64,000 nt of DNA, from contig DAOQZZ010000013.1 in the NCBI GenBank assembly GCA_035343915.1, positions 9,171-73,170 on the forward strand, given 5' to 3'. The position numbers and the translations under genes are program-made. The notes beneath the pieces are model-generated. The model was given only the letters and a program-made list of their open reading frames with translations. It ran no database searches and had not been told where the DNA came from. Origin of the DNA: Gordonia sp. (in: high G+C Gram-positive bacteria). GTDB taxonomy: Bacteria > Actinomycetota > Actinomycetes > Mycobacteriales > Mycobacteriaceae. This document shows positions 1-64,000 of the stretch, piece after piece (positions within the stretch are counted from its first letter, which is position 1; the number at the start of each line of letters is the position of its first letter).

Positions 1-1
1 C

Positions 2-853
2 GGCTTCCACCTGCCCGACGGTGCCGAGAACTTCCTCTACCTCGCCAACCGGCTTGGCGGCCACAATGCCTCACGACGGTCGGTCGGTGTGCGGTCCAAA
101 TTCGGCTCGGTCGACCTGCACGACCGCGTCGTCACCGTCGGCGCCTTTCCCATCTCCATCGCCTCCGGCGAGATCGATGCGGCGGCGAAGTCCAAGGCAA
201 TCCGCAAGCGTGCCCGGGAGATCCGCAAGGAGCTCGGCAACCCCAAGACGATCCTCCTCGGCGCCGACCGTCTGGACTACACCAAAGGTATCGACGTCCG
301 CCTCAAAGCACTCGCGGAACTGCTCGAGGAGAACCGGCTCGACCCGGCCGAGACCGTACTGGTGCAGTTGGCCACGCCCAGCCGCGAACGCGTCGACTCG
401 TATGTGGCGATGCGCTCGGAGATCGAGCAGCTCGTCGGCCACATCAACGGCGCATACGCGCAGGTGGGCCGACCGGTCGTCGAATACCTCAACCGGCCGA
501 TGCCGCGCGACGAGCTGGTCTCGTTCTTTGTGGCCGCCGACGTCATGCTGGTGACCCCGCTGCGCGACGGGATGAACCTCGTCGCCAAGGAGTACGTCGC
601 CTGCCGCAGCGACCTCGGCGGTGCGCTCGTGCTCTCCGAGTTCACCGGTGCCGCGGCTGAACTGACCGCTGCATACCAGGCGAACCCCTACGACATGGAG
701 GGCGTCAAGAACGCCATCGAGGCGGCCGTCAACCAAAGCCGTGACGAAGGCCGGGCCCGCATGCGCGCGCTACGTCGCCAGGTCCTCACCCACGACGTCG
801 AGAAGTGGGCGAAGAGCTTCCTCGACACGTTGCGCAACACCGGCAAGAAATGA
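2..853 (+). CDS. otsA: Trehalose-6-phosphate synthase (GT20), 5'-truncated by window edge
   Basis: Frame is open from base 2 ([11 protein letters not shown]). It carries the GT20 motifs [23 protein letters not shown] and [10 protein letters not shown], and its stop overlaps the otsB start. Confidence 0.95.
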
Positions 854-1641
854 GCGGATCCGGTCTCCCTGACGACTTGGGCGCCGCCCTGCACGCTTTC
901 GCGACCCTGCCCCGGATCGTCGTCGCTTCCGATTTCGACGGATGCCTGGCGCCGATCGTCTCCCACCCCGCCGACGCCCGGGCCGACCCGCGCGCACTCG
1001 CCGCACTCGTCGAGTTGACTGCGGCACCGGATACGACGACGGCGGTGGTCTCCGGGCGCGCCCGCACCGACCTCGCCGGTCTCGTCGCCCTCTCCGAAGT
1101 CGCCGGAGTCGACGACCTCACCCTGATCGGCAGCCACGGCACCGAGTTCGACGACGACTTCTCGTCGGGAATCACCGACGAGGAGAAGGAGCTGCTGGCC
1201 CGGCTGCAGGCGCAGCTCGACGCCATCGCAGCGCGGTTCCCCGGCGCCATGGTGGAGACGAAACCCGCGTCGACCGTGCTGCACGTGCGCAACGTCGCCA
1301 CCGCCACCGATGCGGAGGAAGCGCTGGAACTGGCCCGCGGCGGACCCGCCGCACTGCCCGGGGTGCACGCCACCGAGGGCAAGGCCGTGCTGGAGCTCGC
1401 GGTCATCGAGACCGGCAAGGGTCACGCCCTCGACGTGCTGCGCGCACAGACGAACGCCGACGGGGTCTGCTACCTCGGCGACGACGTCACCGACGAGCAC
1501 GCCTTCACGCACCTGCAAGACGGGAACGACGTGAGCATCAAAGTCGGCGACGGTGACACCGTGGCGCGCTACCGCATCACTGGCCCCGAGCTCGTCGGCG
1601 AGGTCCTGCGCGTTCTTGCGGCGGCACGCACCGGCTCCTAG
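850..1641 (+). CDS. otsB: Trehalose-6-phosphate phosphatase (HAD)
   Basis: HAD motifs SDFDGCL, VVSGR, GSHG, GKG and [11 protein letters not shown] at 850 overlaps the otsA stop (ATGA). Confidence 0.93.
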
Positions 1642-2837
1642 GCCCGCCCGATCAGCGACCCAATGGGGTCGGCGTAGATCACCGACAGCGCGACGACCAC
1701 CGCGGCGGCCTCCTGCACGCCGAGACCGAATCGCGTCGGCGTCAGTTCCAGCCGCTGCGGGAGGTGGCGCGCGGCGTCGAACGCCGCCTGCACCGGGGCC
1801 AGCCCGCGCGGGTGATCGGCGAACGCATCCCCGGCGACGATGACGGCGTCGGGGTTGAGGACGTCGGCGATAGTCGCGATCGCCTCGCCAAGGGCCCGGG
1901 CTCGTTCGTCGACCAGTTGACCGCGCAGCCTCGCGGCGTCGGGCCCATCGTCGTCGAATCCCGCCCGCCAGACCGCCTCACCCAGCACGGTGGTGCCGAT
2001 GACGCGCTGCAACCCGACAGTCGGTCCGGGTGACTGTGGCGACGCGAACAGCGGTGCACAGACCGGTATGTGCGCGACCGTACCGGCACCCGAATTCGGG
2101 ACCTGCACCTGACCGTCGACGGTGAGCGCCATCCCGACCGTCTCGCGCGCATACCAGTAGATCGACGTCCGGCCCCGTACCTCGTCACCACCGAGGGCGC
2201 CCAACACCAGTTCGGCGGCAGCCATCGCCTGCACGTGCTCGCACACCGATACCGGCAGGCCCAGCGCGTCGTGCACGATCGCCCCCACCGCCGCGCCGCG
2301 CCATCCGCGCACCGGATGGTCGACGGTGCCGCTCATCTCGTCGACGTTGCCGCCCACCGCGACGCCCGCCCACAGGAACCTGCGACCGGAGAAGCGGCCG
2401 ACCAATTCGCGCAACGCCTCGGCAAGCTCGCCGATCGCCTCGTCAGCGTCGCCGATGGGCGTCAGCACCGCGTGACTGTGCAGCGTTCGCCCGGAGAGGT
2501 CGGCAATCGCGAGCAGCGTTCGTCGCGCACCGATGTGCATCGCCGCGACCGCCAGACCGTCGCGGTTCAACGCAAGCGGCACCTTGGGCCGACCGATCCC
2601 GCCGCCGTCGACGAGGTCGGGACGCTCGACGATCAGACCCGCGTCGACCAGCGCATGCAACTGGCGGTTCACCGTCGCCGTCGACAGATCCGGGTGGTCG
2701 GCGAGGCGGTCGCGAGTCACCGGGCCCGCGGCACGCAGGCGTGCGAAGACCACCGACGACGGTGTGCTGCCGACGCGCAGCGCCGCCGGCACCACACCGG
2801 CGGTGCTCGGTGTGCCAGAGCCCATGGCCGTGAACAT
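1638..2837 (-). CDS. ROK-family transcriptional regulator
   Basis: N-terminal HTH (LSTATVNRQLHALVDAGLI..GRP) followed by a ROK sugar-kinase-like domain. Start codon is uncertain. Confidence 0.85.
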   Translation of the reverse strand: MFTAMGSGTPSTAGVVPAALRVGSTPSSVVFARLRAAGPVTRDRLADHPDLSTATVNRQLHALVDAGLIVERPDLVDGGGIGRPKVPLALNRDGLAVAAMHIGARRTLLAIADLSGRTLHSHAVLTPIGDADEAIGELAEALRELVGRFSGRRFLWAGVAVGGNVDEMSGTVDHPVRGWRGAAVGAIVHDALGLPVSVCEHVQAMAAAELVLGALGGDEVRGRTSIYWYARETVGMALTVDGQVQVPNSGAGTVAHIPVCAPLFASPQSPGPTVGLQRVIGTTVLGEAVWRAGFDDDGPDAARLRGQLVDERARALGEAIATIADVLNPDAVIVAGDAFADHPRGLAPVQAAFDAARHLPQRLELTPTRFGLGVQEAAAVVVALSVIYADPIGSLIGRA

Positions 2838-2931
2838 AGCAGCGCACCGGCGCCGCCGGGCCCATAGCGGCCACCGTGGGCGCAACCCGCCCGACTTGCG
2901 CAGCACTGTCTCAATGGCATAGACCGAAACC

Positions 2932-3684
2932 ATGAGCGCATCCTCCGACTCCGCCCGCCGTGTCGCCGTCGTCACCGGCGCCAGTTCCGGTATCGGCGAG
3001 GCCACCGCCAGGACACTGGCCGCTGACGGCTATCTCGTCGTCGTCGGTGCCCGACGCCTGGACCGGATCGCCGCGCTCGCCGAGGAGATCGGCGGCATCG
3101 GCCGCGCCCTCGACGTCACCGACACCGACTCGATCGCTGCCTTCGTAGCCGGCCTCGACCGTGTCGATGTGCTGGTCAACAACGCCGGTGGCGCCAAGGG
3201 TCTCGCGACGGTCGCCGAGGCCGTCGAGGAGGACTGGCGCTGGATGTGGGAGACCAACGTACTGGGCACCCTCCGGATGACCAAGGCGCTGCTGCCCGCG
3301 CTGATCGCCTCCGGTGACGGGCTCATCGTCACCGTCACCTCCATCGCCGCCCTGGAGCCCTACGACAACGGCGCCGGGTACACCTCGGCCAAGCACGCAC
3401 AGGCCCTGCTGCACCGGACGCTGCGCCTGGAATTGCTCGGCCAGCCGGTCCGGCTCACCGAGATCCTGCCCGGGATGGTGGAGACCGAGTTCTCCGTGGT
3501 CCGCTTCGACGGCGATCAGGAGCGCGCGGATGCCGTCTACGCCGGACTCACTCCGCTGGTGGCCGACGATGTCGCCGAGGTCATCTCCTTCGTCGCGTCA
3601 CGCCCGCCGCACGTGAACCTGGACGAGATCGTCATCAAGCCGCGCGATCAAGCCAATGCGCGGCGAAACATCAAGACGGGCTAG
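2932..3684 (+). CDS. SDR oxidoreductase (YdfG-like)
   Basis: TGASSGIG, NNAG and YTSAK motifs. Confidence 0.9.
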   Translation: MSASSDSARRVAVVTGASSGIGEATARTLAADGYLVVVGARRLDRIAALAEEIGGIGRALDVTDTDSIAAFVAGLDRVDVLVNNAGGAKGLATVAEAVEEDWRWMWETNVLGTLRMTKALLPALIASGDGLIVTVTSIAALEPYDNGAGYTSAKHAQALLHRTLRLELLGQPVRLTEILPGMVETEFSVVRFDGDQERADAVYAGLTPLVADDVAEVISFVASRPPHVNLDEIVIKPRDQANARRNIKTG

Positions 3685-4157
3685 CGGCGCCGCGGCGCTG
3701 GCTGGTGTTTGGTTCCGCCGGAAATCTCCTCGGCGCGCTGTTTGAGTGCCGCGGCCATGTCGTCGAATCCACGCCGCATGTCTTTGCCGAGCAATGTGCT
3801 GACGACCGGCGTCAGAGCGCCGTCGATCTGGAAATGCGATGCGTAGTGGCTGGTCCCGGGCCCCGACGGGAGGACCGTCTGCTCCCGCACGCTGCGCAGC
3901 AGGCCCAACGGTGCCGGCTTCATCGAGTAGCTGAAGGAACGCCCGGGAGTGACGCTGTTGACGAACTCGCGCTGCCGTCGCAGGTTGTCACCGCGCAGGC
4001 GCACCTGCATATCGATCGGCGTCCCCGGCTCAAGGGTGCACGATGCGTGCGGGACGAACGGGTTCCACTGGCCGTAAGCGTCGAAGTCGGTCAACACTGC
4101 CCAGACCGTCGCCGCCGGCGCGGCGATCTCCACCGAATGCTCGAGGACGAAGCTCAC
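3681..4157 (-). CDS. SRPBCC/polyketide-cyclase-like domain protein
   Basis: [26 protein letters not shown]-terminus and [15 protein letters not shown]-terminal helix. Confidence 0.85.
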
Positions 4158-4867
4158 GCGCTCAGACTAGCGCCGTCGGGGGGCGCGGCAGGCCCGAAGC
4201 CGTCGAGCACGGCCGCTGTCTGCGACAGTCCGAGTCGCGTCGCACCGGCTTCGATGAGTTCTGCAGCGAACCGCGCATCGCGGATTCCGCCGCTGGCCTT
4301 CACGCCCGCCGAGCCGCCGACGGCGTCGGCCATGAGGCGGACCGCCTCGACACTCGCCCCGCCCGCCGGGTGGAATCCGGTGGAGGTCTTGACCATTCCG
4401 GCCCCGGCTGCCACTGCTTGCTCGCACACGCGCTGCAGGGTGTCGGGCCCGGCATCACGCAGCAGGACCGCCGACTCGACGATGACCTTCAACAGGACGT
4501 TCTCAGAGACCGCCTGGGCGACGGTGAGCACCTCAGCGAACACCTCGTCGAACCGGCCGTCGACCGCCGCCCCGATATCGATGACCATGTCGATCTCCTG
4601 CGCACCCGTGTCGACGGCCATCCGGGCCTCGGCCGCCTTGATCAGCGCGTGATGCTTGCCCGACGGGAAGCCGGCCACGACGGCCAGACGCTGCCGATCC
4701 CCCGTTGCAATGGGCAACATCGACGGCGACAGGCACACGGCGAAGACGTCCAGTTCGGCCGCCTGGAGCACTGCGGCCTCCGCGTCGGCGCGTGTCGCTT
4801 CCGGTGCGAGCAACGTGTGGTCGATCATGCGGGCGACGCGCTCACGGGTGAGGTCGTGTTCGGTCAT
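4154..4867 (-). CDS. deoC: Deoxyribose-phosphate aldolase
   Basis: [32 protein letters not shown] and GATRLG motifs. Confidence 0.95.
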
Positions 4868-4893
4868 GCCCGCCAGCTTGGCACACTGGGAGC

Positions 4894-5784
4894 GTGAACC
4901 CCGACACCGCGGCTGCTGATCGTCGTTTCGTCCTGTCCCTCGGTTGCCCGGACACGACCGGCATCGTCGCACGGATCGCCGGCTTCCTCGCCGACGCCGG
5001 CGCCTGGATCACCGAGGCGGCCTATCACTCCGACGAGGACACCAACTGGTTCTTCACCCGCCAGGCGGTGCGCGCCGACTCAGTCGATTGCACCGTCGAC
5101 GAATTACGTGAACGCTTCGCCGCGCTCGCCGCGCAACACTTCCACCCCGACACCGAGTGGCGGCTCACCGACTCCGGGGCGCCCAAGAAGGTCGTCATCC
5201 TGGTGAGCAAGGAGAGCCACTGCCTAATCGACCTCTTGGGACGCGCGCAACGCGACGAGTTCCCCGGCGAGATCGTGGCGGTCGTCGGTAACCACTCGTC
5301 GTTGGGTGAGCTCACCGAGCGGTTCGGCGTGCCGTTCCACCTCGTCGCCTTCGACGACCCGGACGTGAGCCGCGACGAAGCGTTCGTCCGGATCGCCGCC
5401 ATAGTCGACGATCATGACCCCGACGCCGTTGTGCTCGCCCGGTTCATGCAGATCCTCCCTGCGCAGTTGTGTGAGCGCTGGGCCCGGCGCGCCATCAACA
5501 TCCACCACAGCTTCCTGCCGAGCTTCGTCGGCGCGCGCCCCTACCACCAGGCCTTCGCCCGAGGCGTGAAGCTGATCGGCGCGACATGCCACTACGTGAC
5601 GGCCGAGCTCGACGCCGGGCCGATCATCGAGCAGGACGTCATCCGCGTCGACCACGGCGACAACGTCGCCGACATGGTCCGCCAGGGCCGCGACATCGAA
5701 ACCCTCGTGTTGGCGCGCGGAGTCCGTTGGCATCTGGAGGACCGGGTGCTGGTCCACGGTGCGAAGACCGTGGTCTTCGACTGA
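4894..5784 (+). CDS. purU: Formyltetrahydrofolate deformylase
   Basis: ACT domain (CPDTTGIVA) plus formyltransferase motifs [28 protein letters not shown] and LDAGPIIEQ. Confidence 0.96.
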
Positions 5785-5830
5785 CCCCACCGCGCTCGAC
5801 CGTTCGGTCAGGTGCGGCGTCGTCCAACGC

Positions 5831-6832
5831 TCAGCCGGTGAAGGTGACGAGTTCGCCGCAGTTGCCCTGGGGCCGGACGAAGTTCTCGTCGGCGGTGATG
5901 TTGGTCCCGGCGAGGGCGAACGCGATGCCCTCGCCCTGCACCTCGAACTTCGTCATCTTCATGTCCCGCAGACCCTCGCCGAACATGGCGTTGGTGAGGT
6001 CGTTGACGACGTTCTGCGCGAGGTCCGGCGGAATCCCGAACACCAGCATGCTGGCCTGCACCACTTCCAGGTGGGGCTTGCCGTCCTGGATCGTCGGCCG
6101 CAGGGTGACCGTGACGGGCAGCGGGATGATGACCGCCTGCACGGTGACGGTCACGTCGAAGGTGCCGTCGCCGTTCGACTTGATCGACTGCAGCTGGCTG
6201 GCGGCCCCCATCTGGGACATCGGATCGTTCCCGCCCGATACCGGGCCCGCCGCGCGGGCGGTAGCGAGAATCTGACTGAACGGCATGACGCCGTTTCCGT
6301 CGATCTTGCCGATCGTCGATTGGTTACCGCTAGCGGCGATGTCGTCGACACGCAGGTGCAGCCGCCCCTCACCGGAACCACTCGAGTTGACCTCGACGAA
6401 GGGGATCTCCTTCGCCAGGACCTGCAACAGCATCGGCTTGGAGCTCAACTGCACGGTCGCCGTCTCGCCGGTCAGCGAACCGAACGCCTTCGCGATGCAG
6501 TCCTTAACCTCGTGCCGCAAGTACCACTCGGTACCGCCGAGCCCGGCGACGACGATGAGCAGCGCGCCGACCAGACCGATGCCGACCCACTTCTTGGTGC
6601 TGCGCTTGGACGGCACCGACTTGGCGACCTTGCCCGGCTGCGCGGGCGCCGCCGCCTCGGACGCGGCGGTGATGGGCTCGGTCCCCGGATCAGGCGTCGG
6701 CGGCTCGTCTGCCGGCCACGGCGGTTCGACCGGGGCGGTGGGCGCGTGCGGGATCCTCTTCGTCACCGCATCGGTCTTCTCCAGGTTCAACGGCTCATCG
6801 GCCGAGGTCCACTCGTCGTCGTCGGTCGTCAC
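5831..6832 (-). CDS. LmeA/DUF2993-like membrane-anchored protein
   Basis: Pro-rich N-terminus, one TM helix, then the 'EWYLRHEVKDCI..SSKPMLLQ' pattern typical of LmeA-like proteins. Confidence 0.65.
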   Translation of the reverse strand: MTTDDDEWTSADEPLNLEKTDAVTKRIPHAPTAPVEPPWPADEPPTPDPGTEPITAASEAAAPAQPGKVAKSVPSKRSTKKWVGIGLVGALLIVVAGLGGTEWYLRHEVKDCIAKAFGSLTGETATVQLSSKPMLLQVLAKEIPFVEVNSSGSGEGRLHLRVDDIAASGNQSTIGKIDGNGVMPFSQILATARAAGPVSGGNDPMSQMGAASQLQSIKSNGDGTFDVTVTVQAVIIPLPVTVTLRPTIQDGKPHLEVVQASMLVFGIPPDLAQNVVNDLTNAMFGEGLRDMKMTKFEVQGEGIAFALAGTNITADENFVRPQGNCGELVTFTG

Positions 6833-6843
6833 TGACCCGTCTC

Positions 6844-7698
6844 CTATCGATCCCCGGGAGGCATCGGCGCCGGTGTGGCAACCGAGCGCCGATTCACCCG
6901 CATTCCGAGCGCGTCCCGCGACCGCTCGACATCTGCCAGGTCCAGGTTGTGGAACCCGAGATGGGGCGAGCGCCCGTATTCATCCCCGACCACGCTACCG
7001 AATGGGTCCACGACACGACTGTGCCCGACACCGACGGGGCCGCGGGTCTCGCCGGCGCCAGCCGGGGGAGCTTGGTCGACGGCGACGATGAACGCGCCGG
7101 AGTCCAATGCGCGCGCCGAGGTCAGGATGCGCCACTGCTCGGCCTTGCCCGGACCGGGTGCCCACGACGTCGGCACCGCAATCACCTGCGCGCCCGCATC
7201 GGCCAGTGCGCCGAACAGTTCGGGGAAGCGGACGTCGTAGCACGTGGCGACGCCGAGGCGGGCGGTCGTGCCGTCGGCCAACTCGAGGTCGGCGACCAGC
7301 GCATCGTTGCCGGGTGCGACCGACGCCGACTCGCGATAGCCGAAGGCGTCGTAGAGGTGAATCTTGTCGTAGGACCAGTAGCGGCCCTCTCGGTCGACGA
7401 CGAGGACCGTGTTGCGCACCCGAGGCTTGCCGGAATCATCGGCAGTGCCGGGGGTGAACAGGCCGACGAGGATGGCGATGCCGTGGCGGCGCGCGATCTC
7501 GCGCACACCCGTCGCCCACGGCCCGTCGAGCGGTTGCGCGATCGGGGCCAGCGGTACCCCGTAGCAGCACATCGTCGCCTCTGGGAAGGCGATGAGGTCA
7601 GCCCCACCGGCGGCGGCCTCCTCGACCAGCCGCGCGAGGTTGTCGAGATTCGCCGACGGATCGTCGCCGGCCGTGATCTGTGCCATCGCGACGCGCAT
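6844..7698 (-). CDS. Carbon-nitrogen hydrolase (nitrilase superfamily)
   Basis: E-K-C triad: FPEA, YDKIHLYDAF, TCYDVRFPE. Confidence 0.92.
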   Translation of the reverse strand: MRVAMAQITAGDDPSANLDNLARLVEEAAAGGADLIAFPEATMCCYGVPLAPIAQPLDGPWATGVREIARRHGIAILVGLFTPGTADDSGKPRVRNTVLVVDREGRYWSYDKIHLYDAFGYRESASVAPGNDALVADLELADGTTARLGVATCYDVRFPELFGALADAGAQVIAVPTSWAPGPGKAEQWRILTSARALDSGAFIVAVDQAPPAGAGETRGPVGVGHSRVVDPFGSVVGDEYGRSPHLGFHNLDLADVERSRDALGMRVNRRSVATPAPMPPGDR

Positions 7699-7758
7699 GG
7701 GCGACAGCCTAGCGCCGGTGCCTGTGAGGCACCCAAGGGTCTCCAGCGCCGATGAACG

Positions 7759-8274
7759 TCAGAGGTTCTTGTCGATCCAGTCCTTGGCGTACTCCGCCTC
7801 GGCCCGGAAGAGGTCGACGAGGTTCACCAACATCAGCTGCTCGAGCTTGTGGTTGACGAACGGAACGTAAACCTTGACCTCGGTGGTCTTGCGGATCGTG
7901 CACCCGGAGTCGGTGGCGAACAGTTCCTGCACGCCGGTGAGGCTGCCGGGACCGGCGGGAATCGAGGCGTTGTACTCCCCCGCAGTCACGTCCTCGGGAT
8001 GGAAGACGCCGAACGACTCTTCGCGGGTGATGATCATGTCCTTCATCATCACCGTCTGGGCAATCGGGGGCAGTTGGTCGCGCCCCAGGGTCTGCTTGAG
8101 GGTCACCCGCATCCCGACCGACGGGTCGGAGGTGAACTCCGCGACCTCACAGTGCGGCGAGAGCATCTGGAAGCCAGCCATCATGTCTTCCCAGTACTGG
8201 CGTTCCATCTGCGCTTGGTAGAGCTTCTCGGCGGGCTGGGGGTAGCGGGCTGAGTAGCTGAGCCGTCGTGCCAT
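7759..8274 (-). CDS. DUF2505-family protein
   Basis: C-terminal VKVYVPFVNHKLEQ motif; lies in a tandem pair divergent from murB, as in mycobacterial synteny. Confidence 0.75.
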   Translation of the reverse strand: MARRLSYSARYPQPAEKLYQAQMERQYWEDMMAGFQMLSPHCEVAEFTSDPSVGMRVTLKQTLGRDQLPPIAQTVMMKDMIITREESFGVFHPEDVTAGEYNASIPAGPGSLTGVQELFATDSGCTIRKTTEVKVYVPFVNHKLEQLMLVNLVDLFRAEAEYAKDWIDKNL

Positions 8275-8290
8275 AGCTTGCAGGCTACCG

Positions 8291-8785
8291 TTACCGGTTG
8301 CCCGCCTCCCAATTGAGCGTCTCGTCGCGTTCCGCGTCGAGCAGTCGGTTCAGCTGCTCGGCGATCGCTTTCTCGATCTTGCCGCCGACCAGCGGGATGC
8401 CGACGGAGACCGCCGCGGTGTAGCGCGTCGACGACGGGTCGCCGCCGCTGGTCTGTTTCCCCTCGATCTTGGCCGGTGCACCCTCGACCGACGCCCCCAG
8501 TTCGCCGGTGATGCTGTCGCCGGTTCGGCGCAGCACGGTGCGGCGCGGGATCACGATGTCACCGCCGCGGATCTTCTGCACCACCGACGGCAGTTTGTCG
8601 GCGTCCACGACCTGACGGCACGTCACGGTGACGGTGTCGCCGTCGTGTGAGAACGACTCCAGCACACCCTTGTCGTGGTTCATCGCGTCAAGCAGATCCC
8701 GCCAGTACTGCTCGGTGGTCACGACCTCCCACAGGCGGTCGGTGCTGAACGGGTAGGAGACGGTGTGCTCCAGCTTCGTGGCCAT
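8291..8785 (-). CDS. DUF2505-family protein
   Basis: VSVGIPLVGGKIEKAIAEQL motif; adjacent paralogue. Confidence 0.8.
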   Translation of the reverse strand: MATKLEHTVSYPFSTDRLWEVVTTEQYWRDLLDAMNHDKGVLESFSHDGDTVTVTCRQVVDADKLPSVVQKIRGGDIVIPRRTVLRRTGDSITGELGASVEGAPAKIEGKQTSGGDPSSTRYTAAVSVGIPLVGGKIEKAIAEQLNRLLDAERDETLNWEAGNR

Positions 8786-8841
8786 GTCCACCATCCCATC
8801 ACACCGGGCGCGATTGGGCGGGTGCGCTAGCGTCATATGTC

Positions 8842-9897
8842 GTGACCGCCCCCCGCATCGCCGAGATGACCACCCTGCGACTGGGCGGTCCGGCGCACTC
8901 AACCACCACCGCGACCACCACCGAAGCGGTCGTGGCGGCACTGGACACCTGCGACGACGCCGGTACCGCGGTCCTCGTGATCGGCGGCGGTTCCAACCTC
9001 GTCGTCGCCGACGAGGGGTTCAACGGAACCGTCATCGCGATCACGTCCGGCGGAATCGAGTTCGGCACGGACGACGGGCGCCCGTTCACGACCGCGGACG
9101 CGGGCGTGGAGTGGGACGCGCTTGTGGCGCGCACGGTCGACGAGGGCTATGGCGGGCTGGAGTGCCTGTCTGGCATTCCAGGTTCGACCGGTGCGACCCC
9201 GGTCCAGAACGTCGGCGCCTACGGCGTCGAAATCGCCGACGTTCTGCGCGCCGTGCAGGTCTACGACCGTGGTGCTCGCCGCCTCGACTGGGTCTCACCC
9301 GGTGACCTCGACCTGCGCTATCGGCACTCGAATCTGAAGCACCGCGACAACCGCATTGTGACCGCGGTGTCGTTGTGGCTGCGCCCCAACGGTGTCTCCG
9401 CGCCATTGGCCTACCGCGAATTGGCTCGCGCACTGGGCCGCGACGAAGGACAGTCCGCCGATGCGGCAGCTGTGCGCGACGCGGTGCTGGAGCTACGCCG
9501 CAGCAAGGGCATGGTGCTCGATGCCGGCGACCCCGACACCTACAGCGCCGGATCCTTCTTCACCAACCCGATCGTGTCGGCCGCCGAGTCCGCCGCGGTC
9601 CTCGCACAGATCGCTGTCGTCGTCGGCCCGGACACGGTCATCCCCCAGTTCCCGTCGGGGGACGACACCAAGCTGTCAGCCGGATGGCTGATCGAGCGCG
9701 CCGGATTCACCAAGGGGTATCCAGGTGCCGATGCGCCGGTCCGTCTGTCCACCAAACACACGTTGGCCTTGACCAACCGCGGAAATGGCACCACCGCAGA
9801 TCTACTGACCCTCGCACGTGAGGTCCGCGACGGGGTGAGCGCCCGATTCGGGGTGACGCTGGTGCCCGAACCGGTCTTCGTCAACTGCCGGTTGTAG
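8842..9897 (+). CDS. murB: UDP-N-acetylmuramate dehydrogenase
   Basis: [41 protein letters not shown] and PEP motifs. Confidence 0.97.
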
Positions 9898-11182
9898 GCG
9901 CGACCCCGCCGTCGGACTCCGGTGCCGCGGGGGGCGTAGGCGGCGCCGCTGTTGCCGGAGCCTTCGCAGGCGCCTTCTTTGCGGCCGTCTTCTTGGCGGC
10001 CGTCTTCTTGGCCGCCGTCTTCTTGGCCGCCGTCTTCTTGGCCGGGGTCTTCTTCGCAGGCGCCTTCTTGGCCGCCGTCTTCTTGGCCGCCGCCTTCTTG
10101 GCCGGAGCCTTCTCAGCAGCCGGGGCAGGATCGATATGTAGGCCGATCGCCTCGTCGAGGACCTCGTTGAATGCCTCTGACGCCTCGACGCTCAACATGT
10201 GGCCGATGTCATCGAGGATGACGAGGCGGCGCAACGCACCCGCCTGATCGAGCAGGGCGGCGATCTCGTGCGAGTGGACCGGTGGCAGCAGCCGGTCCTC
10301 GGTACCGACGATGACGGTGGTCGGGACGGTCAGGGCAGTCGTGCCGGTGCTCACGTCGAAACCGACCATCCCGTGGCCCAACAGACCGCGGGCGATCGGC
10401 GAGCACGACTTCACCATGTCTTCGACGAACGCCACATGTGCGCCGCGCGTAGTCGGCGCCATCGTGATCTGCCGGACTATCTGCGGCGTCTGCGGCGCCG
10501 GAGGTAGCGGCGCCGGTGCGCTGACGAAAAGGACACCGGTCATGCGCTCGAAGGGCTTCGTATACGCAGGACGATTCTCGTCGAACAACTTGTGCCGTCC
10601 GATGACGTTGGTGACCGCGGTGGACTGCAGCACGACGGCTGACACCCGCTCGTTGACCTCGTCGGCGTGTTGGTCGGCCCACGCCTGGACGGTGATCCCG
10701 CCGAGGCTGTGGCCCACCAGCACTGCCTTCCGGCCGACCGGCACGGTCGCAGCGAGCACTGATTCGAGGTCCTGGGCCAGGACGGCCGGGGTCGGCCGTG
10801 CGCGGCCCATCCTGGACTCGCCGTGGCCGCGCTGGTCGTAGGTGACGAGTGTGCGCTTGCCGAGGAGGTGATTGACCTGTGGGTTCCAGTAGACCGTGCT
10901 GCATGTCCAGCCGTGGACGAACACGACGATGTCTGATGAGTCGTCGGGGTCGTCGGCCGGGTAGGTCAATACGTTGAGCTCGGCGCCGTCGGCGGTGTGT
11001 ACGTGCGCGCGGCGCGGCGCTGCCGCCGGCGTAGCCAGGGCAGCGTCGGGCTCATCGGGCGCGACCGGCGCGCTGCGCAAGCCCTCGACGAGGGTCCCGC
11101 CGAGAAGGCGCAGGACACCTGCTGCCGTTCCGACCCCGGCCAGGCCGACACCGCCGAGTACTACCTTGGACAGCTTGTTCAT
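9881..11182 (-). CDS. Alpha/beta hydrolase with C-terminal Lys/Ala-rich repeat tail
   Basis: VHGW, YDQRGHG, GHSLGG nucleophile, GTED and GHM motifs; the tail is ([10 protein letters not shown])n. Confidence 0.88.
9972..10106 (-). repeat. 15-bp coding tandem repeat encoding about 9 pentapeptide K-K-x-A/P-A units
   Basis: Repeated TTCTTGGC(C/G)GCCGTC units are visible on the + strand. Confidence 0.9.
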
Positions 11183-11185
11183 AGC

Positions 11186-11944
11186 TCAATCCTTCTCTGC
11201 GTCGTTTTCGGGCTGGTTGTCGGGGGTCTGCGCCTCGAGGACCTTGGTCACGGCGGCGAGCGCCTGGGAGATCTCGCGGTCGAGTGCGCTGGTGAATGTA
11301 CTGTCGACGATCTCGTGCGCCAGCGGGCGCACACGGCGGATCAACTCCGCGATCCGGCCGACCTCCACGTCGTCGAGTCCCAGCAGCGTTTCATCGACGA
11401 ATCGCTCGGTGATGATCGACACGAAACTGTGGGCGACGTCCTCCAAGTCGCCCTGGACGCGCACCCACCGGTCCAGCAGCACGTCGATGTCGACGCCGCC
11501 CTTCACAAGCGCCTCGGCGCCGTCGAGTAGTTCGGGGTTGGTCACCGCGAAGCCCGCGCCGTCCTTGACCAGCAGTCCCAGCTTCTCGCTCAACGCGATG
11601 GTCCGGTCGTCGGCACCGAGGGACTTGCGCAGTTCGGCAAGGGTGATCGTCGCAGCCTGTTTGAACGAGCGCAGCCGCTTGCGCCGCGTGGGACCGCGCA
11701 GCACGTGCTCGACCGTCATCCCGTGGTGGGCCGCGGCGAGCAGCTCACCGATCGTCGCGAATGTATAGCCACGCTCGAGCATCCGGGAGATCAGATTCAG
11801 CCGGATCAGGTGCTGGTCGTAGTACCAGCCGGTCCGCCCCTTGATGACCGGGGGCGGCAATAGCCCACGGTCCTGGTAGACGCGGATGTTGCGGACCGAC
11901 ACCCCGGAGACCTGGGCGAGATCGTTGATCCGGTATTCGGCCAC
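11186..11944 (-). CDS. MerR-family transcriptional regulator
   Basis: YRINDLAQVSGVSVRNIRVYQDRGLL HTH. Confidence 0.9.
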   Translation of the reverse strand: MAEYRINDLAQVSGVSVRNIRVYQDRGLLPPPVIKGRTGWYYDQHLIRLNLISRMLERGYTFATIGELLAAAHHGMTVEHVLRGPTRRKRLRSFKQAATITLAELRKSLGADDRTIALSEKLGLLVKDGAGFAVTNPELLDGAEALVKGGVDIDVLLDRWVRVQGDLEDVAHSFVSIITERFVDETLLGLDDVEVGRIAELIRRVRPLAHEIVDSTFTSALDREISQALAAVTKVLEAQTPDNQPENDAEKD

Positions 11945-11948
11945 GGTT

Positions 11949-12281
11949 CTACAGTTTCCGGAACCAGCGCCGCCCGGAGACCTCGTCGACCTTGGGCCGC
12001 ACGTCCACCAGATAGACGAGGACGGCGACCAGTCCGAGCAGGCAGATCATGCCGATGATGGCGCTCACCCCGCCGGCCACTCCGAAGACGACGAGGAACA
12101 GCGTCGACAGGGCGAGAATCCCGACCCAGAATCCCTTGGTCTGCCGGTCAACGGCGGTGAAGGCGTCCGGTCGCGTCAGGGCGGCGTGCACGAGTGACAG
12201 CACGCCGGCAAGTCCGGCAGCGGCGCCGAGCAGCAGTATGACGATTTCCTGGGTCGTGCCCAGGGCCGAAACGAAATCCAC
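11949..12281 (-). CDS. DUF2516-family membrane protein
   Basis: RPDAFTAVDRQTKGFW and VYLVDVRPKV motifs; lies directly downstream of hbhA. Confidence 0.88.
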   Translation of the reverse strand: MDFVSALGTTQEIVILLLGAAAGLAGVLSLVHAALTRPDAFTAVDRQTKGFWVGILALSTLFLVVFGVAGGVSAIIGMICLLGLVAVLVYLVDVRPKVDEVSGRRWFRKL

Positions 12282-12337
12282 GCCCCAACTCTATGCGAGA
12301 GCGGGGCGTGGATTTCGTCTGACTCGACAGGCGCGGC

Positions 12338-13021
12338 CTACTTCTTGGGCGCGGCCTTCTTGGCCGGAGCCTTCTTGGCAGCGGTCTTGGCCGGAGCCTT
12401 CTTGGCGACCGGAGCCTTCTTGGCGGCCGGAGCCTTCTTAGCCGGAGCCTTCTTGGCGGCCGGCTTCTTGGCCGGAGCCTTCTTGGCGGGAGCCTCCTTG
12501 GCCGGAGCCTTCTTGGCGGCCTCGCCGGGCAGGTTCACCAGGGCAGCGGCACGCTCACCGACGGTGCGCGACTGGTCCGAGATGGTGCCCAGCGCCTCTT
12601 CGGTCAGGCCGCGGGCGTCGTTGTAGACCTTCTCCAGCTTGGGCAGGTTCTCCTCGACCAGCGGGTACTCCTTGAGCTTGCCGACGACCTCTTCACCGCG
12701 CTCGGAGAGCGAGTTCAGGACGCCGGCCGCGACGGCGAGGTAGCTCTCGGCAACCTTGCGCAGCTCCTCGGGGCTGAACTTGGCGCGCAGCTCGTCCAGG
12801 TCGGTGGGCAGCTCGACGGGCAGCGCCGCGAGGCGCTCCTTGGCCTCGTTGAAGCGGGCGACAGCCTGCTCCCAGGTCTCGTCGAAGCGGTTCTGCGCGT
12901 TGTCGCGGGTCTCGTCGAAACGGGCCTGGGCCTGCTCGATCGTCGCCTCGCTGCGCTCACGGAGCTGGTTCAGCACGGCGGTGGCCTGGGTGACTGCGTT
13001 GTTGAACGGGTTCTCGGTCAT
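12338..13021 (-). CDS. hbhA: Heparin-binding haemagglutinin/TadA-like protein
   Basis: Coiled-coil N-terminus ([13 protein letters not shown]) and an AKKAP repeat tail; flanked by the Xre regulator and DUF2516 genes. Confidence 0.85.
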
Positions 13022-13074
13022 GCGGGTTCTCCTGTTTATTTCTGAGGTCGATTACTCGGTTTGGGAATCGGTTG

Positions 13075-13485
13075 CTATTCGGGCTTGGCCTGGTTCTCAC
13101 TGCGAAAGGACTCGTAGATCTCCAGCAGCATCTGGCGCTGTCGTTCGCTGATCGACTCGTCGGCGATCAACGCGTCGCGCACCGGCGATGCCGGGCGCTC
13201 CTCGAGGATGCCCGCCCGCACGTAGAGGACCTCCGCGGAGACGCGGAGCCCCTTCGCGATCTGCGCAAGGACGTCGGCTGACGGCTTGCGCAAACCACGC
13301 TCGATCTGGCTGAGGTACGGGTTGCTGACGCCGGCCCGCTCTGCGAGCTGACGCAGGGAGACTTGGGCCGCGACACGCTGGGATCGGATGAACCCACCGA
13401 TATCCGACGCGGCGTTGGACACCGCGTCCATCGGCGTGGCCGCGTTGTCGTGTGCGGCAGCCGATTCAGCCGTGTCGTTGGTCAT
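13075..13485 (-). CDS. Xre-family HTH regulator (Rv0474-like)
   Basis: IGGFIRSQR..SLRQLAERAGVSNPYLSQIERGLRKPSA. Confidence 0.92.
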   Translation of the reverse strand: MTNDTAESAAAHDNAATPMDAVSNAASDIGGFIRSQRVAAQVSLRQLAERAGVSNPYLSQIERGLRKPSADVLAQIAKGLRVSAEVLYVRAGILEERPASPVRDALIADESISERQRQMLLEIYESFRSENQAKPE

Positions 13486-13529
13486 GGTCGTCCCTTTTGT
13501 TGATCGAACGACCCAAATATTACCCCCTG

Positions 13530-13558
13530 TGCTAACAAATGCAAGCGCTCTGTTAGCA
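13530..13558. promoter_or_regulatory. Inverted repeat TGCTAACA-N13-TGTTAGCA upstream of the Xre regulator
   Basis: Perfect 8-bp arms in an AT-rich intergenic region 45 bp upstream of the start. Confidence 0.55.
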
Positions 13559-13598
13559 ACGCCACACCTCACACCTGACCAGCAGGTTCTGAGAGAAC

Positions 13599-14942
13599 TC
13601 AGTGGTGGAAGATCAGCACCGAAACGGTGTAGATCGCCAATCCTGCAAGCGCCCCGACGACAGTGCCGTTGATCCGGATGAACTGCAGGTCTCGGCCGAC
13701 CTGCAACTCGATCTTGTCGCTGGTCTCCTGCGCATCCCACCCGCGCACCGTCTCGGTGATCACCGAGATGATCTCCCCCGCGTAGTTCTCCGCGACGTGA
13801 TGGGCGCCGCGCGCCACCCAGCTGTTCATCTTCTGCTGCAGCGGCTCATCGTCGCGGATGCGTTCGGAAACCTGGATGACCGAGTTCGTGATCGTGTTGC
13901 GCAGCGTGTTGTTCGGGTCGTCGAGCATCTTCTCGATGACCCCCTTGCCGGCCTTCCACGCGGTCGACGCGGCGCCGGTCACCTCGTCGCGGCCGACGAG
14001 TTCGGTCTTGAGCGCCTCGAACTTCGCGATGGTCTCGGGGTCGTACTGCAGGTCGTTGGCGAACTGGCTGATCGCGCCCAGGAGGGCGAGCCGGAGCTCG
14101 TGCTGTGGGTCGCCGGCCACCTTCGCGGTGAACTCCACCAGCTCCTTGTAGATCTTGTCGCCGACGAAGTTCGCGGCGAACTTCGGCATCCACTGCGGAC
14201 CGTCGCGGTCGATGAGGCGGTCGATGAGTCCCAGGCTGCCCAATGCCCAATCGTGGGCCCGGTCGGCACCGAGCTGCAGCATCGGCTCGAGTCGGTTCTC
14301 CTCCACAAGCTGCTCGAGGATCCGCCCCAACGGCTGTGACCACTCCGGCTCTGCGGCCCACCGGACGGCAGCAGTCAGGAACCGCTCGACATCCTCGTCC
14401 TCGAGCATCTCCGCGGCGAGGTTGATCATGCGCGCCGCCTCATCGGACACCCGCGGCGCATTGGCCGGATCCGCGAACCACGTCGACATCCGGCGAGGCA
14501 GTTCCAGTGCCGCGGCACGCTCCTCGATGAGTGCGGGCACCATGAAGTTCTCCTCGATGAACCCACCGAGCTGATCGCCGATCTGGTCCTTCTTCCGCTT
14601 GATGAGCGCGGTGTGCGGGATCGGCAGGCCCAGCGGATGGCGGAACAGCGCCGTCACCGCGAACCAGTCTGCGAGCGCACCGACCATTCCCGCCTCGGAC
14701 GCGGCGCGCACATAGGGGACCCATCCGGCCAGGTCGGCTCCGTCTCGCGACTCGAGGTAGCGGGTGAACAGGTAGACCACGGCGGCGAACACGAGGAAGC
14801 CGGTGGCGACCGCCTTCATCTTCCGCAGGTCGCGGCGGCGCTGCTCGTCGGCCTGAGCGCCGAGTGCTCCCAGGGCGGGACCGCTCGACGACGATGGGGC
14901 TTTCGCGCCCGGATCCGGGCTCAGGACAGACGAAGTCGACAT
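13599..14942 (-). CDS. DUF445 membrane protein
   Basis: EAGMVGALADWFAVTALFRHPLG and DLQFIRINGTVVG motifs. Confidence 0.93.
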   Translation of the reverse strand: MSTSSVLSPDPGAKAPSSSSGPALGALGAQADEQRRRDLRKMKAVATGFLVFAAVVYLFTRYLESRDGADLAGWVPYVRAASEAGMVGALADWFAVTALFRHPLGLPIPHTALIKRKKDQIGDQLGGFIEENFMVPALIEERAAALELPRRMSTWFADPANAPRVSDEAARMINLAAEMLEDEDVERFLTAAVRWAAEPEWSQPLGRILEQLVEENRLEPMLQLGADRAHDWALGSLGLIDRLIDRDGPQWMPKFAANFVGDKIYKELVEFTAKVAGDPQHELRLALLGAISQFANDLQYDPETIAKFEALKTELVGRDEVTGAASTAWKAGKGVIEKMLDDPNNTLRNTITNSVIQVSERIRDDEPLQQKMNSWVARGAHHVAENYAGEIISVITETVRGWDAQETSDKIELQVGRDLQFIRINGTVVGALAGLAIYTVSVLIFHH

Positions 14943-15015
14943 AACGTCCAGTCTTACCTACCGGCCTGCGGCAAGCCATGCGTTCGCCCCGCGCCGCGCC
15001 GCCTACGCTGAACGG

Positions 15016-15828
15016 ATGCCGCCAGAGAAGCAGCGAGTCGCGCTCGTCACCGGAGCGAGCCGAGGCGTCGGCTGGGGTGTCGCCGCCGCCCTTCAGCAGA
15101 AGGGGTGGCGCGTGTATGGCACGTCGCGACACGGCACCGGACCCGACGGCACTGTCGCGCTGTCCGTCGACCATGCCGACGACGATGCCGTCGCCGCCGC
15201 CTTCGCCCGCATCGTCGAGGAAACCGGGCGCCTCGATCTGCTGGTGAACAACGCATGGGCATCGCCGCCCGGATTCGCCGGGTTCACCGCGAAGTTCTAC
15301 GAGCGGCCGGTGTCGGACTGGGATTCGCTGATCGGCGTCGGGCTGCGCTCGCACTACGTCGCCGCGGTGCAAGCGGCGCAAGTGATGGTCCCGCAGGGCA
15401 GTGGGTTGATCGCCTCGACGTCGTCATTCGGCAGCCGCGGGCACCTGCACTCGGTCCTGTACGGCGTCGGCAAGACCGGCTTGGACAAGATGGCCTACGA
15501 CATGGGCGCCGAACTCGCCAGCACCGGGGTCACCGCGGTGTCCCTGTGGCTGGGGCTGATCCGGACACCGTTGCTGCTGGGCAGCGGCCTCACCGAGTTC
15601 GCCGGCTTCCCAGTGTCGCGCGCCGAGGACCCGGCCTTCGTCGGGCGGGTCGTCGCGGCACTGGCCGACGATCCTGGACTACCCGCGTTGAACGGCCACA
15701 CGATCATCACCGCGGAGTACGGTGCGGCCCACGGGATCACCAACGACGACGGTCAGACCGTGCCAGACTCGCACCGAGCCGCATTCGGTGGCGGGCCGTT
15801 GTTCCCGCCCCCGACGGAAACCGTCTGA
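15016..15828 (+). CDS. SDR oxidoreductase (DHRS1-like)
   Basis: TGASRGVG, LVNNA and YGVGK motifs. Confidence 0.88.
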   Translation: MPPEKQRVALVTGASRGVGWGVAAALQQKGWRVYGTSRHGTGPDGTVALSVDHADDDAVAAAFARIVEETGRLDLLVNNAWASPPGFAGFTAKFYERPVSDWDSLIGVGLRSHYVAAVQAAQVMVPQGSGLIASTSSFGSRGHLHSVLYGVGKTGLDKMAYDMGAELASTGVTAVSLWLGLIRTPLLLGSGLTEFAGFPVSRAEDPAFVGRVVAALADDPGLPALNGHTIITAEYGAAHGITNDDGQTVPDSHRAAFGGGPLFPPPTETV

Positions 15829-15838
15829 GGGAGGCCCG

Positions 15839-16723
15839 ATGGCCAAGAAGAAGAAGGCAACGCCCGCAGAGCCGCCGACCACCGGCTGGTCGGTACCGGC
15901 GTGGGAGGCACTGCGCGCGAGCACCGCCGATCCGGTGGCGCGCTACGACCCGAAGGCGACGCCGGGGTACACCGGCAACAAGGCGTCGGCCGCGGCGGAG
16001 CTGACCAGTCGTGGCCAGCGCCTCGCGGATTTGCAGGAGATGCTGTTCGCCAACGGACGGTCGGGCGACCATCGCAGCGTCCTGCTGGTGATCCAGGGCA
16101 TGGACACGGCGGGCAAGGGCGGCATCGTTCGCCACGTCGGCGGGATGGTCGATCCGCAGGGCCTGGCGATCAAAGGGTTCGGCAAGCCCACCCCCGAGGA
16201 GCTGTCCCACGACTTCCTGTGGCGCATCCACCGCGCGTTGCCAGCGGCCGGCCGGATCGGGATCTTCGATCGCAGCCACTACGAGGACGTGCTGCCGGTG
16301 CGCGTGCACAACCTTGTGCCCGAGGAGGTGTGGTCGCAGCGATACGAGCTGATCAACCAGTTCGAGCGCGAGGTCACCGAGGCCGGCACCACGATCATCA
16401 AACTGCTCCTCGTCGTCTCGAAGGACGAGCAGAAGCAGCGCCTGACCGACCGGCTGAACAACCCGGCCAAGTACTGGAAGTACAACCCGGCCGACATCGA
16501 TGAACGCGCCTATTGGGACGCCTACCTCGAGGCCTATCAGGCGATCCTCGACAAGACCGACACCGACGTCGCACCCTGGTTCATCGTGGGCGCCGACCGC
16601 AAGTGGTTCTCACGGCTGGCCGTGTGTGAATTGCTCATCAGTGCGCTGGAAGGCCTCAACCTGGACTGGCCGCCGCCAACTTTCGACCTCGCCGTCGAGC
16701 AAGCCCGGGCAGCTGCCCTCTAA
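15839..16723 (+). CDS. ppk2: Polyphosphate kinase 2 family protein
   Basis: Walker A QGMDTAGKGG, FDRSHYEDV and WKYNPAD motifs. Confidence 0.92.
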   Translation: MAKKKKATPAEPPTTGWSVPAWEALRASTADPVARYDPKATPGYTGNKASAAAELTSRGQRLADLQEMLFANGRSGDHRSVLLVIQGMDTAGKGGIVRHVGGMVDPQGLAIKGFGKPTPEELSHDFLWRIHRALPAAGRIGIFDRSHYEDVLPVRVHNLVPEEVWSQRYELINQFEREVTEAGTTIIKLLLVVSKDEQKQRLTDRLNNPAKYWKYNPADIDERAYWDAYLEAYQAILDKTDTDVAPWFIVGADRKWFSRLAVCELLISALEGLNLDWPPPTFDLAVEQARAAAL

Positions 16724-16724
16724 T

Positions 16725-16889
16725 CGCCGACTGGGCCCTCCTAACCCGCCGACTGGGCTTCCGCGTCCGCCGACTGGGCCCTCCTAGCCCGCCGACTGGG
16801 CTTCCGCGTCCGCCGACTGGGCCCTCCTAGCCCGCCCACTGGGTCGTCCTCGGTCGCCCACTGGGTCGTCCTCGGTCGCCCACTGGGTC
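16725..16889 (+). repeat. Tandem array of 8 x 21-22-bp units with core CGCC(G/C)ACTGGG
   Basis: Cores start at 16725, 16747, 16768, 16790, 16811, 16833, 16855 and 16877; only three linker types occur. Confidence 0.95.
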
Positions 16890-17503
16890 ATCACGGGATT
16901 CGTCAGACTCCGCACGGCGAAGAGCCGGCCTAAGTCACGTGTCTCCGACGCAGATCTCACGTCCCCATCAACGACGTCGAACCCCGCGGCCGCAACGTGT
17001 TCCGCAAGCAACTCGGGGGGCCAGGAGTAGCCCAAGGTCACCGCGTGGTCAAAGGTCATGAGCTCGGTCCCGACGAAGTATCCGATCGCCAGGCCTCCGC
17101 CTGTCCGGACACACCGGGCGAACTCGGCGAGCGCCACGTCAAGCTGCTGCGGCGCCAAGTGGATCAGCGAGAACCACGCAAGGATTCCACCGAGACTGCT
17201 GTCCCTCTCATCAAGTCGTCGGGCGTCGCCGAGCCGAAACTCGAGACCGTCGTGCGCGCGACGCGCCTCGTCGATGAACTCCGGCACTACATCGACACCG
17301 GCGATATAAGCACCAGCGCCATGGAGAAACCGTGTCCATTGCCCTGGACCGCAACCGACGTCGATGATTCGGCCGCTGAGCCCCCCGACCCACTCAACCA
17401 ACCGGGTCCGATCGACGTCGGACGCCGACTCGATGTTGCCGAACAGATCGATGTACTCGACGGCTCGTCGTGAGTAGGCGGCGCGCACGTCTTCCTCAGT
17501 CAC
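16784..17503 (-). CDS. Class I SAM-dependent methyltransferase
   Basis: IIDVGCGPG, GVDVV, GDAR and AWFSLIH motifs. GTG start inferred; the C-terminus runs into the repeat array. Confidence 0.85.
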   Translation of the reverse strand: MTEEDVRAAYSRRAVEYIDLFGNIESASDVDRTRLVEWVGGLSGRIIDVGCGPGQWTRFLHGAGAYIAGVDVVPEFIDEARRAHDGLEFRLGDARRLDERDSSLGGILAWFSLIHLAPQQLDVALAEFARCVRTGGGLAIGYFVGTELMTFDHAVTLGYSWPPELLAEHVAAAGFDVVDGDVRSASETRDLGRLFAVRSLTNPVMTQWATEDDPVGDRGRPSGRARRAQSADAEAQSAG

Positions 17504-17535
17504 TCCGCAAACGATAGCGCTGCACTGACTCACCA

Positions 17536-17654
17536 CCCACTCGGCGGCGTGAGACGACCCACTCGCGGGATTTCCTGGCCCACTCGGCGGCGTGGGAGGG
17601 CCCACTCGGCGGCGTGGGAGGGCCCACTCGCGGGACTTCCGGGCCCAGTCGCGG
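17536..17654 (-). repeat. Tandem array of 6 x 21-22-bp units (CCCACTCG core on +), inverted relative to the 16725 array
   Basis: Cores at 17536, 17558, 17579, 17601, 17623 and 17644. The reverse complement CGCCGAGTGGGCCCTCC matches the left array CGCCGACTGGGCCCTCC. Confidence 0.93.
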
Positions 17655-17655
17655 C

Positions 17656-19953
17656 CTAGTCGTCGTCGCCAGATTCAACTCGACGGCGCTCGCGGCGCGC
17701 GGCAGCGACCATGTTCCGCAGCGACGGCTCCAACTGCCAGTAGTGGCGCGTCTTGAGCCCACCGTCGGGGTTGACCCACAACCGCTTCGGATCGATGTAG
17801 CGGGCGGCCAACTGGATGAGGTCGTCGATCTCGTCGATCTCGGGGATCAGCGCGCTACGGCTCTCGTACACACCCGGCCCAACACCATGCGACAGGGTTG
17901 TGCCCTTCGCCAACTGTGCGAAGACCCAGTCCAGGTGCCGCGTCGCGACGACCGACACCACGTCGGCATCCATCGCCTCGAACGCGTCGACAACCCGGCT
18001 GATCGATGAGTAGCCCAGGTGCGTGTGGATCTGCGTCTCCGGCTTCGCGCCGCCGACGGCGAGGCGGAAAGCGTTGACCGCCCAGTCCAAATAGCCCTGG
18101 CGTCCGCGCTCGCGCAGCGGCAGGAGTTCGCGGATCGACGGCTCGTCGACCTGAATGATTTTGATGCCGGCCTTCTCCAGGTCGGCGATCTCATCGCGCA
18201 CCGCCAGTGCGATCTGCTCGGCGGTCTCATACATCGGCTGGTCCTGGCGCACGAACGAACGCGCCAGCATCGTGACCGGACCGGTGAGGATGCCCTTGAC
18301 CGGCTTGTCGGTCAGTGACTGTGCGTAGCCTGTCCACTCGACGGTCATCGGGTGCTTGCGCTTGATGTCGCCGTAGATGATCGGCGGGCGCACGCAGCGG
18401 GAGCCGTACACCTGCACCCAACCCTGGTGGGTTGCGGCGTAGCCGTCCATCAGTTCGGAGAAGTACTGCACCATGTCGTTGCGCTCGGCCTCGCCGTGCA
18501 CCAGGACATCCAGGCCGATGTCCTCCTGCAACTCGATGACGCGCTTGATCTCGTCACGCAGTCGCTGGGCGTACTCCTCCCACGACAGCCGGCCCTGGCC
18601 GTAGTAGTACCGCGCCTGGCGCACCTCGTTGGTCTGTGGAAACGAGCCCAAGGTCGTCGTCGGGATGATCGGCAGACCCAGCGCCTTGTCCTGCAACGGC
18701 TTGCGTTCCGCGTAAGGGAGCCGCTGGCGCTGATCCGGGCGGATGTTGGCCACGCGCTGACGGACGTCGTGCTTGAGCTTGAAGTGCACCGTCGCCGGCC
18801 GCGAATACCAGTGCTCCGGCGCACCGTGGGTGACGGCCTTCGCCAGCGCCACGACCTCGGCGACCTTCTGCTTGGCGAAGGACAACCGATCGGCGACGTC
18901 GCCGGGCAGGTCGGGCTCGATCAGGACGTCGATCGGGACGTGCATCAACGAGCACGACGTCGAGACGACCACGTCGGGGATGTGTTCCTTGATCTCCAGG
19001 AGGAAGTCGAGCTTGCCGCCCTTGGCGGCCTTCCACACGTTGCGGCCGTCGATCACGCCGGCATAGAGGCGCTTGCGCTTGAGCCCGGGCACCGCACCCA
19101 GTTCGGCCGCCGACATCGGCTCGCTGACCAGGTCGACGCCGATCGCCTCGATATTCGTCGATGCCAGGATCGGCAGCGCGTCAGCGAGGTCGCCGTAGGG
19201 TCCGGTGACGAGGATGCGCGGGCGCAGCGCGCCACGGCTCAGCTCGGTGTAGGCCTGGCGCAGCGCACCCAGATCAGACTCTGTACGGTCGCTGGTGAAG
19301 CAAGGCTCGTCGAGTTGCACGCACTTGCAGCCCTGCTTCGCCAGACGCTCGAACAAGTCCGCGTAGACCGCCAGCAGGTCGTCGAGCCGATCGATCGGCG
19401 CGAAGCCCTCCGGCGACCCGGGCGCGGCCTTGCTCAGCAGCAGCAGCGAGGTAGGACCGAGAATAACCGGGCGCAGTTCGATGCCTTCGGCCTTGGCACG
19501 ACGATGCTCGTCGAGCAGCCCCTCGGCGTTCAGCGCGAACACCGTGTCCGGGGCGATCTCAGGCTGGCGGTAGAAGTAGTTCGTGTTGAAGTACTTGACC
19601 AACTCCAACGGCGGATGCCCGGGCTTGCCGCGCGCCATCGCGAAGTACAGGTCGATCGGTTCCAGCTCGTCGACGAGGTCGGTGAACCGCGGCGAGATCG
19701 CGCCGAACAACACCGCGTTGTCCAACACGTGGTCGTAGAACGAGAACGTGTTGCCCGGCACCTGCTCGAGCCCGGTGGCGGCCAGTTCGTTCCAGACGCC
19801 GTCGGCGAGTTCGCGACCGGTGGCCAGCAACTCGTCGCGGCTCAACGAGCCGTGCCAGTAGCCCTCGAGGGCAGCCTTCAGCTCGCGGTGGGCGCCGATA
19901 CGGGGATAACCCAGAATCGACGAACCGTACTCGATGCCGTCCGGACTCGTCAT
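17656..19953 (-). CDS. metE: Cobalamin-independent methionine synthase homologue lacking three of four Zn ligands
   Basis: Full two-barrel MetE (LGYPRIG, GSFPQT, GEAERNDMVQYF, YGSRCVRPP, DEP), but HTHLGYS, DADVVSVVAT and NPDGGLKTR replace the canonical HTHMCYS, DADVITIET and NPDCGLKTR. Confidence 0.9.
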   Translation of the reverse strand: MTSPDGIEYGSSILGYPRIGAHRELKAALEGYWHGSLSRDELLATGRELADGVWNELAATGLEQVPGNTFSFYDHVLDNAVLFGAISPRFTDLVDELEPIDLYFAMARGKPGHPPLELVKYFNTNYFYRQPEIAPDTVFALNAEGLLDEHRRAKAEGIELRPVILGPTSLLLLSKAAPGSPEGFAPIDRLDDLLAVYADLFERLAKQGCKCVQLDEPCFTSDRTESDLGALRQAYTELSRGALRPRILVTGPYGDLADALPILASTNIEAIGVDLVSEPMSAAELGAVPGLKRKRLYAGVIDGRNVWKAAKGGKLDFLLEIKEHIPDVVVSTSCSLMHVPIDVLIEPDLPGDVADRLSFAKQKVAEVVALAKAVTHGAPEHWYSRPATVHFKLKHDVRQRVANIRPDQRQRLPYAERKPLQDKALGLPIIPTTTLGSFPQTNEVRQARYYYGQGRLSWEEYAQRLRDEIKRVIELQEDIGLDVLVHGEAERNDMVQYFSELMDGYAATHQGWVQVYGSRCVRPPIIYGDIKRKHPMTVEWTGYAQSLTDKPVKGILTGPVTMLARSFVRQDQPMYETAEQIALAVRDEIADLEKAGIKIIQVDEPSIRELLPLRERGRQGYLDWAVNAFRLAVGGAKPETQIHTHLGYSSISRVVDAFEAMDADVVSVVATRHLDWVFAQLAKGTTLSHGVGPGVYESRSALIPEIDEIDDLIQLAARYIDPKRLWVNPDGGLKTRHYWQLEPSLRNMVAAARRERRRVESGDDD

Positions 19954-19965
19954 AGTGCAGACCCG

Positions 19966-20838
19966 CTACTTCGCGTCGTACTGGTAGAACCCGTGTCCGG
20001 CCTTCTTACCGATGCGCCCGGCCTCGACCATGCGCAGCAGCAGCGGCGGCGGCGAGTACAGCGGCTCCTTGAACTCCTCGTACATCTTGTCGGCGATGGC
20101 CTTGACGGTGTCGAGGCCCACGAGGTCGGTCAGCTTGAGCGGACCCATCGGGTGCGCACAGCCCAGGACCATGGCCTTGTCGATGTCCTCGACCGTCGCG
20201 AAACCGGACTCGACCATCCGGATGGCGGAGAGGAGGTAGGGCACCAGGAGGGCGTTGACCACGAAGCCCGAGCGGTCGGCGGAACGGACGACCTGCTTGC
20301 CCAGGACGTCGCGCGCGAAGTCCTCGGCGCGCTCGGACACCTCGGGGCTGGTCATCAGCGTCGTCACCAGTTCGACCAGGGGAAGGACCGGAACCGGGTT
20401 GAAGAAGTGCATGCCAACGACGCGGGCCGCGTTCTGGGTGGCCATGCCAAGCTTCATGATCGGGATGGAGGAGGTGTTCGACGCGAGCACGGCGCTCGGG
20501 TCGGTGACAACCTTGTCCAGCTCGGCGAAGATCGCGGTCTTGACCGCTTCGTCCTCGACGACGGCCTCGACGACGAGCTGCCGGTCGGCGAAGTCACCGA
20601 GGTCGGAGGTGAAGCGCAGCCGCCATGCGGCCTGCTCGCGCTCGCGCTCGGTCAGCTTGCCGCTGGACACACCGCGGTCCAGCGACCGCATGACGCGGGC
20701 GCGGCCAGCAGCGGCGAGTTCGCGGGTGGATTCATAGACCAGGACATCGACTGAGGCGCGCGCACACACCTCGGCAATTCCTGCGCCCATCTGGCCGGCA
20801 CCGATGACACCGACTCGCGTGATCTTCTGGCTTGCCAT
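19966..20838 (-). CDS. fadB2: 3-hydroxybutyryl-CoA dehydrogenase
   Basis: GAGQMGAGIA, VEAVVE, ASNTSS, GMHFFNP and PMGP motifs; lies downstream of icl. Confidence 0.95.
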   Translation of the reverse strand: MASQKITRVGVIGAGQMGAGIAEVCARASVDVLVYESTRELAAAGRARVMRSLDRGVSSGKLTEREREQAAWRLRFTSDLGDFADRQLVVEAVVEDEAVKTAIFAELDKVVTDPSAVLASNTSSIPIMKLGMATQNAARVVGMHFFNPVPVLPLVELVTTLMTSPEVSERAEDFARDVLGKQVVRSADRSGFVVNALLVPYLLSAIRMVESGFATVEDIDKAMVLGCAHPMGPLKLTDLVGLDTVKAIADKMYEEFKEPLYSPPPLLLRMVEAGRIGKKAGHGFYQYDAK

Positions 20839-20874
20839 GGGACGGCTCCTCAAACTGGGATCTGTAACGCGGGG

Positions 20875-20891
20875 GTCTTGAGACTCAAGAC
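20875..20891. promoter_or_regulatory. Palindrome GTCTTGAG-A-CTCAAGAC upstream of fadB2
   Basis: Perfect 8-bp arms with a 1-nt spacer, 37 bp upstream of the fadB2 ATG. Confidence 0.45.
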
Positions 20892-20930
20892 TAGGGAAGA
20901 AAGCGTGGGGATGTTGAGTGGTTGACAGCG

Positions 20931-21018
20931 CGGGGCGATGACGGCGGACCGTCACCGCCCCGGCTGTCGTACGAACTGTGCTCCGCCGATTGGGCGGGGT
21001 CGCCCCCGCCCGTCGGCG
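20931..21018 (-). terminator. Two tandem GC-rich hairpins between icl and fadB2
   Basis: CGGGGCG-A-TGACGG-CGGA-CCGTCA-C-CGCCCCG (20931-20962) and CGCCGA-TT-GGGCGGGG-TCGC-CCCCGCCC-G-TCGGCG (20984-21018). Confidence 0.6.
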
Positions 21019-21031
21019 AACTCGGGTGTTC

Positions 21032-22324
21032 CTAGTGGAACTGGCCCTCTTCGGTCGAGCCCTTGAGCGCCGCGGTCGACGTGTTGGGGTCGACGGTGGT
21101 GGCGATCTTGTCGAAGTAGCCGGCACCGACCTCGCGCTGGTGCTTGGTGGCGGTGTAGCCGCGCTCCTCGGCAGCGAACTCGCGCTCCTGCAGGTCGACG
21201 TACGCCTTCATCTGCTCGCGGGCGTAGCCGTAAGCCAGGTCGAACATCGAGTAGTTGAGGGCGTGGAAGCCGGCCAGGGTGATGAACTGGAAGGTGAAGC
21301 CCATCGCGCCGAGCTCGTTCTGGAACTTGGCGATGGTGTCATCGTCCAGGTGCTGCTTCCAGTTGAACGACGGGCTGCAGTTGTAGGCCAGGAGCTGATC
21401 GGGGTGCTCCGCCTTGACGGCCTCGGCGAACTTCTTCGCGAGCTCCAGGTCGGGCTTGCCGGTCTCCATCCAGATCAGGTCCGCGTACGGGGCGTAGGCC
21501 TTGGCGCGGGCGATGCAGGGCTCGACGCCGTTCTTGATCCCGTAGAAGCCCTCGCTGGTGCGGGTGCCGTCCAGGAACGGGCGGTCGCGCTCGTCGACGT
21601 CGGAGGTCAGCAGCGTGGCGGCCTCAGCGTCGGTACGGGCGATGACGACCGTCGGGGTGTTGGCGACATCGGCGGCCAGGCGAGCAGAGGTCAGGGTGCG
21701 GATGTGCTGCTGGGTCGGGATGAGCACCTTGCCACCGAGGTGGCCACACTTCTTCTCCGAGGCGAGCTGATCCTCCCAGTGGGTACCGGCGGCACCCGCA
21801 GCGATCATGGCCTTCTGCAGCTCGTAGACGTTGAGCGCGCCACCGAAGCCGGCCTCACCGTCGGCGACGATCGGCACCAGCCAGTTGTCGACCGACTCGT
21901 CACCCTCGACACGCGAGATCTCGTCGGCGCGCAGGAGGGCGTTGTTGATGCGGCGCACGACGGCCGGGACCGAGTTGGCCGGGTAGAGCGACTGGTCGGG
22001 GTAGGTGTGGCCCGAGAGGTTCGCGTCACCGGCGACCTGCCAGCCCGACAGGTAGATGGCCTTGAGGCCCGCGCGGACCTGCTGCACGGCCATGTTGCCA
22101 GTGAGGGCGCCCAGCGCGTTGATGTAGGAGCCGTCGCCCTTGGTCACGCCGTCCCACAGGACCTCCGCGCCGCGGCGGGCCAGGGTGTGATCCTCGACGA
22201 CGTTGCCCTGGAGCTCGGCAACCTGCTCGGCGGTGTAGTCGCGGGTGATGCCCTTCCAGCGGGGGTTGGTGTCCCAGTCGTTCTGGATTTCCGCGGCGGT
22301 GCGGGGCTTTCCGACGTTGCTCAT
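21032..22324 (-). CDS. aceA: Isocitrate lyase
   Basis: KKCGHLGGK signature; [12 protein letters not shown] and [11 protein letters not shown] motifs. Confidence 0.98.
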
Positions 22325-22476
22325 TAGTGCATTCGCTTTCTTTGACTTACGAAAAGGCCGTGACGATTGCGAAGAATCCGAGGCCTCTAGGCGGTGCCTG
22401 ATGTAAGCGTGCCACACGACAAACCTGCAGGTCCAATCGTTTCGGAATGCAAATTCAGGGCATCCTATGGCGCTAT

Positions 22477-22493
22477 TTTGCAAAGTTTGCAAA
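22477..22493. promoter_or_regulatory. Tandem TTTGCAAA boxes (RamB-type operator) upstream of icl
   Basis: TTTGCAAA-G-TTTGCAAA. The reverse strand reads CAAACTTTGCAAA, close to the corynebacterial RamB consensus A(A/G)AACTTTGCAAA. Confidence 0.8.
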
Positions 22494-22672
22494 TATAGAG
22501 GTGTGAATGTTCTGCCCGCTCGCGCCAAAAAGTACGCGCGTACTGGGATTTCGATGTCGGGCTCGTTCGACGACAAACGCCGTAGTTGCGCGCGTCATGC
22601 GGCGAAACCACGGCCGTGCACGGCCGCAGTGTGCGGGGAGTCACATGCTCCGACGACGGGGATGCGCCGGGA

Positions 22673-23452
22673 TCAGGTCTGTCCGGCCGCGGCCAGCGCC
22701 TTGCTGAACAACTCCAGGAATGCGGTGTCGCTCATCGGCTCGGACACCTCTGGGAACGGTTTGGTGAACGGCGTCGGATCCCCGGCGACGGTCACCGCGA
22801 CCGTGTACCGATTACGCTCGGACGGGCCCGGCGTGCGAGCCGCGGCGTACGCCGCGAAGGACACCGACCGCGATGTCGTGCCATCAGGCAAGGTCGTCGT
22901 CGTGTCTGTGCGTAGAGCGAGCATTTGGGAGATGTCGAGCCGGCCGAGTCGGCCCAGTCGCCCCGGCCGTGCGCCCACGAGCTGCGGTGGCGTCAGCTTG
23001 CGGTGTTCGGCGGTGATGACCGCCCCGGCGCGCGAACCCTCGGTGATCGTCGTGCGCGTGGTGGCACACCCGCCGGTGCGCTCGGCGATGTCGGCGTCGA
23101 TGTTGCGCGCCAACGCGACCACGAGATTGCTCAACGTCGCATCGGCGCTGCGAGCGGCGAGTACCGCCGCGTTGTCGGTGTCGAGGCGCTTGTTGAGATC
23201 GGCATCAGCGGTGGGCCGGCACTGCGCCGGTACGACGCCGGCCTTGGCGGCTACTGCCAACGCCTCGGCATTCGCATCGACCAGCTCACCGATTCCGGCA
23301 CTGACCGGGGAGAACCCGGACGGCAGCGACGACGGGGACAGCAACATCGTTCCCGGAGCGGGCGGCGCCAGGTCTACCGTGGAGGAGCAGCCCACCAGCC
23401 CGATGACGGCGGCCGTGGCCGCGATCGCCGTCGACGCTCTCGGAGAACCCAT
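22673..23452 (-). CDS. Putative lipoprotein (DUF5642-like)
   Basis: Lipobox LVGC after a hydrophobic signal peptide; lies between icl and ramB. Confidence 0.7.
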   Translation of the reverse strand: MGSPRASTAIAATAAVIGLVGCSSTVDLAPPAPGTMLLSPSSLPSGFSPVSAGIGELVDANAEALAVAAKAGVVPAQCRPTADADLNKRLDTDNAAVLAARSADATLSNLVVALARNIDADIAERTGGCATTRTTITEGSRAGAVITAEHRKLTPPQLVGARPGRLGRLGRLDISQMLALRTDTTTTLPDGTTSRSVSFAAYAAARTPGPSERNRYTVAVTVAGDPTPFTKPFPEVSEPMSDTAFLELFSKALAAAGQT

Positions 23453-23476
23453 GCGCGACACCGTACCCGGCACACC

Positions 23477-24946
23477 GTGACGACCGCCCGCGCGCACTCG
23501 AAAGCCGACGACGCCCGCCGGTCGGGTTCCCAGTACGTGGGTTCTCGGCTCAAGCAGTTGCGGGCCGAGCGCGGCATGTCACAGGTGCGCCTCGCCACCG
23601 ACCTGGGCATCTCGGCGTCCTACCTGAACCAGATCGAGCACGACACCCGTCCGCTCACGGCGGCGGTGCTGGGCCGCATTTCCGAGGTGTTCGGCGTGGA
23701 CGCCGGGTTCTTCGACCCGCAAGACGACATCCGGCTCGTCGCAGAGCTCCGTGAGGCACTCATCGAGGAGCGCGTCGGCGACGCGGAGTCCACCGGCACG
23801 CCCATGGACCCGCACGAGCTCGCCGACATCGTTGCCGCGCACCCGGCCATCGCCGAGGCGGTCGTCAACCTGCACCGGCGCTATCGCGTCGCCGCCGATC
23901 AACTCGCCGCGGTCACTGACGAGCGCGGCGACCGCAGCATGCGCGGTGCGATCAGCGCTCCCCACGAGGAGGTACGCGATTTCTTCTCCGCGCACCACAA
24001 TTACTTCAACGACCTCGACGTCGCGGCCGAGGAGATGGTGACGCGGATGCGCATGCATTCCGGAGACGTGCGCACCGAGATCGCGAATCGTCTGGAGACG
24101 GTGCACGGCGTACAAATCGTGCGACGCGTCGACCTTGGCGACGACGTACTGCACCGGTTCGACGCCCAGGCGGGCCGCCTCGAGATCTCCGCGGCACTCG
24201 GCCCCGGTCAACGGACCTTCAAGCTGGCCTTCGAATTGGCGTACCTGGCCTACGGCGACCTCATGCGCGAACTCGTCGATGACGCCGGCTTCACCTCTGA
24301 CGACGCGCGGTCCCTGGCGATGTCGGGCCTGGCCAACTACTTCGCGGCAGCGGCGGTGATGCCGTATGAGCAATTCCACGGCGCGGCCGAGGACTTCCGC
24401 TACGACATCGAGCGACTGTCGGCGTTCTATTCGGTCTCCTACGAGACGATCTGTCATCGCCTCTCGACGCTGCAGCGCCCCAATCTGCGCGGCATCCCGT
24501 GGTCGTTCGTGCGCGTCGACCGTGCCGGCAACATGTCCAAGCGGCAGTCCGCGACCGGTTTCCACTTCTCCGCCAGCGGCGGCACCTGCCCGCTGTGGAA
24601 CGTGTACGAGACGTTCGCATCGCCGGGCAAGATCCTCAGCCAGGTCGCGCAGATGCCCGACGGCCGCGAGTACTTCTGGGTCGCGCGCACGGTCGAGCGA
24701 CGGGCCGCCCGGTTCGGACAGCCGGGCAAGACGTTCGCCATCGGGCTGGGCTGTGAGCTGCGGCACGCCGGACGCGTCGTCTACTCCGACGGATTGGAGA
24801 TCGGCCCACAGGCCCGGGTCACCCCAATCGGATCGGGCTGTCGTGTTTGCGAGCGCATCCAGTGCCCGCAGCGCGCCTTCCCGCCGTTGGGGGTGCCGCT
24901 GCACATCGACGAGCACCGCAGCAGCATCTCCCCCTACGGCACGTAA
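23477..24946 (+). CDS. ramB: RamB/PrpR-family short-chain acyl-CoA regulator
   Basis: Xre HTH (LGISASYLNQIEHD), RLSTLQRP, GGTCPLW and CRVCERIQCPQRAFP motifs; lies next to icl. Confidence 0.92.
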   Translation: MTTARAHSKADDARRSGSQYVGSRLKQLRAERGMSQVRLATDLGISASYLNQIEHDTRPLTAAVLGRISEVFGVDAGFFDPQDDIRLVAELREALIEERVGDAESTGTPMDPHELADIVAAHPAIAEAVVNLHRRYRVAADQLAAVTDERGDRSMRGAISAPHEEVRDFFSAHHNYFNDLDVAAEEMVTRMRMHSGDVRTEIANRLETVHGVQIVRRVDLGDDVLHRFDAQAGRLEISAALGPGQRTFKLAFELAYLAYGDLMRELVDDAGFTSDDARSLAMSGLANYFAAAAVMPYEQFHGAAEDFRYDIERLSAFYSVSYETICHRLSTLQRPNLRGIPWSFVRVDRAGNMSKRQSATGFHFSASGGTCPLWNVYETFASPGKILSQVAQMPDGREYFWVARTVERRAARFGQPGKTFAIGLGCELRHAGRVVYSDGLEIGPQARVTPIGSGCRVCERIQCPQRAFPPLGVPLHIDEHRSSISPYGT

Positions 24947-24958
24947 CGGACTCCGCGG

Positions 24959-25897
24959 CTACCGCGCCGGGACGGGCGCACGCAATTCGCCGACGAGGAA
25001 CTTGGTCTGCGCAGCCACGGCGGGGGCGAGGAACGGTTCGACGTAGACGTCGAAGTGCCCGGCCTGCACCCGGTACAGATCGGCCTTGTCCCCCAGCTTC
25101 TTAGCGGCGGCCAGCGTCGGCGCGACCGGAGTGAGGTCGTCGAGTTCGCACGCGATGAACTGAATGCGACACGGAAGCCGGTCGAGGTAGGAGACGGCAC
25201 GGAAGACCGGCAGCCGTAGGAAGTCTCGCAACCCGATCCGGTTGTTCCAGGTCGGACCGGCCAGGTGCTGGAGCCGGGCCCAGATGTCGTCGGAGGGGTA
25301 GGCGGAGCCGGATCCCTCTGGCCCCATCGCGCGCACGTAGAACGGCTCGCGCTTGCGCAGCGCACGGACGCCGTCGCGCAGCACGCCGGAGACCAGCCAG
25401 GCTCCATGCAGGGGCGGAGTGTTGCGAACCAGGAACAGTGCCGTCGCCAGGTTGTCGAGGTTGGGGCACTGCGAGACGACCGCAGCGATCTCACCGTCGC
25501 GCGCCGCCGCGGCGACGACGATGCCACCGGCGTAGGACGTGCCCCACAGGGCGACGCGCTTCGGGTCGACGCCGTCGAGGGCGCGCGTCGCGGTGATCGC
25601 GCATTCGTAGTCGCGCAGCTGGGAGTCGACGTTCACCACGTCGCGCGGGGTGCCCTCGCTGTCACCGAAGCCCGAGTAGTCGAAGACGACTGCATGGATC
25701 CCCGCTTGCGCGAAGGCCTGCGCGTAGCTGTCGAGTCCGCAGTCGCGGGTGAATCCCAAACCGTGGGCGAGAATGACCGCAGGCGCACGACCGTCTGCAT
25801 CGGTCAGATCGGTCGACGACGGTGGGTAGTGCCACGCAGCGAGCACGTGCCCGTCACGGGCAATGGTGATGTCTTCGCGTTCGGTTACAGACTCCAT
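24959..25897 (-). CDS. Alpha/beta hydrolase
   Basis: AHGLG, FDYSGFGDS, GTSYAGG, DDLTP and GHFDVY motifs. Confidence 0.88.
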   Translation of the reverse strand: MESVTEREDITIARDGHVLAAWHYPPSSTDLTDADGRAPAVILAHGLGFTRDCGLDSYAQAFAQAGIHAVVFDYSGFGDSEGTPRDVVNVDSQLRDYECAITATRALDGVDPKRVALWGTSYAGGIVVAAAARDGEIAAVVSQCPNLDNLATALFLVRNTPPLHGAWLVSGVLRDGVRALRKREPFYVRAMGPEGSGSAYPSDDIWARLQHLAGPTWNNRIGLRDFLRLPVFRAVSYLDRLPCRIQFIACELDDLTPVAPTLAAAKKLGDKADLYRVQAGHFDVYVEPFLAPAVAAQTKFLVGELRAPVPAR

Positions 25898-25925
25898 TGC
25901 ACCAATGTATCCGAGATTCTCAGTA

Positions 25926-25937
25926 TCAGGTACCTGA
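25926..25937. promoter_or_regulatory. Palindrome TCAGGTACCTGA between the divergent hydrolase and lipase genes
   Basis: Perfect 12-bp palindrome 29 bp upstream of the hydrolase ATG. Confidence 0.45.
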
Positions 25938-25951
25938 ATACCAGGATACAG

Positions 25952-26056
25952 CGCCGACCGAGCCTGAATCCCCGCCGACTGAGCCCAATCCACCACCGAC
26001 CGAGCCCAATCCACCACCGACCGAGCCCAATCCACCGCCGACCGAGCCCGGTCACC
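25952..26056 (+). repeat. Tandem array of 5 x 21-bp units (C(G/A)CCGAC(C/T)GAGCC core)
   Basis: Units start at 25952, 25973, 25994, 26015 and 26036. Confidence 0.93.
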
Positions 26057-26124
26057 CAACCACACGGCCCCGCGCACCCTAGGCTGTGGGGACCAATCCA
26101 GCGCTTTGCACACCAGGGGGTGAC

Positions 26125-27588
26125 ATGGTCGGAGCCGTTCGTGCCTTCGTCGCGGCCGCTGTCGCCACGACGGTGTCCGCGATCCTCGTCGCACCGTCCA
26201 CAGCGAGTGCCGAACCCTTCAACGTCGCGCCCGCTCCGCCCGCAGTTCGCGACTTCATGAACCGGCTCGCGCCGCCGCCACCGGTGCCGCACCGCAAGCA
26301 TCCCGACCCGCGTACCGCGGGAACAAACGAAGACTCCAAGGTGCGCGACGTGTGGGCGGCCCTGCTGCCGTCTCCGACGGGCGATCCGTTCTTCGACCAC
26401 TGGCCGTCGAATCTCTCGAAGCTGCCCCCCGGAACGGTGATCGCCGCGCGCAGCGTCACGCCCACCGTCGGCGCCGTCTTGGGCCAGCCGGTCCGGCGCG
26501 CAGTGCAAGTGAAGTTCGCCACCACCGACTCGCGCGGCGAGCCGTCGTTCGGCACCGCCACCGTCCTGTATCCGACGGTCCACCACGCCGGTCGCGGGCC
26601 CACCCCCGTCCTCATCAACAACCTGGCGATCGACTCGCTCGGGGCCAGTTGCACGCCGGGGTACGCGATGTCGCATCCGCGCACCCTCGGCACCAACGAT
26701 CCCGACCGCCTGCCCCCGACGACCCAATGGGCCCTGGATCGCGGTTTCATCGTCGTGGTCCCCGACCACCAGGGCGCGCGAATGGCCTACGCCGATCCGA
26801 TCGTCGCCGGCCGTGTCGTCCTCGACTCCATCCGCGCGATCGACAACCACGACGCCGCGCTAGCGACGCCCCGGCCTCCTGGAACCCTGCCCTTGACGAC
26901 CAGACCGCTGGGGATCTCCAAGTCCCCAATGGTGATGTCGGGCTTCTCCGGCGGGGCGATTGCGGCCCACGGCGCGGTCAAGCAACTCGACGACTATGCA
27001 CCCGAGCTCAAGGGGCGCATCCGCGCCACCGCCCTGGGCGGGCTACCCGCCGACTTCTCCTTGCTACCCGCCTCGATGAACGCGACCTGGGCCACCGGCG
27101 TGCTCCACGTCGCGACGCTCGGCCTCATCCGTGAGCGGCCCTATCTGCTCGCCGACGCGAACAACCTCGCCCAGTGGATCGCGACGTCGCCGATCAAGGA
27201 CACGTGCACCGCGCCGGCCGGGCTGGCGGGGGTGACGCTGTGGCCGATGCAGCTGTTCTCGCGCAGCGGCGACCCGTTCCACACCCCGCTGGCCAAGGAA
27301 TTGTTCCGCGTCACGGCGATGCGCGGACTCGCTTCGGCCACGCCGCTGTACGTCTACCACGGCACTTTCGAATGGTGGGTGCCCGCCGCGGGGACGCGCG
27401 AGTTCGTCGCCGAACAATGCCGGCTGGGCGTCTCCGTCGACTACCACGAATACCCCGCCGAACACTTCGGCAGCGCCTTCATGGGGTTCCCCGATGCGTT
27501 GAGCTGGCTCGACGAGCAAGCGGGCGGTCCACACGTGGCCCCGTTACCTATCCCGCGCACGTCCGGCGGCTGCCCGAGGAAGCCGTAG
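26125..27588 (+). CDS. Secreted lipase (LIP family)
   Basis: Signal peptide (ASA), VVPDHQG, GFSGGA nucleophile, HGTFEWWVP and EH motifs. Confidence 0.85.
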   Translation: MVGAVRAFVAAAVATTVSAILVAPSTASAEPFNVAPAPPAVRDFMNRLAPPPPVPHRKHPDPRTAGTNEDSKVRDVWAALLPSPTGDPFFDHWPSNLSKLPPGTVIAARSVTPTVGAVLGQPVRRAVQVKFATTDSRGEPSFGTATVLYPTVHHAGRGPTPVLINNLAIDSLGASCTPGYAMSHPRTLGTNDPDRLPPTTQWALDRGFIVVVPDHQGARMAYADPIVAGRVVLDSIRAIDNHDAALATPRPPGTLPLTTRPLGISKSPMVMSGFSGGAIAAHGAVKQLDDYAPELKGRIRATALGGLPADFSLLPASMNATWATGVLHVATLGLIRERPYLLADANNLAQWIATSPIKDTCTAPAGLAGVTLWPMQLFSRSGDPFHTPLAKELFRVTAMRGLASATPLYVYHGTFEWWVPAAGTREFVAEQCRLGVSVDYHEYPAEHFGSAFMGFPDALSWLDEQAGGPHVAPLPIPRTSGGCPRKP

Positions 27589-27656
27589 TCCCCACGATTT
27601 CGTCTACCCCCCGTCGATCGATGCTGGTTTGCCGAAACGGTAGGGATCGGGGACGC

Positions 27657-28037
27657 TCAGACCGCGACGACGTCGATGAAGTCAGCCAGGCCGACGAAGT
27701 CGGAGGGATTGCGCGTGTAAAGGCGCGCGCCGTGGGCGTACGCCGTTGCTGCGATCAGCAGGTCCATCGACCGCGCCCGCGGGTTGCGGCCCTCGAGGAC
27801 GACGGCCGAAGCCAGCCGACCGTAGCCGTCGGCCACATCATCGTCGACGGGGAGTGCGTCGAACTCCCGCTCGATCTGCACCAACCGCCGCAGACGCTCG
27901 GCACGAATGTCGGGCGTCTTGGCGACGAGCACGCCGACGTGCAGTTCGGCCAGGGTGATCGCGCTCAACGCCAGCTCACCCGGAATCGGTTCAACACCCG
28001 AAGCGAGGACAGCACTCGTGTCAAGGATTCCCCTCAT
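27657..28037 (-). CDS. vapC: PIN-domain toxin
   Basis: ILDTS, AEL, DLLIAATA and LYTRNPSDF acidic PIN motifs; overlaps the antitoxin stop by 4 bp. Confidence 0.92.
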   Translation of the reverse strand: MRGILDTSAVLASGVEPIPGELALSAITLAELHVGVLVAKTPDIRAERLRRLVQIEREFDALPVDDDVADGYGRLASAVVLEGRNPRARSMDLLIAATAYAHGARLYTRNPSDFVGLADFIDVVAV

Positions 28038-28282
28038 CGCCGATCCCACGGATCGCGCAGTTCGTGGGCGACCAGGTCGCGGTCGGCCTCCCACGCCGGA
28101 TCCCCCGGACCGGAGAAGAGCTTCTCGACGTCGGCCCACCGGCGCCAGGTCTTCGTCGCCGCGGAGACCAGCCGCGCGCTGGCGCGCCCGGACACCGTAA
28201 TGGTGATCTCTTCGCCGTCCTCCACGCGACGGATGAGATCAGAGGCGTTCTGCCGCAGTTCACGCAGCCCGACGGCTTCCAT
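28034..28282 (-). CDS. vapB: Phd/YefM-family antitoxin
   Basis: VGLRELRQNASDLIRRVEDGEEITITVSGR. Confidence 0.92.
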   Translation of the reverse strand: MEAVGLRELRQNASDLIRRVEDGEEITITVSGRASARLVSAATKTWRRWADVEKLFSGPGDPAWEADRDLVAHELRDPWDRR

Positions 28283-28288
28283 GCTTCA

Positions 28289-28306
28289 AATGTAGCACTT
28301 GTGCTA
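28289..28306 (-). promoter_or_regulatory. vapBC promoter: TACATT -10 element and TAGCAC-NN-GTGCTA operator; probably leaderless
   Basis: The minus strand reads TAGCACAAGTGCTACATTTGAAGC-ATG. Confidence 0.7.
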
Positions 28307-28347
28307 TCAGTCCCGCCGGTGCGGAAACCTCGCTACGGTTGGTCGCC

Positions 28348-28878
28348 ATGACCACTCCTCGCATCGAGCCCGGCGGCCTGCGTGAACTCGGCCCGATCAA
28401 TTGGGCTGTCACCCGCGTCCTCTCCACCGCCCAGGGTGTCCCCGACGCACACGTCTTCTCCACACTCGGCCGGTCCAAGGGACTCTTCCGCGGTTGGTTG
28501 TACTACTCGGCGCGGATGATGCCGTTCGGGAAACTGTCGCGCAAAGACACCGAGATGATCATCATCCGCGTGGCACATCTGCGCTCCTGCGACTACGAGA
28601 TGGACCACCACCGCAAACTCGGTAAGCGCGCCGGGCTCGACAACGCGGCGATCGGCCGGATCATCGAGGGCCCCGACGCTGGATGGGGCGATCGGGAGCG
28701 ATCGCTGCTGCTGGCCGTCGACGAGATTGTCGGGTCGCACGACGTCACCGACGAGACGTGGGCCGGACTGACCCGCCACCTCGACGAGCCCGAGCAGATC
28801 TCGTTCGTCCAACTCGTCGCCAACTACGACGCGTTGGCCACCACGCTGGGCGTCCTGCGCGTCCAGCGCGACGTGTAA
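28348..28878 (+). CDS. Carboxymuconolactone decarboxylase/AhpD-like protein
   Basis: LSRKDTEMIIIRVAHLRSCDYEMDHH and VDEIV..HDVTDETWAGL motifs. Confidence 0.85.
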   Translation: MTTPRIEPGGLRELGPINWAVTRVLSTAQGVPDAHVFSTLGRSKGLFRGWLYYSARMMPFGKLSRKDTEMIIIRVAHLRSCDYEMDHHRKLGKRAGLDNAAIGRIIEGPDAGWGDRERSLLLAVDEIVGSHDVTDETWAGLTRHLDEPEQISFVQLVANYDALATTLGVLRVQRDV

Positions 28879-28890
28879 GGAGGCCTCAGC

Positions 28891-29532
28891 GTGCCGAGCC
28901 TCGCGCAACACCTCATGGCCAATCCGGTGGTGTCGGCGGTCTACGAGGGCCTGTGGCGCCCGACGTTCACGCGGATCTTCAGCCTAGGCGGTCCGGGCAC
29001 CGCGGAGTACGACAAGGCTTTCACCGCCTATCTCGCTCGCACCGGCGAGCGCCAGATCCTCGACGTCGCGTGCGGTCCCGGGCTCTACACCCGGCGTCTC
29101 GCGCAGCACCTGACCGGCGATGGCCGTGCCATCGGCCTCGACTTCTCCCCGGCGATGCTCGCCCGAGCCGTCCATAAGCCCCACGACCGGACGACCTTCA
29201 TCCGCGGCGACGCCCACCATCTACCGTTCCCCGACGACACCTTCGACACGGTGGCATGCTTCGCCGCGCTCTACCTGATCCCGGATCCACTCCCGGTCAT
29301 CGACGAACTGGTGCGCGTCACACGTCCCGGCGGGGAAATCGCGATCTTCACCTCGGTGCAGACGGCCGTCTCACGAATCCCCGGTGTCCAGCTCGTTGGC
29401 CGGATGACCGGCTACCACTTCTTCGGCGACGACGAGATCACCGAGCGGCTGCGCCAGGCCGGGGTGTCGCGCATCGAACAGACCATCGTCGACCAAGGGC
29501 AATTCGTCCTTGCCCACAAGGACCATAGTTAG
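28891..29532 (+). CDS. Class I SAM-dependent methyltransferase
   Basis: ILDVACGPG, LDFSPAML, RGDAHHLPF and ELVRVTRPGG motifs. Confidence 0.9.
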   Translation: MPSLAQHLMANPVVSAVYEGLWRPTFTRIFSLGGPGTAEYDKAFTAYLARTGERQILDVACGPGLYTRRLAQHLTGDGRAIGLDFSPAMLARAVHKPHDRTTFIRGDAHHLPFPDDTFDTVACFAALYLIPDPLPVIDELVRVTRPGGEIAIFTSVQTAVSRIPGVQLVGRMTGYHFFGDDEITERLRQAGVSRIEQTIVDQGQFVLAHKDHS

Positions 29533-29586
29533 GCCAGGCTAGCCAGATCCGCTTCGTCTAATTTACGGTAGTCACATCCTCCAACG

Positions 29587-30393
29587 ATGAAGGAGCCCAC
29601 CGTGGCCACCACCGATCTGCCATATGCGAACCGTCCCGAAGAAGACATGCCGGGCCATTGGCTCCTCGCCAAGCTGGGCAAGCGGGTCCTGCGCCCGGGT
29701 GGGCGCGAGCTCACCGAGCAGCTTCTCACCGACGCCGACCTGACCGGCGCCGACGTCCTCGAGATCGCCCCGGGCCTCGGCCGCACCGCCGTCGAGATCC
29801 TCGCCCTGGACCCGCGCAGCTACCGCGGCGTCGAGTCCGACGAGGCCGCGGCCACCATGGCCGAGGGCGTCGTCGGCGACCGCGGCACCATCACCGTCGG
29901 GCAAGCCCAAGACACCGGCCTCGCCGCGGACAGCGTCGACGTCGCCATCGGCGAAGCCATGCTGACGATGCAGTCAGACAAGGTGAAGGGCCAGATCGTC
30001 AACGAGGCCAACCGCGTCCTGCGACCCGGCGGCCGGTACGCGATCCACGAGCTGGCCCTGCACCCGGACACCCTGACCGACGAGCAGAAGACCGAGATCC
30101 GCAAGTCGCTGGCCCGCTCCATCAAGGTGAATGCGCGCCCCCTGACCGAGAAGGAGTGGCGGGCCCTCCTCACCGACGCCGGGTTCACCGTCGAAACCGT
30201 TCGCTTCGCGCCGATGGCGCTGCTACAGCCGCGTCGGATCATCGCCGACGAGGGCATCGGCGGCGCCCTGCGCTTCGCCGGAAACGTCATCCGCAACCGC
30301 GACGCCAGGCAGCGAGTCCTCGGCATGCGCAAGACCTTTCGCAAGTATCGCGACAACCTGGCGGCGATCGAAATCGTCGCCGTGCGCAACTGA
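29587..30393 (+). CDS. Class I SAM-dependent methyltransferase
   Basis: GHWLLAKLGKRVLRPGG, VLEIAPGLG, GEAMLTMQ and RVLRPGGRYAIHEL motifs. Confidence 0.88.
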   Translation: MKEPTVATTDLPYANRPEEDMPGHWLLAKLGKRVLRPGGRELTEQLLTDADLTGADVLEIAPGLGRTAVEILALDPRSYRGVESDEAAATMAEGVVGDRGTITVGQAQDTGLAADSVDVAIGEAMLTMQSDKVKGQIVNEANRVLRPGGRYAIHELALHPDTLTDEQKTEIRKSLARSIKVNARPLTEKEWRALLTDAGFTVETVRFAPMALLQPRRIIADEGIGGALRFAGNVIRNRDARQRVLGMRKTFRKYRDNLAAIEIVAVRN

Positions 30394-30397
30394 TCCG

Positions 30398-30739
30398 ATG
30401 GCCGACGCACCCGAAGAGACCGTCCTGCACGGCCTCGCCGACACCGCGCTGAACGATGCGGACGCCCCCGGGCCTGCCATCAAGGCGCTCGCCCACCTCA
30501 CCGGGGCCACCGTCGTGCGCCTCAGCTTCCGTGCCGGCCAGACGATGGCCGAGCACACCGCCCGTTGGCCGATCCTCGTCATCGGCCAGGCCGGGAGCGT
30601 GGCGTTCACCGTCGGCGATCAGACCACGACACTGACGCCCGGTACGGCGATTCACGTCGAGGCCGAGGTCACCCATGCGCTGACCGCCACCGAGGACTCC
30701 GCACTCACGCTGGTCGTCCTCACCCCCCACACGAAATAA
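30398..30739 (+). CDS. Cupin-domain protein
   Basis: FRAGQTMAEHT..G.V.F and IHVEAEVTHAL cupin motifs. Confidence 0.85.
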   Translation: MADAPEETVLHGLADTALNDADAPGPAIKALAHLTGATVVRLSFRAGQTMAEHTARWPILVIGQAGSVAFTVGDQTTTLTPGTAIHVEAEVTHALTATEDSALTLVVLTPHTK

Positions 30740-30756
30740 CCCACGAAAGGCATTCC

Positions 30757-31224
30757 ATGATGAACACCTTCCGCGCAACCCTGCTCGCCGTCCTGGCGGC
30801 GATCACCGCACTGGTCGGCGCCACTGTCGCTGGCCCTGCGTCGGCGCTGCCAGCCGACTTCACGGTGACGACCCAGAACCCGACGGTCGCAGACTTCAAC
30901 AACATCGTGACGTTCCTCGTCGCGACGCCAGCCTCCGACGCCGCCAAGGCCCGCAACGTCGAGGGTGGCGAGAGCGCGGTCGTCGTGCCCCGCACCGTGT
31001 ACAACCTGGGCCTGTTCCGCGCACCGCGCGGATCGTCGACGGTGACCGGCCCGATCGTCCGCAAGGGCAACGTCGCGACGGTCAACCTGCACGCCCGGTC
31101 GGCCGGCCGGCCCGACGTCAACATGCCCATCGACTTCGTCTACCAGGGCAACTGGAAGCTCGCGTCGAGCTCGATGTGCAAGGGCGTGAAGACCGTCGGG
31201 CTGCCGATCTACTGCAACGCCTGA
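30757..31224 (+). CDS. Secreted protein (possibly MTB12-like fold)
   Basis: Signal peptide ending ASA; C-terminal WKLASSSMC...C motif. The family assignment is tentative. Confidence 0.6.
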   Translation: MMNTFRATLLAVLAAITALVGATVAGPASALPADFTVTTQNPTVADFNNIVTFLVATPASDAAKARNVEGGESAVVVPRTVYNLGLFRAPRGSSTVTGPIVRKGNVATVNLHARSAGRPDVNMPIDFVYQGNWKLASSSMCKGVKTVGLPIYCNA

Positions 31225-31232
31225 CACACCGG

Positions 31233-31985
31233 GTGTCGCGCGCGCACGGCACCGGGCTGCGGATCGAGGGACTGACCAAGAGCTACGGCGGGTACACCGT
31301 CCTGGATAACGTCTCCACCGAGGTCGCGCCCGGTTCGTTGACCTACCTGCTCGGCCTCAACGGTGCGGGCAAGTCGACCCTGTTGCGCTGCGCCAGCGGG
31401 ATCGCCACCCCCGATCGGGGAACCGTCGAGATCGACGGCGCACCCTGGTCGGACCGGGCACGACGGTCCAGTCGGGTACGCCACTTGGGCATCCACCTCG
31501 ACCACGACGCGTTCGCCGGCCGCCACACCGCGCGCCGGCACTTGCGGTGGTTGGCCCGCTCGGCGGGGATCGGTGACGATCGGGTCGAGCAGGTGCTGGA
31601 CACCGTCGGCCTCACCGCCGTCGCCGATCAACCCGTCGACGGCTACTCGCTGGGCATGCGCCAACGAGTCGGGATCGCCGGAGCCCTGATCGGCGATCCA
31701 CCGGTCCTGCTGTTCGACGAGCCGCTCAACGGCCTCGACATCGCCGGAATCATCTGGTTGCGGACGTTGCTGCGCGAACTCGCCGACGCCGGACGGGCAG
31801 TTCTCGTCGCCTCCCACCAGCTCGACGAGGTTAGGCGCAACGCGGATCGAATCCTGGTGCTGTCGCGCGGGCGCCTCGTCGCCGACGCACAATTGCACGA
31901 TTTCCTCGGCACAGACCCCGACCTCGAGCAGGCCTACCTGCGGGCCGTCGGAGGCACCGACGCACCCCCGGAGTACTCGCGATGA
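31233..31985 (+). CDS. ABC transporter ATP-binding protein
   Basis: GLNGAGKST, YSLGMRQR, FDEPLNGLD and SHQ motifs; GTG start inferred. Confidence 0.92.
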   Translation: MSRAHGTGLRIEGLTKSYGGYTVLDNVSTEVAPGSLTYLLGLNGAGKSTLLRCASGIATPDRGTVEIDGAPWSDRARRSSRVRHLGIHLDHDAFAGRHTARRHLRWLARSAGIGDDRVEQVLDTVGLTAVADQPVDGYSLGMRQRVGIAGALIGDPPVLLFDEPLNGLDIAGIIWLRTLLRELADAGRAVLVASHQLDEVRRNADRILVLSRGRLVADAQLHDFLGTDPDLEQAYLRAVGGTDAPPEYSR

Positions 31986-32770
31986 GCACGCTGACCGCGG
32001 CGGTCGCCGCCGAAGCCACCCGCGCGGCCGGCCGGCGCAGCCCATGGTGGTTCATCGCCATACCCTTCGGGATCGCGCTACCGCTGCTCATCACGTACGC
32101 CATCGCGGCCGTGTCGGAACGGTTCGCGACGATGGAGACGACGTCGATCACCGTCTCGGCCGTCGAATCCAACAACTCGGTCTACTGGGTGATCAACCTG
32201 GGGGTGTTGATCCTGGCCATCGGCGCGGCCCATGCCCAGGCTGCGGCGGCATCGGGCACTACGGCCGACACCGAGCGCTACCTGTTCGGTTCACCGTCGA
32301 CGGTGATCATCGCCCGTTCGGTCTTCTACGGCCTCATCGCGGCGGCAGTGACGCTTGGCCTCGTCGTAGTGCTCATGACGACGCTGCCGCACCTGTTCCC
32401 CGTCGTCTACGGCGGGGTGGACCTGGGTTCTTCGGCCGGTTTGCGCTTCTGCTGGGCCGTTCCCTTCTTTGCCTACTGCGCCGCGTCGCTGGGGGTCGGC
32501 CTCGCCGCGCTCACCGGTTCCGGACTCACCGCGATCGCACTGATGCTGCTGTGGGCCGGCGTCGTGGAGGACGCCATCGCACTCATCCCCAACGGGATGA
32601 CCGTGCAGCAATACATGCCGTTTCTCAACGGAATCTACGGGACCGGACAGTGGCTGGCGCTCACCCCGCCGTGGGGCCGCAGCGGCGCACTGGGCTACTT
32701 CGCATTGCTGTCGGTCGCCTTCCTGGCCGCCGGAATCGCCGCAGCCGGCGTGCGTCGTCGACGGGCTTAG
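31982..32770 (+). CDS. ABC-2-type permease
   Basis: About six hydrophobic segments; overlaps the ATPase stop (ATGA). Confidence 0.85.
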   Translation: MSTLTAAVAAEATRAAGRRSPWWFIAIPFGIALPLLITYAIAAVSERFATMETTSITVSAVESNNSVYWVINLGVLILAIGAAHAQAAAASGTTADTERYLFGSPSTVIIARSVFYGLIAAAVTLGLVVVLMTTLPHLFPVVYGGVDLGSSAGLRFCWAVPFFAYCAASLGVGLAALTGSGLTAIALMLLWAGVVEDAIALIPNGMTVQQYMPFLNGIYGTGQWLALTPPWGRSGALGYFALLSVAFLAAGIAAAGVRRRRA

Positions 32771-32862
32771 AAGGCACGGTCACCGATCACACGCGGAAAA
32801 CCGACTATCCTGGCGTGTCAGAGATGCCAGAAGCAGCCAGACACACGAGGGAAGGATCCGCG

Positions 32863-33504
32863 ATGAGCAGCCGTGCCCGCCAGCGCGACCACGTACTGGT
32901 GACCATCGAGGCGGCCGATGGACCGGTCGATGCGTCGCACGTCGCCGAAGTCCTCGACCTGCACGTGAGCACAGCGCGATTCCATCTCAACAAACTCATC
33001 AACGACGGGTTGGTCGTGGCGGTGCCGCTGCCCAGCACCTCGGTGGGCCGACCGCGCACGGGCTACTCGACCTCGATCCCCAAACCCGAACTACGCCTCA
33101 TCGGCCTGCTTGTGGAAAGCCTCGGCGACGACGAGGAGTCGCGCCGGGCCGCCGCCGTCGAGATCGGCCGACGATGGGCCGCGCCGACCCTCGACGACTA
33201 TCAGGACTCCGAAGCCGCCGACCCGGTCGAGGTCATCGAATCGACGTTGACCAAGCTCGGCTTTGAAGTGCAGTCGACATCCATGGTCGCCGATGTCCTC
33301 AACATCTCCATCTGCTCCTGCACGCTGCACGATGTGACACGCACCGATCCGACCGTGTCGTACAGCATCATCGAGGGCGTCCTGGACCAGGTTCTCGCCG
33401 TCACCCATCCCGCCCCGGCCGGGTTCACCACCAGCGTGTTGTCGGATTTCGGCGGCGCCAGCTGCGTCATCCTGGTCCGACTCGCTCCGGCGCAGCGCGC
33501 CTGA
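32863..33504 (+). CDS. Winged-HTH regulator with Cys-containing C-terminal domain (ArnR/SufR-like architecture)
   Basis: LHVSTARFHLNKL..GRPR HTH; C-terminal ICSC and SCV cysteines. Confidence 0.75.
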   Translation: MSSRARQRDHVLVTIEAADGPVDASHVAEVLDLHVSTARFHLNKLINDGLVVAVPLPSTSVGRPRTGYSTSIPKPELRLIGLLVESLGDDEESRRAAAVEIGRRWAAPTLDDYQDSEAADPVEVIESTLTKLGFEVQSTSMVADVLNISICSCTLHDVTRTDPTVSYSIIEGVLDQVLAVTHPAPAGFTTSVLSDFGGASCVILVRLAPAQRA

Positions 33505-33574
33505 CCTCCCGATCGCCCAACCGCTGCGTCTCGGACGGCAACGTTCCGGTGGATGGATCGCGTATCGTTGATCC

Positions 33575-34297
33575 GTGCCCAGTCCGGTAGCTGCCAAGCG
33601 TGAAGACGCCCGCACCACCCGGTGGGCCGATCACCGCATCAAGGTCCGCGCGGAGTTCGTCGAAGCATCCATCCGGACGATCGACACCATCGGACCACAG
33701 GCCACACTCGACGACATCTGCGCCGAGATGGGCGTCCGCAAACCCAAGCTCTACCGGTTCTTCGACACCAAGAACGACCTCTACCGGGCCATCCTCGAGC
33801 ACTGGGTGGAGATGCTGTGGGACCGCCTGTCGGGGACGCTGAACATCTACGAGGATTCCGGCGAGCAGATCGTGCGGCGACTGGTCAGTGAGCTCGCCGA
33901 CACCATCGAGGAGCACCCCAACGTCGTTCAGTTCCTGGCGACCGGCCAGTACCTGTCGGCCACCGGCGACACGGAGCATCCGCTGATCCTTGCGCGCGGC
34001 GCCGTCGACCGTGCTTCCGAGGTGGCCGAGGAGCTTCTCTCCGACTTCATCAGCGACCACCGCCAATTCGAGCTGGTCGTGTACTCCGTGTTCGGGATGA
34101 CCGCCTCGGCCGCCGACTGGTGGATCCGCAGCGAGGCATCCGGTGACGGCGCCATGGACCGCGACCTGTTCATCAACCAGGTCACTCGGTCGATCATCGG
34201 CATCATCACGGCGAATCTCGACGAGGGCGTCGAGATCGACGTGAGCCAGCCGCTACACCTGGCGGTCATCGACGACGAGGACGACGAGGACTACTGA
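33575..34297 (+). CDS. TetR-family regulator
   Basis: ATLDDICAEMGVRKPKLYRFFDTKNDL. Confidence 0.92.
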   Translation: MPSPVAAKREDARTTRWADHRIKVRAEFVEASIRTIDTIGPQATLDDICAEMGVRKPKLYRFFDTKNDLYRAILEHWVEMLWDRLSGTLNIYEDSGEQIVRRLVSELADTIEEHPNVVQFLATGQYLSATGDTEHPLILARGAVDRASEVAEELLSDFISDHRQFELVVYSVFGMTASAADWWIRSEASGDGAMDRDLFINQVTRSIIGIITANLDEGVEIDVSQPLHLAVIDDEDDEDY

Positions 34298-35688
34298 GTC
34301 GAATCGCCCGAGCCGCGGCGCTGCTCGCGCCACTGCTGTTCGGCGCGCCCCAGCGCGGTGACCGGCTCCGCGTCGTACACCCACTCTGCGGCGATGCGGA
34401 ACCAGTTGGCCGTCGCCTCGAGCTGTCCCAGCATCCCGGCAGTGAGCATGTCGACTCGGCGCGACACGAGGATCTCGGCGGGGAGGGACTGCTCGCGCAT
34501 GTCGGTGAACGACTCACCCCGGGGGTCGAGAACTGACATGACGCCCCTCGCGCGGTCGCGAGTCATCGTCACCTCGTCGTCGACCATCTGCCAACCGAAG
34601 GCCTGCAGCGTGTACTGCAGGGATTTGTCGGCCGAGATCGCCGAATCGCCGTCGAACACGCCCTGCGTCAACGCCAGCCGCAGCACCTCGTCGCCGTTCT
34701 GCGCCGCGCCGGCGCGCCACACGGCGAGTTCGAACTCGCGCGCGTCGGCGTCGATCTGCTTGTAGGAGCCGAAGTCGACGAAACCGAGCCGGCCGTCGGA
34801 CCCGAGTAGCACGTTGCCCGGGTGGGGGTCGCCGGAGAACTCGCCGAGCCGATAAATGGAGCCGATGTAGAAGCGGTAGACGATTTCGCCGATCCGGTCA
34901 CGCTGGTGCGCCGCATGCGTCGTCGCCGACGCCAACGGCTCACCGTCGAACCACTCCGTCACCAACATCTGGTCGGTCGACAAGCCTTCGACGACACGCG
35001 GCACGACGATGAACGGGTGCCCCTCGTACGCGCTTGCCAGACTCGCCTGGTTGCGCGCCTCGGCGACATAGTCCAACTCGCTGGCCAGGGTCGAGCGGAG
35101 CTCGGCGATCAGCTCCTTGCTTCCCAACGCGGGCAGTTTGCGACGCCAGAACTTGAGGAACGCCACCAGATTCTTGATGTCGGCGCGCACCGCGTCGTCG
35201 ATCCCCGGGTACTTGATCTTCACCGCGACCTCGCGCCCGTCGTGCAGCGTGGCGCGGTAGACCTGGCCGATTGACGCCGACGCGACGGCGCCGGTCCCGA
35301 ACCGGGAAAACACCTGGTCGAGCGGCCGACCGAGTTCGTGGGCGACGGCGGCGCTCATCGTCGCCGCGTCGACCTCGGGGGCCTGATCGCGCAGGACGGC
35401 CAACCGTTCCTGGAACTGCGGTGCCACCTCGTCAGGCAGGTACGGCATGTCGAGAACCGACAGCATCTGACCGACTTTCATCGCGGCGCCCTTCATGCCG
35501 CCGAGCACGTTGGTCAGCTGATTGGCCAGCAGGATCACCGTCTTGTCGCGTGCCTGCTCCTTCTCCTGCGGCGACTTGCCCACCGACGACACCCGACGGC
35601 CCGCGTCGCGCACGACATGGTTCGCCGCGACGGCCGTCATCTTCCTACCGCGCGCGAACCGCGACGTCGGGGGGAGCTTGGAAGCCAC
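34291..35688 (-). CDS. ABC1/AarF/UbiB-family atypical kinase
   Basis: MKVGQ, ASIGQVYRA, VAVKIKYPG, DPHPGN and DFG motifs. Confidence 0.93.
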   Translation of the reverse strand: MASKLPPTSRFARGRKMTAVAANHVVRDAGRRVSSVGKSPQEKEQARDKTVILLANQLTNVLGGMKGAAMKVGQMLSVLDMPYLPDEVAPQFQERLAVLRDQAPEVDAATMSAAVAHELGRPLDQVFSRFGTGAVASASIGQVYRATLHDGREVAVKIKYPGIDDAVRADIKNLVAFLKFWRRKLPALGSKELIAELRSTLASELDYVAEARNQASLASAYEGHPFIVVPRVVEGLSTDQMLVTEWFDGEPLASATTHAAHQRDRIGEIVYRFYIGSIYRLGEFSGDPHPGNVLLGSDGRLGFVDFGSYKQIDADAREFELAVWRAGAAQNGDEVLRLALTQGVFDGDSAISADKSLQYTLQAFGWQMVDDEVTMTRDRARGVMSVLDPRGESFTDMREQSLPAEILVSRRVDMLTAGMLGQLEATANWFRIAAEWVYDAEPVTALGRAEQQWREQRRGSGDSTQ

Positions 35689-35725
35689 GCGCCCACCGTA
35701 TCCCGCGGCCGAGGAGGCCAGCCGG

Positions 35726-36790
35726 TTACTGGTCGAACTCGATCTCGACGTCGTCGGAGACGGGGACGGCCTGGCATGCCAACGTCAATCCGGCGGCCAG
35801 ATCGGCGTCGACGAGGGTGTCGTTGCGCCGCATCCTCACATCGCCGGATCGGACCGTGCACGCGCATGCGCTGCAGGCTCCTTCGCGGCACGAGTAGGGC
35901 GCGTCGAGCCCTTTCGACAGCAGGACATCAAGCAGCGGGGTCTCCCGCGGCCAGGACAGCGTGTGGGTGGTTCCGCCCAGCGCGACGCGCACCGTGGCGT
36001 CATCGGGGCTCTCGGTGATGGGCGGGATCACGATGTCGGCGAACGGATCGCCGGCCAACGACTGGAAGATCTCGGTGTGGATGTGTGCCGACGGGACGCC
36101 GGCCTCAGCGAGCGCCCCGCGCACCATTGTCATGAACCCGTCGGGGCCGCAGAGGTAGACGTCGCACCGTCCGTAGGACCGTAGCCGCGGGGCCAACTGC
36201 TCGGGTGTCATCACCCCGTCGCGGTCGTCGAGGTGGTGGTGGACGGTGAGACGGTCGGGAAACTCGGTATTGATCTCGTCGAGCTCGGCGGCGAAGATCA
36301 CGTCGTCGGAGCTGCGGTTGGCGTAGAGGAAGTAGATGGCGCCACTCCCCCCGATCAGCGTCGATTTCACGATCGACATCAGTGGAGTCGCACCGCTGCC
36401 CGCCCCGATCAGCAGTAGATCCTGGTGCAGCGATCGGGGGACGAACTTCCCCGACGGGGAGAGCACCGTCAGGTGGTCACCGGCGCGCAGGTGATCGCAA
36501 ATCCAGTTCGACGCGTAGCCGCCGGGCACGCGCTTGACGGTGATGACCAATTGGTCGTCGAGGTGCGGGGAGCTCGACAACGAATAGCAGCGGGCGACCG
36601 ACGACATCTCCCCGTCTGGTCCGGGTACGCGCACCGTCAGGAACTGGCCGGGTAGATAGCGGAATTTGTGGACCAGGGAGTCCGGCACGGCCAGCACCAC
36701 TGACACCGCGTCGGCGGTCTCAGCGATCACCTCGAGCACCTCCAGTGTCTGGACGTGCGTGTTGGCGGCGACGGAGGCGAGTCCGGTCAC
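35726..36790 (-). CDS. FNR-type reductase with C-terminal 2Fe-2S domain (KshB/PaaE-like)
   Basis: RCYSLSS, GAGSGATP, YLCGP and CREGACSAC...LACQ motifs; overlaps the aurF stop. Confidence 0.93.
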   Translation of the reverse strand: MTGLASVAANTHVQTLEVLEVIAETADAVSVVLAVPDSLVHKFRYLPGQFLTVRVPGPDGEMSSVARCYSLSSSPHLDDQLVITVKRVPGGYASNWICDHLRAGDHLTVLSPSGKFVPRSLHQDLLLIGAGSGATPLMSIVKSTLIGGSGAIYFLYANRSSDDVIFAAELDEINTEFPDRLTVHHHLDDRDGVMTPEQLAPRLRSYGRCDVYLCGPDGFMTMVRGALAEAGVPSAHIHTEIFQSLAGDPFADIVIPPITESPDDATVRVALGGTTHTLSWPRETPLLDVLLSKGLDAPYSCREGACSACACTVRSGDVRMRRNDTLVDADLAAGLTLACQAVPVSDDVEIEFDQ

Positions 36791-37797
36791 TCCTGCACCG
36801 TCGAGGGCTTCTGGCCTTTCAGCTCGGCGATGATGTCGTCGGGCAACGCGCGCGACGCTCGCATGATCCGGCTGGACACCGCACCGCGGATGAAACCGGC
36901 CTCATAGCAGAACCGCAGGAGCGGCTCGGTCATGAACACCGCGCGGTCGCGATACTCCGGGCTGGCCTGGCTGGCGATGAGCCCGCGCAGGCGGCTGATC
37001 CCGACGGACTTGTACACCTTCGGATTGATCAGCGTCGGCATGACGCTCAGCACCATGACGGAGAAGATGCCCCGGTGCACGGCGTTGTATGCCTTGCCGT
37101 GCTTGGCCATCGACCGCACCATCTCCTCGCGCGCATAGGTGATGTGGCGGGCCTCTTCGAGGACGTGGATCTTCATCAGCTGCCGGAAGTGGGGCTGGAC
37201 GGTCTCATCGGCAGCGCCTTCGCGCTGCAGCCGGTCGAGGACCTCCTCGATGAGGAGTGTGCCCGCATAGCTGGACGGCCCGATGGGGAGGAATCCGACG
37301 AGCCGAAGGGCCTTCAGGAAGGGGCGCGGGTAGGTGTACGGCGCGACACCGGACTTGTTGACCAGGCGGCTGAACATCGTGGAGTGCCGGGTCTCCTCAC
37401 CGACCTCGGCGAGGGCGTACCGGCAGTGGTCGTCGACCATCACGTGGTTCTCGAGTATCGACCTCATCAGATTCATCGATAGCCCGACCTCGGCCAACAG
37501 GCCGAAACTGAGGACCGATACCGCCTCGTGCTTGCCGAGCTCGGTGCGCTGCTCGGGGGTGAGCTCATCCCAGACCTTCGTGCCGTACAGCGACTGGCGG
37601 TGCTCCATGACCCAGCCCTTGTCGGGGGCCAACGGCCGGTCCCAGTCGATGTCGAGTTCGGGGTGGTAAGCGCGATCAGCAGTCGAGCGCAAGAGTCGTT
37701 GGGCGGTCGTCTGCCGGTCGCCGACTCGGCGCACTTGAACAGTGGAGGCACCGAGTTCGTTGCCACCCGGTCGCGTATCGGATTGCTCGATGGTCAT
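36787..37797 (-). CDS. AurF-family diiron oxygenase (complete ligand set)
   Basis: HE, EETRH, EEVLD and H-V-L-E-E-A-R-H motifs. Confidence 0.9.
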   Translation of the reverse strand: MTIEQSDTRPGGNELGASTVQVRRVGDRQTTAQRLLRSTADRAYHPELDIDWDRPLAPDKGWVMEHRQSLYGTKVWDELTPEQRTELGKHEAVSVLSFGLLAEVGLSMNLMRSILENHVMVDDHCRYALAEVGEETRHSTMFSRLVNKSGVAPYTYPRPFLKALRLVGFLPIGPSSYAGTLLIEEVLDRLQREGAADETVQPHFRQLMKIHVLEEARHITYAREEMVRSMAKHGKAYNAVHRGIFSVMVLSVMPTLINPKVYKSVGISRLRGLIASQASPEYRDRAVFMTEPLLRFCYEAGFIRGAVSSRIMRASRALPDDIIAELKGQKPSTVQE

Positions 37798-37863
37798 CGT
37801 GATCCCTCCGCCCGGAAGTAACCGGTACTCGTAGTTCCAGTTTGGGTCGCGTGATCGTCGGTG

Positions 37864-38865
37864 TCAACCATCCCGACCACCCGCGGGAACAGTGTCGGGC
37901 ACCTCCGCAGGCCATACCTTGCCGCGTCGGAGGATGGCCCTCTCGTGCCGCGTGCGGAACAGCCCTGCCTCGCGGGCGTGGCTGACAAAAGAGTCGGTCA
38001 GCGCCCGTGCACGCAGGCTGTACTGCGGCTCGTCGTGTGCGATCCGCAGACCGCTGCGGGAGTCGATCCCGATCGACGGGTAGATGGCGCCGTTGAGGAT
38101 CAACGGGTACAGCCCCGCCGTCGCCCGCGCGAGCACAGCGCCGGTGACACGGCGGCGCAATCGCCCGGCACGGCCCACGGCAAGCCGGAACTCGTTGAGC
38201 GAGTATTCGAGGTGTCGGTGATCGGACATCTCGTGGATCCGCATCGCCTGTCGCACATGCGGCTGCACCGTCGGATCGACCGCCATCGCCGTCGCATAGC
38301 TGTGGATGGCCTCTTGCAGCAGCAGGATCAGCCCGCTGGTCAAAATTCCGGCCGGCACGAACAACACGAACTTGGCAGTCAGCCACGCCTCGCGGTGGGG
38401 ACGATTGATGGCGAGGCCGGTCTTGTTGACCAGCCGCGAGAACATGGCACTGTTGCGCGTCTCCTCCTGGATCGCCTTGAGCGTGTATCGCGTCACGTCG
38501 CTCATGAGGTTGGCGCTTTCGCCGATGTTGCGGAACATCAGCAGGGTGATCGCCGCTTCGGCACGCATCGCGAAGGTCAGCACGTTGACCAACTCGTGGC
38601 GGCCGAGTTCGATGCGCTGATCCGGGGTTAGGCACTCCCACTCCGGCGAGCCGTGGATCGAGGACAGTCGGGTCGGGAACCAGGCGAGGTTCGGCGCGAC
38701 GTCGGCGTCCCAATCGACGTCGAGATCCCCGCTGTAGGACTCTTCGGCCGCGGCCAGCAGCAACCGCTGTGCGGTCGTCTGCCGATCGGCGATGCGGCCG
38801 CGGTGCTTGGCAGGCCCACCTTCGACGGTGCGTGGCAATCCGTCGCGCTCATCCCTCTCGTCCAA
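37864..38865 (-). CDS. AurF-family paralogue with degenerate diiron ligands
   Basis: Colinear with its neighbour (DRQTTAQRLL N-terminus, HE), but has EETRN, QEAIH and H-E-M-S-D-H-R-H. Confidence 0.85.
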   Translation of the reverse strand: MDERDERDGLPRTVEGGPAKHRGRIADRQTTAQRLLLAAAEESYSGDLDVDWDADVAPNLAWFPTRLSSIHGSPEWECLTPDQRIELGRHELVNVLTFAMRAEAAITLLMFRNIGESANLMSDVTRYTLKAIQEETRNSAMFSRLVNKTGLAINRPHREAWLTAKFVLFVPAGILTSGLILLLQEAIHSYATAMAVDPTVQPHVRQAMRIHEMSDHRHLEYSLNEFRLAVGRAGRLRRRVTGAVLARATAGLYPLILNGAIYPSIGIDSRSGLRIAHDEPQYSLRARALTDSFVSHAREAGLFRTRHERAILRRGKVWPAEVPDTVPAGGRDG

Positions 38866-38883
38866 CGCAACCCCCTCCAGGCG

Positions 38884-38903
38884 TTCTGGTCAATTGACCA
38901 GAA
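38884..38903. promoter_or_regulatory. Perfect 20-bp palindrome TTCTGGTCAATTGACCAGAA
   Basis: Lies 19 bp upstream of the aurF2 start, in the divergent aurF/DUF4873 promoter region. Confidence 0.75.
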
Positions 38904-38977
38904 TTAGTTACGCGTACTACGAGTACCGTATACTCTGGTTTTCATAGGCGGGCCGAATCAGGCAAACGCAGGATCTG

Positions 38978-39370
38978 ATGGGCGAAGGAGGTGCGGTGAT
39001 GGCCACGGAGGCACCCTCCGCGCGACCGGCGTTCAACGACGATCCGCACGAGGAGTCCGACTACCGCGGGCCCGCGACGATCATCCTGCGCGGCACCGAG
39101 ATCGACGTGGACGTCGAGATGCTCGGGTACCGCGAACCGATCGACGGGATCTTCCGTTGGACGGGCCGGATCTCGCCCAACGACCAACTCGCCGACATCG
39201 TCGGCGACCTACAACGGCTGCCGTGCGTGATCCGCACACCGCACAGCAGCCGCGATGCTTTTGTCGGCGACGTCGACTTCTGGGACCGCTACCGAATCAT
39301 CGGTAAGAGCACCCCGCCGTTCCACGTCGCCACTGAGCTGTCCGAGATCGAGTCGGACACGGACGGGTAG
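38978..39370 (+). CDS. DUF4873-family protein
   Basis: YRGPA..GYREPIDGIFRWTGRI...DFWDRYRIIG..TPPF pattern. The start may be GTG 38996 or ATG 38999. Confidence 0.8.
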   Translation: MGEGGAVMATEAPSARPAFNDDPHEESDYRGPATIILRGTEIDVDVEMLGYREPIDGIFRWTGRISPNDQLADIVGDLQRLPCVIRTPHSSRDAFVGDVDFWDRYRIIGKSTPPFHVATELSEIESDTDG

Positions 39371-39376
39371 AGGGGT

Positions 39377-39402
39377 GGCTCCCGGCGCATGCGCCGGGAG
39401 CC
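39377..39402. terminator. Bidirectional hairpin between DUF4873 and lpdA
   Basis: Perfect 26-bp palindrome GGCTCCCGGCGCATGCGCCGGGAGCC between convergent stop codons. Confidence 0.8.
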
Positions 39403-39433
39403 CCCGTCCAATCCGCGTTTACGGCCGCTGGGC

Positions 39434-40819
39434 CTACAGGTTGATCATGTGCCCGATGGCACCGTGGAATACCTCTTGCAGCGCCTCCGACATCGTCGGA
39501 TGCGTGTGCACGTTGCGTGCCAATTCCTTGGCGGTGAGATCCCACTTCTGGGCGAGCGTGAGCTCGGGCAGGAACTCCGAGACGTTGTCGCCGACGAGGT
39601 GCGCGCCGAGCAGCTCGTCGTGGGTGGTATCGGTGATCAGCTTGACGAAGCCGGCCGTCTCGGCCAGCCCCTGCGCTTTGCCGTTGGCACTGAACGGGAA
39701 CGTCGTGACCTTGACGGCATAGCCCTCGTCCTTGGCCTGCGCCTCGGTCAACCCGAAGGACGCGACCTGCGGCTGGCAGAACGTGGCGCGCGGCATCATC
39801 CGGTAGTCACCGAGCGTCATGGTCTCCGCCCCGGAGATGGTCTCAGCGGCGACGATGCCCTGCGCCTCGGCCACGTGGGCCAGCTGCAGCTTCGCGGTGA
39901 CGTCGCCGATCGCGTAGATCCCCGGCACGTTGGTGCGCATGTAGTCGTCGATCGCGATCGCGCCGCGCTCGGTGAGTGCGACACCGGTGTTCTCCAGGCC
40001 GAAGCCGGTCACGCGGGGAGCGAACCCGACGGACATCAATACTCGGTCGACGGTGAGTTCGCCCGGCTGGTCTTTGGCATCGGCGTAGGTGACAGTGACC
40101 GAGCTGCCGTTGTCGGTGACGGTCTGCACCTTGGTCGACGTCAACAGCTTCACGCCGAGCTTCTTGTACTGCTTGGCGATCTCCTTGGACACGTCGGCGT
40201 CCTCGTTGGGCAGCACACGATCGAGGAACTCGATGATGGTGACGTCGACACCGTAGTTGGCGAGCACGTAACCGAACTCCATGCCGATCGCACCGGCCCC
40301 GACGATGGCGATCGAGTCGGGCAGGTCGCGGGTCAGGATCTGCGTCTCGTAGGTGACGACGTTGTCGGACAGCTCGACGCCGGGCAGCAGCTTCACCGTG
40401 GAGCCGGTATCGATGATGACGTCGTCGAAGGTGATCTCCCGGTCGCCGACGACGATGGTCTTTGCGTCACGGAACACCCCGTAACCGTCGATCTCGGTGA
40501 TCTTGTTCTTCTTCATCAGGAAGTGGACGCCCTTGACGATGCCGTCGGACACCGTGCGACTGCGGTCGAAAGCCGATCCGAAGTCGAAGCTGACGTCACC
40601 GCTCATCCCGAACGTCGCGGCCTCGTGCTTGAAGATGTGCGCCAGTTCCGCGTTGCGCAGCAGCGCCTTGGACGGGATGCACCCGACGTTCAGACAGACA
40701 CCTCCCCACCACTTCTCTTCGATGACGGCGGTGGAGCGGCCGAGTTGGGCGGACCGGATTGCGGCCACATACCCACCGGGCCCAGCACCCAGGACAACGG
40801 TTTCAAAGTGTTCTGACAC
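39434..40819 (-). CDS. lpdA: Dihydrolipoamide dehydrogenase
   Basis: [29 protein letters not shown] and HTHPTMSE motifs. Confidence 0.97.
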
Positions 40820-40884
40820 GGCTCTCAGCCTAGCGCTCGGACATGTCCGTCGCAGGGGGTCTCGGCGACCAGCCGATCGCCGTA

Positions 40885-40911
40885 TCAATCAGCAATTGAA
40901 TCGGTGATTGA
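40885..40911. promoter_or_regulatory. Inverted repeat TCAATCA-N13-TGATTGA upstream of tetR (candidate autoregulatory operator)
   Basis: 7-bp arms in an AT-rich stretch between the divergent lpdA and tetR genes. Confidence 0.45.
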
Positions 40912-40930
40912 AATGAGGTGTACTGGATGG

Positions 40931-41494
40931 GTGACCGTCGAAACCGCCACCCGAGAACGCCTCCTGTCGTGTGCCGAGGAGTTGTTCGCGCAGTCCCCTT
41001 TCGACGCGGTCTCGGTGCGGGCGATCTGCGCGGCGGCGCACGCCAACGTCGCCGCCGTCCATTACCACTTCGGCACCAAGGAGGACCTCGTCGTCGCGCT
41101 CCTCGACGAGCGGCTCGTGCCCCGCTGGCGCGACGCGCTCGACGGCCTCACCGCTGCGTCACCGGTCCCCGACGTCGTCGACGCGATACTCACGCCCTTC
41201 ATCGAAATCCAGTCCGACGCGCTCGGCCGCACCCACCTGCACCTGCTCGCACGACTCATCGCCGACGCGCCGCACGCCCGCCGTCCCAAGGGTTGGACCT
41301 CGCTGCGGAGGTGGAGCGCGACGCTGCCCAACGTCGACGAGAAGTCCGCCCGGGCGCGCTGGGCGCTGGCTTTCGATCTGATCCTGACCTCTTTCGGGCG
41401 GACCGGCGCGACCCCGCTGTCCCCCGACGCGATTGCGGCGCTGCGCGACTTTGTGATCGCCGGGCTCACCGCACCCCCAACTCCGGCCCCGTAA
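40931..41494 (+). CDS. TetR-family regulator
   Basis: SVRAICAAAHANVAAVHYHFGTKEDL. Start uncertain (40904, 40913 or 40931). Confidence 0.9.
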   Translation: MTVETATRERLLSCAEELFAQSPFDAVSVRAICAAAHANVAAVHYHFGTKEDLVVALLDERLVPRWRDALDGLTAASPVPDVVDAILTPFIEIQSDALGRTHLHLLARLIADAPHARRPKGWTSLRRWSATLPNVDEKSARARWALAFDLILTSFGRTGATPLSPDAIAALRDFVIAGLTAPPTPAP

Positions 41495-41518
41495 CCAGCC
41501 CCCGAAGAAGGCCCTCCG

Positions 41519-42724
41519 ATGACCACATCCACAGCCCCCGATCCGTTCGCCCCGGCCCGCTTGGGGCCGTTGCGCACGCGCAACCGGCTCATCAAGTGCG
41601 CCACCTTCGAAGGGATGACGCCCGACGCGCTGGTCACCGACGATCTGATCGCCTTCCATCGGGAGGTCGCCGCCGGCGGCGTCGCTATCAGCACCGTCGC
41701 CTATTGCGCGGTGACCCCCGGCGGGCGCACCGACCGTCACCAGATCTGGTTGCGCCCCGAGGCCGTGCCGGGTCTGGTCCGCCTGACCGATGCGATTCAC
41801 AACGAAGGAGCGCTGGCCGCCGCGCAGATCGGTCACGCCGGCCCCGTCGCGAACTCGGTGTCGAATCGGGTCCCCGCGCTGGCGGCCTCGCGCATCCCGG
41901 CCCCGATGGGCATGTCGGTGACGCAGTCCCCCGATGCCGACGAGATCGCCGGCCTCGTCGCGGCGTTCGCCGATGCGGCCAGGCTCGCCGTCGATGCCGG
42001 GTTCGACGCCCTCGAATTACACTGCGGCCACAACTATCTGCTGTCGAGTTTCCTCTCGCCGCTGCTCAACCGCCGGCGCGATGGCTACGGCGGCCCCCTG
42101 GTCAACCGCGCCCGATTCGCCCGCGAGGTGGCCGCGGCGGTCCGCGCAGCCGTCGGCGACCAGGTCGCAGTCTGGGCAAAGCTGAACATGTACGACGGCA
42201 CTCCGCGGCGCGGGCCGCTGCGCGGTTTCGACGTCGACGAGGCGTGCGCGACCGCTCGACTCTTCGAAGCCGACGGCCACCTCGACGCCATCGAGCCAAC
42301 CGCGGGCAGCTCGCTGCTCAATCCGATGTACCTGTTCCACGGCGATGTCCCGCGCAAAGAGTTCGCCGATGCATTCTCCGGGCCGATGCGCTGGGGGTTG
42401 AAAGTCGCCGGGCCGGTCTTCCTCAAGCACTACCCGTACCACGACGCCTACCTCTTGCCTCTGGCCAAGCAGTTGCGGGCGGCGGTGGCGATGCCGGTGA
42501 TCCTGCTGGGCGGGGTCACCGACCGCGCCAGCATCGACGCCGCGATGAGCGAAGGATTCGACTTCGTCGCCATGGGCCGCGCACTGCTGCGCGAGCCGGA
42601 TCTGCCGCGCCGTCTGGCAGTCGACCCGACGGTCCACTCGCAGTGCACGCACTGCAATCTGTGCATGCCGACGATCTACACCCACACCCGCTGCCCGGTG
42701 CGCACTGGCGAGGCGATCGGCTGA
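41519..42724 (+). CDS. NADH:flavin oxidoreductase (old yellow enzyme family)
   Basis: RNRLIK, QIGHAG, ELHCGHNYLLSSFLSP..NRR.D.YGG and C-terminal CTHCNLC motifs. Confidence 0.92.
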   Translation: MTTSTAPDPFAPARLGPLRTRNRLIKCATFEGMTPDALVTDDLIAFHREVAAGGVAISTVAYCAVTPGGRTDRHQIWLRPEAVPGLVRLTDAIHNEGALAAAQIGHAGPVANSVSNRVPALAASRIPAPMGMSVTQSPDADEIAGLVAAFADAARLAVDAGFDALELHCGHNYLLSSFLSPLLNRRRDGYGGPLVNRARFAREVAAAVRAAVGDQVAVWAKLNMYDGTPRRGPLRGFDVDEACATARLFEADGHLDAIEPTAGSSLLNPMYLFHGDVPRKEFADAFSGPMRWGLKVAGPVFLKHYPYHDAYLLPLAKQLRAAVAMPVILLGGVTDRASIDAAMSEGFDFVAMGRALLREPDLPRRLAVDPTVHSQCTHCNLCMPTIYTHTRCPVRTGEAIG

Positions 42725-42843
42725 TCTGTTCTCACATTCGTACTACGCACCCGGGGCGCTAATGCCCGATTCCCGGACGTAGGGTCGAAAAGGGCGAACC
42801 CCCTCGCCCGGAAGAGATCAGAAGAAGAAGGCGAAGAACTCCT

Positions 42844-43941
42844 ATGTGTACTCGTGTGATCTGGCCCGACGCCAACGGTGCCGTCGTCGTCGGGCGGAAC
42901 ATGGACTTCCACCAGGACCTCCACACCAATCTGTGGAAGCTGCCCCGCGGGATCGAGCGCGATGACCGCGTCCACGGCAAGCTCACGTGGAAGGCCAAGT
43001 ACGGCAGCATCGTCGCCGGCGTCTACGACCTGCTGTCGACCGACGGGATGAACGAGAAGGGCCTGGCCGGGCACATCCTGTGGCTGGCCGAGTCGAAGTA
43101 CGGCGACCCCGATGACTCACGCCCCCAGCTGGCGATGTCGGTGTGGTTGCAGTACTACCTGGACAACTTCGCCACCGTCGCCGATGCGGTTGAGTGGACC
43201 AAGACCAACAACCCACAGGTCATCCCGATGTCGGATCCGACCGGAGGCAGCCAGCCGGCGATCCACCTGGCGCTCGACGACGCCCAGGGCGATTCTGTGA
43301 TCTTCGAGTACATCGACGGTGAGTTGAAGGTCCACCACAGTCGCGACTACCTGGTGATGACGAATTCGCCGAGCTACGACCAGCAACTGGAACTGGTAAA
43401 GAAGTTCCAGGGGCTGGGCGGCGACGACCCGCTGCCGGGCACCTGCAATGCGCCCGACCGGTTCGCGCGTGCGCTGTACTACGTCAACCACCAGAACCAG
43501 CCGGCCGACTCCGAAGAGGCCGTCGCCGCGATGTTCAGCATCATCCGCAACGCCGCCCAGCCGTACCGCACGCCGGACCCGGGTAAGCCCGACGCATCGC
43601 AGACGCTGTGGCAGGTCGTGTGTGACCTGACCAAGCTGCGCTACATCTTCGGCTCGACGTCGCGCCCCAACATCGTGTGGGTCGACCTGCCCGAGATCGA
43701 CTTCACGGAGGGCTCCGGCGAGGCCAAGGTGGACCTGGTCAAGCGTCTCGAGGTGGAGAACGGGCTCTCGGGCAACATCACCAAGAAGTTCCACCGCCAC
43801 GCCAAGTTCCACATCGCCTCGATCGAACAGGCCAAGGCCCTCGGCGAGGCCGTCGTCAAGGCAAAGGCCGCCGTCGACGATGCCAAGAAGGTTCAGGAGA
43901 TCGTTGCGCAGAAGTACACCGACCTCGTCGGTGCGGAGTAA
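42844..43941 (+). CDS. Linear amide C-N hydrolase (choloylglycine hydrolase/penicillin V acylase family)
   Basis: N-terminal M-C-T nucleophile, GRNMD, DGMNEKGL, MTNSP and LPG...RFARA motifs. Confidence 0.92.
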   Translation: MCTRVIWPDANGAVVVGRNMDFHQDLHTNLWKLPRGIERDDRVHGKLTWKAKYGSIVAGVYDLLSTDGMNEKGLAGHILWLAESKYGDPDDSRPQLAMSVWLQYYLDNFATVADAVEWTKTNNPQVIPMSDPTGGSQPAIHLALDDAQGDSVIFEYIDGELKVHHSRDYLVMTNSPSYDQQLELVKKFQGLGGDDPLPGTCNAPDRFARALYYVNHQNQPADSEEAVAAMFSIIRNAAQPYRTPDPGKPDASQTLWQVVCDLTKLRYIFGSTSRPNIVWVDLPEIDFTEGSGEAKVDLVKRLEVENGLSGNITKKFHRHAKFHIASIEQAKALGEAVVKAKAAVDDAKKVQEIVAQKYTDLVGAE

Positions 43942-43977
43942 TCGCAGGTAAACGCCACAAGCGTTTCCACACGCCGC

Positions 43978-44006
43978 GAACGGCCCCGGGTCATCCGGGG
44001 CCGTTC
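43978..44006 (+). terminator. Hairpin GAACGGCCCCGG-N5-CCGGGGCCGTTC
   Basis: Perfect 12-bp stem 37 bp after the C-N hydrolase stop. Confidence 0.7.
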
Positions 44007-44021
44007 GTGCATGATGGACGG

Positions 44022-46082
44022 ATGACCAACACCGCGGATCCCAACGAATGGCTCGAAGACATCGAAGGGCAGGCGCAACTCGACTGGGCGCGCCACCAGA
44101 ACAAGGCGACGGTCGACGAGTTCGCGAGTACCCCACACTTCGAGCAGTTGCGCAGCGCAACCCTGGCCATCCTCGACAATGACGACAAACTCCCCGGTAT
44201 CACCCGGCGCGGCGAGTTCCTCTACAACTTCTGGCGCGACGCCGACCACCCGCGCGGCCTGTGGCGCCGCACCACGCTGGAGTCCTACTGCACCGAGAAG
44301 CCCGAGTGGGACGTGCTCATCGACGTCGACGCCCTCGCCACCGAGAACGACGAGAAATGGGTGTGGGCGGGGGCGCACGTCCTGCGCCCGCGCGACGGGT
44401 CCGGCGTATGGCGCCATGTCCTGGTGTCCCTCTCGCGCGGGGGCGCCGATGCGACCGTCACCCGCGAGTTCGACCTCGTGACACGCGAGTGGGTGGCTCC
44501 CGAAGACGGTGGCTTCCACCTCCCCGAGGGGAAGTCGACGATAAGCTGGCTCGACCCGGACACCGTCTACGTGAGCGCCGACTTCGGCGAAGCCCCCGAC
44601 GGCCAGCCATCGCTGACCGAGTCCGGCTATCCACGCATCACCAAGCGCTGGTCCCGCGGCACCGCCCTCACGAATGCACCGACGGTGTACACAGGCGAGT
44701 ACACCGACGTGGCCGCCGGTGCTTCCTACAGCAGCGTCCCGGGGTTTGAGCGGCACTTCGCCGAACGTGCGACCGACTTCTACAACTCGCTCAACTACGA
44801 ACTCGACCCGGACACCGGTGGCCTCACGCTGATCGATCTGCCCACCGATGCCCTATCGCAGCCCTACCGCCAGTGGCTCTTCGTCATCACGAGATCTCCG
44901 TGGGAACTGGGCACGGCGGTGCACGAGCCGGGCAGCCTCCTCGTCTTCGATTACGACGCCTTCGTCCACGCCGGACGACGGGAGGCGACCGTGCTGTTCA
45001 CCCCGGATGCGACGACGAGCCTGGCCAGCATCGTGTTCACCCAGTCCCATCTGGTGCTCACGACGTTGCACGACGTCGCCACTCAGCTGTCGCTGCTGTC
45101 ATTGGGCGACTGGCAACCGTCGGAGTTGCGGGGATTGCCGCCACTGGCCACCATCGGCGTGCACGACACCGACCCCGAAGACGGCGATGAGATCTTCCTG
45201 GTCTCCAGCACCTTCGTCACACCGCCGACCATGCTGCACGGGACCACCGTCGACGGTGTGACACCGATCAAACATTCGCCGGCGTTCTTCGATGCGGACA
45301 ACATCGTGGTCGAACAATTCTTCACCGCCTCCGACGACGGCACACGGATCCCCTATTTCGTCGTGCGACGCCGTGACGTCGAGTCCGGCCCGACCCTCCT
45401 CTACGGGTACGGCGGCTTCGTCAACGCGCTCGTGCCCGGCTACACACCGGTGCCCGGCCGAAACTGGATCGTCGAGGGCGGGATCTATGTCATCGCCAAC
45501 ATCCGCGGCGGCGGCGAGTACGGACCGACATGGCACTCGCAAGCACAGAAGGCCGGGCGCCACCTGGTGTACGAGGACTTCTCGTCGGTCGCGAAGGACC
45601 TGGTCGCCAGGGGACTCACCACCGTCGCGCAGCTCGGCGCGATGGGCGGGTCCAACGGCGGGCTGCTGATGGGCGTGATGCTCACCCGCTACCCCGAGCT
45701 CTTCGGCGCCCTGGTCTGCCAGGTCCCACTGATCGACATGCGGCGCTATCACACGATGCTCGCCGGGGCGTCCTGGGTGGCCGAGTACGGCAACCCCGAC
45801 GACCCGGAGCAGTGGGCGTTCATGGAGCCGTTCTCTCCGTACCAGAACGTCCGCGCCGACGTCGAGTACCCGCCCATCCTGATCACGACGTCAACGCGCG
45901 ACGACCGCGTGCACCCTGGCCACGCCCGCAAATTCGCAGCGATACTGGAGCAAACCGGGCATTCCGACGTCTGGTACTACGAGAACATCGAGGGCGGCCA
46001 CGGTGGCTCCGCGAACAACAAGCAGGCGGCGTTCCTGTCCGCCCTCGCCTTCGAATTCCTCTGGCAACAATTGGGTTCTTGA
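44022..46082 (+). CDS. Prolyl oligopeptidase (S9A)
   Basis: DPNEWLED, GYGGF, NIRGGGEYG, GGSNGG (Ser), DDRV (Asp) and GGH (His) motifs. Confidence 0.95.
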   Translation: MTNTADPNEWLEDIEGQAQLDWARHQNKATVDEFASTPHFEQLRSATLAILDNDDKLPGITRRGEFLYNFWRDADHPRGLWRRTTLESYCTEKPEWDVLIDVDALATENDEKWVWAGAHVLRPRDGSGVWRHVLVSLSRGGADATVTREFDLVTREWVAPEDGGFHLPEGKSTISWLDPDTVYVSADFGEAPDGQPSLTESGYPRITKRWSRGTALTNAPTVYTGEYTDVAAGASYSSVPGFERHFAERATDFYNSLNYELDPDTGGLTLIDLPTDALSQPYRQWLFVITRSPWELGTAVHEPGSLLVFDYDAFVHAGRREATVLFTPDATTSLASIVFTQSHLVLTTLHDVATQLSLLSLGDWQPSELRGLPPLATIGVHDTDPEDGDEIFLVSSTFVTPPTMLHGTTVDGVTPIKHSPAFFDADNIVVEQFFTASDDGTRIPYFVVRRRDVESGPTLLYGYGGFVNALVPGYTPVPGRNWIVEGGIYVIANIRGGGEYGPTWHSQAQKAGRHLVYEDFSSVAKDLVARGLTTVAQLGAMGGSNGGLLMGVMLTRYPELFGALVCQVPLIDMRRYHTMLAGASWVAEYGNPDDPEQWAFMEPFSPYQNVRADVEYPPILITTSTRDDRVHPGHARKFAAILEQTGHSDVWYYENIEGGHGGSANNKQAAFLSALAFEFLWQQLGS

Positions 46083-46143
46083 CCTGGGCATTTGCGACTC
46101 GTACCGTTGAGCCATAATCCACGCCAGCCCTGTGGAGGCCCCA

Positions 46144-46866
46144 ATGGCCATCGACTATGCGCCCCTGCCCGGCGAAGTGCAGCCGCCTGTCCCCGACGGT
46201 CCCAAGCTGTGCAGCGGCGAAGAGATGCGCATTCTGCACAACGCCTTCTTGTGGGCCTACGAGCAAGCACCCGGGTTGATCGGATCGGTGGGTCCCGGTG
46301 AGACTTCGCGTAGCGAATTCATCGGCCAGTGGCTGGCCGATCTGGATGCGACGCTGCACACCCATCACGAGTCCGAGGACGAACTCCTCTGGGACCGACT
46401 CGAACAGCGTTCCCCCAGCTGCGCCCTGCACGTCGGCCAAATGCGCGCACACCACGTCCAGGTGAGCGAACTTCTCGCGGAGACCGAACCGCTGCTGACC
46501 GCGTGGCGGAGCAATGCCGACCCAGCGACGGGCGAGAAACTGACCGATGCCTACACCAGGATGTTGGGCGTGTTGACGGTGCACCTGCGGCGCGAGGTCG
46601 TCGAAGTGGTCCCGGTCGTCGAACGGGTCATTACGCAGAAGGAATGGTCCGGGCTGGCCAAACACAGCATCAACGCGATCCCCAAGAGCCGTCTGCTGCC
46701 GCAGTTGGGGCTGCTCTTGGCGAACTCGTCACCCGCCGATCGAGCAGAGTTCTTCGCCGCCGTGCCGCCGCCGGTGCGACTACTGTGGCGCATCACCGGC
46801 CGACGCCAGTTCGCCAAGCAGTACCGGCAGTTGTTCCCCGGCCAACCGGTGCCGGAGACGATCTGA
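46144..46866 (+). CDS. Hemerythrin-domain protein
   Basis: HNAF, HHESED, MRAHH and HLRRE motifs. Confidence 0.8.
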   Translation: MAIDYAPLPGEVQPPVPDGPKLCSGEEMRILHNAFLWAYEQAPGLIGSVGPGETSRSEFIGQWLADLDATLHTHHESEDELLWDRLEQRSPSCALHVGQMRAHHVQVSELLAETEPLLTAWRSNADPATGEKLTDAYTRMLGVLTVHLRREVVEVVPVVERVITQKEWSGLAKHSINAIPKSRLLPQLGLLLANSSPADRAEFFAAVPPPVRLLWRITGRRQFAKQYRQLFPGQPVPETI

Positions 46867-46894
46867 CGCCGGGGCGACGGCCCCGAACGAACAG

Positions 46895-47710
46895 TCAATC
46901 TGCAGTCAGTGCCCGCACGACGAGTCCGACGACGACGACCGCCACTCCGACACCGCCGACGGCCAGACACCACTGGTGCAGGTTGTCGACGAGCCCGTTG
47001 ATCGCCGACTCGGCGACCTCGCGCATGCCTGCCTCGGTGACTGCGACCTCATCCTTCGCGCGGGCTGAGAAGTAATAGCCGCCCGCGAAGCTCGCGGCGG
47101 CCGACAGCACGCCGCCCAACCCCAGCCACACCAGTGTGGTGCCGCGCCGCCGGGACACCAGCAGCGCAAGCACCGCGGCGATCACGCCCACGACGATGCT
47201 CCCGTAAGCCAGACGCTTCACCTGCACACCCGACTGTTGATAGCGACCGGCCTCCAGCGCCTGGTCGCGGTCGCTGACGGGGACGAGGATCGGGCCCGGG
47301 ATCCGCTGGGCGAGTGCCGGGTTGGCTTGCGCGGCAACGCGACGGACCATGTTGGTGAGGTCGAGCTGCATGACGCCCGGGTCGACGCCGGGCGGTGCGG
47401 GCTCGAACAACCATTGATGCTGCTGGCTGGCCAGATCGACGAAGTCCTCGGTGAATGCCGGTGACTGCGTGTAGCGCTGCGCGAACGGTGCCACCAGCGC
47501 CCCGGCGGTCGCGCCGGCGCGGCGCTGGACCTGGTTGGTGATCGTGTCGGCCATGTAGGTGCGGACCTGGGCGCTCTGCCCCATCGCCGTCGCCGTCGCA
47601 CGGAATCCGTCGGCGTCGACGACCCGCTCGGTGACCCATAACGTGGGAAGCGCGACGACGATCGCGGCGACGGCGATCAGGCCGGCAAGGAAGGCTGCAA
47701 GGCTGCGCAT
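46895..47710 (-). CDS. Membrane protein of unknown function
   Basis: N-terminal TM plus three C-terminal TMs; paralogous to the 47733 gene. Confidence 0.75.
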   Translation of the reverse strand: MRSLAAFLAGLIAVAAIVVALPTLWVTERVVDADGFRATATAMGQSAQVRTYMADTITNQVQRRAGATAGALVAPFAQRYTQSPAFTEDFVDLASQQHQWLFEPAPPGVDPGVMQLDLTNMVRRVAAQANPALAQRIPGPILVPVSDRDQALEAGRYQQSGVQVKRLAYGSIVVGVIAAVLALLVSRRRGTTLVWLGLGGVLSAAASFAGGYYFSARAKDEVAVTEAGMREVAESAINGLVDNLHQWCLAVGGVGVAVVVVGLVVRALTAD

Positions 47711-47732
47711 CCGGACAGACTACTGGGCGTGC

Positions 47733-48536
47733 TCAGAACAGGATGGCGATGAGCAGGCCGACCGCGATCAGGATGGCACCACTCCGGACGAGCATGCCGA
47801 CCCACTCGTGGAGGTTGTCCAGCAGTTCACCGACGGCCTTTCCGCCGAGCCGCGCCATCCCGGGATCTGCGACGGCAAGCTCGGCCGTGGCCCGTTTGCG
47901 CAGATAGGTGGCGGCAGCGTTGGTTGCCGCCGCCGACAACAAACACCCGACGCCGAGGACCGCCACGATCACGCCACGATGCTGGCTGAACGCCAGCGCG
48001 ACCATTGAAGCGAGGGCGGCGACGACGACGCATGCGGTCCCCCACCGCGATACCCGCTCTGCCAGCGGACGATAACGGCCCGCTTCCAGGGCCGGTCGAT
48101 TCTGCCCCACCGGAACCCGGATCGTGGGGATCTTGTCGGCCAGCCCCGGGGTCACCTGTCCGGCGACCCGCCGGACCATGGCCGTCAGGTCCAGTTGCAT
48201 GACCTCGGGGTCGACGCCGGGTGGCGGCGGCGAGAACAGCCATTCGTGGGCTTGGGCCGCCAAGTCGGCGACGTCGTCGGCGAAGCCCTCGGAGTTGGTG
48301 AAGCGCACGGCAAGCGGACGGGCCAAGACGCCGGTCACCTTGCCGGCGTGTGCGGCGATCTGTTTGGTGATCGTGTCCGCGAGGTACTCACGGGCCTCGG
48401 TGGTCTCGCCGAGTTCCCGGACGGCCGAGGTGAAGCCAGACTCGTCTACGACGCGTGCCCGGATCCACAGCAGCGGCGGACCGAGGATGATCGCGACGAT
48501 CGCCACGACCACCGCGATGGTGGCGACAACGGCCAT
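47733..48536 (-). CDS. Membrane protein of unknown function (tandem paralogue)
   Basis: Shares HxWLFxPxPPGVDPxVMQLDLTxMVRRVA and ALEAGRY with its neighbour. Confidence 0.75.
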   Translation of the reverse strand: MAVVATIAVVVAIVAIILGPPLLWIRARVVDESGFTSAVRELGETTEAREYLADTITKQIAAHAGKVTGVLARPLAVRFTNSEGFADDVADLAAQAHEWLFSPPPPGVDPEVMQLDLTAMVRRVAGQVTPGLADKIPTIRVPVGQNRPALEAGRYRPLAERVSRWGTACVVVAALASMVALAFSQHRGVIVAVLGVGCLLSAAATNAAATYLRKRATAELAVADPGMARLGGKAVGELLDNLHEWVGMLVRSGAILIAVGLLIAILF

Positions 48537-49045
48537 CAGTTCTGGAACCCGACCGCCCCGCTGTGGATGCACAGCTTTCCGGAGTTGGACACCCATGCTG
48601 CCGCGAAACCACCACTGCACGCGGTGCCCTCAGGTACCGCGATGGCGCGACCGCCCCACCCGCCGATGGCGACGGAGGTGCCGCCCGGTGCGGATTGGGC
48701 CACCGACATGGCACCCGGCCCAGTGGTGTACGAATGCGCCTGCCCACCTCGGGGCGCACCGGCCAGCGCCGTCGACTTCGGCTGCAGTGATCGCGCATCG
48801 GCCTGTCCGCCGGCATCGGCCACGGCAACCGCCGTGCCGTTGCCGCCGGACTCCTCGGCACGGGCGCTACTGCCCTTGCCCGCCTTGGCGCTGCACGCAC
48901 TGCCCCCGACGACATGTGTTTGATGGCCGCCATTGGCGGCTTGGCACAACGTACCCGCCGAGGCGGTCGCCTGACCGCCGACGACGGCGAGCCATGCGCC
49001 AGCGGCGATCATGCCGGCGGTCGCGATGAATCGCGCCGCGATCAT
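48536..49045 (-). CDS. Secreted Gly/Ala-rich protein with four Cys (DUF6764-like, tentative)
   Basis: Signal peptide (ATASA), repeated G..A.A turns, Cys near both ends. Confidence 0.65.
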   Translation of the reverse strand: MIAARFIATAGMIAAGAWLAVVGGQATASAGTLCQAANGGHQTHVVGGSACSAKAGKGSSARAEESGGNGTAVAVADAGGQADARSLQPKSTALAGAPRGGQAHSYTTGPGAMSVAQSAPGGTSVAIGGWGGRAIAVPEGTACSGGFAAAWVSNSGKLCIHSGAVGFQN

Positions 49046-49482
49046 CCTGCAGCTCGTTTGAGGGATTCCTTCGTCAGGCCCTTCTTGGCGGTGTCGACGG
49101 CGGTCTTCTGCCCCTGCTTGACGAGCAAGCCGGGCAGCTTCACCTTGAGGTCGATCTCCAGGTCGAACTGCACATGTGTGCCCTTGGGCGTCTCGGTCAG
49201 CGTGTACACGCCGTGCTGCTTGGCGAGTTGGTTGCTGTCGATCAGGTCCCAGGTGCACGTGTTGTCGGTCCACGAGTAGTCCAAGGTCTGCTCGTCGGTG
49301 ATGGGGCCGACCGACACCTTCACCTTGACGATCTTCGGCAGACCGTCGTCGTACTCCTCGACGATCTCGGCCGACTTATGCGGTCCGGACCACTCGGGCA
49401 ACGACTCAACGTCCTGCAGGACTTCCATGACCACCGACGGCGGTGCTGCGATATCGAACTTGGTACTTGCGGAGACAGCCAT
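49042..49482 (-). CDS. SRPBCC/polyketide cyclase-dehydrase family protein
   Basis: DIAAPPSVVMEVLQDVESLPEWS and IDLKVKLPG motifs. Confidence 0.88.
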   Translation of the reverse strand: MAVSASTKFDIAAPPSVVMEVLQDVESLPEWSGPHKSAEIVEEYDDGLPKIVKVKVSVGPITDEQTLDYSWTDNTCTWDLIDSNQLAKQHGVYTLTETPKGTHVQFDLEIDLKVKLPGLLVKQGQKTAVDTAKKGLTKESLKRAAG

Positions 49483-49514
49483 GCGCGTAAACCTACCCTG
49501 TCGGACTGCGCGCG

Positions 49515-50189
49515 TCAGGTCTCTCTGTCGATGAGTTTGTAGGGCCATGCCTCGTCGGGGATGTCCGACGTCTGACACGGCTTGTCGACGGCGGTGAACC
49601 ACCCGCGGTAGTGCATGATCTCGCCAAGAACGGGGTTGCGGACGGTTGCGTCGCAGCGGAACCGTTGGTGCTGCTCGTCCCATCCTTCGATGTACTTCAT
49701 CGTCGCCACCAAGGGGCCGCGAGGCGCGAGTTTGGGCCCCCGCAGCCATCGGGCCGGGCCGCTCTCCAAGAGCAACTCGCCAGCTCGGGTGACCTTCGGC
49801 TCAATGGGGAACAAGAGTTCCGGTCCGTCACCGAGATAGTCGACGAAACCGTCACGTCCATCGACGAGCACCGAGTTAAGGCCGCGGTCCCCCGAGCTGT
49901 AACCGAAGGTGCGCAACACGGCCAGGCACTCGCGGCCCAGTTCGTCGCGATAGCAGTAGTTGCCCGCCCGGAACGGGAGCATACGGCTGGTCTTCGACGG
50001 GATCGCGTTGCGCTTGCCGTAGAACCACACCACCGGCGGCGGAAGCGTCGGGGTGACGTACACCGATTCGAGGAGCCCGGTCATTATCTGCGCGACGCCC
50101 GACGTGGAGTCGATCCCGTAGCGCCATTGGAGATTTGGGTGCAGCCGGTCGAAATCAGAACCCAGTGCCGCGCGGTAGACCGGCGTCAT
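49515..50189 (-). CDS. DUF4166-family protein
   Basis: YRAALGSDFDRLHP, EGWDEQHQRF and V.NPVLG....Y.GWF motifs. Confidence 0.8.
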   Translation of the reverse strand: MTPVYRAALGSDFDRLHPNLQWRYGIDSTSGVAQIMTGLLESVYVTPTLPPPVVWFYGKRNAIPSKTSRMLPFRAGNYCYRDELGRECLAVLRTFGYSSGDRGLNSVLVDGRDGFVDYLGDGPELLFPIEPKVTRAGELLLESGPARWLRGPKLAPRGPLVATMKYIEGWDEQHQRFRCDATVRNPVLGEIMHYRGWFTAVDKPCQTSDIPDEAWPYKLIDRET

Positions 50190-50301
50190 GGGAGCACTCC
50201 TCTCTGATCGACCGAGTGCCCACATAGTACAAAGTGCAACTACTGCTCCGGTGGAAAACCGAACGGCCACATGATGACCGGAAATGGGCGGTCGTCTAAC
50301 C

Positions 50302-51312
50302 TCAGGCTTTCCCGGCTTCGCGGAACCGACCTGGGCTCATCCCGACCGTCTTCCGGAATGTCCGACTGAAGTGCGACACATCCTGATGGCCCACCGCGGC
50401 GGCCACCTCGGCAACCGATAACTCGGTGGTGTTCAGCAGCAGCTTCGCTCGGTCCATTCGCGCGCCATTCAGGAGTGCACTCGGAGTCAGACCCCTGGCG
50501 CCCAAGAGTTTCTGCATGGATCGCAAGGACATGCCGACATCGGCCGCGATGTGCGGCAGAGTCAGGTCCGGTTCGTGCAAATGATCCGCCACCACGCGTT
50601 TCACCGCCGCGACCTCACGAGTCCGGTAAACCTGCGCTGCGCCGGTATCGACAACGGCCTCCAGCACCGATGCCGCCAACATGTCCATCGTCGCCGCGGC
50701 GAAGGACTCGCGGACCTGCTCGGGCACATCGTCGTCGAGTCCGGCTAGATCCGCGATCAGCCGACCCACCACCGCCGAGGGGCCGGCGCTGTTGAACGCG
50801 CACCCGAGCGACCCCTCGAGGACGCGCTCGGGCAGGCGCGACACAATCGGAGTCGCCGGGATTCGAACCGCCACCTGAGAGAAGGCCGAGGGGGTGCGGA
50901 ACACGAACGGTGTGCCGAGATGAAGCAGGGTGAACGCACCGGGGCTCAGCACGTTCGTGCGATCACGCTGCTCGATCTCCACTGTTCCGGACGTCACCAT
51001 GCACACCAGGAAGCCGGCGGTCGGGTCTCCGCGGACCATCTCCGGCGACCGAACCACCGTGTGCTGTTGGCACTGGATCGAGCTGATGTGCAGATCGCCG
51101 AACGCGTGCCCGCTCCACTCCGCCTCGAGTCGATCCAAGCGATTCGGCCAGTCCACGCCCATATCGCCGTAGAGCGCGCCGATCGTGTCGGCCCACTCCC
51201 GGCGCCCTTCCATCGACCCCAGGTCAGCCGTGCGCAGACAGACGCGTTGAGCGCCCTCGCCGTTGCCCATGATCGTTCGCATTCGGCCATGCAATTGTTC
51301 GCGCTCAGCCAT
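50302..51312 (-). CDS. nphR: AraC-family activator (NphR/FeaR-like), divergent from the hydroxylase
   Basis: AraC C-terminus (SVAEVAAAVGHQDVSHFSRTFRKTVGMSPGRFR) with a FeaR-type N-terminal domain. Confidence 0.85.
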   Translation of the reverse strand: MAEREQLHGRMRTIMGNGEGAQRVCLRTADLGSMEGRREWADTIGALYGDMGVDWPNRLDRLEAEWSGHAFGDLHISSIQCQQHTVVRSPEMVRGDPTAGFLVCMVTSGTVEIEQRDRTNVLSPGAFTLLHLGTPFVFRTPSAFSQVAVRIPATPIVSRLPERVLEGSLGCAFNSAGPSAVVGRLIADLAGLDDDVPEQVRESFAAATMDMLAASVLEAVVDTGAAQVYRTREVAAVKRVVADHLHEPDLTLPHIAADVGMSLRSMQKLLGARGLTPSALLNGARMDRAKLLLNTTELSVAEVAAAVGHQDVSHFSRTFRKTVGMSPGRFREAGKA

Positions 51313-51335
51313 TTTGTGCCATCCCGGTGCCTCCT

Positions 51336-51351
51336 AGTGTTCTAGATCACA
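51336..51351. promoter_or_regulatory. CRP/GlxR-like box 1: AGTGTTCTAGATCACA
   Basis: GTG-N8-CAC core with a perfect TCACA half-site; one of three near-identical copies. Confidence 0.65.
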
Positions 51352-51376
51352 GGGACCAGCAAGCCCGACCGTACAC

Positions 51377-51411
51377 GCGGATATCGCACTGCACCACAGT
51401 CCGATATCCGC
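51377..51411. promoter_or_regulatory. Inverted repeat GCGGATATCG-N15-CGATATCCGC upstream of nphA1
   Basis: Perfect 10-bp arms 45-80 bp upstream of the start. Confidence 0.6.
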
Positions 51412-51455
51412 TCAACACAATTTGAAATTCCTAACAACCGCGAGGAGTTTGACCC

Positions 51456-53015
51456 ATGACGACCACACAGTCACCCGCTGACTCGGGCACACTCAACGAC
51501 GTCCGCCCGATGACAGGCGCAGAGTACATCGAATCCCTGCGTGACGACCGCGAAGTCTACTATCGCGGAGAACGCGTCGCCGACGTCACCACTCATCCGG
51601 CATTCCGGAATTCCGTCCGCTCGATCGCACGGATGTACGACACTCTCCATGCGCCCGAAATGCGGGGAATTCTGGCCGTGCCGACCGATACTGGCAATGG
51701 TGGTTACACCCACCCGTTCTTCAAGACCGCCCACACCGCAGAGGACCTCGTCCTCTCCCGCGACGCCATCGTCGCGTGGCAGCGCGAGGTGTACGGGTGG
51801 ATGGGACGCTCACCCGATTACAAGGCGTCCTTCCTCGGCACACTCGGCGCCAACGCCGACTTCTACGGCGAATACAAGCAGAATGCTTTGCACTGGTACA
51901 AGACGTGCCAGGAGCGCCTGCTCTACCTCAACCACGCCATTGTCCACCCACCGATCGACCGCGACAAGCCGGCCGACGAGACTGCCGACATCTGCGTCCA
52001 CGTCGACGAGGAGACCGATTCGGGATTGATCGTCTCGGGGGCCAAGGTCGTGGCCACCGGATCGGCGATCACCAACGCCAACTTCATTGCGCACTACGGA
52101 CTTCCGTTGCGCAAGAAGGAGTTCGGCCTAGTATTCACCGTTCCGATGGACTCCCCCGGACTCAAATTGATCTGTCGAAGCTCCTATGAGATGAATGCGG
52201 CAGTAATGGGGACCCCATTCGACTACCCATTGTCGAGCCGATTCGACGAAAACGATTCGATCATGGTCTTTGATCGGGTGCTGGTGCCGTGGGAGAACGT
52301 CTTCGCCTACGACGTTGAGACGAGCAACAATTTCGTCATGCGATCGGGATTCCTGCCCCGTTTCGTGTTCCATGGTTGCGCGCGACTTGCCGTCAAACTC
52401 GATTTCATCGCGGGCTGCGTGATGAAGGCCGTCGAGATGACCGGTACTTCCGGATTCCGCGGAGTGCAGATGCAGATCGGTGAAATCCTCAATTGGCGGG
52501 ACATGTTCTGGGCGCTCTCCGACGCCATGGCCAAGTCGCCGCAGCCCTGGGTGAACGACACTGTTCAGCCCAACCTCAACTACGGCCTCGCCTATCGCAC
52601 CTTCATGGGCGTCGGGTACCCGCGCGTGAAGGAGATCATTGAGCAGGTCGTCGGCAGCGGGCTGATCTATCTGAATTCCCACGCCAGCGATTTCGGGAAT
52701 CCAGAGATCGCCAAGTACCTGAATCAGTACGTCCGCGGTTCCAACGGCGTCGCGGCGATCGACCGCATCCAACTCCTGAAACTGTTGTGGGACGCCGTTG
52801 GCAGCGAGTTCGCCGGCCGCCACGAGCTGTACGAGCGGAACTACGGCGGCGACCACGAAGCAGTGCGGTTCCAGACCCTGTTCGCCTATCAGGGCAGCGG
52901 GCAGGACGTGGCACTCAAGGGCTTCGCCGAGCAGTGCATGTCCGAGTACGACGTCAACGGATGGACTCGGCCGGATCTGATCAACAACGACGATCTCGCG
53001 ATCGTCACGCGCTGA
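51456..53015 (+). CDS. nphA1: Two-component flavin-dependent phenol/4-nitrophenol/alkylphenol hydroxylase, oxygenase subunit (HpaB family)
   Basis: [33 protein letters not shown] and [12 protein letters not shown] motifs; strongly resembles Rhodococcus NphA1/AphA as recalled. Confidence 0.9.
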
Positions 53016-53032
53016 CCTGGGCGACGTCAACC

Positions 53033-53557
53033 ATGACCTCCCCCGAATCCGATCTCGATGCGACCCCACTGCGAATGCGAAAAGCCCTGGGCCGCTTCGC
53101 CAGTGGCGTCACCATCGTCACCACCGCCGAGAGCGAACTCGACGACTCCGTCCACGGGATGACGGCGAACGCCTTCACCTCGGTCTCGCTCGATCCGCCG
53201 TTGGTCCTCGTGTCGATCGCCAATCGCGCCAAGATGAACGACAAGATCACCGCAACCGGACGATATGGCGTATCGATCCTGGCCAGCGATCAGGAGCCCC
53301 TGTCCCTGCACTTTGCGGGAGCAACGGAGCGCCACGACCTCGTCCGATTCACCTGGCGAAAAGGCGTCCCACTCCTCGAAGGTGCTCTGGTCCATCTCTC
53401 CTGCCAGGTCACCGATTCACATCCGGCCGGGGACCACACCCTCCATATCGGCCGTGTCGACGAGCTGTGGTACGACGATGGCCGACCCCTGGTGTTCTAC
53501 ACCGGCAGCTTCCGAGCGCTCGAACTGCAAACCCCCGACGAAGCCTGGGGGTTCTGA
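53033..53557 (+). CDS. nphA2: Flavin reductase (HpaC family)
   Basis: GRFASGVTIVT, GMTANAFTSVSLDPPLVL and GDHTL motifs. Confidence 0.92.
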   Translation: MTSPESDLDATPLRMRKALGRFASGVTIVTTAESELDDSVHGMTANAFTSVSLDPPLVLVSIANRAKMNDKITATGRYGVSILASDQEPLSLHFAGATERHDLVRFTWRKGVPLLEGALVHLSCQVTDSHPAGDHTLHIGRVDELWYDDGRPLVFYTGSFRALELQTPDEAWGF

Positions 53558-53599
53558 CCGATGCGACGACGGCACCTCGGTTGCGGGCCGGCCTCGGTC

Positions 53600-54610
53600 T
53601 CAACGAGGCCCGGTGCGGTACCGCCCCGGACTGGTGCCGGTCACCCGGCGGAACACCCGGCTGAAATGCGACACGTCACTGAAGCCCAGTTCGTCGCATA
53701 CCTCGGCACAGCTGTATTCGGTGGTGCGCAGGAGCACGCATGCGCGATCGATGCGACGGTCATAGAGCCACTTGCGGGGCGTAGTTCCGACGATGGTGAA
53801 CAGATTGTGGATGTATCGCACCGACATCCCGAGTTCAACGCCGACCTGCGCGACCGTCCGCTCGGGGTCGCCGATGCCGGCCAGCAGTGCCTGCTGCACC
53901 ATCCACAGATCGCGGGCGTGGATCCGATCCGTCTGGGACAGCGACGGCGTCGGAGCGCACTGCGCGACCGCCGCGGCGACCATCTCGGCGATGGCCGGCG
54001 CGATGTGTTCGCACTCGTCGTCGCCGAGTTCATCGACGTCGGCGACGATATCGACCAGCATCCTCGACGCCAATCGTCCGACGCCGGACTGCGCCGAGAT
54101 CCGTCGACCGAGAATCTCGTCGAGAACCGGTGTCGTCACCCGGTCGCGCAGTTTGCCGCCGGGAATCCGCAACACGATCTGGGCGAACTCGGTCTCCCCG
54201 CGCACCACGAACGGCATCGAGGCGTCGACGAAGCCGAACGCACCCTCGTCCAGGCAATCCGACCGTCCGGACTGGGAGATCGTCGCGGTCCCCTCGGTGA
54301 TGAGACAGAGCAGCAGGTCCTCCGACGGACCGGACGAGATCATCGTCGGGGTGCGGATCACCGCATGGGGGTCGGCGCGCACCTTGCTCACCGACATATC
54401 GCCCAGCCCACGCGCATGGACCTCGGCGGTGAAGCCGCCGCGCTTGCCCGTTTCCGGCCAGCTCAGATCCATCTCGCAGTAGGTGGAGGCAACCGTGTTC
54501 GACCAGACCTCGCGGCTCTCGGCCCAGGCCAGATCACGGGTGCTGACCGCAACTTTTGCGCCCGTGGAGTCCGTGCAATCGCGGTCAATCATTCGTGCGC
54601 TCGTGGTCAT
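53600..54610 (-). CDS. AraC-family activator (probable P450 operon regulator)
   Basis: FeaR-type N-terminal domain and GFSDVSHFSRVFRR HTH; paralogue of the 50302 gene. Confidence 0.9.
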   Translation of the reverse strand: MTTSARMIDRDCTDSTGAKVAVSTRDLAWAESREVWSNTVASTYCEMDLSWPETGKRGGFTAEVHARGLGDMSVSKVRADPHAVIRTPTMISSGPSEDLLLCLITEGTATISQSGRSDCLDEGAFGFVDASMPFVVRGETEFAQIVLRIPGGKLRDRVTTPVLDEILGRRISAQSGVGRLASRMLVDIVADVDELGDDECEHIAPAIAEMVAAAVAQCAPTPSLSQTDRIHARDLWMVQQALLAGIGDPERTVAQVGVELGMSVRYIHNLFTIVGTTPRKWLYDRRIDRACVLLRTTEYSCAEVCDELGFSDVSHFSRVFRRVTGTSPGRYRTGPR

Positions 54611-54653
54611 TCTGCTACCCCACTTTCGCACCATAGTGTTCCAGATCACAGGG
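54571..54653. repeat. Direct repeat copy A (araC 5' end plus CRP-like box AGTGTTCCAGATCACA at 54635-54650)
   Basis: 39/43 and 20/21 identities to 58323-58365 and 58384-58404. Confidence 0.9.
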
Positions 54654-54852
54654 ATCGGACGTCTCCGAGACCGCAATCGCCGAACCAGATGCCCGCCCTC
54701 CCAGCCCGAATCCCAGATACCCGAATCGATATTTCACAACAATCGCGGCGCGTACCGCTGACCGGAACGTTCTTCTGGACGTGATCACCGGAACCGCCAC
54801 ATAGTTCCCTTGGGCACGTCCGCACCAGCCCGCCAACCCACAGGAGGTCGCG

Positions 54853-55662
54853 ATGGCAGCACTCCAAACGATTCAGAAGATCGGTCCCGTACTCGATCTG
54901 TTCACCGTTTCCCGGCCCGAGTGGGGCGTGTCGGAGGTCGCTGCGCAGATCAACGTTCCCCGGTCCAGCGCGCACGCGCTCCTCGCCTCTCTTGTCGACA
55001 TCGGACTCCTGCAGTGCCGCTCACGAGGGCGCTATCGGATCGGCTGGCGGATCATCGAGCTGAACCAGACCCTCCAGGGCACCGTCGACGTCAAGTCGTG
55101 CGCTTCACCGGTGCTGCAGGCCCTGTCCGATGAATACGGAGAGACCACTCACCTGGCGATCCTGGAGCGATACCGGGTGTTCTACGTCGACAAAGTGGTC
55201 GGCAACCACATCATCAACATCACCGGTGCGCGCGTGGGGGCCCATCTCGATGCTCACTGCAGCGCCGTCGGCAAAGTACTCCTCGCGCACTGCCACAGCG
55301 ACGAGATCGAACGCAATGTGACCAACAAACCGCTCCGACGATTGACGGCCGCCACCGTGACCGATCCGGCCGCACTCCAGGCCGAGCTCCGGACCGCATT
55401 GCGCAACGGCTGTGCCTACGACAACGGCGAGGCGGCTCCCGAAGTCCACTGCGTGGCCGCGCCGATTCGCGACGGTATGGGAGCGGTCGTCGCGGCGATC
55501 AGCATCACGGCCCCGTCGAGTCGGTTCCTCCCCGCCCGGAACGAATACCGTCGCGCCGTTATCGCTGCCGCGGCGACTGTCTCCAAGTCCCTGGCGACGT
55601 CGGCGGACAAACCGCTTGAGCCCGGACTCGACAATCCGACCCTGCACGTCGTCGCCGGGTGA
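54853..55662 (+). CDS. IclR-family regulator
   Basis: WGVSEVAAQINVPRSSAHALL, HCSAVGKVLLA and AAISITAP motifs. Confidence 0.93.
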   Translation: MAALQTIQKIGPVLDLFTVSRPEWGVSEVAAQINVPRSSAHALLASLVDIGLLQCRSRGRYRIGWRIIELNQTLQGTVDVKSCASPVLQALSDEYGETTHLAILERYRVFYVDKVVGNHIINITGARVGAHLDAHCSAVGKVLLAHCHSDEIERNVTNKPLRRLTAATVTDPAALQAELRTALRNGCAYDNGEAAPEVHCVAAPIRDGMGAVVAAISITAPSSRFLPARNEYRRAVIAAAATVSKSLATSADKPLEPGLDNPTLHVVAG

Positions 55663-55684
55663 GTCGGCGATGACGGCGGTGGCG

Positions 55685-56443
55685 TCAATCCCTCAGGTGA
55701 CGGGACAGGCCGAGCGCCGCAGTCCGCACGGCGGCCGCCGTATGGTCCAGATTGATCCGGTTGTGCCATCCCGACACCGAGATGCCGGCCACGACTCGAC
55801 CGTCGGAACCGAATACCGGACTGGCCACGCACACCAGCCCCGGCTTCGACTCCTCGAGGTCGTAGGCCACACCCCGGTCGACGATCCGGGTCAATTCCTC
55901 GGTGAGCAGGCCTGCGCCGGTGATGGTCCGCTCGCTGACCCGCGGAAGCCCGGCGGCAAGCACGCGCTCGACCACCGACGGCTCGGAATGGGCCAGTATC
56001 GCCTTGCCGATCCCGGTCGCGTGAGCCGGCCACCGTACCCCGGCCCGGGTCGGCAGGGGCGGCCCGGCCGGGCCCACCAGCACCTCGACGTAGACCACCG
56101 ATTCACCGTCCAAAACGGCCAGGTGCACGGTCTGCCGGGTCGCCTCGCGGAGGTCCTCCATAACGGGGCGCGCAGCCTCGCGCAGATTGCGCTGACGGGG
56201 AACCCGTTGCCCCAATTCGAACAGTTTCAGCCCGAGGCGGTAGCCGCGGTCGGCGCGCTCGACCAACCGGTGTTCGTCGAGTTCGTTGGCAATCCGGAAG
56301 ACACTCGACTTCGAGATGCCGGTACGTCGGGCGAGTTCGGAGACACCCAGCGGCTCGTCCTCGTCGGCCAGCTCCTCCAGCACACGCACCGCGCGCGCTA
56401 TTGCACCGACCTCGTTCCGCTCACCGGCACGACTGGCCTCCAT
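55685..56443 (-). CDS. IclR-family regulator
   Basis: LGVSELARRTGISKSSVFR, HATGIGKAILA and GLVCVASP motifs. Confidence 0.93.
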   Translation of the reverse strand: MEASRAGERNEVGAIARAVRVLEELADEDEPLGVSELARRTGISKSSVFRIANELDEHRLVERADRGYRLGLKLFELGQRVPRQRNLREAARPVMEDLREATRQTVHLAVLDGESVVYVEVLVGPAGPPLPTRAGVRWPAHATGIGKAILAHSEPSVVERVLAAGLPRVSERTITGAGLLTEELTRIVDRGVAYDLEESKPGLVCVASPVFGSDGRVVAGISVSGWHNRINLDHTAAAVRTAALGLSRHLRD

Positions 56444-56520
56444 GGTTCTCCAGCCTGCCCTGCCAACACGCCCAGCGCAACGAATCCGCGGGAGAACGCC
56501 GCAGAAGGAAGACAGCCGTC

Positions 56521-57309
56521 ATGACCAACCAGATACAGTCGGCCGCCGACGCCCTCCTTGAGGCCTACCGGACCAGATCTCCGATCGAACCGCTCACCCC
56601 GATGTTCGCGCAGGCCCCGCTCTCGACCGCCTACGAGATCGCCCTTGCGCAGGTCGAGTCGTGGGTCAAAGCCGGCGACGCCGTCAAAGGCCACAAGGTG
56701 GGCCTCGCCTCCCGTGCGATGCAGCGCCAGGCCGGCGTCGACCAACCCGACTTCGGCCACCTCACCACGAGCATGTTCCACCTCGAACACCAGCCCATCC
56801 CGGCGGACACCTACATCCAGCCTCGCATCGAACCCGAAGTCGCATTCGTGCTGTCCAAGCCGCTCACCGGGCCCGGCGTGACCGTCGCCGAGGCTGCGGC
56901 GGCCGTCGACTTCGTACTCGCATCGCTCGAGATCGTCGATTCCCGCATCCGCGACTGGAAGATCGGCATCTTCGACACCGTGGCCGACAACGCCTCGTCC
57001 GGCGGGGTCGTACTGGGCAGCCGACCGGTGCGCCTGACCGACGTCGATCTGCGCTTGTCCGGGTGCAACCTATCTGTCAACGGCGAACTGGTGGCCACCG
57101 GCGCCGGCGGCGCGGTCCTGGGGTCCCCGCTCAATTCGCTGGTGTGGCTGGCCAACACCGTCGGCCCGCTCGGCGTCACCCTCGAGCCCGGGCACGTCGT
57201 CCTTCCCGGCTCGGTCACCCGAGCCGTACCGATAGCCCCGGGCGACGCGATCGTCGCCGACTTCGCCGGCATCGGAAGTGTCACCGCCATCTTGGGAGAG
57301 AACAAATGA
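56521..57309 (+). CDS. mhpD: 2-keto-4-pentenoate (2-hydroxypenta-2,4-dienoate) hydratase
   Basis: GHKVGL, PRIEPE, EIVDSRI.DWKI, DTVADNASSG and VLPGS motifs. Confidence 0.88.
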   Translation: MTNQIQSAADALLEAYRTRSPIEPLTPMFAQAPLSTAYEIALAQVESWVKAGDAVKGHKVGLASRAMQRQAGVDQPDFGHLTTSMFHLEHQPIPADTYIQPRIEPEVAFVLSKPLTGPGVTVAEAAAAVDFVLASLEIVDSRIRDWKIGIFDTVADNASSGGVVLGSRPVRLTDVDLRLSGCNLSVNGELVATGAGGAVLGSPLNSLVWLANTVGPLGVTLEPGHVVLPGSVTRAVPIAPGDAIVADFAGIGSVTAILGENK

Positions 57310-58094
57310 CCACCGAGACCTGGAACGCGGCCAGGGTCGCCGACACCCTGCTGTCGTGCGAACGCGGACGGACGCCACGGACGTCGATTGCGGCGGAGTG
57401 GCCCGGCCTGGACCTGCACACCGCCTACATCGCGCAGGACATCGCGCTGGCCGACCGCCGCAGCAACGGCGAAGTGGTCACCGGCGTGAAACTCGGCCTA
57501 ACTTCGCGTGCCAAGCAACAGCAGATGGGCGTCGACGAGCCGTCGGTGGCCTGGCTGACCGATGCGATGGTCCTACCCGCCGGTCTGCCGGTGCCGGCCG
57601 ACCGGCTCATCCATCCACGTGCCGAACCAGAAATCGCATTCGTCATGGGCCGGCGCCTGGCAGGTCCCGGCGTCACCGCTGCTACGGCACTCGCAGCCGT
57701 CGACGTTATCCTCGGCGCCATCGAGATCATCGACAGCCGGTACTCCGGTTTCAAGTTCACCCTTGCCGACGCGGTCGCCGACAACAATTCGTCCGGCGTG
57801 TACGTCACCGGGGGGATCGCTCGTCGCGCGGCCGACGTCGACCTGCCGCTAGAGGCCTGCCTGCTCGAGATCGACGGTCACGTCGTCGACAGCGCGACCG
57901 GGTCCGCGGTGCTCGGGAACCCGGCCGAAGCCCTCGCCTTCGCCGCCAACACCCTCGCTGCCCGCGGACATGCCATCGAGGCCGGCTGGATCGTCCTGAC
58001 CGGCGGCATGACCGACGCCGTCGCCGTCGAGCGCGGCGCGCGGGTCGCCGCACACTTCACCACGCTCGGATCCATCACACTCGCGGGAGGATAG
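57306..58094 (+). CDS. dmpH: 4-oxalocrotonate decarboxylase
   Basis: GVKLGLTSRAKQQQMGV, HPRAEPE, DSRY..FKF and VLTGGMT motifs. Confidence 0.88.
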   Translation: MTTETWNAARVADTLLSCERGRTPRTSIAAEWPGLDLHTAYIAQDIALADRRSNGEVVTGVKLGLTSRAKQQQMGVDEPSVAWLTDAMVLPAGLPVPADRLIHPRAEPEIAFVMGRRLAGPGVTAATALAAVDVILGAIEIIDSRYSGFKFTLADAVADNNSSGVYVTGGIARRAADVDLPLEACLLEIDGHVVDSATGSAVLGNPAEALAFAANTLAARGHAIEAGWIVLTGGMTDAVAVERGARVAAHFTTLGSITLAGG

Positions 58095-58096
58095 CC

Positions 58097-58297
58097 ATGC
58101 CGATCATCGACGTCACACTGACCCAAGGACGATCGCCGGAGCAGTTGCGCACCCTCATCCACGAGCTCACCCTCGCGGCCCAGCGGGCCGTCGACGCACC
58201 CTTGACGTCGATCCGGGTGATGGTGCGCGAAGTACCGTCAACCCATTTCGCCGCCGGCGATGTGACGATCGCCGAAAGGCGATCGTCGACGTCCTGA
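58097..58297 (+). CDS. dmpI: 4-oxalocrotonate tautomerase
   Basis: 66 aa; catalytic N-terminal Pro (MPII), GRSPEQ and IRVMVREVP motifs. Confidence 0.9.
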   Translation: MPIIDVTLTQGRSPEQLRTLIHELTLAAQRAVDAPLTSIRVMVREVPSTHFAAGDVTIAERRSSTS

Positions 58298-58322
58298 ACT
58301 GCGCCGACGGTGCTCGACCGAC

Positions 58323-58404
58323 CCGTGCAACCGCGGTCAATCATCCGTGCACTCGTGGCCATTCTCTGAGGATCCAACCGCCAATAGTGTTCCAAATCAC
58401 AGGG
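58323..58404. pseudogene. Remnant of araC 5' end (MATSARMIDRGCT, minus strand) plus CRP-like box AGTGTTCCAAATCACA (58386-58401); direct repeat copy B
   Basis: Matches the first 13 codons of the 53600-54610 gene (MTTSARMIDRDCT); the similarity stops near 58320. Confidence 0.8.
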
Positions 58405-58487
58405 CCGGTTCAACTCGACCGGCGCTGCTGACCACCAGAACCCCAGAATCCCCAGCCTCGGATTCTTCCCTCTGAATGGAGCACCCC

Positions 58488-59714
58488 ATGACAACGACCG
58501 AAGACTTGACGCCCGCGTGGATCAACGACGTCACAATGGAACAGTTGGAGCGCAACCCCAACGAGGTCTACCAGCGGCTGCGCGCCGAGGCCCCCGTTGC
58601 CTACGTCCCCCAGCTCGGTCTCTACATCATCTCCACCCGCGACCTGTGCATGGATATCGCCAAGGATTCCGCTCACTGGCCGGCCGTCATCTCACCGGCC
58701 GGAGGGCGCACCTTCGGAGAAGGGGCGATCATCGGCACCAACGGCCCCCAGCACAAGGATCTGCGGAGCATGGTCGAGCCCCACCTGCGACCGCAGGCCG
58801 TCGACACCTACATCGACGACCTCGTGCGGCCGATCGCGCGGGCACGACTCGAGGCCATCGAAGACATCGGTGCTGTCGATATCGTCGCCGAATACTGCGA
58901 ACCGGTCAGTGTCCGCGCACTCGGTGACCTCCTCGGTCTCCCGGACGTCTCCGAAGACAAACTCCGTGAGTGGTTCCACAAGCTGAGTGTCTCGTTCACC
59001 AATGCCGACATGACGCCCGACGGCGAGTTCGCCAACCCCGACGGTTTCATCCCCGGCGACGAGGCCCGGGCGGAGATCATCGCCATGCTCGACCCGAAGA
59101 TCGACAAATGGATCGTCGAGCCCGATGATTCGGCGGTCTCGCACTGGTTGCACGACGGCATGCCCGAAGGTGAAACCCGCAGCCGGGAGGTCATCTACCC
59201 GAACATCTATGTCTTCCTGCTGGGTGCGATGCAGGAACCCGCCCACGCCATGGCGACGACCATGGCCGGCCTGTTCAGCAAGCCAGATCAGTTCGAGCGT
59301 GTGGTCGACGATCCCTCGTTGCTTCCCCGAGCCATCAACGAGGGCATGCGATGGGTCGCCCCGATCTGGTCGGCCGCCGTCAAGGTGGCGACCTCCGAGG
59401 TGACCGTGGGCGACGTAACGCTCCCCGCCAACTCCCTGGTCATGCTCTCGTACGGGTCGGCGAACAACGACGAGAACGCCTACGAGGCACCGACGCAGTA
59501 CGACCTCGACCGGGCCGTCTCCCCCAACCTGACTTTCGGTGGCGGGGTCCATGCCTGCGCCGGAACGTACTACGCATCCGCCGTGGTCCGAATCGCGCTC
59601 GAGGAATTGTTCGACGCCATTCCGAACCTCGAACTCGACGAGACCCACGACGTGGATTTCTGGGGCTGGGGATTCCGCGGCCCCAAGGAATTGCACGTGA
59701 CCTGGGAAGTCTGA
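58488..59714 (+). CDS. gcoA: Cytochrome P450, CYP255A (GcoA/AgcA-type aryl-O-demethylase)
   Basis: [47 protein letters not shown] (heme Cys) and FWGWGFRGP motifs, colinear with GcoA as recalled. Confidence 0.9.
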
Positions 59715-59724
59715 GGTGCAACCG

Positions 59725-60783
59725 ATGGCCGATACCGATACCCCGGTGGTCGCCCCCGCCCATTTCCGCGTCGAAATCGCTCGCTCCACGACGGCGTTCG
59801 AGGTGGCGCCCGATCAATCGATTCTCGACGCCGCCCTGCGCGCCAACGCCTGGATTCCACATTCGTGTACCCAGGGCACCTGCGGCACCTGCAAACTCAA
59901 GGTGCTGTCGGGCACGGTGGATCACGCCGACTCCCCGGAGTACACCTTGTCGCTGGAGGAGCGCACTGACGGACTGACGCTCGCCTGCCGGGCGGTACCC
60001 ACGGACGATCTCGTCGTCGAACCGCTGGGCGCGACCGACGACGGGGTGCCCCACCACCCCCTGCGGGACTACACCGCCGAGGTCGTCGAGCTGGAGGATA
60101 TCGCTGCCGACACCCGGCGCCTCGTCGTGGAGTTGGATTCCCCGATGGCGTTCAACGCCGGCCAATACTGCGAACTGATCGTTCCCGAAAGCGGTGTGGC
60201 CCGGCAGTACTCCATGGCCAATCCACCCGACGAGAACCGGCGGCTGGAGTTGCACATCAAGAGGACTCCGGGCGGATTGGCCACCGACGGCTGGGTCTTC
60301 CGATCGCTCAAGGTCGGCGATCGATTCACCCTGAAAGGGCCTCTCGGCCAATTCCACCTGGTCAACCAGTGCGAGGAAACCGCGGTCCTCATCGGCGGGG
60401 GCACCGGCCTGGCACCGTTGAAATCCATCGTGCGCCATGCACTCCACCTCGACCTGCTGCCGGAGATCCACCTCTATCACGGGGGTCGGCGCCAAGTGGA
60501 TCTCTACGACGTCGAGTTCTTCACCGCCCTCGACCGCGAGCATCCCAACTTCCACTACCACCCAGCGCTGAGCGAGGAAGACTGGGACGGCGCGACCGGC
60601 ATGGTGACCGATGTCGTCGCCGATGACTTCGCCACCTGCAAGGGCATGCGCGCATACCTCTGCGGGCCGCCGGTGATGGTGGCCGCGGCGGTGAAGACGC
60701 TCAAGCGCCGTCGCATGTCGCCACGATTGATCCTCCGTGAGGAGTTCACGCCAGCCCCACCGACAACCCCGTCAGAGTCGTAG
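59725..60783 (+). CDS. gcoB: P450 reductase with N-terminal 2Fe-2S, FAD and NAD domains (GcoB/AgcB-like)
   Basis: CTQGTCGTC..LACR, RQYSMAN, GGTGLAP and YLCGPP motifs. Start is 59716 (GTG) or 59725 (ATG). Confidence 0.88.
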   Translation: MADTDTPVVAPAHFRVEIARSTTAFEVAPDQSILDAALRANAWIPHSCTQGTCGTCKLKVLSGTVDHADSPEYTLSLEERTDGLTLACRAVPTDDLVVEPLGATDDGVPHHPLRDYTAEVVELEDIAADTRRLVVELDSPMAFNAGQYCELIVPESGVARQYSMANPPDENRRLELHIKRTPGGLATDGWVFRSLKVGDRFTLKGPLGQFHLVNQCEETAVLIGGGTGLAPLKSIVRHALHLDLLPEIHLYHGGRRQVDLYDVEFFTALDREHPNFHYHPALSEEDWDGATGMVTDVVADDFATCKGMRAYLCGPPVMVAAAVKTLKRRRMSPRLILREEFTPAPPTTPSES

Positions 60784-60846
60784 CCCACGGCCTCGACGCC
60801 ACTGCCGTAACCCAACCGCACCCTCTCCCGGAAGCGAGACACCCCC

Positions 60847-61155
60847 ATGTACGAGATCACGGTCATCTACAACCACCCCGCCGACCCCGCCGCGTTCGAC
60901 GACTACTACTGGAACACGCACGTTGCGCTCGCCCGGAAGATCCCCGGCCTGCAGAGTGCGTCGTTCGTCAAGTGCGACACACTCGACGGATCGACGCCGA
61001 GCCACTACGGCATCGCCCGATTGGTCTTCGACTCCAAGGACCAGGCCCTCGCCGGGTTGGGGTCCCCGGAGGGACAGGTGACCTCGGCCGACGTGGCGAA
61101 CTTCGCAAGCGGCGGCGCCACGCTACTGTTCGCCGGCGACCCCGACAAGATCTGA
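60847..61155 (+). CDS. EthD-family (Dabb) small protein
   Basis: VIYNHPADPAAFDDYYWNTHVALARKIPGL and DVANFA motifs. Confidence 0.85.
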   Translation: MYEITVIYNHPADPAAFDDYYWNTHVALARKIPGLQSASFVKCDTLDGSTPSHYGIARLVFDSKDQALAGLGSPEGQVTSADVANFASGGATLLFAGDPDKI

Positions 61156-61161
61156 GGGCCT

Positions 61162-61572
61162 TCAGGTCTGGGCGGCCCGAGCCGCGATCTCGCCGGACCG
61201 GACGGCACTCGCGGGACGGCCCGCGATACCCCAGTTCTCCGGCAAGACCTCGACGATCTGACCGCGCACAGCGTCAGGCGCGACACCGAGGGCGTCGACG
61301 ATCACCGCCGTGAGGGCTTCGAGCAGGGCTTGGCGCTGCGCGGCAGGCCGTCCGGCCAGCACGATCGCAGTGAAGTACGGGGCGTCGACGCCTGAGTCGA
61401 CGTGCCCGGCCACCGCGACACACGACGGGTCGTAGCGGACGACGAATACCCGCACCCGCTCGATCGGGGAATCCAGCACCCGCGAGTACGTGGTGCTGGC
61501 GTCGATCAGGAGCTTTCGCTCCTGCGCAGCGGTGAACCGGCCGGCCGGGATGTGAAAGTGTGCAACAGGCAT
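61162..61572 (-). CDS. Fused two-repeat tautomerase-superfamily protein
   Basis: N-terminal Pro (MPVAH); two beta-alpha-beta repeats (ERVRVFV; GRPAAQRQAL; ENWGIAG). Confidence 0.8.
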   Translation of the reverse strand: MPVAHFHIPAGRFTAAQERKLLIDASTTYSRVLDSPIERVRVFVVRYDPSCVAVAGHVDSGVDAPYFTAIVLAGRPAAQRQALLEALTAVIVDALGVAPDAVRGQIVEVLPENWGIAGRPASAVRSGEIAARAAQT

Positions 61573-61610
61573 TTGGGTCTCCTCTGATCAAAGATGCGTC
61601 GGCCGACGGG

Positions 61611-62372
61611 CTACAGCACCCCGTGGCGCACTCCACCGTCCGCGGCGAGTACCGCGCCGTGCAGGACCGATGCCTGCGGCTCGACCAATAGGCCGACCAG
61701 CCAGGCGATCTCGTCGAGAGTGGGCAACCGGCCAAGTGTGGTCTTGGCGCGGTATCGCTCCCACAATTCGTCGACCGACGTTCCGGATTCGGCGGACTGC
61801 GTCTCGATCAGCGCGCGCAGCCGCGGCGTATCCACCGGTCCCGGCGCGATCGTGTGGGTCGTCACGCCGTTGGGGCCGTACAACGCGCTAAGTTGTCGCA
61901 TCAGGTTGATCAGCGCCGCATTCGCGGTCCCGGGCCCGGCATCGAGGGGGCCGGGTTCAATACCGAGCGACCCGGCGATGGCCACGAACCGCGACCCCGC
62001 GACCAGGTGGTCGCGCACCGCGTGCAGCAGCCGAACCGTGCCGGCAACTTTGATATTCGCGGCGACGGCCAGCGCCGACGGGTCGATCGCATCGGCCGAC
62101 CCGCGCACTGGCAGTCCGGCCGCGAACACTGCCATGCGCACCGGGGTATCGAGTGCCCGCTTTATCGTCGCGACGGCATCATCGGATGCAATATCGGCCG
62201 GGCACGCGACAACCAACTCGCTGGACGCGCCCAGCTCGTCGAGTGCCGCCGCGTCGCGCGCCACTGCCACGACGCGAAACCCCTTGGCCACCAACGACGA
62301 CGTGATTGCCGAACCCATCGCGCCGGTCGCACCGACGACGACGCATGTCTCGGGACTCCCCGTCGCGGCCAT
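61611..62372 (-). CDS. Atypical SDR-family protein
   Basis: GATGAMG Rossmann motif and IAPGPVDTPRL; GPGTANAAL occupies the usual YxxxK position. Confidence 0.8.
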   Translation of the reverse strand: MAATGSPETCVVVGATGAMGSAITSSLVAKGFRVVAVARDAAALDELGASSELVVACPADIASDDAVATIKRALDTPVRMAVFAAGLPVRGSADAIDPSALAVAANIKVAGTVRLLHAVRDHLVAGSRFVAIAGSLGIEPGPLDAGPGTANAALINLMRQLSALYGPNGVTTHTIAPGPVDTPRLRALIETQSAESGTSVDELWERYRAKTTLGRLPTLDEIAWLVGLLVEPQASVLHGAVLAADGGVRHGVL

Positions 62373-62375
62373 GGT

Positions 62376-63842
62376 CTACCGCCGGAGGCGGATCGTGACG
62401 GCCCTGGGTTCGGTGAAGAACTCGCGCGAGTACTGCCCACCCTCTCGACCCAATCCGCTGATCCCCTCGCCGCCGAACGGCAGGCGCAGATCGCGTTCGA
62501 AGAAGGTGTTGATCCACACGGTGCCGGCCTTCCACGCGGCGGCCATCCGGTGCGCACGGTTCAGGTTGTCGGTGAAGAGGATGCCGGCCAGGCCGTAAGG
62601 CGAATCGTTGGCGATCCGCAGCGCCTCATCTTCGGTGTCGAACCCGAGTACGGTCTCGACCGGTCCGAAAATCTCCTCGCGCGCCGTCCGCGACTCGTTG
62701 GTGAGGCCGGTGATGACCGTCGGCGGATAGTAGGAGCCCGCCCCGTATTCCGCGCCGGTGAGTCGCTCGCCGCCGACGACGACTTTTCCGCCCTCCTCCT
62801 GTGCCAGCTCGACGTAGCCGTGCACCTTCTTGAGGTGTTGCTCCTCGATAAGCGGTCCCATGAACGTGTCGGGCCTCTTCGGATCTCCGACGACGAGTTT
62901 GGCGGCCTCGGCGGTGAACCGCTCGAGGAACTCTTCGCGAATCGAGTTCTGGACCAGAAGCCGCGTGCCCGATAGGCACACCTGACCGTTTCCGCCGAAG
63001 ATTGCGCGCAACGACATCGGCACTGCGAGGTCGAGATCGGCGTCATCGAAGACGATGTTGGCCGACTTCCCGCCCATCTCGGCCGAAACCGGCGTGTGGT
63101 TGCACGCCGCGGCCTGCAGGATCTTGACACCGGTGGCGCTCGAACCGGTGAACGTGATGCGGTCCACGCGTGGATCGGACGTGAGCGGGCCCGCCACCGC
63201 CTCACCGCCGTAGCCGTGCACCACGTTCAACACCCCCGGCGGGAGCCCCGCCTCCAAGGCGATCTCGGCGAACCGGTTCGCGGTCAATGGGGTTTGCGGC
63301 GCGGGTTTGAGGACAACGGTGTTGCCGAATGCCAGCGCCGGTGCCACCTTCCACGTCGCCAACATCAGCGGCGCATTCCACGGGCTGATCGCCGACACCA
63401 CTCCCGCGGGCGGGTACAGCACATAGGAGAGCAGGTCCCCGTCGGGGTAGGCCTCGTTCGCGGCCATTGCGACGTAGTCGGCGAAGAACCGGAGGTTGTG
63501 CGCGACGCGCGGGATCTCCGCGTGCAGGGACTGGGTGATCGTCTTGCCCCCGTCCCGTGTCTCCAGCAGCGCCAACTCCTCGCGGTGCTCGTCGACCGCA
63601 TCAGCCACCCGGTGCAGGATCGTCGCCCGTTCCTTGGGTGCCATCTTCGGCCACACGCCTTCGTCGAAGGCCGTGCGCGCGCACTCGATCGCGTCACGGC
63701 CGTCGTCGGCGGTGCCGCGCGCCACCTGTCCGAGCAGAGTGCCGTCGTGCGGGTCCCTCGTTTCGAACGTGGCGCCGTCGGAGGCGGACCGCCATTGGTC
63801 CCCGATCAGGTGTCGTACATCGATCGGTGCGGATGTCGTCAT
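62376..63842 (-). CDS. dmpC: 2-hydroxymuconate semialdehyde dehydrogenase
   Basis: PWNAPLMLATWKVAPALAFGN, FTGS, EMGGK, GQVCLSG, EEIFGPV and RDLRLPFGG motifs; meta-cleavage context. Confidence 0.85.
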   Translation of the reverse strand: MTTSAPIDVRHLIGDQWRSASDGATFETRDPHDGTLLGQVARGTADDGRDAIECARTAFDEGVWPKMAPKERATILHRVADAVDEHREELALLETRDGGKTITQSLHAEIPRVAHNLRFFADYVAMAANEAYPDGDLLSYVLYPPAGVVSAISPWNAPLMLATWKVAPALAFGNTVVLKPAPQTPLTANRFAEIALEAGLPPGVLNVVHGYGGEAVAGPLTSDPRVDRITFTGSSATGVKILQAAACNHTPVSAEMGGKSANIVFDDADLDLAVPMSLRAIFGGNGQVCLSGTRLLVQNSIREEFLERFTAEAAKLVVGDPKRPDTFMGPLIEEQHLKKVHGYVELAQEEGGKVVVGGERLTGAEYGAGSYYPPTVITGLTNESRTAREEIFGPVETVLGFDTEDEALRIANDSPYGLAGILFTDNLNRAHRMAAAWKAGTVWINTFFERDLRLPFGGEGISGLGREGGQYSREFFTEPRAVTIRLRR

Positions 63843-63858
63843 AGCCCTCGCCCTCCGG

Positions 63859-64000
63859 TCACGCGTTCACTGCCGTCTCGTAGGTCCGCCCGGCGAGTTC
63901 GGAAGCCACGTCGATGATCATGTCCTCCTGGCCGCCGATCACACCGCGCCGGCCGAGTTCGAGGAGAATGTCGCGCGTAGACACCCCGAACTTGCGGGCG
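63859..64000 (-). CDS. dmpG: 4-hydroxy-2-oxovalerate aldolase, C-terminal fragment (runs off window)
   Basis: Manual translation of the minus strand gives [46 protein letters not shown], containing the Dmp[12 protein letters not shown] signature. Confidence 0.9.

Follow-up and report, generated by a model that had tools for sequence, protein, structure and literature searches.

A full-length MetE paralogue without the zinc site in the icl-fadB2 locus of Gordonia and related genera, probably metal-free and not a methionine synthase

The window, a stretch of 64,000 nucleotides of a Gordonia contig, contains at 17656..19953 on the minus strand an open frame whose domain matches identify a full-length paralogue of cobalamin-independent methionine synthase (MetE), 765 aa long and without the zinc site, here referred to as MetE-X. 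Judged from its sequence, MetE-X is probably (probability about 0.7) a neofunctionalised metal-free paralogue of this enzyme that is itself not a methionine synthase. Given that this conserved, zinc-less MetE copy was always found behind icl and fadB2 in the loci inspected, it very probably does not synthesise methionine.

Fold and remodelled active site of MetE-X

Both MetE domains were recovered from MetE-X by profile search (PF08267, 341 bits; PF01717, 407 bits). The protein passed the cut-off of NF003556 (944 bits; cut-off 541), whereas with 887.7 bits it stayed under that of TIGR01371 (929.95). The canonical MetE of the same genome, encoded on contig C1 and 47% identical to MetE-X, was accepted by both models and reached 1040 bits with TIGR01371. 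Architecture and length are common to MetE-X and the canonical enzymes of E. coli (b3829), T. maritima (TM1286) and the window genome, and the motifs GSFPQT, GEAERNDMVQYF, YGSRCVRPP and DEP were located in MetE-X. The intact 765-aa frame with MetE motifs described in an earlier, sequence-only reading of this DNA was thereby upheld, and metE, the name it expected from standard annotation, is indeed the one used in databases and papers. An AF2 model compared with MetE structures at TM scores of 0.81-0.85, with the face-to-face double-barrel fold kept; its confidence was low in exactly the remodelled active-site loops, and no pocket geometry was taken from it. A domain search revealed no attached DNA-binding or signalling domain.

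For the comparison of individual residues, MetE-X was aligned to Arabidopsis MetE (1u1h) and to E. coli MetE (from NC_000913.3), and residue roles were taken from PMC539065 and PMC7857596. The zinc ligands of MetE are His641, Cys643, Glu665 and Cys726 in E. coli numbering (PMC539065, PMC7857596). The corresponding positions of MetE-X read H, G, V and G, three of the four ligands being replaced. In His645-Leu-Gly647 (18013..18021, minus strand) the zinc histidine is kept as His645 and Cys643 has become Gly647 (codon GGC, 18013-18015); Val669 (17947..17949, minus strand; codon GTC) replaces Glu665, and Gly731 (17761..17763, minus strand; codon GGT) replaces Cys726. The sequence-only reading had already placed H645/G647, V669 and G731 at the zinc positions, and the alignment, including that to E. 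coli MetE, agreed with it down to the exact codon coordinates. Its observation of ARSF where CWSF is expected was equally correct and means that the pterin-stacking tryptophan (Trp561 in E. coli, Trp539 in T. maritima) is Arg565 in MetE-X (18259..18261, minus strand). A further loss had escaped that reading: the invariant Asp-Ile-His-Ser-Pro (E. coli 692-696) is replaced by Glu-Ser-Arg-Ser-Ala (residues 697-701; 17851..17865, minus strand), the DIHSP motif being the one that carries the candidate general-acid histidine of MetE (PMC539065).

The amino-acid clamp for the alpha-amino and alpha-carboxylate groups (Ser437, Glu488, Asp603 and the Asp-Met-Val loop) is kept as in canonical MetE. At the homocysteine and folate positions compared, the residues S, E, D, M, D and E are unchanged, and the sole change is Ile to Leu at the carbonyl that binds the amino group. 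Likewise in common with canonical MetE are Glu609, which holds N3 and the 2-amino group of the pterin, and the residues for the folate glutamate tail, i.e. the arginines of YGSRCVRPP, the N-terminal Arg/Lys of PRIGxxRELK and an N-domain lysine. Two arginines, Arg565 and Arg699, have been gained in the former metal pocket. With several acidic groups gone and these two arginines added, the pocket would be more cationic and, being so, would be suited to bind an anionic ligand of amino-acid or folate type in a metal-free manner; with the loops of the AF2 model at low confidence, this charge argument rests on sequence only. His645, together with Glu697 or other residues, may form an unconventional metal site.

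The retained homocysteine clamp, pterin-binding glutamate and glutamate-tail groove speak for a MetE-X that is still a methionine synthase working without zinc, for instance a zinc-sparing isozyme in which homocysteine would be activated electrostatically by the new arginines or by another metal. Bacteria are known to employ paralogues of zinc enzymes that do without zinc, which counts in its favour. We nevertheless consider such an isozyme quite unlikely: the new residues Gly, Val and Gly provide no substitute metal ligands, and the pterin-stacking tryptophan and the DIHSP histidine, needed for activating a poor methyl donor, are also gone, which argues against retained activity.

Fixed replacements and selection in a single clade

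A tree and a divergence table were built from 23 members of the MetE-X clade and 44 canonical sequences. MetE-X formed one monophyletic clade (SH-aLRT 100), the stem of which was long (0.47). Whereas 44/44 canonical sequences carried C/E/C/W/DIHSP, all 23 clade members carried the X states, bar single exceptions. The Glu665 position was Val in 23/23 clade members (Glu in 44/44 canonical sequences), the Cys726 position was Gly in 22/23 with Phe in the remaining one (Cys in 44/44), the position of the pterin-stacking tryptophan was Arg in 22/23 and Phe in one, and the E, S and R of ESRSA occurred without exception. Residue 647 varied within the clade (G/T/A/S/P/E), so that of the G/V/G set noted from the window, V669 and G731 proved conserved and G647 did not. 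Across genera, the set of replacements comprised Val669, Arg565 (22/23), Glu697-Ser-Arg699, Trp676, Tyr449 and Gln740.

Of the 401 genomes sampled, about 212 had MetE-X, and it occurred in 26 of the 34 genera of the family, among them Gordonia, Rhodococcus, Nocardia, Williamsia and relatives. In the tree, its clade lay closer to the canonical MetE of the order's other families than to the canonical clade of its own family, a placement with support of only 81-90 in a quick tree search; MetE-X may stem from an ancient duplication or from transfer. Cross-genus identity of MetE-X (64-78%) equalled that of canonical MetE, and dN/dS in close pairs was 0.07-0.11, no higher than that of canonical MetE in the same genome pairs (approximately 0.15). 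Loss of catalytic residues, and nothing else, could suggest a decaying gene or strain-specific sequencing errors. This explanation was rejected, with practically no probability left to it, on the fixed states, the monophyly of the clade and the dN/dS of about 0.1: the frame was open at every locus and the substitutions were identical across genera. The retention of a non-canonical role proposed by the sequence-only reading, rather than decay or error, was thus borne out by states fixed across a multi-genus clade.

MetE-X, a single old clade, combines the loss of catalytic residues with purifying selection (dN/dS 0.07-0.23), as expected of a pseudoenzyme. As a true pseudoenzyme, MetE-X would serve in sensing, as a sink or in regulation, and by binding a folylpolyglutamate, homocysteine, methionine or some other amino acid it would couple C1 or sulfur status to growth on the glyoxylate shunt. 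The clamp and the folate-tail residues are kept while every residue with an assigned part in the chemistry is lost, and position 647 is free to vary, all as expected for such a protein. However, the conservation across genera of Arg565 (22/23), Val669, Glu697, Ser698, Arg699, Trp676 and Gln740 would rather be expected of a specific new site, the dN/dS is equal to or below that of the active enzyme, a two-barrel protein of 765 aa would be a costly sensor, and MetE-X lacks an attached domain for DNA binding or signalling. A regulatory pseudoenzyme therefore appears somewhat unlikely to us, and we judge in the same way the broader notion that MetE-X may be a ligand-binding, non-catalytic protein. 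The invariance of the replacement residues themselves leans towards a new functional site, and the reading we prefer, held at slightly less than even odds, is that MetE-X would catalyse a new metal-free reaction.

The icl-fadB2 locus

MetE-X follows fadB2, which encodes 3-hydroxybutyryl-CoA dehydrogenase (19966..20841, minus strand; NF005875, 527 bits), and icl, which encodes isocitrate lyase (21032..22321, minus strand; NF011645, 762 bits). A divergent RamB-type regulator with an HTH, an M78-like and a ScfRs C-terminal domain lies at 23510..24946 on the plus strand, its start being approximate. The sequence-only reading had MetE-X start 13 bp after fadB2; the adjacency is right and the distance is not, since 12 nt (19954..19965, minus strand) intervene between the fadB2 stop codon (TAG) and the ATG of MetE-X. 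The fadB2/MetE-X junction showed no promoter-like or terminator-like site, and no Rfam family reached its gathering threshold there; neither a riboswitch nor any other RNA element was found at MetE-X in the window or at nine other loci. Orthologues were found next to icl and fadB2 elsewhere: the order icl-fadB2-MetE-X, on the same strand and with spacers of 6-272 nt, occurred in 20/20 loci inspected from 17 genera, in line with the operon context assigned earlier.

The genes 3' of MetE-X were lineage-specific (HbhA/TadA-like in Gordonia-type loci, a zinc alcohol dehydrogenase in Rhodococcus- and Nocardia-type loci), and no conserved downstream partner gene was found among the loci compared. 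A methyl-cycle pair of MetE-X with the downstream SAM methyltransferase was also considered, and dropped because that gene was absent from the 20 other loci examined.

The combination of a preserved fold, a dead active site and tight linkage to icl-fadB2 would fit a heteromeric or structural partner, either of canonical MetE or of Icl/FadB2. We regard this as very unlikely. Canonical MetE is missing from 9 of 21 MetE-X genomes checked, which makes the partnership with MetE offered as an option in the sequence-only reading improbable as a general role. Mycobacteria-like genomes and most Gordonia have icl-fadB2 without MetE-X, so Icl and FadB2 do not need it, and the data contain no indication of an interface.

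As the third gene of an icl-fadB2 unit beside a RamB-type regulator, MetE-X would be expressed while the glyoxylate shunt runs on acetate or fatty acids, and not upon methionine or B12 signals. Many relatives, including the mycobacteria-like genomes and most Gordonia (MetE-X was present in 7 of 37 sampled), keep icl-fadB2 without it, which makes MetE-X accessory, and its tie to the glyoxylate shunt may be one of regulatory convenience rather than of shared chemistry. In its more specific and more tentative form, our preferred reading is that of a new metal-free enzyme in which the retained clamp and folate-tail groove, combined with a pocket of Arg565, Arg699, Glu697 and Trp676, would act on an anionic metabolite arising while cells grow on the glyoxylate shunt. 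Candidate substrates would be compounds linked to glyoxylate, glycine or C1-folates, or of dicarboxylate type. If true, MetE-X would supply an accessory step hitherto missing from the assimilation of acetate and fatty acids in actinomycetes of the Nocardia, Rhodococcus and Gordonia type. The strict linkage to icl-fadB2 points in any case to an unrecognised accessory role in glyoxylate-shunt or lipid-carbon metabolism, a pathway important to the persistence of related pathogens.

Other methionine synthases, related proteins and expression

The window genome has, elsewhere, a canonical metE preceded by a cobalamin riboswitch (90 bits) and an intact metH, to which methionine synthesis would fall. 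The canonical metE stands alone, whereas MetE-X lacks the riboswitch and sits in the icl-fadB2 locus. This absence of methionine- or B12-type regulation at a carbon-metabolism locus again speaks against a zinc-free methionine synthase. So does the distribution of the other enzymes: among the approximately 212 MetE-X genomes of the 401, none was without MetH and at the same time without a second MetE-family gene, so that MetE-X was never the sole methionine synthase homologue, although this is a weak test as almost the whole family has MetH (373/401 genomes). Only four MetE-X genomes were without MetH, three of them from one genus, and in the MetH-less genus g73 a canonical MetE is retained beside MetE-X. 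The nine genomes without canonical MetE among the 21 MetE-X genomes checked all have MetH.

Hundreds of genomes of Rhodococcus, Nocardia, Gordonia, Williamsia and related genera thus carry a 'metE' that is very probably unable to make methionine, with consequences for annotation and for the prediction of B12 dependence. In many of them MetE-X is the only 'metE' and the organisms would depend on MetH, so that genome-based predictions of B12-independent methionine synthesis would be wrong there.

Among barrels of the same lineage, MetE's N-terminal barrel and UroD have, like MetE-X, lost zinc and homocysteine binding and kept a distorted barrel with a function, the former binding the tail and the latter catalysing a metal-free reaction by means of Arg/Asp residues. 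In MetE-X, unlike in these, the loss has struck the C-terminal barrel, normally the catalytic one, within a full-length protein, which leaves neither barrel with a metal site; the resemblance to UroD is at the level of the fold only (TM about 0.3 when the whole model is compared). A large metalloenzyme that has lost its metal site, the residue stacking on the methyl donor and the candidate general acid all at once, and yet has long been under strong selection with a new invariant set of residues, makes MetE-X a good system for studying the repurposing of Hcy/Zn barrels, as proposed for UroD. Recruitment of a MetE-family barrel to carbon catabolism is known from the epoxyalkane:coenzyme M transferase of alkene-oxidising Xanthobacter, Gordonia and Mycobacterium; this single-barrel enzyme, unrelated to icl, has retained its zinc site and its ability to activate a thiol.

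Other full-length proteins named MetE by their sources also have broken zinc sites, with at least one Cys/Glu ligand missing as in MetE-X: those of Tropheryma whipplei (H-R-E-A), Nannochloropsis (H-A-E-G), Oceanicella, Chitinophaga and an Actinomycetes MAG. They apparently represent independent lineages, with 33-46% identity to MetE-X and different substitutions. In the wider methionine synthase superfamily, MesB-like homologues of Chloroflexales likewise do not conserve the zinc residues (HCEC/HCDC) and were set aside by the authors as 'non-enzymatic' (Price, Deutschbauer & Arkin 2021, PMC7857596). These are single-barrel core proteins from three genomes, whereas MetE-X is a full-length, folate-type MetE that occurs in roughly half of the genomes sampled from its family and has a fixed genomic partner.

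A literature search found no described zinc-less actinobacterial MetE, no published account of MetE-X, nothing relevant under guessed locus tags of RHA1, R. equi and R. opacus, and no proteomics linking methionine synthase with isocitrate lyase. An acetone proteomics paper did not mention the MetE-X gene, and a lipid-inclusion paper listed FadB2 and not MetE. A 'metE' was induced in R. qingshengii according to selenite proteomics and sulfur-source RNA-seq papers, which would favour a zinc-free methionine synthase, and the gene was read there as one of sulfur/methionine metabolism (PMC13689224, PMC3751702). In the sulfur-source RNA-seq of R. qingshengii IGTS8, 'metE' peg5907, taken as MetE-X type from gene order alone, rose together with icl peg5905, and only in mid-log phase.

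The zinc site and the pocket of MetE-X

MetE-X, the window's member of a clade of zinc-less MetE paralogues, is encoded by an open frame of 765 residues on the minus strand (17656-19953). Both MetE domains are present (PF08267, 341 bits; PF01717, 407 bits), and among solved structures the best matches are full-length MetE enzymes, such as that of Arabidopsis (1u1h, E = 1e-192). Residues were mapped by alignment to 1u1h and to E. coli MetE from NC_000913.3. Zinc is held in the E. coli enzyme by His641, Cys643, Glu665 and Cys726 (PMC539065, PMC7857596); the alignment places His645, Gly647, Val669 and Gly731 at these positions, confirming the ligand replacements claimed in the sequence-only reading, whose codon coordinates were exact. 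The motifs GSFPQT, GEAERNDMVQYF, YGSRCVRPP and DEP are retained and the CWSF segment reads ARSF, again as claimed. Arg565 replaces the tryptophan stacked on the pterin ring (T. maritima Trp539, E. coli Trp561), and the invariant Asp-Ile-His-Ser-Pro motif, whose histidine is a candidate general acid in the activation of methyl-tetrahydrofolate (PMC539065), has become Glu-Ser-Arg-Ser-Ala. In all, five catalytic elements are lost from an intact fold; the AF2 model (pLDDT 77, poor in the remodelled pocket loops) gives TM 0.81-0.85 to MetE structures.

MetE-X retains the Ser, Glu and Asp that hold the homocysteine amino and carboxylate groups along with the Asp-Met-Val loop, the pterin N3/2-amino-binding Glu, the N-domain Lys, and the Arg/Lys residues lining the glutamate-tail groove. 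With catalytic elements replaced and ligand-holding residues retained, the chemistry appears to have been lost while much of the substrate scaffolding is still there. We infer that MetE-X makes no methionine; that it is a zinc-independent methionine synthase seems highly improbable. Besides the metal loss, acidic residues tend to be exchanged for neutral or basic ones (E665V, E672W, D634P, E735Q, W561R, H694R), which would make the pocket more cationic than that of MetE. MetE-X may thus bind an anionic ligand of amino-acid or folate type in a remodelled, metal-free pocket.

A conserved clade under purifying selection

All of the best 120 database homologues of MetE-X are named MetE, as had been predicted for this gene, and the substitutions recur in each of the 31 read among them. 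Identity to the window protein is 88-97% within Gordonia, 74-79% for other Gordonia and Williamsia, and 65-68% for Rhodococcus, Nocardia and Skermania. Motif states split 78 genome-derived sequences in two: all canonical MetE have Cys, Glu, Cys, Trp and DIHSP, whereas all clade members have HTH-[L/I]-x-Y, (I/V)VATR, NPD(G/F)GLK, A(R/F)SF and YESRS(A/G), with one exception, HTHIGL, in genus g87. In this g87 sequence (locus L052, genome G283), the VATR strand is also lengthened by one inserted residue and Phe takes the place of Arg565, so that Arg565 is not absolutely required in the clade. The tree recovers the clade as monophyletic (SH-aLRT 100), nested within actinobacterial MetE sequences and set off by a long stem (0.47 substitutions per site), revealing a single old origin. 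The dN/dS of MetE-X was 0.07-0.11 for close pairs and approximately 0.2 for saturated pairs; for canonical MetE, the same genome pairs gave approximately 0.15, a value slightly inflated by upstream codons inside the frames used. Decay is therefore excluded by a conserved, monophyletic clade under strong purifying selection, and the proposal that the gene is retained holds.

Twenty positions are fixed differently in MetE-X and canonical MetE. In a 42-sequence alignment, Arg565, Val669, Trp676, Glu697, Ser698, Arg699 and Gln740 are invariant new residues. Of the Gly/Val/Gly triplet at the former ligand positions, whose conservation was at issue, only the valine is fixed; position 647 varies freely and the last position is Gly or Phe. 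The replacement residues vary as little as a catalytic set would, and for this reason we tentatively prefer, at about 45%, a new catalytic function for MetE-X; a purely binding or regulatory role is somewhat less probable.

Among 401 genomes of the family, approximately 212, in 26 of 34 genera (table count), have a clade-level match (E of 0 to 1e-270); this survey counts by match level, the motif state being confirmed in the fetched loci. In the window's own genus such a match occurs in just 7 of 37 genomes, and none was found in the mycobacteria-like and corynebacteria-like genera of the sample. A well-known enzyme family thus has, in MetE-X, a widespread form that had gone unrecognised, with immediate consequences for annotation and a clear experimental path.

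Linkage to icl and fadB2

In the window, isocitrate lyase (icl), fadB2 (3-hydroxybutyryl-CoA dehydrogenase), MetE-X and a SAM methyltransferase follow in this order on the minus strand, with a RamB-type regulator gene upstream of icl on the plus strand by gene order. The fadB2/MetE-X spacer is 12 nt, and no promoter-like or terminator-like site was found at this junction. The order icl, fadB2, MetE-X on a single strand was found in 20/20 loci from 17 genera (spacers 6-272 nt), 17 of them with the RamB-type regulator upstream, and the linkage, which the sequence-only reading proposed to survey among orthologues, is thus fixed. MetE-X is probably expressed together with the glyoxylate shunt. The reported finding is real, and its reading as a retained, zinc-less MetE with a probable non-canonical role is upheld.

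A published description of such a paralogue was not found in our literature search. Published RNA-seq data from R. qingshengii IGTS8 show 'metE' peg5907 induced only in mid-log phase on dibenzothiophene, and isocitrate lyase peg5905 with the same pattern; since this numbering fits icl, fadB2, MetE-X, that study probably measured MetE-X. In the genome paper on N. cyriacigeorgica, metE and isocitrate lyase are listed in one genomic region, and published omics and genome papers take a Rhodococcus or Nocardia 'metE' for an enzyme of methionine or selenocompound metabolism (PMC13689224, PMC13414329, PMC3751702).

No downstream gene is conserved across the whole clade. An HbhA/TadA-like Lys/Ala-repeat protein gene lies 3' of MetE-X in several Gordonia loci (among L038, L039, L055 and L087-L089), and a zinc-type alcohol dehydrogenase gene in Rhodococcus/Nocardia-type loci (among L044-L054). 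In Gordonia without MetE-X, the HbhA/TadA-like gene directly follows icl-fadB2; in this genus MetE-X therefore behaves as an accessory gene, cleanly present or absent. Immediately behind MetE-X in the window comes a class-I SAM methyltransferase ORF (16784-17605, minus strand), which is missing at this position in all 20 other loci examined, including the two closest relatives, and looks like a strain-specific insertion. Tandem 22-bp arrays flank it (16725-16889 and 17536-17630), and a related third array lies at 25952-26049. The gap between icl and the regulator is approximately 1.2 kb in the Gordonia loci inspected (window 22322-23509; L036) but about 0.4 kb at L041 and L042, which come from two other genera; in the window it holds a minus-strand ORF of 274 aa without Pfam match (22673-23497).

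Methionine synthases and other zinc-site losses

The window's genome encodes a canonical MetE with every catalytic residue on contig C1, as well as an intact metH, answering whether either exists elsewhere. Canonical MetE passes TIGR01371 (1040 bits; cut-off 929.95), and MetE-X fails it (887.7 bits). A cobalamin riboswitch (RF00174, 90 bits, minus strand) lies approximately 160 nt upstream of canonical metE, at about 174286-174484 of C1 (2484-2682 of locus L004). B12 would accordingly be predicted to repress canonical MetE, with MetE-X free of such control; no Rfam family was found at MetE-X in the window or nine other loci, in agreement with the claim that it has no riboswitch of its own.

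Canonical MetE is missing from nine of 21 individually checked MetE-X genomes, each of which nine has MetH. A heteromer with canonical MetE, one of the roles suggested for MetE-X, is thereby excluded as a general role. MetH is absent from 28 of the 401 genomes (corynebacteria-like genomes, another small-genome genus, genus g73 and one incomplete genome); four of these have MetE-X, each with a second MetE-family match, confirmed as canonical in genome G255. MetE-X is thus never the sole methionine synthase homologue in this sample; with MetH almost universal across the family, this evidence is supporting rather than decisive.

When 1.8 billion cluster representatives were searched, only one full-length representative and one fragment of the MetE-X clade were found, together with several unrelated full-length 'MetE' proteins with broken zinc sites (P0214, P0271, P0206, P0215, P0134). 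Their sources are Tropheryma whipplei (H-R-E-A, 822 aa), Nannochloropsis (H-A-E-G), Oceanicella, Chitinophaga and an Actinomycetes MAG, the last with W561R, H694R and C726R and with zinc His, Cys and Glu kept. As these look like independent cases, zinc-site loss in MetE happened more than once, and it is generally masked by annotation. Similarly, Price et al. (PMC7857596) described MesB-like homologues with unconserved zinc residues, which they termed 'non-enzymatic'. The window's genome has a third superfamily member, a single-barrel MetE_C-like gene of 332 aa (PF01717, 67 bits; contig C133, 1477-2475 of locus L003, minus strand) with His-x-Cys and Cys motifs, which adjoins a ligA-like ORF and another ORF.

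Follow-up and report, generated by a model that had tools for sequence, protein, structure and literature searches.

Which reaction is carried out by a Gordonia gene cluster that encodes two AurF-family proteins, a reductase, an ABC1-family ATPase, a TetR regulator and a DUF4873 protein, and what kind of molecule does it act on? The cluster occupies positions 33575-39370 of a 64,000-nucleotide stretch of Gordonia sp. DNA (referred to here as the window). Open reading frame calls and Pfam searches confirmed the six genes with the identities, coordinates and spacing claimed in a first-pass annotation of this DNA (Table 1). The aurF1 and reductase genes overlap by 4 bp (GTGA), whereas gaps of 66 bp and 37 bp separate aurF2 from aurF1 and the reductase gene from ABC1, respectively. 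The TetR and ABC1 genes are convergent with a 7-bp overlap, and the DUF4873 gene and aurF2 are divergent with 112 bp between them. All frames of the cluster have a GC3 of 0.84 to 0.89. In the 4.07-Mb genome, these two AurF genes are the only members of their family, and the DUF4873 gene is the single one of its kind. The run aurF2-aurF1-reductase-ABC1 forms a real oxidation system of four genes, encoded by a Gordonia-like bacterium, and we found no description of this AurF/DUF4873/reductase system in the searchable literature. In agreement with the annotation, no PKS, NRPS, pABA-supply or chorismate genes were found among the annotated neighbors up to about 12 kb away in both directions, and the locus is not an arylamine or secondary-metabolite cluster.

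Table 1. Genes and sequence elements of the locus, in window coordinates
Feature	Position	Strand	Evidence or remark
TetR-family regulator	33575..34297	+	Pfam TetR_N
ABC1/UbiB-family atypical kinase/ATPase	34291..35688	-	PF03109, 204 bits; last gene of the minus-strand run
NAD(P)H-dependent reductase	35726..36790	-	Pfam FAD_binding_6 + NAD_binding_1 + Fer2
AurF1, predicted diiron oxygenase catalytic subunit	36787..37797	-	PF11583, 233 bits
Operator-like site CGGTACTCGTAGT	37823..37835	+	In the 66-bp aurF2-aurF1 gap
AurF2, ligand-deficient paralogue	37864..38865	-	AurF Pfam, 134 bits
Perfect 20-bp palindrome TTCTGGTCAATTGACCAGAA	38884..38903		aurF2/DUF4873 divergent intergenic region
Palindrome GTACTACGAGTAC, candidate operator for the AurF-linked TetR	38914..38926		Conserved motif
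DUF4873 protein, small beta-barrel	38978..39370, start probably 38999	+	PF16170, 105 bits
Possibly associated CMD/AhpD-like gene	28339-28878	+	52% tblastn identity to the gene at locus L004
Possibly associated UbiE/COQ5-type methyltransferase gene	28891-29532	+	45% tblastn identity to the gene at locus L004

AurF1 is predicted to be the catalytic, ferritin-like diiron oxygenase subunit. Its PF11583 score of 233 bits exceeds the cut-off of 29.6, and the 3-His/4-carboxylate diiron set, assigned by motif mapping only, is complete (E103, E135, H138, E185, H211, E215 and H218). These seven ligands are invariant or nearly so among 60 homologues and were present in every AurF1-type orthologue examined; their motif (E, ExxH, E, HxxxExxH) has spacing identical to that of the DnfA/AurF/CmlI set (PMC9478400). 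In a Foldseek search, the best PDB matches of the AurF1 AlphaFold model (pLDDT 89.8) were the AurF structures 2jcd/3chh (E 6e-5, TM 0.5-0.6, about 15% identity). The tie to AurF and CmlI comes from this fold search only, because phmmer and two profile searches of all PDB chains with AurF1 matched neither protein, even at E <= 10. As for desaturation, which had been proposed next to oxygenation, none of the cluster genes has a Pfam match to FA_desaturase or FA_desaturase_2, and stearoyl-ACP desaturase is only a weak fold match to the AurF1 model (TM 0.25-0.38). By its domains the cluster does not encode an acyl-ACP or acyl-CoA desaturase, and nothing specific speaks for desaturation.

The description of the locus as containing two AurF genes holds at the level of the family but not of the active site. 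AurF2 also matches AurF in Pfam (134 bits, cut-off 29.6) and is 36% identical to AurF1, but it is without two of the seven ligands (H138N and E215D) and carries S214 and Q184, so that only AurF1 retains all seven ligands of AurF, CmlI and DnfA. In other genera, AurF2 orthologues have lost further ligands, and the AurF2-type upstream copies were degenerate in every locus examined. These copies form a clade that spans five genera (support 100/100), and the dN/dS of AurF2 against G. crocea is 0.27. From these comparisons, the AurF2 clade is taken to be an old, fast-evolving sister clade that is still under purifying selection; Rhodococcus has a second, independent degenerate copy. Ligand loss in every genus together with purifying selection indicates that AurF2 is probably a non-catalytic partner subunit, and the H138N and E215D changes together with the clade-wide degeneracy point to one catalytic subunit with a probable structural partner. 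We rejected AurF2 as a second full diiron enzyme, as its ligand set contains N138 and D215. Presumably unable to build the canonical metal site, AurF2 would serve as a structural partner of AurF1, probably in a heterodimer, a relation that we liken to that of beta to alpha in the soluble methane and toluene monooxygenases.

According to Pfam, the reductase consists of an FNR-like FAD/NAD module and a C-terminal plant-type [2Fe-2S] ferredoxin domain. The motifs RxYS, GxGxGxxP and CX4CX2C...C were found, and the PaaE-like score of 235 bits lies under the curated cut-off. Judging by the gene overlap, the reductase is translationally coupled to aurF1. The AurF domain and the overlapping FNR/2Fe-2S gene support the proposal of an uncharacterized oxygenase with its own reductase, although a dedicated reductase has a precedent for the AurF family in DnfB/DnfA. 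On the basis of the domains, the translational coupling and this precedent, electrons would pass from NAD(P)H through FAD and [2Fe-2S] to the diiron center of AurF1, which would activate O2 and then oxygenate a hydrophobic, lipid-like substrate. The combination of AurF-family enzyme and FNR/2Fe-2S reductase that is known from DnfA and DnfB would also fit a role in nitrogen or redox detoxification (hydroxylamine oxidation) rather than in lipid chemistry, with AurF2 as a decaying, functionless duplicate. We regard such a role as very improbable: there is no DnfC-type glutamine amidotransferase among the annotated neighbors of the window cluster, the steady neighbors of AurF loci are Mce importers, Baeyer-Villiger monooxygenases (BVMO), short-chain dehydrogenases (SDR) and esterases, and AurF2 is intact and under purifying selection in five genera. 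Moreover, DnfA is 28-30% identical to CmlI/AurF (PMC9478400), whereas AurF1 matches neither in the PDB searches.

The locus had been called self-contained, which did not survive comparison with other genomes. In close relatives, hydrolase, BVMO and SDR genes lie between aurF1 and the reductase gene; all three are absent from the window's cluster. We consider it somewhat probable that the window cluster is a reduced copy of a TetR-controlled diiron monooxygenase module widespread in actinobacteria. The conserved core of the module is AurF, DUF4873 and TetR, with the partners present at about 80% of the loci. A reductase orthologue is usual in the Mycobacteriales (16 of 19 loci), and ABC1 is occasional (about 5% of loci); the expected conservation of the neighborhood was thus borne out for DUF4873 and TetR but not for the Mycobacteriales-specific reductase or for ABC1. 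The Pseudonocardiaceae/Streptomyces form has a dedicated reductase at just 2 of 64 loci, an observation that speaks against the module reading. SDR and FMO genes occur at 14 and 13 of the 19 Mycobacteriales loci, respectively, and the FMOs carry type-I BVMO fingerprints. In most reductase-bearing Mycobacteriales loci, a BVMO and an SDR are present too, and hydrolases are frequent companions; the operons of relatives encode, straight after aurF1, an SDR, a type-I BVMO and either one alpha/beta hydrolase or two. Across 83 loci, a hydrolase is found at 54% and a methyltransferase at about 2%. Mce lipid importers adjoin AurF loci in four genera. A hydrophobic substrate is indicated by this company (Mce importers, BVMO, SDR, esterases, ABC1 and a saccharopine-dehydrogenase-like reductase), as the first-pass annotation had supposed. 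Its interpretation is supported as regards an oxygenase and a hydrophobic substrate, and not as regards the AurF pair, self-containment, the co-conserved partners or desaturation.

The most constant of these partners is found within 5 kb of AurF at 80% of the 83 loci. DUF4873 adjoins AurF at 18 of 19 Mycobacteriales loci, and all 21 DUF4873 genes in 41 related genomes lie beside an AurF gene. AurF-DUF4873 fusions were seen in Mycobacterium, and fusions of DUF4873 to FMO and to methyltransferases are located at AurF loci. DUF4873 is a constant partner of the AurF clade to which AurF1 belongs. In the window, we moved its start to ATG 38999 because of the Shine-Dalgarno sequence GAAGGAGG at 38984-38991 and the position at which the G. 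crocea orthologue begins, which suggests that this is the true start. Adjacency and fusions, along with the genetics of LitN/LitO (see below), are consistent with a protein that would dock to the oxygenase and boost or couple its activity. The AlphaFold model is a small beta-barrel (pLDDT 78) for which no PDB fold match was found, MmoB included. As no fold relative is recognizable and some of its fusion partners are enzymes that work without an effector, DUF4873 may not be an oxygenase-coupling protein but rather an adaptor, either for substrate binding or for the membrane.

By tblastn, the TetR shares 30-40% full-length identity with AurF-adjacent TetRs at 65 of 83 loci and has no matching paralogue in its own genome. 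Its orthologues adjoin AurF-DUF4873 pairs in other actinobacteria. The motif GTA[AC][CT]-N1-3-[AG][GT]TAC was present in the matching intergenic region at 52 of 69 loci, against a background of 15 matches per 1.31 Mb of flanking DNA. Genome-wide, the GTAC-type motif has 40 matches, two of them within the window's cluster (Poisson P ~2e-6) and one in an SDR/FMO intergenic region on contig C2. The palindrome GTACTACGAGTAC is a candidate for the operator of the AurF-linked TetR. The 13-mer CGGTACTCGTAGT recurs upstream of aurF2 and is overlapped by the pattern match GTAACCGGTAC at 37818, and the exact 20-bp palindrome TTCTGGTCAATTGACCAGAA is the sole copy in the genome. Given the conservation of the motif, TetR would repress both promoter regions via GTAC-N-GTAC-type palindromes until its ligand arrives.

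The ABC1 protein keeps the motifs KVGQ (KxGQ), ASASIGQ (the Ala-rich loop), VAVK (the catalytic Lys), GDPHPGN (the DxHxGN-type loop) and VDFG, and is predicted to be soluble, with no transmembrane segment and in particular no C-terminal transmembrane helices predicted. It is not the equivalog of UbiB (TIGR01982, 173 bits against a cut-off of 487) or of MABP-1 (NF050082, 220 bits against 800). ABC1 genes adjoin AurF clusters in Rhodococcus, Aldersonia, Nocardia, Pseudonocardia and a second Gordonia, and lie within 5 kb of AurF at 4 of 83 loci (about 5%; naive P ~0.014). ABC1 is a rare yet recurrent add-on to the module, and the linkage is weak; speculatively, it could be an optional helper, perhaps for a membrane-embedded substrate.

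A quinone or polyprenyl-phenol could also be the substrate: AurF1 would hydroxylate a quinone-type lipid that is then methylated, as in a system of COQ7, COQ8/UbiB and COQ5/UbiE-like proteins. ABC1 genes at AurF loci of five genera fit this idea, as do the F420H2-dependent quinone reductase domain on one DUF4873 fusion and the fusions of DUF4873 to UbiE/COQ5-type methyltransferases, one of which has an orthologue within the window. The window's CMD/AhpD-like and methyltransferase genes (28339-29532) have orthologues on the flanks of the AurF cluster in Rhodococcus, and the methyltransferase there is fused to DUF4873. The tie of the two window genes to the cluster is weak because 9 kb and an ABC transporter separate them from it. 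We nevertheless hold a quinone substrate to be unlikely. The generic Methyltransf_11/25 models fit the methyltransferase better than the UbiE model, ABC1 and methyltransferase genes are as infrequent as stated above, and the BVMO, SDR and esterases are left without explanation. In addition, no prenyltransferase or men genes are present nearby, and AurF1 is no COQ7 homologue by Pfam.

Our first choice of reaction, to which we give slightly less than an even chance, is the hydroxylation of an aliphatic C-H bond, which would yield a secondary alcohol. In relatives, this alcohol would feed the SDR, then the BVMO and then the esterase of a single operon. This proposal rests on SDR, BVMO and hydrolase genes that the window does not have, which counts against the route here. 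We found no precedent for C-H hydroxylation by the AurF family in the searchable literature; the characterized PF11583 enzymes are all N-oxygenases. Our second choice, clearly more tentative, is LitN-like N-hydroxylation by AurF1. The acceptor would be an aliphatic amide or amine group of a lipid-like compound such as an N-acyl amino acid, with the reductase as electron donor and DUF4873 as helper. In Streptomyces aureus, litN is co-transcribed with the DUF4873 gene litO and adjoined by genes for the hydrolase LitP and the TetR LitQ; deletion of litN abolishes, and that of litO lowers, amide N-hydroxylation of an N-acyl threonine with a C16 acyl chain (PMC10616846). These are the sole genetic data on an AurF-DUF4873 pair, and the remaining literature on AurF-like enzymes likewise concerns N-O chemistry (hydroxamates, diazeniumdiolates, hydroxylamine). 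The 3-His/4-carboxylate hallmark common to AurF, CmlI and DnfA, and a linear-amide hydrolase gene (CBAH family) 3.5 kb from the cluster in the window and likewise in G. crocea, agree with N-hydroxylation. However, the cluster has no amine- or amide-forming gene, the recurrent SDR, BVMO and two esterases of Mycobacteriales have no obvious role after N-oxygenation, AurF1 is too distant from AurF/CmlI for detection by sequence or profile searches of the PDB, and LitN, likened to AurF1 by family, is no more than a candidate member of its clade.

To our knowledge, neither AurF nor CmlI uses a dedicated reductase, a degenerate paralogue or DUF4873, all of which the window system has, and the window offers no arylamine context. 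PF11583, the ferritin-like fold and the seven-ligand spacing are common to AurF1 and AurF/CmlI (2jcd, 3chh, 5hyh). The Alcaligenes dirammox system DnfA/DnfB likewise sets an AurF-family enzyme with the same pattern of ligands beside its own FNR-like and 2Fe-2S reductase (PMC9478400, PMC11440038), but the Dnf cluster belongs to another phylum, has other neighbors, and is without DUF4873, TetR and a paralogue pair. COQ7 with COQ8/UbiB provides a diiron hydroxylase that acts on a lipid with an ABC1-family ATPase, and the UbiB-family motifs are kept in the window's ABC1 protein; COQ7 is not homologous to AurF1, the quinone of actinobacteria is menaquinone, and few AurF loci have ABC1. Known routes through hydroxylase, alcohol dehydrogenase, BVMO and esterase, such as cyclohexanone chnABC and Gordonia propane/acetone acmAB, match the SDR/BVMO/hydrolase operons of relatives. 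The first hydroxylase of the known routes is a P450, AlkB or SDIMO, never AurF-type, and the window is without the downstream genes. Soluble methane monooxygenase and the toluene/phenol hydroxylases also combine a catalytic alpha subunit and its metal-free homologue, beta, with a reductase of FAD/[2Fe-2S] type (MmoC) and a small accessory protein, the MmoB-type effector. Homology to these SDIMOs does not go past the ferritin-like superfamily, and the domain order of the window reductase is reversed. Membership was rejected, as Pfam gives only AurF and no Phenol_Hydrox/MmoX domain, and the DUF4873 beta-barrel is unlike MmoB. LitN sits in a biosynthetic cluster with an ACP, a ligase and other genes, the like of which the window does not have; the window also lacks the alpha/beta (or dienelactone) hydrolase in its cluster and has in addition a reductase, a pseudo-subunit and ABC1. 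A TetR does accompany the window's AurF genes, and the four families of LitN, LitO, LitP and LitQ, likened by family only, equal those of the Pseudonocardiaceae/Streptomyces form.

Open reading frame (ORF) calls and Pfam matches placed all six genes of the module (33575-39370) where the first-pass annotation had located them, and in the same families (see the table below). The 4-bp overlap between aurF1 and the reductase gene was confirmed (GTGA), and the other gaps along the minus strand are 37 and 66 bp. As had been proposed, the TetR gene is convergent, overlapping the ABC1 gene by 7 bp, and the DUF4873 gene diverges from aurF2. DUF4873 translation probably begins at 38999, judging from a strong Shine-Dalgarno sequence (GAAGGAGG) and from where the Gordonia crocea orthologue starts. 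The reductase carries RxYS, GxGxGxxP, and CX4CX2C...C motifs, and the ABC1 protein has UbiB-family motifs, with no transmembrane segment predicted. No PKS, NRPS, or pABA gene was found within ~12 kb, in agreement with the earlier reading. Scanning the module for consensus promoters and terminators was uninformative, returning no promoter and a lone hairpin resembling a terminator, within the ABC1 coding sequence.

Two flanking ORFs were discarded. The plus-strand ORF at 39389-40816 is spurious; the true gene there, which runs along the minus strand, is lpd (TIGR01350, 544 bits, above the cut-off), a housekeeping dihydrolipoyl dehydrogenase gene 93% identical to that of G. crocea, which lies beside the DUF4873 gene and was rejected as a module member. 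The 486-amino-acid ORF at 32044-33504 (+) does not stand as a single gene, and its place is taken by genes for an ABC-2 permease (31982-32770, 6 to 7 transmembrane segments) and a winged-helix regulator (~32863-33504). These end a plus-strand run upstream of TetR (28339-33504) that opens with a CMD/AhpD-like gene and two SAM methyltransferase genes, followed by a small cupin (30398-30739), a signal-peptide protein (~30757-31224), and an ABC ATPase (31176-31985). On the far side of lpd, a block that is syntenic in G. crocea (40904-46082) encodes a TetR, an Old-Yellow-Enzyme-type flavin oxidoreductase, a choloylglycine/linear-amide hydrolase (CBAH), and a prolyl-oligopeptidase-family peptidase; the CBAH could matter if the substrate of the oxygenase is an N-acyl amide.

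Genes and operator-like sites of the module
Feature	Position	Strand or location	Basis
TetR_N gene	33575-34297	+	Pfam
ABC1 gene	34291-35688	-	Pfam, 204 bits
Reductase gene (FAD_binding_6, NAD_binding_1, Fer2)	35726-36790	-	Pfam
aurF1	36787-37797	-	AurF PF11583, 233 bits
aurF2	37864-38865	-	AurF PF11583, 134 bits
DUF4873 gene	38978-39370	+	Pfam, 105 bits
Candidate operator GTACTACGAGTAC	38914-38926	module intergenic region	motif match
Candidate operator GTAACCGGTAC	37818	aurF2-aurF1 gap	motif match
Perfect 20-bp palindrome TTCTGGTCAATTGACCAGAA	38884-38903	upstream of aurF2 and DUF4873	

The AurF1 type occurs in 127 of 301 genomes (~40%) and 45 of the 82 genera sampled in the order Mycobacteriales. 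We fetched 85 named loci (5 + 80) with flanks of up to 8 to 10 kb, dropped two duplicates, and probed the remaining 83 by tblastn. Within 5 kb of AurF, DUF4873 was present at 80% of these loci, TetR at 78%, an alpha/beta hydrolase at 54%, an SDR at 24%, the reductase at 22%, an FMO at 20%, and ABC1 at 5%. Two layouts were apparent. In Pseudonocardiaceae and Streptomyces, TetR followed by DUF4873 diverges from AurF followed by a hydrolase gene, and a reductase gene was seen at only 2 of 64 loci. In Mycobacteriales, DUF4873 diverges from a run ordered (saccharopine-dehydrogenase-like)-AurF2-AurF1-(hydrolase)-FMO-SDR-reductase-(hydrolase)-(TetR), often adjoined by an Mce lipid-import operon. Here DUF4873 (18/19 loci), the reductase (16/19), the SDR (14/19), and the FMO (13/19) lay within 6 kb of AurF, and the FMOs of this form carry both type-I BVMO fingerprints. 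The self-contained six-gene system originally proposed is thus conserved in part: AurF, DUF4873, and TetR are co-conserved, the reductase joins them only in Mycobacteriales, and ABC1 is not co-conserved. Both G. crocea and G206, another genome from the genus, hold the full gene set beside lpd at the syntenic position, indicating that the module in the window is a reduced variant, in which aurF1 is joined directly onto the reductase gene, followed by ABC1. Across the genus, the module has a patchy distribution, and DUF4873 occurs in 13 of 25 genomes.

The two AurF-family genes that had been counted as "AurF x2" are both present, but they are not equivalent, and their products are 36% identical. 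The closest matches of AurF1 are in G. crocea (78%) and G. araii (75 to 78% across the two species), in keeping with a Gordonia-like source organism within the Mycobacteriales. AurF1 carries the ligands E103, E135, H138, E185, H211, E215, and H218 in the pattern E...ExxH...E...HxxxExxH, and these residues vary little or not at all among 60 homologues. The same spacing is reported for the 3-His/4-carboxylate site of DnfA, AurF, and CmlI (PMC9478400). AurF2 lacks the full ligand set and carries N138, D215, S214, and Q184. At tandem-copy loci, one copy retained all seven ligands in every case and the second was degenerate, differently in each genus. In a maximum-likelihood tree, the degenerate upstream copies of Gordonia, Nocardia, Aldersonia, Williamsia, and a Mycobacterium MAG group together in a single clade, supported at 100/100, on long branches. 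The degenerate copy of Rhodococcus (L004 8001-9823; S103, G135, A138, Y211, S215, R218) lies downstream of the catalytic copy and arose independently within the catalytic clade, so the catalytic/dead pair evolved twice. Relative to G. crocea, dN/dS was 0.27 for AurF2 versus 0.17 for AurF1, and AurF2 is still under purifying selection. From these residues and rates, we read AurF2 as a probable non-catalytic partner that has been maintained.

AurF1 belongs to a distinct clade within the ferritin-like AurF family. Searches of the PDB with phmmer and two family profiles retrieved no AurF or CmlI chain, even at E <= 10. The AlphaFold model of AurF1 was confident (pLDDT 89.8), and its top fold match was AurF (2jcd, 3chh), at an E value of only 6e-5 and a TM score of 0.5 to 0.6, followed at lower ranks by R2lox, RNR R2, CmlI, stearoyl-ACP desaturase, and ADO. 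Given this remote likeness in sequence and fold, chemistry cannot simply be transferred from AurF to AurF1. Each of the other 24 Gordonia genomes holds at least one further AurF-family gene, mostly two or three (316 to 360 bits against PF11583), with no DUF4873 alongside; such genes are absent from the window genome (98.9% complete).

The constant partner of AurF is DUF4873. Among 41 related genomes, all 21 DUF4873 matches lay within ~2 kb of an AurF-family match, and many Mycobacterium and Mycolicibacterium homologues are covalent AurF-DUF4873 fusions of ~400 amino acids, one cluster of which has 120 member sequences. At AurF loci, DUF4873 is also fused to a methyltransferase (Rhodococcus) or an FMO (Streptosporangiaceae MAG). 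The family is small, with 303 clusters at 50% identity in a library of 1.84 billion representative proteins. That library contains one fusion to an F420H2-dependent quinone-reductase domain and ~20 proteins joining DUF4873 to an N-terminal domain of ~170 amino acids. The latter architecture, with DUF4873 at the C terminus and ~260 to 300 amino acids in total, is recurrent (P0298, P0303, P0324, P0330), and its N-terminal part matches no Pfam family. DUF4873 is predicted to be a beta-barrel of six to seven strands (pLDDT 78). A PDB fold search with this model gave no significant relative (best E value, 0.046), returning scattered weak matches to split-barrel flavin reductases and PilZ barrels; we therefore dropped an MmoB-like effector, as a structural claim, and a flavin carrier. 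Conserved positions comprise Y29, G31, W61, G63, R64, D100, W102, R104, R106, and a PPF motif, with no conserved Cys or His.

Genetic data on the AurF-DUF4873 pairing come solely from the lipothrenin cluster of Streptomyces aureus, in which litN (AurF-like) and litO (DUF4873) are co-transcribed, with a hydrolase and a TetR gene adjoining (PMC10616846). Deletion of litN abolished N-hydroxylation of N-(C16-acyl)-threonine amide, and deletion of litO reduced it (PMC10616846). Together with the linkage and the fusions, these deletions lead us to conclude that DUF4873 probably works physically with the oxygenase; it may dock partner enzymes, present a hydrophobic substrate, or tune the diiron site. 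The LitN/LitO data, the 3-His site, and the precedent of all characterised AurF-family members also speak for N-hydroxylation of a lipid amide or amine by the present module, a reading that we regard as rather unlikely.

A shared operator-like motif accompanies these genes. The sequence GTA[AC][CT]-N1-3-[AG][GT]TAC, mostly GTAACTGTTAC, was found in the TetR- or DUF4873-to-AurF intergenic region at 52 of 69 loci, against 15 matches in the other 1.31 Mb of those loci. The window genome contains 40 matches in 4.07 Mb, two of which fall within the two short intergenic regions of the module (Poisson probability, ~2e-6); the 38914-38926 site and an extension of the 37818 site have the 13-mer CGGTACTCGTAGT in common. 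A third match lies on contig C2, between a divergent SDR gene, whose product is 67% identical to the SDR of the Nocardia cluster, and an FMO-like gene. This pair may be a piece of the same regulon that has moved elsewhere, and the match hints that missing downstream steps may be encoded outside the module under the same regulator. The C2 locus (C2:24700-27200; L124 8703-11218) has the operator-like palindrome GTACCGTCAGTAC between the two genes, and the pair is adjoined by genes for a FadD-type ligase and a ChsH2-like OB-fold protein. The perfect 20-bp palindrome was rejected as a family-wide operator, as it was not conserved in the other loci; the GTAC-type motif is conserved instead. The exact palindrome occurs nowhere else in the window genome. 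Contig C18 has two near-copies (GGTCATTTGACCA), spaced by 45 bp in a stretch without coding sequence (C18:40101 and ~40146). The contig also carries Mce genes and a saccharopine-dehydrogenase-like gene, and a second regulator may link the two palindrome loci.

ABC1 is a non-core but recurrent neighbor. It adjoins AurF in Aldersonia, Nocardia kruczakiae, and Pseudonocardia, lies within 5 kb in a second Gordonia, and is convergent after FMO-SDR in Rhodococcus (naive P for enrichment at AurF loci, ~0.014). A second ABC1-containing oxidative cassette is present in the window genome on contig C22 (C22:24600-29800; L125 4633-9778), with genes for an alpha/beta hydrolase, an ABC1 paralogue 38% identical to that of the window, an FMO-like monooxygenase, and an SDR on the same strand. 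Together with the recurrence at AurF loci, this operon suggests that the ABC1 proteins of the lineage tend to accompany oxidative cassettes that act on hydrophobic compounds. Equivalence of the window ABC1 to MABP-1/UbiB was rejected on curated cut-offs.

The data are best explained by a diiron monooxygenase of several components under TetR control. Electrons would pass from NAD(P)H through FAD and the [2Fe-2S] cluster of the reductase to AurF1 as the catalytic subunit, with AurF2 as a putative structural partner poor in metal, DUF4873 serving in coupling or docking, and ABC1 as an optional helper. For the reaction, we tentatively favor aliphatic C-H hydroxylation, under which every recurrent neighbor gains a role: the SDR would oxidize the alcohol, the BVMO make an ester, and esterases cleave it, a methyltransferase might cap the alcohol, and handling of the lipid would fall to Mce and ABC1. 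Modification of a quinone appears improbable to us, and Dnf-like small-molecule nitrogen chemistry very much so. Desaturation, also raised by the first-pass annotation, was rejected, having specific support from neither domain nor context. A bolder reading, doubtful in our estimate, is that the system represents an unrecognised class of multi-component soluble diiron monooxygenase on the AurF scaffold. Such an enzyme would pair a catalytic subunit with a paralogous one free of metal, and add an FNR-2Fe2S reductase and a beta-barrel domain of a new kind for coupling or docking. Its substrates would be long-chain lipids or hydrocarbons, and by hydroxylating their unactivated C-H bonds it would start, in Mycobacteriales, subterminal oxidation from alcohol to ketone to ester to acid plus alcohol.

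The literature searched, including Rhodococcus, Gordonia, and Mycobacterium orthologues and one loosely set query, yielded no paper describing this module and no characterised orthologue, and the system can still be called uncharacterised. To our knowledge, the AurF family has so far yielded only N-oxygenases, which act in natural-product and nitrogen-cycle pathways. Already known are the components and two pairings, of the AurF family with a reductase and of AurF with DUF4873. Four features have not previously been described together: an own reductase, an obligate DUF4873 partner, a conserved TetR operator, and a dead twin in two independent lineages. If the substrate is indeed a lipid or hydrocarbon, the module would offer a new oxygenase type for actinobacterial lipid and alkane metabolism and for biocatalysis, and DUF4873 would gain a function. 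The catalytic/dead pair provides a simple model for the origin of pseudo-subunits in diiron enzymes, and Rhodococcus, Gordonia, and fast-growing mycobacteria are hosts in which the module is open to genetic work. It would work similarly to a soluble diiron monooxygenase, with homology not extending beyond the superfamily. Among documented two-component systems, the nearest precedent for an AurF-family enzyme with a reductase is DnfA/DnfB, the dirammox pair of Alcaligenes.
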